The notes under the pieces: model-generated | Database searches by the model: none | Seen by the model: only the letters and a program-made list of their open reading frames with translations | What the model was told of the DNA's origin: nothing | Origin: Candidatus Methylomirabilis limnetica | GTDB taxonomy: Bacteria; Methylomirabilota; Methylomirabilia; Methylomirabilales; Methylomirabilaceae | Assembly (NCBI RefSeq): GCF_003044035.1 | Contig: NZ_NVQC01000006.1 | Span: 1-14,070 of the forward strand | DNA: 14,070 bases | Direction of reading: 5' to 3' | Made by a program: the position numbers and the translations under genes | Shown: positions 1 through 14,070 of the stretch, piece after piece | How positions within the stretch are numbered: position 1 is the stretch's first letter | How the letters are laid out: the number at the start of each line of letters is the position of its first letter

Positions 1-541
1 AGGCTCGGGTGTGGCCATCGAAGAACATCTCCTGTCGCTCGTACGGATAGGCCCGCACAAAGGGCATGCCCGAATAGCGCGATCGCATACAGAAGAGCTT
101 GACCTGCCGCTCCTCTCCTGCCATGCGGACCCAGGCAGCTCCCCAGTCGACTTCCGCCTCCTGCGCGAGCTCCGGGTCTAAGGGGATGACCGCTGTGACT
201 GTCGGCCATCCCAGCCGAGCCTTCTGCTCCCGCACCCATCGTCTAACTGTCGACTCCGCACCCGGAAAGGCATACTCTTCGACCAGTCGGGTCCAGATCC
301 GGTGCGCCGTGTGGCGATGCTTCTTGGGGGTCTCCTGATCCGTGCGGAGCCAGCCCTCGATGATGGCGGCGACCGAGTCCATCACCCGGGAGGCCGGTTC
401 GTGCCTCCTCCGGTACTTAGGCTCCCAGCCAGCTAGAACCTTGCGGATCGTTTTGCGTGTATGCCCAGTCTCCCGCGCGATCTGACGAATACTCTTCTGA
501 TACACCCGAGCGGCCGTCCTGATGAGCTCGTACTGATCCAT
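1..541 (-). CDS. istA: IS21-family transposase IstA, N-terminal ~180 codons; the gene continues past the left window edge
   Basis: It is absent from the ORF track because it is open at the edge. My reverse-complement translation from ATG (541-539) reads MDQYELIRTAARVYQKSIRQIARETGHTRKTIRKVLAGWEPKYRRRHEPASRVMDSVAAIIEGWLRTDQETPKKHRHTAHRIWTRLVEEYAFPGAESTVRRWVREQKARLGWPTVTAVIPLDPELAQEAEVDWGAAWVRMAGEERQVKLFCMRSRYSGMPFVRAYPYERQEMFFDGHTRA. From memory this matches the N-terminal HTH region and the start of the catalytic region of IS21 IstA proteins (ESTVRRWVR, EAEVDWG, QEMFFDGH). Confidence 0.8.
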   Translation of the reverse strand, partial: MDQYELIRTAARVYQKSIRQIARETGHTRKTIRKVLAGWEPKYRRRHEPASRVMDSVAAIIEGWLRTDQETPKKHRHTAHRIWTRLVEEYAFPGAESTVRRWVREQKARLGWPTVTAVIPLDPELAQEAEVDWGAAWVRMAGEERQVKLFCMRSRYSGMPFVRAYPYERQEMFFDGHTRA

Positions 542-615
542 CCCTAGCACTCCTCTCCCTCCCTGTCTCTGGTGTGGTCTTGCTCGAACACACGAGAAAC
601 AGCGAGCGTATCAGA

Positions 616-662
616 GTGGGCTCCTTTTGCTCGATCATTGCCGTGTTAGGTGGGTCCCTTTT
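616..662 (-). repeat. Two direct copies of a 13-nt motif upstream of istA; candidate IS21 terminal multi-repeat (transposase binding sites). The exact IS end is not mapped.
   Basis: GTGGGCTCCTTTT lies at 616-628 and GTGGGTCCCTTTT at 650-662 (11/13 identical, 34-nt register). Both sit between the istA start (541) and the hsdR stop (686). IS21-family ends are known to carry repeated subterminal motifs. Confidence 0.35.
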
Positions 663-685
663 ACTCTAGCGAAATCAATTGTTTG

Positions 686-3013
686 TCAAGCGGCTGCTTG
701 TTGCTGATACAGGTACTTCTGGAAGCCTGTGAAGACACTCCCAATCTCATCCGGCCTGCCCAGATCGGCCACGGCGTCGGCGATGGAGTTGTGATGCTTG
801 AGCCGCAAGAGGGGAGTGAGCTTGTCCTGATCAAGTTCTTCCACCCCGACGCTGACGTAGTGTGACAGCACAAAATCGAGAAACACCTGCTGCTTGCTGT
901 TGAAATGCGTGCTGATAACGACCTTGGCCCTTACGGCCCGTTCTTCGCGGGTGAGCGGGGGCAGGGCATAGGCCACATGCGCCAGCACGTCGAACAGGTC
1001 GCTCTTCTGCGCGTCGATGATCTTCTGCATCTCAGCCAGTTGCTCACCGCCAAAGCCCTTCTCGGCGAGACCCTGCAAGAGCTTCTTCCGCGTCTCCGGC
1101 GCGCTCCAGAGGGCGCGTAGTTCAGCCTCGTTCTTGAAGAACTCCGGCAGCCTCCCGAACAGCAGTTCCATGAACTGCTGCGCGGACATGGGCGTGCCGT
1201 CAGGGTGCCAGAAAGTCGTGCACGTCATGTGCTGGATGGTGCGCGCCCTGCCATCGGCGAGCTTCACCTTGATCTTCGGGCGTCTGCTGCTGTCCAGCGC
1301 TGGGTCGCGTACCAGCAAAGGCGGATCCGGTGGAGATGCCTCATACCTTTGCTCCTTCGCCTCCGGTTCGATTGGTTCGCCGTCCCATTCCGGATCGCTG
1401 AAGTGATGATGCGCCTTCACGAAGTCGTAGATCGTGAAGGAGTCCTTGCCGTCGTAGAGCCGCGTGCCGCGTCCGATGATCTGCTTGAACTCGATCATCG
1501 AGTTGATCGGTCGCATCAAGACGATGTTGCGGATGTTGCGAGCGTCCACACCGGTGGACAGTTTCTGTGAGGTCGTCAGGATCGTGGGGATCGTCTTCTC
1601 GTTGTCCTGAAAGTCGCGCAGGTGCTGCTCGCCGAGATCACCGTCGTTGGCCGTGACCCGCTGGCAGTAGTTCGGGTCTTTGCTCGTCTTCACCTGATTG
1701 ACGAGGTCGCGGACGGCCAGCGCGTGATCCTGCGTGGCGCAGAACACCAGTGCCTTCTCCTTCTGGTTGATCTGGTCCATGAAGACCTTCACGCGGTGGG
1801 CTTCGCGTTCCTTGATCTCGATGATCTTATTGAAGTCGGTCTCTGTGTAACGCTTCCCGGTTTCGACCTCGCCCTCGATCAGCGTGTCGTCGGGCGTATA
1901 GACATACTCGTCGAGCGTCGTGGAGATCTGCTTCACCTTGAACGGCGTGAGGAACCCGTCGTTGATGCCTTCCTTGAGCGAGTAGATGTAGACCGGCTCG
2001 CCGAAATAGGCGTAGGTGTCTACGTTGTCCTTGCGCTTGGGCGTGGCGGTGAGGCCGAGCTGCACCGCCGGGGCGAAGTATTCGAGGATGCCGCGCCAGT
2101 TACTCTCGTCGTTCGCGCCGCCGCGATGGCACTCGTCGATGACGATAAAGTCGAAGAAGTCCGGCGGGTATTCGCCGAAGTAGGGCGACGGGTGGTCGTC
2201 TTTCGGCGGGCCGCTCATGAAGGTCTGGAAGATGGTGAAGAACAGGCTGCCGTTCTTCGGTACCTTGCCCTTCTTGCGGATGTCCTCCGGCGCGATCCGC
2301 ACCATCGCATCCTCTGGGAAGGCGGAAAAGGCGTTATAGGCTTGGTTGGCGAGGATGTTGCGGTCGGCAAGGAAGAGGATGCGTGGGCGGCGCGAGGGCT
2401 CGCGGCTCAGGTTCCAGCGGCTGTGGAACAGCTTCCACGCGACCTGAAACGCGATGAAGGTCTTGCCTGTGCCGGTGGCGAGGGTGAGCAGGATGCGCTG
2501 CCGATCCTCTGCGATGGCCTCCATCGTCCGCTCGACAGCGATGTCCTGGTAATAGCGGCTGGGGTGCGAGCCGCCTTTGTCCTCGAACGGCACAGCGGCG
2601 AAGCGGTCGCGCCACGTATTCGCTGCGGCGAACGTCGCCGCCCAGAGCTCGTCCGGCGTGGGGTAGTGCGGCAGCTCGCCTTCTTTGCCGGTCTGCATGT
2701 CGATGCCGTAGATGCCCTGTCCGTTGGTGGAATAGGTGAAGCGGATAGCCATCCTGCCGGCATAGCTCTTCGCCTGACCCACGCCCTCGGTCAGCTCTTC
2801 GTCCCACGCTTTAGCTTCGACCACGGCCAGCTTGTGGTTGCGGTAGACCAGCACGTAGTCGGCGATCTCCGGCTTGCCGCGCCGCCCGTGGCCTTCGAGA
2901 CGGCCTTGCGTGATGCGGTACTCGCGCAGGATCTTGCTGCCCTCGGCGACACCCCAGCCCGCCGCTTTCAGCGCGGGATCAATGTGCTCGGCGCGGGTCT
3001 CGGCTTCGTTCAT
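686..3013 (-). CDS. hsdR: Type I restriction enzyme R subunit (HsdR), with an EcoEI/EcoAI-like C-terminal domain
   Basis: The ORF is 775 aa. It has an N-terminal PD-(D/E)xK-like nuclease motif (ADYVLV...VVEAKAW), Walker A (LATGTGKTF), a DEAH-type box (VIDECHRG) and helicase motif VI (IIGRGTRL). The C-terminal segment (TFWHPDGTPMSAQQFMELLFG...DLFDVLAHVAY) resembles the EcoEI R C-terminal domain. Its ATG overlaps the upstream gene's stop (ATGA at 3010-3013). Confidence 0.95.
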   Translation of the reverse strand: MNEAETRAEHIDPALKAAGWGVAEGSKILREYRITQGRLEGHGRRGKPEIADYVLVYRNHKLAVVEAKAWDEELTEGVGQAKSYAGRMAIRFTYSTNGQGIYGIDMQTGKEGELPHYPTPDELWAATFAAANTWRDRFAAVPFEDKGGSHPSRYYQDIAVERTMEAIAEDRQRILLTLATGTGKTFIAFQVAWKLFHSRWNLSREPSRRPRILFLADRNILANQAYNAFSAFPEDAMVRIAPEDIRKKGKVPKNGSLFFTIFQTFMSGPPKDDHPSPYFGEYPPDFFDFIVIDECHRGGANDESNWRGILEYFAPAVQLGLTATPKRKDNVDTYAYFGEPVYIYSLKEGINDGFLTPFKVKQISTTLDEYVYTPDDTLIEGEVETGKRYTETDFNKIIEIKEREAHRVKVFMDQINQKEKALVFCATQDHALAVRDLVNQVKTSKDPNYCQRVTANDGDLGEQHLRDFQDNEKTIPTILTTSQKLSTGVDARNIRNIVLMRPINSMIEFKQIIGRGTRLYDGKDSFTIYDFVKAHHHFSDPEWDGEPIEPEAKEQRYEASPPDPPLLVRDPALDSSRRPKIKVKLADGRARTIQHMTCTTFWHPDGTPMSAQQFMELLFGRLPEFFKNEAELRALWSAPETRKKLLQGLAEKGFGGEQLAEMQKIIDAQKSDLFDVLAHVAYALPPLTREERAVRAKVVISTHFNSKQQVFLDFVLSHYVSVGVEELDQDKLTPLLRLKHHNSIADAVADLGRPDEIGSVFTGFQKYLYQQQAAA

Positions 3014-4077
3014 GGTTTCGGGCGCCTGGTTGTTTTCGGCTTCGACAGCTTCTTCACCTCGTCCTCGAGTTGCTTGAGGGTGTCGGCCTCCGACTCGTCT
3101 TCGAGTTGGGCACGCCGCCTGGCAGCGAAGCGGTCATACTCCTGCTCCGCGATGGCGTCTGCCTGTTCGCGACTGACCTTGCCGGCGTCGGGCAGGATGG
3201 CGCGCTCGTTCAACCGCAGGAAATCCTCGAGCCGACTCTGCCAGTTGTGCAGGAAGATCTGCTTGCGCCGCCTGGCCTGATCCTCGGCGAAATCGAGGAA
3301 CATGACGACGATGCGGTTCAGCTCGTTGATCTCGGCCTCGCGCAGGTAGTTCTTGGCCACGGTCACATCGCCCTTGCGGACCACGCCGCTCTTCCACGCT
3401 GTCAGCCCCATGTTGGGCTGGGCGGAGTCGGCCCGTTCGGCGATCAGTTCAGGCGCGGTCTTGCCGGTGGCGGCGAAGTGCAGCTTGTTCTGCACCGTCT
3501 GGAAGAAAACCTGCGTCTCCGGCTCGGAGGGCGAATAGTCGGCGGCCAGCGCGAGGATCTCCCGCACGCGCAGATACACCCGGCGCTCGCTGGAGCGAAT
3601 GTCGCGGATGCGCTCCAGCAACTCGTCGAAGTAATCCGTATGTCCCTTGCCCGGCGGATTCTTGAGCCGCTCGTCGTCCATAGTGAATCCCTTGACGAGA
3701 TACTCGTTCAAGCGCGCCGTCGCCCATTGGCGGAACTGGGTGCCGCGGGGGCTGCGCACGCGGTAGCCGACGGCGAGAATGGCGGGCAGGCTGTAGTGTT
3801 CGACCTCGCGAACGACTTCGCGGGTGCCCTCCAAACGAACTATCCGGAATTTCCGGATAGTTGCCTCTCGGCTCAATTCGCCCTCCTCAAAGATGTTCAC
3901 CAAATGCTCATTGATCGTCCGCACATCTTTCTGGAAGAGCTCCGCCAGAAGCGCCTGTGTCAGCCAGATGGTATCATTCTCGAATCGGCACTGGATGCGC
4001 GTCTGCCCGTCCTCCGTCTGGTAGAGGATGATGCTGGATTGCGGCGCCTCGTTGTCGGGCATGCGATTAATGGACAA
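3010..4077 (-). CDS. RhuM-family protein (virulence protein RhuM-like), embedded in the RM operon
   Basis: The ORF is 355 aa. The N-terminus (IILYQTEDGQTRIQCRFENDTIWLTQALLAELFQKDVRTINEHLVNIFEEGEL, then YSLPAILAVGYRVRSPRGTQFRQWAT) is typical of the RhuM family as I recall it. The track start at 4077 is TTG and lies inside a repeat, so the ATG at 4062 (MPDNEAP...) is the more likely native start. I found no Fic HxFx(D/E)GNGRxxR motif. Confidence 0.85.
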   Translation of the reverse strand: MSINRMPDNEAPQSSIILYQTEDGQTRIQCRFENDTIWLTQALLAELFQKDVRTINEHLVNIFEEGELSREATIRKFRIVRLEGTREVVREVEHYSLPAILAVGYRVRSPRGTQFRQWATARLNEYLVKGFTMDDERLKNPPGKGHTDYFDELLERIRDIRSSERRVYLRVREILALAADYSPSEPETQVFFQTVQNKLHFAATGKTAPELIAERADSAQPNMGLTAWKSGVVRKGDVTVAKNYLREAEINELNRIVVMFLDFAEDQARRRKQIFLHNWQSRLEDFLRLNERAILPDAGKVSREQADAIAEQEYDRFAARRRAQLEDESEADTLKQLEDEVKKLSKPKTTRRPKP

Positions 4078-4096
4078 TTGAGAGTGGATAATTGAC
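4066..4096. repeat. Left arm of the inverted repeat bracketing the four-helix-bundle ORF (TGGACAATTG / TGGATAATTGA motifs)
   Basis: The sequence ATTAATGGACAATTGAGAGTGGATAATTGAC at 4066-4096 is matched by the reverse complement of 4461-4491: an 11-nt perfect TGGATAATTGA plus an 8-nt ATGGACAA. Confidence 0.8.
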
Positions 4097-4101
4097 AGCG
4101 T

Positions 4102-4458
4102 TCATTGGCTCATCTCGCGCTTGCTTGAATTGATAATGCTGGTCAGAAGCTTTAGGAGTTCAACCACATTGTGATGAATGGATGAGAACGCAGCGGGCTC
4201 CAAATATTGTGTCTCGTGCAATAACTCCAGCCAGTATTCGGTCTCGTTGGTTTCCTTCAGAGCGATGGCCATCTTATGGACAAAGTCGGCCTTGCTCTCT
4301 GCCTGTTCAGCTTCTCGAACCAGTGCGCCAATGGCCGTCCCCGAGCGCAACAATTGCTTGGACAGAACAAATTCTTTTTTCTCAGTACACAAATGTTTGT
4401 ACAGAATTACAATCCGCACTGCGAAAGCAAATGACTTCTCCTTGACGACATTCCCCAT
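4102..4458 (-). CDS. Four-helix-bundle protein (23S rRNA intervening-sequence protein family, Avd-like)
   Basis: About 118 aa from ATG 4458; the track's 4464 start is TTG. The sequence KSFAFAVRIVILYKHL...LSKQLLRSGTAIGALVREAEQAESKADFVHKMAIALKETNETEYWLELL is the characteristic pattern of this family. GC content is visibly lower than in the neighbouring genes. Confidence 0.85.
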   Translation of the reverse strand: MGNVVKEKSFAFAVRIVILYKHLCTEKKEFVLSKQLLRSGTAIGALVREAEQAESKADFVHKMAIALKETNETEYWLELLHETQYLEPAAFSSIHHNVVELLKLLTSIINSSKREMSQ

Positions 4459-4460
4459 CG

Positions 4461-4491
4461 TCAATTATCCATTGTCCATTGTTAATTGTCC
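4461..4491. repeat. Right arm of the inverted repeat bracketing the four-helix-bundle ORF; it overlaps the last 9 codons and the stop of hsdS
   Basis: TCAATTATCCATTGTCCATTGTTAATTGTCC carries three copies of the GGAYAAT motif on the minus strand. It encodes TGQLTMDNG-stop of HsdS. Confidence 0.8.
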
Positions 4492-5667
4492 CGTAAAGGC
4501 TTGGTGCAGCAGCGATTTCTTCAACGCCTCTAACGCGGCGAGCTTCTGCTGGTAGATGGATTCGAGGCGTTGGGTTGCTTCGTGGAGGTCGTCGAGTTTG
4601 GTGACAATTTCTTTTTGCTCAGCGACAGGCGGAAATGGAAACCGTTCGTTCTCGAACGTGCCCATGTTGATGTTTGCTTGGGCGCTTCCTTTTCCCATCG
4701 CTTGGAGGCGCGCCTTGAATGACTGAAGGAGGTACTCGATGAAACCGACATCAGCCTCTTTGGGGTTCGCCAGCACGCCAATGACGCTGTCTGGAAAGCA
4801 AGCGTCGAAGCCCAAAATTGCCGTCTCCGCGATGTTCGCCGCGATTGTTATACAAATTGTTCCATTCGGCCACAGCTTGCTCTGGGCAAGTCCGGCTTCG
4901 CTGTAAGTCTGTGAATACTCGGTGATGATGTGGTCTGCATTGCGAATATCGCCGGTTTGGACGAATGGATATTTCCCACCGTAAAGATGTGGTGCATTTC
5001 GTGGTCGGTGCTTTGACTTACCCCGACCAAAGGTTGTTGCTATCTCTTCCAATGTCTTTTGTTTCCACCCTTTGCCGCGCTGGGTGAAGACGGATTGGAG
5101 GTGGCTTTCGAAGAGGACGCGGGCGTTTTGGAGGTTCTTTTCGGCGTTGGCTTTGGCGGTGGCGAGGCCCTCAAACGCTTCGTCGAGGATGCCGACGATC
5201 CGCTGCTGTTCGGGGAGCGGGGGGACGGGAATTACCTGCGCTTTCACATCTCCATCAGTAACTGCTGGATAGCTTGCCCCCTTCTGGAGGCTTTCCATCT
5301 GTGCGATGAAGTCCTCAGTAAAAAGGGAGTAGAACACGAACCGGTGGTCAATTCCATGCTTCGCTCGGAGAACGAAATAGCCGGTGCTACAAACTTGCTT
5401 GTCGAGATGCTCCGGCACGACAGCGATTCGCTGCAATGTTGGCCGCACCGTCGCAAAGAGCACGTCGTTCTCTCTCACGAGCTTCCTAGCCCGGCTTGGC
5501 GCGTTCTTTCCTTTGAGGCGTTGCGTTGCCTTAATCTGAAACGTTGCGTTGGAGACGCTTGAAACATCGATGTAGTCGAACTCCGTTTCTGGCGATTGGA
5601 GCGGATTAACCGTCTCGGTCTTTTGCAGAACTTCGCCGAGCGTTTTGGTTGGCCACTCCTTCTTCAT
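4465..5667 (-). CDS. hsdS: Type I restriction-modification specificity subunit (HsdS)
   Basis: The ORF is 400 aa, with two variable target-recognition halves. Each half is followed by a conserved helical spacer (PPLPEQQRIVGILDEAFEGL...NARVLFESHLQSVF and PPVAEQKEIVTKLDDLHEATQRLESIYQQKLAALEALKKSLLHQAF). Its ATG overlaps the stop of the upstream MNT gene (5664-5667). Confidence 0.93.
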   Translation of the reverse strand: MKKEWPTKTLGEVLQKTETVNPLQSPETEFDYIDVSSVSNATFQIKATQRLKGKNAPSRARKLVRENDVLFATVRPTLQRIAVVPEHLDKQVCSTGYFVLRAKHGIDHRFVFYSLFTEDFIAQMESLQKGASYPAVTDGDVKAQVIPVPPLPEQQRIVGILDEAFEGLATAKANAEKNLQNARVLFESHLQSVFTQRGKGWKQKTLEEIATTFGRGKSKHRPRNAPHLYGGKYPFVQTGDIRNADHIITEYSQTYSEAGLAQSKLWPNGTICITIAANIAETAILGFDACFPDSVIGVLANPKEADVGFIEYLLQSFKARLQAMGKGSAQANINMGTFENERFPFPPVAEQKEIVTKLDDLHEATQRLESIYQQKLAALEALKKSLLHQAFTGQLTMDNG

Positions 5668-5984
5668 AGCAGCGCCTTGCTTGGCTGCTCATAAAACAGC
5701 ACGCCCACGCGCTCGATATGCTCCCGTAGTTTTGCGTGATTCAGTTCATTGAAAACCGAGAGATCAATGGTGTAGGGCAACAGCAGATCATCCAGCGCCG
5801 ATGCTATCGTCGAGCGCAAATCAGACGTGAGCGCCTCGCCACAGAGCATCAAATCAATGTCCGAGCCCGTCTTGAAGTTTCCCTTGGCGCGAGATCCATA
5901 CAAAATCGCCTTTTCAATCTCCGGGAAACGCGCAAAGACGGCACAGATGTTTTCGACCGTTGTTTCAGTTAACCCATATTTCAT
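5664..5984 (-). CDS. Minimal nucleotidyltransferase (MNT) domain protein, partner of the adjacent HEPN protein
   Basis: The ORF is 106 aa with the nucleotidyltransferase signature LYGSRAKGNFKTGSDIDLML (GS...SDxD). It overlaps the HEPN gene by 4 nt (5981-5984). Confidence 0.9.
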   Translation of the reverse strand: MKYGLTETTVENICAVFARFPEIEKAILYGSRAKGNFKTGSDIDLMLCGEALTSDLRSTIASALDDLLLPYTIDLSVFNELNHAKLREHIERVGVLFYEQPSKALL

Positions 5985-6406
5985 GAGTTCTTGTCTTCCT
6001 GATCATGTAGTGCAGTGAATTTCTTCGCCATACTCTGAAAGGCCGGATAAAACCGTTCCAGGATATCATCCGCAACCGCCTGAGCGATCTTGAGGTCGTA
6101 GGTATGCGAGGTCAGATTGCGAACTTCTATCATTTTCATCCAGTCCTCGCCTTGCACGATAAGACCATTCTTGAACGCTTCACGCGTCGCGTCTTTTGAG
6201 CCAATCAAGCCGACGATCCCTTTATCCTCTAAATAATCTTTCAATACATTCCATGCCAGCTCATGGGTGAACTCAAAACTTTGAATCAATCCCTGTTGCT
6301 CAAGCTTGGATAATTCGCGCGAGCGTGCCAATTCCACCGCCTCAACGAGCGTCTGAAATGCCTTGAGGTAGTTGTTGAACCGCTGTTTCCACCGAATGTC
6401 ATCCAT
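5981..6406 (-). CDS. HEPN-domain protein (HI0074-like nucleotidyltransferase substrate-binding subunit)
   Basis: The ORF is 141 aa. The N-terminus (RWKQRFNNYLKAFQTLVEAVE) and the Rx4H motif (RNLTSH) are typical of the HI0074 family. It starts 14 nt after the hsdM stop. Confidence 0.9.
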   Translation of the reverse strand: MDDIRWKQRFNNYLKAFQTLVEAVELARSRELSKLEQQGLIQSFEFTHELAWNVLKDYLEDKGIVGLIGSKDATREAFKNGLIVQGEDWMKMIEVRNLTSHTYDLKIAQAVADDILERFYPAFQSMAKKFTALHDQEDKNS

Positions 6407-6420
6407 AGCCTGATCCTCCT

Positions 6421-7884
6421 TTACAGCATCTCCTTGATCTTTCTCAGCACCTCGGCGCTCTCCGCATCGAGCGCAGCGATCTCGTCCATGATCTCCTGCG
6501 GGCTGCGGTGCGCGATTTCCTCGCCGCCGTTGGGGTTCTTCACAGAGAGGTCGAAGGTCGCCTTGTCGATGCCCTTGGCGTCCACGCTCCAGCTCTTGGG
6601 CGAGTCGGCGAAGGTCTCTTGCAGCTTCACGAAGTCGGCGAGGTCGGCGTCGTTGAGCGGGTTGGTCTTACCGAGGTTGCGGCCGGGGTCGAGCTGGTAG
6701 AACCAGACCTTGCGCGTGGGCGCGCCTTTCTCGAAGAACAGCACGACGGTCTTCACGCCCGCGCCCTGGAACGTGCCGCCGGGGCAGTCGAGCACGGTGT
6801 GCAGGTTACAGCTTTCCAGCAGGAGCTCGCGCAGGCTCACGGAGGCGTTGTCGGTATTGGAGAGAAACGTGTTCTTGATGACCACGCCGCCGCGCCCGCC
6901 GGCCTTGAGCATCTTGATGAAGTGCTGGAGGAACAGGAACGCCGTCTCGCCGGTGCGGATGGGGAAGTTCTGCTGGACCTCCTTGCGCTCCTTGCCGCCG
7001 AAGGGCGGATTGGCCAGCACCACGTCGAAGCGATCCTTGTCCTGAATGTCGGCGAGGTTCTCGGACAGCGTGTTGGTGTGGACGATGTTCGGCGCCTCGA
7101 TGCCGTGCAGGATCATGTTCATGATAGCGATGACGTAGGCGAGGGACTTCTTCTCTTTACCGTAGAAGGTGCGGTCCTGAAGGATGCGGTCCTGTGCGGT
7201 GGTGCGCTTGGGGTGGGTCTCTTTCAGGTACTCGTACGCCTCGCACAAAAAGCCCGCCGAGCCGACCGCGCCGTCGTAGATACGGTCGTCGATCTTGGGG
7301 TGCACGACCTGGACGATGGCGCGGATGAGCGGGCGCGGGGTGTAGTACTCGCCGCCGTTGCGCCCGGCGTTGCCCATGTTCTTGATCTTGGCCTCGTAGA
7401 GGTGCGACAGCTCATGCTTCTCGGTCTGCGAGCGGAAGCGCAGTTCGTCGATGTGGTCGATGATCTCGCGCAGGTTGTAGCCGCTCTGGATCTTGTTCTT
7501 GATCTCTCCGAAGATCTCCCCGATCTTGTATTCGATCGTGTTTGACCCGGTGGCCTTCTGCTTGAAGCCGTGCAGGTAGGGAAAGAGCTTCTGATTGACG
7601 AAGTCGCGGAGGTCGTCGCCGGTTAGGACCCTGTTGTGGTCGAGCTTGCCGTCCTTACCCTTGGGCGCGGCCCAGCTTTCCCAGCGGTACGGTTTGTCGA
7701 GGATGTAGCTGTACTTCTTCCTCTCCAGCGCGGCTTCATCGGCGCGGTCCTGCTCTAGTCCATCGAGGTATTTCAGGAACAGCAGCCAGGACGTCTGCTC
7801 GGTGTAGTCGAGCTCGGTCGTGCATCCCGCCTCTTTCCAGAGGACGTCGTCGATGTTCTTGAAGGCTTGTTCAAACACAGGCAC
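6421..7884 (-). CDS. hsdM: Type I restriction-modification N6-adenine DNA methyltransferase subunit (HsdM)
   Basis: The ORF is 487 aa with the SAM-binding motif DGAVGSAGFL and the catalytic motif LANPPFGGKE. The N-terminal HsdM_N-like region reads FKNIDDVLWKEAGC...EQTSWLLFLKYLD. The listed start is GTG at 7884. A second GTG at 7878 has better spacing to a GAGGA Shine-Dalgarno sequence. Confidence 0.95.
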   Translation of the reverse strand: MPVFEQAFKNIDDVLWKEAGCTTELDYTEQTSWLLFLKYLDGLEQDRADEAALERKKYSYILDKPYRWESWAAPKGKDGKLDHNRVLTGDDLRDFVNQKLFPYLHGFKQKATGSNTIEYKIGEIFGEIKNKIQSGYNLREIIDHIDELRFRSQTEKHELSHLYEAKIKNMGNAGRNGGEYYTPRPLIRAIVQVVHPKIDDRIYDGAVGSAGFLCEAYEYLKETHPKRTTAQDRILQDRTFYGKEKKSLAYVIAIMNMILHGIEAPNIVHTNTLSENLADIQDKDRFDVVLANPPFGGKERKEVQQNFPIRTGETAFLFLQHFIKMLKAGGRGGVVIKNTFLSNTDNASVSLRELLLESCNLHTVLDCPGGTFQGAGVKTVVLFFEKGAPTRKVWFYQLDPGRNLGKTNPLNDADLADFVKLQETFADSPKSWSVDAKGIDKATFDLSVKNPNGGEEIAHRSPQEIMDEIAALDAESAEVLRKIKEML

Positions 7885-7933
7885 CCATCCTCTACGCGGT
7901 CAGTGTCGCGTTGTGGTCATGTCTCGTGCGGGC

Positions 7934-8011
7934 TAACGCGGGGCTGAGCCGCCGCAAAACGGTCGGTTTCGTGCCCATGGTTCTCCCGGAGCGGAGCGGA
8001 GGGAGAACGCC
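7934..8011. repeat. Repeat family copy 1 (71-nt core plus a 7-nt tail), 46 nt upstream of the hsdM start
   Basis: The sequence is TAACGCGGGGCTGAGCCGCCGCAAAACGGTCGGTTTCGTGCCCATGGTTCTCCCGGAGCGGAGCGGAGGGAGAACGCC. Positions 7934-8004 match 8608-8678 with 3 mismatches, and the tail GAACGCC matches 8726-8732. It contains the small hairpin GTTCTCCC-N13-GGGAGAAC. Confidence 0.85.
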
Positions 8012-8068
8012 TGAACTCACAGGTGCGGCGGTTATTTTGCCGCATCCTGTAGAGTGATTGGTTATGTG

Positions 8069-8272
8069 TTATTTTGTTATTGTTTCTACTATGGAAATGT
8101 CTTTTTTTATCCATTCATTTACTATCGTTGCAACCTCAACACCTTTTTTCTTTGAGAATTTTCTTAGCACTTCCATCATGTCCGGCTCGATATAAATAGG
8201 TAGATACAATTCTGCATCTGGACGATAAAACTTACCTCTCTCACCTTTGGAAAAATCGTATTCTTTTTTCAT
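8069..8272 (-). CDS. Antitoxin in the BrnA position (small CopG/RHH-like protein), partner of BrnT
   Basis: The ORF is 67 aa. The N-terminal MKKEYDFSKGERGKFY is typical of antitoxins encoded downstream of DUF497/BrnT toxins. A GGAGG Shine-Dalgarno sequence lies 8 nt upstream, and the ATG overlaps the brnT stop (ATGA, 8269-8272). Confidence 0.72.
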   Translation of the reverse strand: MKKEYDFSKGERGKFYRPDAELYLPIYIEPDMMEVLRKFSKKKGVEVATIVNEWIKKDISIVETITK

Positions 8273-8568
8273 TTATTTTCCTCCTGATACTGTTTTGATT
8301 CTTTTCTGGTTGCCTTGCGGGCTGAAATAATTCTAATTCTGCAACAGTCGGCATCCAACTGCTGGAAAGTATGTACTACAACCAACAAGATACCATTCCC
8401 GTCAATTCCGATTGTAGCCCATCGGTCTTCGTGTTCGCTATGCTCACTATCAAAAACGGCGATCATTCTTAGATCAAGAAAAATAGTGGATGCTTGCTCA
8501 AAACCAATCCTATGTTTTTTTCGATTTACTTTTGCCTTATTGGGATCCCAGTCAAAATAATAACGCAC
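8269..8568 (-). CDS. brnT: BrnT-family (DUF497) ribonuclease toxin
   Basis: The ORF is 99 aa. It carries FDWDPNKAKVNRKKHRIGFEQASTIF and RIISARKATRKE, the hallmark BrnT motifs. The start is GTG, preceded by GGGAG 6 nt upstream. The gene is AT-rich relative to the window. Confidence 0.88.
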   Translation of the reverse strand: MRYYFDWDPNKAKVNRKKHRIGFEQASTIFLDLRMIAVFDSEHSEHEDRWATIGIDGNGILLVVVHTFQQLDADCCRIRIISARKATRKESKQYQEENK

Positions 8569-8607
8569 TTGTTGCTCCCATTTATATTTCCTTTCTTATT
8601 TTACGTA

Positions 8608-8732
8608 TAACGCGGGGCTGAGCCGCCGCGAAGCGGTCGGTTTCGTGCCCCTGGTTCTCCCGGAGCGGAGCGGAGGGAAGGGGCACCGGCTCAGCCCCGC
8701 GTTCTCCATGAGCGAAGCGAAGGGAGAACGCC
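8608..8732. repeat. Repeat family copy 2 (full-length form) containing a 95-nt imperfect palindrome (8609-8703)
   Basis: The outer arms AACGCGGGGCTGAGCCG (8609-8625) and CGGCTCAGCCCCGCGTT (8687-8703) are perfectly complementary over 17 nt. The inner arms are GTGCCCCT (8645-8652) and AGGGGCAC (8679-8686). There is a mini-hairpin CCGC-GAA-GCGG at 8626-8636, followed by the hairpin CGTTCTCC-N15-GGAGAACG (8700-8730). Confidence 0.85.
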
Positions 8733-8849
8733 GCGCGGATGAGCGGCGGAAGCGGAGTCGAGCTTGCTCGGCGGAGCTGCAGTCCGCTCGATCCGCTGGT
8801 TGACCGTAGCGAAGTGGAGGTCAGCCAGCGGATTCTTGATCCGCGCGGC

Positions 8850-8879
8850 GTTGCCGCTCCGCCGCAGCGGAGCGGCAAC
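8850..8879. other. Perfect 13-bp stem, 4-nt loop hairpin in non-coding GC-rich DNA
   Basis: The hairpin is GTTGCCGCTCCGC-CGCA-GCGGAGCGGCAAC. Neither strand has a downstream T-run, so I am not calling it an intrinsic terminator. Confidence 0.7.
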
Positions 8880-9218
8880 CAGTTATTAGATGGACGGATA
8901 AGTACAGCACAGATTCTTATACACGGTCAAGGTGAAATAAGAACTTGATGTAAACTATAAAGTTCCATTACAAACAGCAATGGCTAATAGGCAATTCACG
9001 GAATATCAAACGTGAAACGCCTACTATGCGGTCCGCGGATTAGTCACTGTTGATTCGCTGCCATATGCTCAGTATTTCGCCAGATATTTTAAAACAATTT
9101 GGCACCGACCTGGAAAAAGGGGCGGCTCCTTTCTCTCTCCGCGCCGAGAAGTTTCGGAGTGCTCCGATGCGTGTGTGCCGGCCAGCCGCTGCAACGAATG
9201 GTTCGGCTGCCTCCACCA

Positions 9219-9507
9219 TCACGTCTCGCTCTCTACCAGGACCAGGTCCCGGTGCGGCATGACAGCCGCGAAAAGCTCCGAGAGTTTCTGGATGGTCGGG
9301 ACTTGATCGGCCCTGCTGATAACGGGCGTAGGCGTTGATGGAAGTGGCGCCAAGACGCTCCGCGACCTGGGCCAGGCTCAAACCGGCGCGCTGTCTGGCG
9401 CGGCGAAGAAGAAAGGCGGTGAGCGTGGGTTGATCCTCTGAAGTGACTTCAAAGTGCTCCCCGGTTCCGGGAAACACCTCGAGCCTGAATCCCGGCCGAT
9501 TGACCAA
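9219..9507 (-). pseudogene. XRE-type HTH antitoxin-like gene, frameshifted near 9300-9306 and lacking an ATG or Shine-Dalgarno sequence
   Basis: The track ORF 9040-9507 begins at TTG directly after an in-frame TAG. It reads GFRLEVFPGTGEHFEVTSEDQPTLTAFLLRRARQRAGLSLAQVAERLGATSINAYARYQQGRS and then becomes P/G/R-rich nonsense. Shifting one frame at about 9305 gives QVPTIQKLSELFAAVMPHRDLVLVESET-stop (stop at 9219-9221), which is the expected end of an HTH_XRE domain. Confidence 0.6.
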
Positions 9508-9727
9508 GGAAATGAACTACCCCGCAGCAAGCTGCAGGGTATCGTCTTCTGTTCTGGCCCGTCATTCCGTGCTTGACACGCCTGCCCCGTACTTGATACG
9601 GGGCCTGCCCCGTACTGGATACGGGGGAATCCGGTCGGGCCCTCTGGATACCGGCGCCTGCCCCGGACCACGATCCGGGGTCCACCGGTATGACGAGCTC
9701 GCGGCAAGCCGCAGGGAATGAACCCCC
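9508..9727. repeat. MITE/REP-like composite structured repeat
   Basis: The element is bounded by GGAAATGAACTACCCC (9508-9523) and GGGAATGAACCCCC (9714-9727). It has GCAGCAAGCTGC-type hairpins at 9519-9538 and about 9695-9713. Three CCTG-prefixed 7-bp hairpins lie at 9585-9603, 9608-9626 and 9661-9680, the last nested inside ATACCGG/CCGGTAT (9648-9654 / 9685-9691). The ORFs across it translate to the low-complexity peptides typical of such repeats. Confidence 0.7.
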
Positions 9728-9795
9728 AGTGGATTCAGGACGTGCGTAGAAATCATGGTCGTGCGGACATCTTTATGCCCCAATCATTCCTGCCG
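9715..9795 (-). pseudogene. Remnant of the extreme C-terminus of an integron-integrase-like tyrosine recombinase
   Basis: The minus strand reads RQE-stop-LGHKDVRTTMISTHVLNPLGVHS. This resembles the conserved ...QELLGHKDV(K/R)TTMIYTHVLN.GG.GV.SP C-terminal block of IntI-type recombinases, which contains the catalytic Tyr; here that Tyr position is Ser. An in-frame TGA interrupts it, and no upstream catalytic domain is present. Confidence 0.5.
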
Positions 9796-9796
9796 G

Positions 9797-10141
9797 TCAC
9801 GGCGCATTCAGGCTTTTCCGTCCAGGCGGTTCACGCTTCTCTTGCTTTGTTACGCTTTTCTTGGCTCTACCTGAAGGTGCGTGCTTCAGCTTTTGGCGTG
9901 TCTGGCCTGGCAGCTTCATGTCCAGGAGCGGCAAAAGTAATTCTCGCCAGTTATCGACCGACCCCATGATACCGTTAATTTCAAGGCTGTCTTCGCCGTA
10001 ATACACCTGGAGCTGTTCGTTGCAGCAGCCGCATTTCAATAGAAACCGGGGGTCTCGCTTCCCCTGTTTAGTCCGATGAAATACTCGGATATCCCAATAA
10101 CCATCCGAGCGGGTTTGGGCAATCTTGCGATTCGTTCCCAT
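9797..10141 (-). CDS. Hypothetical small protein with a CGCC motif and a basic C-terminal tail
   Basis: About 114 aa from ATG 10141, which is preceded by GAGGAAA; the track start at 10153 is TTG. The sequence reads MGTNRKIAQTRSDGYWDIRVFHRTKQGKRDPRFLLKCGCCNEQLQVYYGEDSLEINGIMGSVDNWRELLLPLLD, then a K/R/P-rich tail. I cannot assign a family. Confidence 0.5.
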   Translation of the reverse strand: MGTNRKIAQTRSDGYWDIRVFHRTKQGKRDPRFLLKCGCCNEQLQVYYGEDSLEINGIMGSVDNWRELLLPLLDMKLPGQTRQKLKHAPSGRAKKSVTKQEKREPPGRKSLNAP

Positions 10142-10284
10142 CGATTTCCTCAAGATCTCAACCCCTTCTATCTTCCCCCGCTCACGCTTTCACACGGCAC
10201 CCCGTTGCCATCGCTGTCCAGGCCGCTTACGGCCTGTAGCGGAGGTATGGCTCATCGCTGGAATATCTGTTCCCGCCGGCGGTC

Positions 10285-10536
10285 TTACGCCGCCGTCAGT
10301 CGGATATCGAGAGAGCTCCCGAGGACTCGCGGGACCTTCAGCAGCGTCTCGATAGTGACATTGCCTGCATTGTGTTCGATCCGGCTGATCGCTGCCGCGA
10401 TCTGGGTCTGGCCAGCTTTTGTTACCGACGGAGCGCAGCGAAGCGGCGTCGGGCTCGATGTCCTCGGCCCCAGCGCCTCAAGGCCATGTCGCAAAGCCTG
10501 TCGTGAACATGTCGTAAACATTGTCACAAAGATCAA
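10285..10536 (-). CDS. Short HTH protein resembling the C-terminal two-thirds of HigA-like addiction-module antidote proteins; possibly 5'-truncated
   Basis: The sequence [43 protein letters not shown] fits the helix-turn-helix ...GN.....TLLKV..ALG..L end of that family. Candidate starts are TTG 10536 (overlapping the Fic stop) or ATG 10521, neither with a Shine-Dalgarno sequence. The family's usual N-terminal ~40 aa are absent. Confidence 0.4.
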
Positions 10537-11582
10537 CCCGGCTCCGCCAGGCGGTAGAGCAGGTGGTGCGTTTCACCTTCGGTGACCAGCAGTCCGACAT
10601 CGACCATGACTTTCAGATCCCGCTGCAGAGACCGACGGTTGACCTCGGGACACAGACGTTCGAAGCCCTGGATAGTCAGGCTGCCGTGCTCAAGAATGTG
10701 TCCAATGGCCTTGGCCTGGCGCTCCGAAAGATCATGCTCCTTGATGAGCACATCCCGTCGGATGGCCTGCTCTCCGCGCTCTCTCACCTCGGTGAGCTGG
10801 GTGGCCAACCCCTCTACGAAGTACTCCAGCCACCCGGTCATTTCCATGCCGCTCCCCCGGACGCTCTGGATCGCGTTATAGAAAGCGGCCCGATCACGGT
10901 CGTAGTACTCGCTGATTGTGAACAGCCGCTTGAAATCGTACCCGGCCCGATAGAGGCTCAATGTAGAGAGCAGCCTGGAGGTGCGGCCGTTGCCGTCCAG
11001 GAACGGGTGGACATGCACAAACTGGAACTGGGCGACGCCGCTCACCAGTACGGGATGAACCTCCTGTTCGCGATTGAGCCAGTCCACCAGCTCCGCCATC
11101 ATGATCGGCACGTCGTGAGCCGGAGGCGGCGTGTAGACCGTCGCACCGGTCACTGAGTTGACCACGTAGTTCTGGATTTTCCGGTACTCGCCAGGAGCCG
11201 CGGCCCCACCACGGACACCTTCGACGAGCCGCTTGTGGATTTCCCTAACCAGTCCCTCAGTGATCGGTCCACTGGTTTCCAGATATTCGGAGACGAAATC
11301 GAAGGCCTTCCGGTAGTTCAGCAGTTCCCGCACGTCGTCGGGGTCTGCCTCGAGGACCGGGTTCCCCTCTAGCAACCGCTTGGCCTGCTCCAGGGTCAGG
11401 CGCGTTCCCTCGATGTGTGTGGTATGGTGGGCTTCCAGGATCAAGGCGCGCCGACCCATCTCACGCACCCAGGCATCGGACAGGGTCGCGGCCTCCAGGA
11501 ACCCCCGGGCCCGCTCGATGCGGGTCAGCCCGGCGGTGATCCGGTTGGTGATCGTGAAAATGGGTTTGAAGCTCTTCGTCAT
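10533..11582 (-). CDS. Fic-family protein (AMPylase-type), class II with an N-terminal inhibitory helix and a C-terminal winged-helix region
   Basis: The ORF is 349 aa. The Fic active-site motif [12 protein letters not shown] is intact. The inhibitory motif (S/T)xxxE(G/N) is present as TTHIEG, upstream of the core. Confidence 0.9.
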
Positions 11583-11710
11583 GGAGTAGCGTTGCTTTCT
11601 TTAGATTTCCTGCGGCTACAGATGGAATGCCTAATGCCAGCGGTCACCAGCCGGTTCGCTGAGAAACCATAAGGAAGAGAGCCGGTCTGGTGCACCGCCT
11701 GGTTGGGCCG

Positions 11711-12046
11711 TTAATAAATACATGCATCAAGGATAGATAACACCTCGTCAAGCACAGCATCAGAAGCGGTGCCTATACGCCTGACCTTACGCGTACGATA
11801 ATCTATCGACTTGACCTGTTCAACCATGACGAAACCGGCCACATTCGGATCGTTGGGAATCACCACATGAAATGGGAACCCTCGATCTGTCTTCGTGACA
11901 GGACAGACGATAACGAGGCCGGTATGTTGGTTAAACAGCGTATTGCTGACAACTAAGGCCGGCCGTCTGCCCCTCTGCTCGTGGCCGGACTGCGGATCGA
12001 ACGTAACAGTAACGAAGTCGCCTTTTCTTGGTATGTAGTCGGCCAT
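11711..12046 (-). CDS. mazF: MazF/PemK-family endoribonuclease toxin
   Basis: The ORF is 111 aa. It reads YIPRKGDFVTVTFDPQSGHEQRGRRPALVVS...GLVIVCPVTK...VMVEQVKSIDYR, which is characteristic of the family. Its ATG directly follows the mazE stop (TAAATG). Confidence 0.9.
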   Translation of the reverse strand: MADYIPRKGDFVTVTFDPQSGHEQRGRRPALVVSNTLFNQHTGLVIVCPVTKTDRGFPFHVVIPNDPNVAGFVMVEQVKSIDYRTRKVRRIGTASDAVLDEVLSILDACIY

Positions 12047-12295
12047 TTACCACGATTCTCTGCCGACAGGTTGTCCCCAATCAATTTCTTCCGCTTCATA
12101 GTCGCTGGGGATGCGAGAGACCAGTTTCTGGAGGCTATGTTTTCCACGCACACGCCTCACAGGAGCAATGACGATGACACCATCTTTTGCGCGCACCTCA
12201 ACATCGTCACCAAGCGAGATGTGCGCTTCCTCAAGAACATGCTTGGCCAGGCGAAGTCCTTGGCTATTACCCCATTTTTGGATCTTGGTCACCAC
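12047..12295 (-). CDS. mazE: MazE-type antitoxin (AbrB/SpoVT swapped-hairpin fold)
   Basis: The ORF is 82 aa. It carries TKIQKWGNSQGLRLAKHVLEEAHISLGDDVEV. The start is GTG, with GGAGG 7 nt upstream. Confidence 0.88.
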   Translation of the reverse strand: MVTKIQKWGNSQGLRLAKHVLEEAHISLGDDVEVRAKDGVIVIAPVRRVRGKHSLQKLVSRIPSDYEAEEIDWGQPVGRESW

Positions 12296-12320
12296 AATCG
12301 GCCCTCCTGAGAATATACAT

Positions 12321-12350
12321 GGTATAGCCCTTGACTGAAATCATGTCAAG
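12321..12350 (-). promoter_or_regulatory. Putative sigma70-type promoter of mazEF with an overlapping operator-like palindrome
   Basis: On the minus strand the order is TTGACA (plus coordinates 12344-12349), a 17-nt spacer, then TATACC (12321-12326), about 25 nt upstream of the mazE start. The inverted repeat CTTGAC-N9-GTCAAG (12330-12350) overlaps the -35 element. Confidence 0.45.
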
Positions 12351-12364
12351 TATTGTTATGGTCC

Positions 12365-12397
12365 AATGCGGGGCTGAGCTGCCGCGAAGCGGTCACG
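12365..12397. repeat. Repeat family copy 3 (partial), between the Fic stop and the mazEF promoter
   Basis: AATGCGGGGCTGAGCTGCCGCGAAGCGGTCACG matches the first ~30 nt of copies 1 and 2 (GCGGGGCTGAGCCGCCGCGAAGCGGTC). Confidence 0.75.
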
Positions 12398-13561
12398 TCA
12401 CGATCTCTGTTTTCGCGGCGGCAGGAAGGCCAGAATGATCTCGCGGCGTGCCCGAACTCGAGTACCTCGCTTCTCGATGAGACCCCGATGGATCAATGAA
12501 TTGACGTCGCGGCTAATGGTCTTCGCTTGTTTCGTCGCGTAGGAGGCTGCCAGGCTCGGGCTGAGCTTTGGAATCTCTGCGGTAAGCCAATCGTCATGCT
12601 CCGAGAGATCCAGCACAAGATTCTTCTGTCGCAACTGCGACGCCGACGGTCGTTCCCCGAACTGCTCGTCGACATAGTTACACCATGCTTCGTTCCATTG
12701 CTGCACGCGGATCGCCTCGATCTGGCTGCGCAGCCCGTCGACAAAGCCGGTGGCCGCATATTGGAGGAAGGGAAACACATCACCGCCGGAACTACTCGCA
12801 AACTGTAGCTGCCGATAGTAGTCGGATCGAGTCTGGTTGTAGTGGTTACTCAACAGGTGGGCTGCCGGAGACGGCACTCCCGCACTGAGCAGGATGAAGA
12901 ACTCGACCATGCGCGCGGTCCGGCCGTTGCCATCGCCGAAGGGATGGATCCAAGCGAGATAGAGATGAGCCAGTACGGCGCGGAGTACAGCGAACGCGAT
13001 ACGCTCCTCTTTCGCCGGCCGAAAAACCGGCTCGTTGAGCCACGAGCACAGCTCCTTGAGCAGGAAGTCGCAGTCTTCATGTGGCGCACCTTTGTAGGGC
13101 CCAACCACCACTGAGTAGGGTCGAGTCACCCCTGGTACCACAGTGTCCGGAGGAATCTCGAGGTCCTTCAGTATTGACCGATTGAAGGAGCGGATCCGCT
13201 CAACGGTGAGCTCACCGTCGGACGTCTCGCGATCGCTCGTGATCTCGTTACAGACTTTGACGACATTCTCGATCTCTTGTCGGAGGTACTCCTTGGACTT
13301 CGGCAGGTGCAACTTGCCTTCGAGCAGTTGAAGCACTTCTGCCTCGGTGAGGGTATTGCCTTCGATAGCGGTGGTGGCAAGAACCCCTTTCGCAAGATAG
13401 ACCTGGTGCAGCTTCTGGCCGGTTGCCGGCTTGAGCGGGGTTCCCGCGATGTGCTCACACTTCGACTGGGCCTCGCCGAGACGCAACCAGAGCTCCTTGG
13501 ACGCCCGCCTGAGGTCGAGCTGGAATTTCAACCAGGGGTGTGTCCGTTCGTATGGCCGCAT
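12398..13561 (-). CDS. Fic-family protein, class II (second copy, divergent from the first)
   Basis: About 387 aa from ATG 13561; the track start at 13564 is TTG. The active-site motif HPFGDGNGRTAR is intact. The inhibitory motif is TTAIEGN. The C-terminal region looks winged-helix-like (ISRDVNSLIHRGLIEKRG). Confidence 0.9.
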   Translation of the reverse strand: MRPYERTHPWLKFQLDLRRASKELWLRLGEAQSKCEHIAGTPLKPATGQKLHQVYLAKGVLATTAIEGNTLTEAEVLQLLEGKLHLPKSKEYLRQEIENVVKVCNEITSDRETSDGELTVERIRSFNRSILKDLEIPPDTVVPGVTRPYSVVVGPYKGAPHEDCDFLLKELCSWLNEPVFRPAKEERIAFAVLRAVLAHLYLAWIHPFGDGNGRTARMVEFFILLSAGVPSPAAHLLSNHYNQTRSDYYRQLQFASSSGGDVFPFLQYAATGFVDGLRSQIEAIRVQQWNEAWCNYVDEQFGERPSASQLRQKNLVLDLSEHDDWLTAEIPKLSPSLAASYATKQAKTISRDVNSLIHRGLIEKRGTRVRARREIILAFLPPRKQRS

Positions 13562-13863
13562 CAATGTCCGTAAATAGAACTCTGCAAGTCACTCATAACA
13601 ATAGGTATATTAGATTATAGCGAGTGAAATGTCCATAGGCATGTCCGTCAAGTCTCAAACAATCGGAGCCTAGCCCCATCCCATGCGTCCCCGCTACCGC
13701 TCGACATCCTGAGAGCGAGCTCCTCTAGGAGCTCAGTGAGAAATCTCCATGCCGTTCAGGCTCAGGGCCACAGCGGGATGATCGCGCCCAACCGCTTCCT
13801 GGGCGAACGCCCAGGACAGCACGCCAATGTATTGCGCCGCAGCTCGGCAGATCCATTTCCATG

Positions 13864-14070
13864 TTAGACGTTACCGCTTGTACGGCGGCGCCACAAGCGC
13901 CTGTATGTCGCCGCGTTGAGGATCAGAACCAGCGTCCCGAGAACCACCTGCACCGGCCGGGTCAGGTTCTGCGGGTAGAGGACTGGCAGCAGATAGTGCT
14001 CGATGAAGCCGCCCGCGTACCCCGCCTGGCCACCCAGTTGGCGGAACCGAATCTCAAGAGGGGTGAGCGG
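13864..14070 (-). CDS. 3' end of an unidentified ORF (68 codons plus stop); hydrophobic stretch then a basic tail, possibly a membrane protein
   Basis: My translation of the minus strand from the window edge is PLTPLEIRFRQLGGQAGYAGGFIEHYLLPVLYPQNLTRPVQVVLGTLVLILNAATYRRLWRRRTSGNV-stop (TAA at 13864-13866). I did not recognise a family. Confidence 0.3.
   Translation of the reverse strand, partial: PLTPLEIRFRQLGGQAGYAGGFIEHYLLPVLYPQNLTRPVQVVLGTLVLILNAATYRRLWRRRTSGNV

Follow-up and report, generated by a model that had tools for sequence, protein, structure and literature searches.

Layout of the locus

The DNA analyzed here, called the window below, is a 14,070-nucleotide stretch of Candidatus Methylomirabilis limnetica (contig NZ_NVQC01000006.1). 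On its minus strand, an operon of type I restriction-modification (R-M) genes carries, between hsdS and rhuM, a small gene for a four-helix-bundle (4HB) protein that is enclosed by two arrays of short repeats. The parts of the locus are as follows (coordinates, strand, feature, and basis).

686 to 3013, minus: hsdR, the last gene of the cassette-bearing operon (ORF, domain scan)
3010 to 4062, minus: rhuM, 350 aa when read from the ATG at 4062; the insertion point lies just upstream of this gene (ORF, domain scan; N terminus aligned with that of locus L090)
4069 to 4096, minus: 3' arm, which reads GTCAATT ATCCACT CTCAATT GTCCATT on the transcript, reverse-complement heptamers (repeat finder, fold)
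4102 to 4458, minus: 4HB gene, 118 aa, PF05635/TIGR02436, subfamily of BT_0352 (PDB 2RLD) (profile scores, structure matches)
4456 to 4490, minus: 5' arm, which reads GACAATT AACAATG GACAATG GATAATT GACGATG on the transcript (read from the sequence; period-7 array at 4460 to 4490; motif enrichment)
4465 to 5667, minus: hsdS, 400 aa, with the last five codons and the stop derived from the cassette (ORF, domain scan, empty-site comparison)
6421 to 7884, minus: a further listed part of the locus (ORF, domain scan)

The 4HB ORF runs from an ATG at 4458 to 4456 to a TGA at 4104 to 4102. Its product scores 92 bits against the PF05635 profile and 102 bits against TIGR02436, above the curated cutoffs, and its AlphaFold2 model (pLDDT 96) has four helices, at 2 to 26, 31 to 51, 56 to 82, and 88 to 117. 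Foldseek matched the model to PDB entries 2RLD (TM-score 0.91), 2GSC (0.80), and 4DWL, which is Avd (0.77), each with five chains; 2RLD also matches the protein with an E value of 8e-40 and 63% identity. A homopentamer in this family is attributed to Lin et al. 2006 in PMC4990558. Neither the profile scans nor Foldseek found a nuclease or recombinase fold or motif in the protein, the product of the cassette's sole ORF. The family is large, with 9,805 representatives of 50%-identity clusters matching at an E value of ≤1e-3, and its genes are sometimes missing from annotation (as at L190). Of 400 pairs compared, 48 had a computable dS and gave a dN/dS ratio of about 0.11, while dS was saturated in the other 352; by this comparison, the protein is under strong purifying selection.

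The initial annotation, made from the window alone, had described the segment as lower in GC than its flanks, and we found 46 to 48% in the cassette versus 64 to 65% in hsdR and hsdM. It had also described the arms as inverted repeats that tightly bracket the ORF at distances of 6 and 4 nt. The inversion holds, with arms of 28 nt at 4069 to 4096 and 4460 to 4487 that are 82% complementary, but each arm proved to be more than a simple inverted repeat, being built as a degenerate tandem array of about five heptamers, GAYAATK and its complement. The bracketing is likewise real, at corrected spacings of 5 nt on the left and 1 nt on the right. The 3' arm falls in the gap that separates the end of the 4HB gene from the start of rhuM, and the 4HB start codon lies inside the last unit of the 5' arm. 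hsdS ends in AFTGQLTMDNG followed by a TAA at 4467 to 4465, so the right arm does supply its last codons and stop, as had been proposed. A TTG in the left arm, once suggested as a start for rhuM, is unlikely to be one, since gene callers and homologues use the ATG at 4062. The window also carries HEPN-MNT, BrnT, MazF, and two Fic genes.

Insertion at the hsdS-rhuM junction

A discrete cassette would be expected to have empty counterparts, and we found two (L090 and L096), in which the hsdS stop lies 9 to 12 nt ahead of the rhuM ATG and the 4HB gene is absent. L090 has amino acid identities to the window of 88% for HsdM, 77% for RhuM, and 81% for HsdR. Because hsdS is followed directly by rhuM in these related operons, the block of about 405 nt in the window is a discrete insertion, and the alignment places it between the last ancestral hsdS codon and the rhuM start. 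The empty-site HsdS proteins end in AFSGKL or AFHGDL, without TMDNG, which indicates that the HsdS tail in the window comes from the cassette, as suspected from the outset. Target-site duplication is not visible at the window junctions, in a comparison with empty sites that are only 77 to 88% related.

Proteins identical to the 4HB protein of the window map to a single locus type. A seemingly different downstream gene in L006 to L008 proved to be a gene-calling artifact on short contigs with identical DNA. Eight contigs share identical arrays, and relatives at 97% identity have almost the same array sequences.

Heptamer arrays across the family

Period-7 arrays accounted for 29.4% of bases in the 80-nt flanks of 4HB genes and for 0.58% in the remainder, an enrichment of about 50-fold over 81 loci, although the 80 genome loci are closest relatives and hence not independent samples; they span many phyla. 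Periods of 5, 6, 8, and 9 were at about zero in the same flanks, and period-7 coverage was 0.016% of 343 kb in rhuM loci without a 4HB gene. The units follow the consensus G-[A/T]-[C/T]-A-A-T-[T/G], which reads forward on the upstream side and as its reverse complement on the downstream side, and GATAACT-type units fall within the variation of the sampled arrays. At a looser threshold, arrays were found upstream in 71 and downstream in 67 of the 81 loci. Two counting methods gave a mode of five units on both sides. The median gap is 2 nt to the start codon and 1 nt to the stop codon, and in about 33 of 81 loci positions 5 to 7 of the last unit are the start codon itself. In two loci, arrays coincide with runs of N, which are masked stretches or assembly gaps.

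The unit sequence varies more than the plan does. In Xanthomonas, inverted GGGAATC arrays enclose the XCC0516-type gene, which is located between accB and accC; ten plasmid-borne 4HB genes keep the period of 7 and the inversion with other unit sequences; and units in divergent subfamilies include GGGAATC, GTCGGAG, and TTCAAAA. A plan of array, ORF, and array, with a period of 7 and about five units per side, thus holds in almost every sampled cellular member across phyla and subfamilies. Two homologues on gut-phage contigs from GenBank (39 to 42% identity) are free of arrays, which counts against the IVS-type reading favored below; a viral origin was rejected on this ground and because one relative was present among 2.9 million viral contigs. 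The idea that XCC0516 homologues are rRNA borne was also dropped, given their place between accB and accC; none of the 88 loci checked contained conserved 23S motifs.

Could the arms be inverted by chance alone, or form some routine hairpin or terminator between genes that has nothing to do with the ORF? AT-rich inverted repeats of short length often arise by chance, and the repeat finder returned 19 inverted pairs in the 800 nt from 3900 to 4700. However, GGAYAATTG occurs three times in the 14-kb window, always within the arms, against an expectation of 0.13 (0 of 200 shuffles reached three), and the window has a single period-7 array, at 4460 to 4490. The arms are not followed by a U-tract. 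With the flank enrichment, the control in rhuM loci, and the recurrence of arrays in distant subfamilies, we regard chance as having a negligible probability.

Another reading makes the arrays promoter or operator DNA, with transcription starting at or near the ATG and the 4HB protein acting as a repeat-binding repressor. A promoter-like match at 4492 to 4464 on the minus strand (9 of 12 positions) ends 5 nt before the ATG, most start codons in the sampled loci lack an upstream Shine-Dalgarno sequence, the start codon lies inside the last unit, and L011 has TTGACA-17-GATAAT followed by AAGGAGG. In AT-rich arrays, however, TTGACA and GATAAT recur at spacings of 3 + 7n, 17 bp among them, so that this geometry is inherent in the repeats. 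The full motif was present in 9 of 81 upstream arrays in the sense direction versus 5 in antisense; the window had 3 promoter-like matches versus 1.7 in shuffles, which is not above them, and neither promoter nor terminator signals reached significance there. Nothing in units such as GGGAATC, GTCGGAG, and TTCAAAA resembles a promoter, and the inverted downstream array would be left unexplained. We therefore rejected the promoter as a general explanation and consider this reading quite improbable.

The 4HB gene is co-oriented with its upstream neighbor in 72 of 78 loci and with its downstream neighbor in 64 of 79. R-M genes are strongly enriched among these neighbors: upstream, HsdS in 17 of 77 loci, N6_N4 methyltransferase in 8, and HsdM in 4; downstream, HsdR in about 15 of 78 and RhuM in 6. 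The hsdS-4HB-rhuM block is common to Nitrospira, Acidobacteria, and the lineage of the window, and the order hsdS-4HB-hsdR recurs on a Firmicute plasmid. We also detected ORF-less hairpins, made of units of this type, elsewhere between genes in the 4HB loci, as well as a heptamer hairpin at one site inside hsdR in five loci of different phyla, four of which keep it in frame.

These associations raise the possibility of a host-recruited accessory of type I R-M systems, in which the 4HB protein, on junction hairpins and some hsdR-internal ones, tunes or delays HsdR and RhuM relative to HsdM and HsdS. The neighbor enrichment, the shared gene orders, and the in-frame hairpins all favor it. Yet many copies reside in housekeeping operons without R-M genes, the orthologous operons L090 and L096 manage without a 4HB gene, and hsdR in the window has no internal heptamer hairpin. 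Defense islands, moreover, gather insertions of every kind, as the HEPN-MNT, BrnT, MazF, and Fic genes of the window illustrate. We consider an R-M accessory role improbable.

The hsdR hairpin also bears on the suggestion that the arrays are contingency repeats, whose gain or loss of 7-nt units would shift frames and switch neighboring genes (phase variation). A 7-nt unit is not a whole number of codons, the hsdR hairpin differs between L009 and L010, with a frameshift in L009, and Coxiella strains differ in heptamer unit number (PMC4990558). Against this, the window arrays are degenerate and lie at the hsdS 3' end or in the intergenic gap, where they do not form the perfect tract of a phase-variable switch and where changes in unit number at the hsdS end would alter only a short tail. 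The near constancy of the arrays among close relatives is a further objection, and neither the link to one protein family nor the inversion is explained. We judge phase variation very improbable.

Predicted pairing between the arms

The initial annotation predicted that the arms pair on the operon transcript as a two-part stem with a bulge. The minimum-free-energy fold of the minus-strand transcript indeed contains a long-range stem in which a 7-nt bulge interrupts helices of 13 and 9 bp. Paired with each other, the two 63-nt flanks reached −39.9 kcal/mol (z = −5.9 versus shuffles), while the whole 461-nt fold was only weakly better than shuffles (z = −1.76). A scan of 3800 to 4800 gave no Rfam match by E value. 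Across loci, we replaced alignment-based covariation of the arms with a comparison of cognate and non-cognate duplexes, because arrays slip by whole units and alignment columns are then not comparable; cognate arms paired at −28.8 kcal/mol and non-cognate arms at −20.2 kcal/mol (permutation P < 1e-4).

The bulge and the modest z score of the whole fold speak against the IVS-type reading below, as do two further observations. Selection for pairing in the sense RNA predicts an excess of G:U mismatches, and so the observed excess of A:C (110, versus 71 G:U; P = 0.005) counts against it. In addition, the 5' arm is itself coding sequence of hsdS, and ribosomes passing through it would often melt the stem.

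The mismatch bias is instead in keeping with a mobile element that acts at the DNA level. The arrays would then be terminal inverted repeats, the 4HB protein a movement factor or a cofactor of a host or foreign enzyme, and the ORF-less hairpins derivatives like MITEs. Presence and absence at an exact intergenic junction, the solo hairpins in other gaps and within hsdR, and very diverse neighbors, including the housekeeping genes accB/accC, aconitase, polA, cysS, and recF, agree with this reading, as does a partial duplication at L177/L178 that consists of an array and the first 30 nt of the ORF. Mobility is also an old idea of Ralph and McClelland for the ORF of intervening sequences (IVSs), as quoted in PMC4990558. 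However, the protein lacks a nuclease or recombinase fold or motif, no target-site duplication marks the window junctions, one copy is seen per close lineage, and a DNA transposon would not be expected to follow the orientation of host operons so strongly. Saturated dS between copies and the close tracking of host GC by 4HB GC in the sampled loci (r = 0.90) imply long residence rather than recent jumps, which also argues against a mobile element. We regard this alternative as possible but rather unlikely.

A proposed IVS-type cassette in an mRNA

The reading that we favor, and think reasonably likely, is that 4066 to 4490 is an IVS-type passenger cassette, similar to the ORF-bearing IVSs of 23S rRNA, that is lodged in an mRNA. 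The cassette may be processed as RNA, its protein may bind the arrays, and the whole may be mobile. It would have no promoter of its own and would be transcribed with the operon from hsdM to hsdR. Because the 5' array both closes the upstream frame and provides the 4HB start, 4HB translation is probably coupled to that of hsdS. Where the transcript is free of ribosomes, the arrays could pair into a stem of about 22 bp around the ORF. By the precedent of the Coxiella IVS, RNase III might cut such a substrate at the first heptamer. Alternatively or in addition, a pentameric 4HB protein could bind the stem with one heptamer per protomer, by analogy with Avd. The window protein is neutral (pI 7.0; family median, 9.0), and thus electrostatics lend no support here. 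Overall, the cassette would behave as a self-insulated module, able to live in operons or rRNA while leaving them functional; in the window, it could uncouple hsdM and hsdS expression from that of rhuM and hsdR.

We speculate further, and more tentatively, that PF05635 pentamers are dedicated partners of heptamer arrays, with one unit per protomer, that ORF-less hairpins belong to the same partnership, and that rRNA IVSs are members that happened to land in rRNA. We would put this wider proposal at somewhat less than an even chance. If true, it would describe a widespread and unrecognized system of protein plus repeat, either REPtron-like or an RNA-processing module, and would provide both a function for the S23p/IVS family and a candidate origin for the STRR, TAACTGA, and GGACCGG repeats. 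This locus and its relatives tie together two questions, the function of the IVS ORF, which dates from 1993, and the origin of heptanucleotide arrays in bacteria: gene and arrays come as one unit of fixed geometry, with a period of 7 and about five inverted units per side that abut the start and stop. There is also a consequence for annotation, as the arrays add tails to upstream proteins (HsdS here) and are in frame within some hsdR genes.

Comparison with known systems

The initial annotation related the 4HB protein to Avd, the accessory protein of diversity-generating retroelements, and the structures agree: Avd (PDB 4DWL and 8UB7) has the same four-helix fold, with a TM-score of 0.77 to 4DWL and 16% identity. 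Avd is a pentameric barrel, all five protomers of which touch one RNA stem-loop. Those retroelements consist of a reverse transcriptase and template and variable repeats, which the window cassette lacks in the regions scanned. We confirmed the reported absence of a reverse transcriptase (17 window ORFs were scanned, and none has an RVT domain), and no TR/VR-like repeat pair was found in the repeat search of 3900 to 4700 or in the whole-window period-7 scan. Among proteins of known structure, BT_0352 (PDB 2RLD) belongs to the same subfamily as the window protein, whereas XCC0516 (PDB 2GSC), with its heptamer arrays and accB-accC location, is from a distant subfamily (E = 0.11 to the profile). 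Both are structural-genomics proteins without an assigned function.

REPtrons comprise REP elements and a RAYT gene, and Rickettsia palindromic elements are MITEs that insert in frame. The cassette resembles both in that a gene lies between inverted short repeats that also occur as ORF-less palindromes, some of them in frame. It differs in that the 4HB protein is not an HUH/Y1 transposase or a recognizable recombinase and in that the repeats are tandem 7-mers rather than single palindromes. As for transposable elements in general, the cassette has terminal inverted repeats, though its arms are tandem arrays, and has no transposase or recombinase.

Heptanucleotide repeats have been described in cyanobacteria (STRR), Beggiatoaceae, and Bacteroidetes (TAACTGA) (PMC4679880) and in Geobacter (GGACCGG) (PMC2700814). 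Like the arrays studied here, they have a period of 7, are mostly intergenic near start codons, and are patchy across the same phyla. The papers on them name no protein partner, and in one it is stated that "no mechanism is evident" (PMC4679880). In the literature searched, mostly outside subscription journals, we found no general link of PF05635, S23p, or four-helix-bundle proteins to heptamer arrays, the sole mention of heptamers being for a single Coxiella IVS (PMC4990558).

The closest parallel is the 23S IVS of Coxiella burnetii and Leptospira (PMC4990558), a likeness already drawn in the initial annotation and strengthened here by the heptamers. The Coxiella IVS is a 428-nt element with a 28-bp stem (one mismatch and a bulge), an S23p ORF, and RNase III cleavage; two or three GACAGAT units and one GACAGAA precede its ATG, and the 5' cut is at the first repeat (PMC4990558). 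An array of this kind thus also precedes the ORF of an authentic rRNA IVS.

The differences concern setting and state. The window cassette is located between hsdS and rhuM rather than in helix 45 or 25 of rRNA, and its 5' arm, unlike that of a 23S IVS, encodes the C-terminal tail of the protein made from the gene upstream. Cleavage by RNase III is known for the Coxiella IVS and would be a prediction for the window cassette. The authors of that study found no evidence for S23p production in vivo (PMC4990558), and Coxiella S23p seems to be decaying, while the window protein is under clear purifying selection. The shared features are a length of about 430 nt, a PF05635/S23p ORF in the loop of an inverted-repeat stem of at least 20 bp (22 bp with a bulge in the window), heptamers directly before the ORF (GAYAATK in the window), a GC content below that of the host, and sporadic presence and absence.

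A four-helix-bundle cassette at the hsdS-rhuM junction

The element at the hsdS-rhuM junction is an IVS-type four-helix-bundle (4HB) cassette, a 4HB gene with two flanking arms, in a restriction-modification operon. It lies in a single minus-strand string of seven co-directional genes, and we regard the window as a defense/toxin-antitoxin island because its remainder carries BrnT, MazF/PemK, two Fic genes, and an HTH gene.

Annotated features of the window
6421-7884, minus: hsdM
5981-6406, minus: HEPN-type NTase_sub_bind gene
5664-5984, minus: nucleotidyltransferase (MNT) gene
4465-5667, minus: hsdS
4102-4458, minus: 4HB gene, 118 aa, PF05635/TIGR02436
3010-4062, minus: rhuM
686-3013, minus: hsdR
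8269-8568 (in the island part 7917-13564): BrnT toxin
9040-9507: HTH gene
10533-11582 and 12398-13564: two Fic genes
11711-12046: MazF/PemK

The initial annotation had read this segment as an IVS-like cassette, a finding that was confirmed and an interpretation that was supported. A repeat finder returned the inverted arms at 4069-4096 and 4460-4487 (28 nt, 82% complementary), and the motif GGAYAATTG, expected 0.13 times in 14 kb, occurs three times, always within the arms. The proposed pairing of the arms on the operon transcript was reproduced when the minus-strand RNA was folded: at minimum free energy, a stem of 13 + 9 bp interrupted by a 7-nt bulge encloses the whole 4HB ORF; the flank-flank duplex has an energy of -39.9 kcal/mol (z = -5.9). 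The earlier description of the arms as inverted repeats stands with regard to their inversion but requires correction in their makeup: in transcript sense, the 5' arm (4490-4456) is five tandem heptamers (GACAATT, AACAATG, GACAATG, GATAATT, and GACGATG), and the 3' arm is a complementary series (GTCAATT, ATCCACT, CTCAATT, and GTCCATT). As had been noted for the right arm, the 5' array encodes the final hsdS residues and the TAA stop, and it ends in the 4HB ATG. The GC content of the cassette (46 to 48%) is indeed below that of hsdR and hsdM (64 to 65%). A TTG at 4077 had been suggested as an alternative rhuM start; this extension into the left arm is probably unused, as gene callers and the homologs at two cassette-free loci (L090 and L096) all start at the ATG at 4062 (MPDNEAPQ...).

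Metagenomes scanned with RhuM yielded 80 loci, none carrying this 4HB gene. Two of them, L090 and L096, contain the same operon without the cassette (for L090, 88% amino acid identity in hsdM, 77% in rhuM, and 81% in hsdR; L096 is similar) and thus supply the empty junctions that the initial annotation had called for, with only 9 to 12 nt between the hsdS stop and the rhuM ATG. In alignment, the window exceeds these sites by about 405 nt, which establishes the cassette as a discrete insertion. HsdS ends in AFSGKL* or AFHGDL* at the empty sites and in AFTGQL-TMDNG* in the window; the TMDNG tail derives from the cassette, as predicted. Contigs with a 97 to 100% identical 4HB gene carry the same operon as the window, some without the HEPN-MNT pair. 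At L177 (2048-2115) and L178, the 5' array is duplicated, together with 30 nt from the start of the ORF, upstream of an intact 4HB gene, which suggests recombination or slippage between arrays.

The HEPN-MNT pair (5664-6406, minus strand) between hsdM and hsdS has a GC content of 46 to 50% and is missing from the otherwise orthologous operons L169 to L176 and L090. Heptamer arrays are absent from its borders. This pair is a second, independent insertion into the same operon.

Heptamer arrays flank 4HB genes across phyla

We compared the window with 80 genome loci (L009 to L088) whose 4HB proteins are 62 to 85% identical and which come from Acidobacteriota, Nitrospirota, Planctomycetota, Verrucomicrobiota, Bacteroidota, Cyanobacteriota, Desulfobacterota, Spirochaetota, a CPR bacterium, and others. 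Across these 81 loci, 29.4% of the sequence in the 80-nt flanks belongs to period-7 arrays, versus 0.58% of the remaining sequence; coverage by periods 5, 6, 8, and 9 is essentially zero; in rhuM loci without the 4HB gene (343 kb), period-7 coverage is 0.016%. The unit consensus, G-[A/T]-[C/T]-A-A-T-[T/G], runs forward upstream and reverse-complemented downstream. At a looser threshold, upstream arrays were found in 71 of the 81 loci and downstream arrays in 67, at median distances of 2 nt from the start codon and 1 nt from the stop codon. Five units is the modal length on both sides (29/71 upstream and 29/67 downstream; 30/81 and 28/81 in a second, register-based count), and in about 33 of the 81 loci the start codon occupies positions 5 to 7 of the last unit. 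In L027 (3062-3227) and L064 (3265-3292), runs of N begin in or beside the arrays; these may reflect either masking of the sequence or gaps that the arrays caused in the assembly.

The cassettes are co-oriented with their host operons (upstream neighbor, 72/78; downstream neighbor, 64/79), and the neighbors are enriched for restriction-modification genes. Upstream these include HsdS (17/77), N6_N4 methyltransferase (8), and HsdM (4), and downstream HsdR (about 15/78), RhuM (6), and Schlafen/AlbA (6); aconitase, PolA, AcrB, CysS, EPSP synthase, RecF, and AccB/AccC also occur. The arrays encode the C-terminal tails of many upstream proteins (for example, ..ELTMDN*, ..LTKDNGQ*, and ..LKMEN*).

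The geometry extends to distant subfamilies. The protein XCC0516 (structure 2GSC) matches the window profile only at E = 0.11, and XCC0516-type genes in Xanthomonas and Dyella (L179 to L184, about 2420-2900) are surrounded by arrays of GGGAATC/GGGAGTG and their complements. Throughout Xanthomonadales the gene has a fixed position between accB and accC, and its GC-rich heptamers mismatch at every seventh position of the predicted pairing. Among ten annotated plasmid copies (L186 to L195; 40 to 60% identity), inverted period-7 repeats were visible by eye in all ten, and seven passed the strict array mask used for the 81 loci, the arrays of Monoglobus, Anabaena, and Chondrinema being more degenerate. 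The units differ greatly, each plasmid lineage having its own: GAAAGNG (Treponema), GTCGGAR (Nostoc punctiforme), AATCCCC/AATCGTA (Planktothrix), AGTGATT (Bernardetia), CCAGTGA (Euhalothece), TTCAAAA (Nostoc flagelliforme), and GTAATTC (Dolichospermum). In Monoglobus pectinilyticus (L190), a 4HB gene between hsdS and hsdR was left unannotated; in Anabaena cylindrica (L194), cas2 and cas1 flank one that is encoded on the opposite strand. What stays invariant is period, inversion, and adjacency, whereas the unit sequence varies.

Nearly all sampled cellular 4HB members are flanked on both sides by arrays of about five heptanucleotides in inverted orientation. The exception is two gut-phage homologs (L196 and L197; MT835815 and MT835590; 39 to 42% identity), which lack flanking arrays, so the arrays are no by-product of the 4HB gene itself. 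One of the two has an ordinary terminator-like hairpin after the gene.

Elsewhere in the 4HB loci we also found arrays of this unit type, often with a reverse array immediately behind a forward one. Five loci of different phyla have such a hairpin at one site within hsdR, between ..SRWN and RRPRILFLADR. It is 66 or 75 nt and in frame in L010 (3496-3569), L012, L026, and L037, and 62 nt in L009, causing a frameshift. At this site L045 has a 33-nt nonheptamer palindrome, and the window hsdR has no insert.

Selection, structure, and possible mechanism

The 4HB protein is under purifying selection: dN/dS is about 0.11 where computable, with dS saturated in 352 of 400 pairs. The GC content of the gene follows that of the host (r = 0.90), lying more than 5 points below it in 59 of the 81 loci and more than 5 points above it in none. 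The family is very large, comprising 9,805 representatives of 50%-identity clusters (E <= 1e-3) and is almost absent from viral contigs. An AlphaFold2 model is a four-helix bundle (pLDDT 96) closest to BT_0352/2RLD (TM-score, 0.91), XCC0516/2GSC (0.80), and Avd, the accessory protein of diversity-generating retroelements (4DWL or 8UB7; 0.77). The 2RLD and 2GSC entries each contain five chains, and a pentamer has been described for Avd.

We postulate that the cassette is co-transcribed with its operon, since no significant promoter or terminator signal was detected, and that 4HB translation is coupled to that of hsdS, since the hsdS stop lies 6 nt ahead of the ATG and a Shine-Dalgarno sequence is absent. 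A 22-bp stem would form in the RNA and be cleaved by RNase III, and a 4HB pentamer may bind about five heptamers. Pairing is stronger between cognate arms than between arms of different loci (-28.8 versus -20.2 kcal/mol; permutation P < 1e-4). The sense-strand mismatches between cognate arms comprise 110 A:C versus 71 G:U (P = 0.005; 81 loci), which speaks against simple selection for stem formation in the sense RNA. Because this outcome is the opposite of what strand-specific RNA pairing would give, a DNA-level role, with arrays as the ends of a mobile element and solo hairpins as nonautonomous derivatives, remains a serious rival. The AT-rich arrays also have a sigma-70-like promoter geometry, the 7-nt period of GACAATT/GATAATK giving TTGACA-to-GATAAT spacings of 3 + 7n bp, including 17 bp. 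This geometry is real but not general, as the full TTGACA-17-GATAAT-type motif occurs in only 9 of the 81 loci. In the window, a promoter-like GGGACA-17-GATAAT match (4464-4492, minus strand) lies within the 5' array and ends 5 nt ahead of the 4HB ATG.

Comparison with known systems

The family-wide embedding in arrays, together with the gene-free arrays, is a more interesting result than the window element and is directly testable. Our literature search found no paper joining the PF05635 family to heptamer arrays in general. Beggiatoaceae, cyanobacteria, and Bacteroidetes contain TAACTGA arrays that have no known partner and for which "no mechanism is evident" (PMC4679880), and in Geobacter metallireducens 49 GGACCGG x4 elements lie between or within genes, likewise with no known partner (PMC2700814). 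For repeated contacts, Avd offers a precedent as a pentamer of the 4HB fold with one structured RNA. The 428-nt 23S rRNA IVS of Coxiella is closed by a 28-bp terminal stem (one mismatch, one bulge), contains an ORF for the S23p protein, is cleaved by RNase III, and has a GC content below that of the host; two or three tandem GACAGAT units and one GACAGAA directly precede the S23p ATG (PMC4990558). A classical IVS thus shares the array-ORF design of the 4HB cassettes, from which the window element differs mainly in residing in an mRNA.

Follow-up and report, generated by a model that had tools for sequence, protein, structure and literature searches.

The 14,070-nucleotide stretch of DNA that we analysed (hereafter the window) is very probably a decayed chromosomal integron, in which a repeat marking the boundaries of cassettes is itself a gene-less cassette of 118 bp. 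Systems of this sort are known; what is new is the cassette family, which occurs in MAGs with nine phylum-level labels. A preliminary description of the window had already proposed a degenerate integron or cluster of attC sites, and co-oriented arrays, ends at G|TT crossover points and adjacent integron-integrase genes in related loci bear this out. It had also treated the repeat as an element lying 5' of successive modules; we find instead that the repeat is an ORF-less cassette of its own, or a stub of one, between neighbouring cassettes. In the organization that we propose (Table 1), an integrase stump, an attI-like site and a co-oriented array of attC-separated cassettes would together represent the decayed integron.

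Table 1 Features assigned in the window.
Feature	Position	Strand	Description
71-bp short form of the unit (copy 1)	7937..8007	-	R'-loop-R'' and inner attC, without the 47-nt mirror module
brnT/antitoxin cassette	8008..8610	-	brnT 8568-8269, small ORF 8272-8069, canonical attC 8067-8006
Full 118-bp ORF-less cassette (copy 2)	8611..8728	-	R'-loop-R'' hairpin, mirror arm, then inner attC 8661-8609
ORF-less cassette 1, 150 bp	8729..8878	-	own attC 8805-8727, whose 3' end is mirrored by the 5' part of the cassette
attI-like site	8879..8897	-	CCGTCCATCTAATAACTGG|TT; crossover between G8879 and T8878
Putative cassette promoter region remnant	8916..8930	-	TTGACC -35-like box; -10 decayed
Integron-integrase 5' remnant	9065..9148	+	28 codons, MLSISPDILKQFGTDLEKGAAPFSLRAE; divergently transcribed gene, remainder lost
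Tyrosine recombinase C-terminal fragment	9733..9783	-	LGHKDVRTTMISTHVLN; cassette strand; catalytic Tyr replaced by Ser
mazE-mazF cassette	11635..12366	-	Pfam MazE/PemK; ends in canonical attC 11708-11633, R' = ATTAGGC
3' stub of the unit (copy 3)	12365..12394	-	L' and spacer; R' mutated to ATT

Three copies of the repeat lie on the gene strand of the window, where none would be expected by chance, and a fourth, a second stub, is found in the source contig ~210 nt past the window edge. On the plus strand, the 27-nt core GCGGGGCTGAGCCGCCGCGAAGCGGTC starts at 7938, 8612 and 12368 (with at most 2 mismatches; none expected from 200 shuffles), so the three copies noted earlier stand. Copies 1 and 2 have 71 nt in common at 96% identity; copy 3, which directly adjoins the stop codon of the upstream Fic gene, shares only ~35 nt with the others. 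The heptamers GTTAGCC, GTTATAC and ATTGGAC singled out in the preliminary description do each match GTTRRRY at 6 of 7 positions, although GTTATAC occupies 8605-8611 rather than 8604-8610, and two of the three gaps to the next gene agree with ours (~46 and 65 nt), the middle one being ~36 nt and not 35. Every called gene is on the minus strand, as had been reported. Copy 2 does contain a 95-nt palindrome with AAC...GTT ends (8609-8703; perfect 17-nt arms; fold of -44 kcal/mol, z ~ -4), but this palindrome is not itself a canonical attC, since it has neither unpaired spacer nor bulged bases; the attC proper in the full unit is the 53-nt right half. The copies in the window are fossils: a full unit, a short form and a stub remain, the integrase is gone and two junctions now read ATT.

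The right half of the unit is a short attC resembling the aadA1 attC of class 1 integrons, and the left half mirrors it. In particular, the cassette's first 8 nt are perfectly complementary to R'' and form a hairpin with it; this hairpin and, after it, a 47-nt module mirroring the arms of the attC make up the left part. The inner attC folds with the architecture of aadA1, down to the 2x2 mismatch of its short unpaired spacer and the bulged A; its R box is GGGAGAAC/GTT..., and on the bottom strand its 3-nt apex reads GAA. Aligned with the aadA1 attC, it is 63% identical and scores 45, above all 1000 shuffles (15.2 +/- 5.8, maximum 36). Because of the mirror copy, the full unit can close into a perfect stem of 17-22 bp, and the dominant predicted fold of the 118-bp form is such a stem, with neither the unpaired spacer nor the bulged bases on which strand choice by the integrase depends (PMC5027507). 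Extrahelical bases are to be seen in the inner 53-nt attC, as the bulged A, but not in the dominant fold of the whole unit. The R'' of the unit, GGAGAAC, departs from the RYYYAAC consensus, whereas R' mostly fits GTTRRRY. With surrogate covariance models of attC built in this analysis (R1 and R2), the unit scored 7.3 bits in R1 and 13-14.5 bits in R2 (E 0.09-0.2), short of significance, with copy 2's inner attC at 14.5 bits (E ~0.09) and the short form, copy 1, at 13.1 bits (E ~0.2); these scores rank directly after those of canonical attCs.

Some substitutions among related loci are paired. A change of AAC to AAT in R'' is accompanied by a 3' G-to-A change in four loci (L020, L024, L039 and L064), and the first hairpin has T-A to C-G changes in L013 and L020; these compensating changes indicate that the predicted pairing is under selection. 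The canonical attCs that neighbour the unit (n = 15) fit one structure with covariation: 86.5% of cells pair and 11 of 15 pairs change on both sides, which none of 500 shuffles reached. (Note that this structure was supplied by hand and tested by pair counts; RNAalifold returned no structure from the MAFFT alignment of the neighbouring attCs, whose central parts were misaligned.)

Three canonical attCs, all on the minus strand and at cassette-sized spacing, are present in the window, scoring 38.7-40.7 bits in R2. The attC of cassette 1 scored 21.6 bits (E=3.5e-4) in R1 and 38.7 bits (E=3.4e-8) in R2, that of the brnT cassette 42.6 bits in R1, of which it was a training member, and 40.7 bits in R2, and that of the mazEF cassette, which was not an R1 training member, 30.7 bits (E=7.5e-7) in R1 and 40.2 bits in R2. 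A shorter version of cassette 1 follows the same attI-like site in L015, and in L064 a full-length unit comes after the same attC as that of the brnT cassette. The brnT product matches Pfam BrnT_toxin (E=7.8e-25), and its cassette has a GC content of ~37-39%, most of the window being at roughly 58-65%. The models found no attC after hsdR, and the hsd operon, which lies beyond the last joint, was dropped as a cassette on that ground. A weak match to the attC models at 598-651 lies in repeat-rich sequence that may be the end of the neighbouring IS21 element.

The preliminary description mentions neither the plus-strand integrase remnant, the attI-like site nor the attCs at 8067-8006 and 11708-11633. 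The remnant is identical at 20 of 28 positions to the first 28 residues of a gene in locus L063 (BLASTP, E=5e-10) whose top NCBIfam match is TIGR02249, integron integrase, and the DNA flanking it is colinear with L063. In both the window and L063 the attI-like motif starts ~185 nt from the divergent intI start; the motif, YTAATAACTKG|TT, stands ahead of the first cassette in 19 distinct contexts, and the window, L015, L022 and L028 agree as far as the G of this site and diverge after the TT. Comparison of these loci points to an attI beside intI in the window, with G|TT as the joint of its cassettes. At the place homologous to the putative promoter remnant, L063 has TTGCCC-18-TATATT with an upstream TG, together with a divergent TTGACG-18-TACCAT, and L010 likewise has promoter-like sites there. 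A consensus scan of both strands of 8550-9250 detected no promoter-like site in the attI region of the window or in the unit, and a terminator scan of the same two elements found nothing.

The recombinase C-terminus reported earlier exists, at 9783-9733 on the minus strand, and matches the IntI of L010 (68% identity over 22 residues; tblastn, E=0.002), but it lies on the cassette strand, ~850 nt away from the attI-like site. Since the stump adjoining that site is on the other strand, we rejected the fragment as the integrase of the present integron. All that the window holds of an integron integrase gene is the 28-codon stump and this scrap of a mere 17-22 residues. As to an intact intI or attI elsewhere, integrases are present in several related loci, but none intact was found within the 20 kb of source contig examined. 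Cassettes (mazEF and Fic) also lie on the far side of the stump, and a single simple integron leaves these unexplained.

Exact-pattern scans for the unit yielded 18 genome loci and 48 metagenome loci, with 77 occurrences in 58 distinct contexts (one of which, L018, is a partial match inside a gene that we treated as chance). Across these contexts, from public genomes and metagenomes, the unit starts at G|TTCTCCC. Its 3' joint is CCCCGCG|TT (GTT) in 45 of 58 contexts and A|TT (ATT) in 8, the commonest R' being GTTAGGC, and full-length units from other loci bounded by G|TT or A|TT comprise 28 distinct sequence variants; short forms like copy 1 occur in L016, L021 and L063. The 5' end could be assigned in 46 contexts, to an attI-like motif (19), a model-detected attC (18), another sequence (8) or a contig end (1), and in the 18 contexts with an upstream attC this attC ends exactly at the G|TT of the unit. 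Similarity between loci ceases at CCCCGC G|TT, comparative evidence that this is probably the crossover point. All 67 attCs that the models detected in the other loci are on the strand of the unit and none is on the opposite strand. Adjacent integrases score above the TIGR02249 cut-off of 265 bits (L010, 372.8; L050, 363.3; L034, 482.3). The unit spans three or more integrase lineages and hardly changes between integrons, even where the integrases share only 46% identity. The MAGs that carry it bear nine phylum-level labels, taken from the MAG records and subject to possible mis-binning, and over the 58 contexts it varies mainly in its two loops. Among 185,579 species genomes the exact core reaches at most three copies per genome, and these copies sit in integron contexts, in line with the integron proposal; IMG/VR viral contigs and PLSDB plasmids yielded no copy of the unit.

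Integron integrases recombine a folded single strand of attC at G|TT. We infer from the comparisons above and from established integron biology that the unit is mobile: it would be excised as a small circle at G|TT and re-inserted mostly at attI, which would account for its exact G|TT joints, its frequent position as first cassette and its near-identity in integrons with such divergent integrases. In the window the system is now dead, with the integrase lost, two joints changed to ATT and only a full unit, a short form and a stub left. More tentatively, and with the balance of our judgement somewhat against it, the unit may be a self-propagating 'empty' cassette, a parasite of integrons consisting of an attC whose sole cargo is its own mirror copy; it would hop between integrons with divergent integrases in MAGs of many phylum labels, often landing next to attI by unusually frequent excision and re-insertion, with the mirror arm and the GCGNAGC mini-hairpins of the bottom strand as folding adaptations.

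Other explanations of the unit can be weighed against the same evidence. It could be carried as a cassette and act as RNA, as a structured non-coding leader or small RNA made from the cassette promoter that tunes the downstream cassettes. Regulatory gene-less cassettes are documented (PMC11014356), the unit is very strongly structured (z ~ -8), and it directly follows the attI-like site in the 19 of 46 contexts given above, with promoter-like sites upstream in relatives. We nevertheless consider this role unlikely. The unit is a near-perfect DNA palindrome with no promoter-like site inside it, its GCGNAGC motifs are on the non-transcribed strand, its loops vary more than any other part (one lineage has loop 1 inverted), substitutions of the wobble type show no consistent bias towards the transcribed strand, and Rfam, searched with a permissive E-value, yielded only two chance matches below threshold and none that is credible. 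Still less probable is that larger cassettes carry the unit as their conserved 5' portion and that it never moves apart from the gene that follows it. L063 and L021, which share the unit and the sequence downstream after different upstream partners, would fit this, but 35 different heptamers follow the 3' end of the unit across the 58 contexts, and the match of its first 8 nt to its own R'' is what would be expected of ends once joined in a circle. We reject, as improbable in the extreme, the idea of a REP/BIME-like extragenic palindrome serving as transcript punctuation and dispersed, independently of integron recombination, by a REP-associated transposase: like such elements the repeat is short, GC-rich, palindromic, intergenic and oriented with the genes, but its copy number is low, it is found only in attC arrays or beside attI and intI, it ends at G|TT, no RAYT-like gene was seen, and MAGs with different phylum labels carry it in almost the same form, which to our knowledge is not so of REPs. 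A MITE, suggested by the 17-nt terminal inverted repeats, was rejected because there is no target duplication and because the G|TT ends are unchanged in short forms that have no left repeat.

The window itself, then, is an ordinary decayed integron, and the repeat is the more useful object. Chromosomal attC sites are usually lineage-specific; the range of the gene-less cassette (58 contexts, three or more integrase lineages and MAGs under nine phylum-level labels) makes it handy for tracing how environmental anaerobes and bacteria of the nitrogen cycle exchange cassettes. There being no gene in it, no selectable cargo can explain its spread. Whether cassettes can spread selfishly may therefore be tested cleanly with it, and so may the question of how far an attC can be stripped of spacer and bulges and yet move in one orientation.

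Among known systems, CALINs and decayed sedentary chromosomal integrons are like the window, in which several attCs point the same way, some cassettes encode toxin-antitoxin pairs and no working integrase is close by; the window differs in keeping a recognizable intI stump and an attI-like site, with cassettes on both sides of the stump. The unit shares with the aadA1 and aadA7 attCs of class 1 integrons the AAC...GTT ends, the G|TT crossover, an R box assembled from the two ends, the GAA apex, CCG[A]C with its bulged A, and matches on the L'/R' side (GCGGCT.A.C ... GCGTTAG). It departs from them in its R'', in a spacer of just 2x2 nt and in a left L box that pairs poorly, and in the 118-bp form the mirror arm replaces the attC fold by a perfect stem. 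Also close to the unit are the gene-less cassettes of Vibrionaceae superintegrons and of Treponema, which likewise occupy a cassette slot, have no ORF and are bounded by attC crossovers (PMC11014356, PMC6557892). Those cassettes were tested for promoter activity and mostly found to have it (PMC11014356, PMC6557892), whereas the unit is only 118 bp long, has no promoter-like site, comprises little beyond its own attC and the mirror of that attC, and is found under many phylum labels.

The repeat family noted in the preliminary description is present in the window: its 27-nt core, with up to two mismatches, occurs three times on the plus strand (at 7938, 8612 and 12368), against 0 expected from 200 shuffles of the sequence. 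Copies 1 and 2 have 71 nt in common (96% identity), and copy 3 has only ~35 nt in common. The 95-nt palindrome with AAC...GTT ends ascribed to copy 2 was located at 8609-8703, with a predicted fold of -44 kcal/mol (z ~ -4). The 7-mers reported to follow the three copies have the letters given for them, but the coordinates of GTTATAC are 8605-8611, a shift of one base from the position described. A fourth, 5'-truncated copy is found on the 51-kb source contig (L067, ENA ERZ4201064 NODE_510) at 7690-7767, ~210 nt past window position 14070. It ends in G↓TTAGCC (arrow, unit boundary), has hicAB and a DUF2784 gene as its neighbours, and is joined to the apparent tail of a brnT-like ORF. On the same contig, leuS-lptE-holA adjoin the window region.

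A degenerate-core scan of one genome per species yielded 18 loci, from which L018, a partial match within a gene, was set aside as chance, and a metagenome scan with the core yielded 48 further loci. The MAGs holding the 17 genome loci are labelled Nitrospirota, Deltaproteobacteria, Ca. Brocadia, Thermodesulfobacteriota, Armatimonadetes, Nitrospinae, Dehalococcoidales, Ca. Methylomirabilis and Bifidobacteriaceae (one copy, cut by a contig end), with a maximum of 3 copies per genome in the one-genome-per-species scan; searches of plasmid and viral collections did not find the unit. Underlying the repeat is an ORF-less unit of 118 bp (TT to G) that reads, on the gene strand, (G)TTCTCCC-TTCGCTTCGCTCA-GGGAGAAC-GCGGGGCTGAGCCGGTGCCCCTTCCC-TCCGCTCCGCTAC-GGGAGAAC-CAGGGGCACGAAACCGACCGCTTCGCGGCGGCTCAGCCCCGC(G)↓TT. 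Its full-length form occurs as 28 distinct sequences that vary mainly in two loops, and similarity between loci sets in at G↓TTCTCCC and stops at CCCCGCG↓TT. The 3' joint, compared over 58 distinct contexts, reads GTT in 45 of them and ATT in 8, and 35 different 7-mers occur there, GTTAGGC being the commonest. Loci L063 and L021 indicate that unit and next cassette have been transferred together on at least one occasion, but such co-transfer cannot account for 35 different downstream partners.

The 5' end of the unit could be assigned in 46 contexts. In 19 of these the unit is preceded by a conserved motif, YTAATAACTKG↓TT, and in 18 by a classical-looking attC that ends exactly at G↓TT; the remainder comprise something else (8/46) or a contig-end cut (1/46). 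An alignment of 15 of the attC-like neighbours was tested against a single structure drawn by hand, in which AAC/GTT is combined with a spacer of 6 nt and a stem of 12 bp whose 5' arm carries two bulges. Pairing is seen in 86.5% of cells, and 11 of the 15 pairs are changed on both sides, a level matched by 0 of 500 shuffles; slid controls reached only 31-48% pairing. R1, a surrogate attC covariance model that we built from the 15 neighbours, found 67 sites in the 66 loci with cassette-like spacing (~0.15-2.3 kb between ends), all on the strand of the unit and 0 on the opposite strand.

Within at most a few hundred nucleotides of the YTAATAACTKG motif lies a divergent gene that passes the NCBIfam integron-integrase cut-off (TIGR02249, 265 bits), with 372.8 bits in L010 and 363.3 bits in L050. 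Because a divergent integron integrase lies near it, the motif is attI-like, and the unit often stands as the first cassette. The integrase of L034 (6737-7678; 482.3 bits), only 46% identical to that of L010, is co-oriented with the cassettes and adjoins an array with a closely similar unit (near 5386-5503). The L063 integrase gene (873-1760) has a ~173-residue N-terminal extension before its TIGR02249 core; L010 has the same piece (5068-5202), parted from the core by stop codons, and stumps of it remain in L006, L007, L013, L027, L030, L032 and the window.

Features of the window
Feature	Position	Strand	Remarks
Putative IS21 transposase (istA)	1 to ~640 (region 1-685)	minus	runs off window; identified by reading the translation
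hsdR, RhuM, 23S-IVS protein, hsdS		minus	
NTase/HEPN-like pair		minus	
hsdM		minus	
71-bp short form of unit	8007-7937	minus	then TTAGCC... and hsd operon
brnT and small ORF		minus	
brnT/antitoxin cassette	8610-8008	minus	canonical attC 8067-8006; low GC
Full unit	8728-8611	minus	
ORF-less cassette 1	8878-8729	minus	own attC 8805-8727; 21.6 bits R1, 38.7 bits R2
attI-like site	8897-8879	minus	
Integrase 5' remnant MLSISPDILKQFGTDLEKGAAPFSLRAE	9065-9148	plus	20/28 to first 28 residues of L063 integrase gene, E=5e-10
HTH protein		minus	
Fic and HTH protein		minus	
mazEF		minus	
mazEF cassette	beyond integrase stump		canonical attC 11708-11633, left out of model training; R' mutated to ATTAGGC; 30.7 bits, E=7.5e-7
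Stub of unit	12394-12365, beyond integrase stump		R' = ATT; directly 3' of Fic gene
Second Fic		minus	

Every called gene of the window lies on the minus strand. The DNA around the integrase remnant is colinear with L063, and the rest of the integrase gene is gone. Cassette 1 is related to a shorter version in L015 as the long form of the unit is to its short form. The brnT/antitoxin region (8069-8568) has a GC content of ~37-39%, compared with ~58-65% for most of the window, and the attC of this cassette, together with the unit after it, is seen again in L064; both observations are consistent with a foreign origin and cassette transfer. The integrase stump, the attI-like site and the co-oriented, attC-bounded cassettes support the suggestion, made in the preliminary description, of a decayed integron or CALIN-like array.

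Several other features were observed in the window. The hsd operon (type I restriction-modification) is interrupted at 4102-6406 by a RhuM-family gene, a gene for a 23S-rRNA-intervening-sequence protein and an NTase/substrate-binding (HEPN-like) pair, and a 28-nt inverted repeat (4069-4096 and 4460-4487) flanks the IVS-protein gene on both sides. The istA region, with direct repeats of AAAAGGGACCCAC type, starts ~35 nt past the hsdR stop, and the IS21 element may have cut off whatever lay beyond the hsd operon. Immediately downstream of the IntI-like recombinase fragment named in the preliminary description is a compound palindrome (9560-9695) of tandem hairpins (GCCCCGTAC..GATACGGGGC twice, plus CTGCCCCGGACCACGATCCGGGG) within imperfect outer inverted repeats CGTCAT.CCG.

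The right 53 nt of the unit (GGGAGAAC...GCGTT) are predicted to form a small attC-like fold that has an R box, a 3-nt apex and a 2x2 mismatch, and whose stem carries a bulged A in CCG[A]C. The short form, found again in L016, L021 and L063, consists of this right-half attC and a hairpin of the cassette's first 8 nt with R''. The long form carries in addition a module of 47 nt, reverse-complementary to the outer arms of the attC, and because of this mirroring the whole unit closes into a perfect stem of 17 bp, which its own R' extends to 22 bp (-46 kcal/mol). Tandem amplification of the 47-nt module in L045 (around oriented position 1450-1600), the exact inversion of loop 1 (TGAGCGAAGCGAA) in the L005 group (L005, L035, L038 and L046) and the recurring short forms fit a rearrangement-prone palindrome. 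Judging from the sequences, pairing in the unit appears to be under selection, since a change of AAC to AAT in R'' accompanies a 3'-terminal G-to-A change in 4 contexts and the first hairpin shows T-A to C-G swaps.

By its position and crossover point the unit is an attC. By covariance models it qualifies only weakly: R1 gives it 7.3 bits and R2, our broader surrogate model, 13.1-14.5 bits (E 0.09-0.2), and its R2 matches rank right behind the contig's three canonical attCs, on the same strand. Strand choice by the integrase is known to depend on an unpaired spacer and bulged bases, although some attCs with bulges removed are still efficiently recombined, on both strands (PMC5027507). The dominant predicted fold of the long form has neither the spacer nor the bulges, yet the unit faces the same way in all arrays observed. 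The asymmetry left in the long form consists of an extra hairpin on the 3' arm and three GCGNAGC motifs, all on the bottom strand; in the window, such sites in unit loops lie at 8719, 8672 and 7998. We take GCGNAGC to be a very stable GNA mini-hairpin. The apex motif CGCTNCGCT, which reads GCGNAGC on the bottom strand, occurs on the top strand of 7 of 56 attCs and its complement in 0 (shuffle mean 0.11), and canonical attCs of L008, L015, L023, L025, L028 and L066 have it at their apex; among attCs, GCGNAGC is counted 12 times on the bottom strand and 5 times on the top. A loop of this type also occurs in a hairpin, CCGACG-CCGCTTCGCTGCGCTC-CGTCGG (10425-10452), inside a weak 83-aa HTH ORF (10285-10536); this hairpin may be what is left of a further cassette boundary.

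The placement of the GCGNAGC motifs on the bottom strand also speaks against the unit acting as an RNA leader, a possible though unlikely reading that is disfavoured as well by the variable and invertible loops and by the lack of an Rfam match and of a promoter. A REP-like element, previously named as the main alternative, is ruled out: neither the copy number nor the context nor the boundaries of the unit agree with it. For the unit as an integron cassette, mobility and strand choice, like any role other than that of being moved, are inferred.

The system of the window is of a known kind, in fossil form. What is new is the cassette family, a gene-less, self-mirroring attC cassette that is nearly unchanged across integrons of very different bacteria. 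Its right half resembles the class-1 aadA1 attC, the reference sequence of which we verified in ~1950 plasmid records: 39 of 62 positions align with a score of 45 (shuffles, 15.2 +/- 5.8, maximum 36), and the two have the same layout in their predicted folds.
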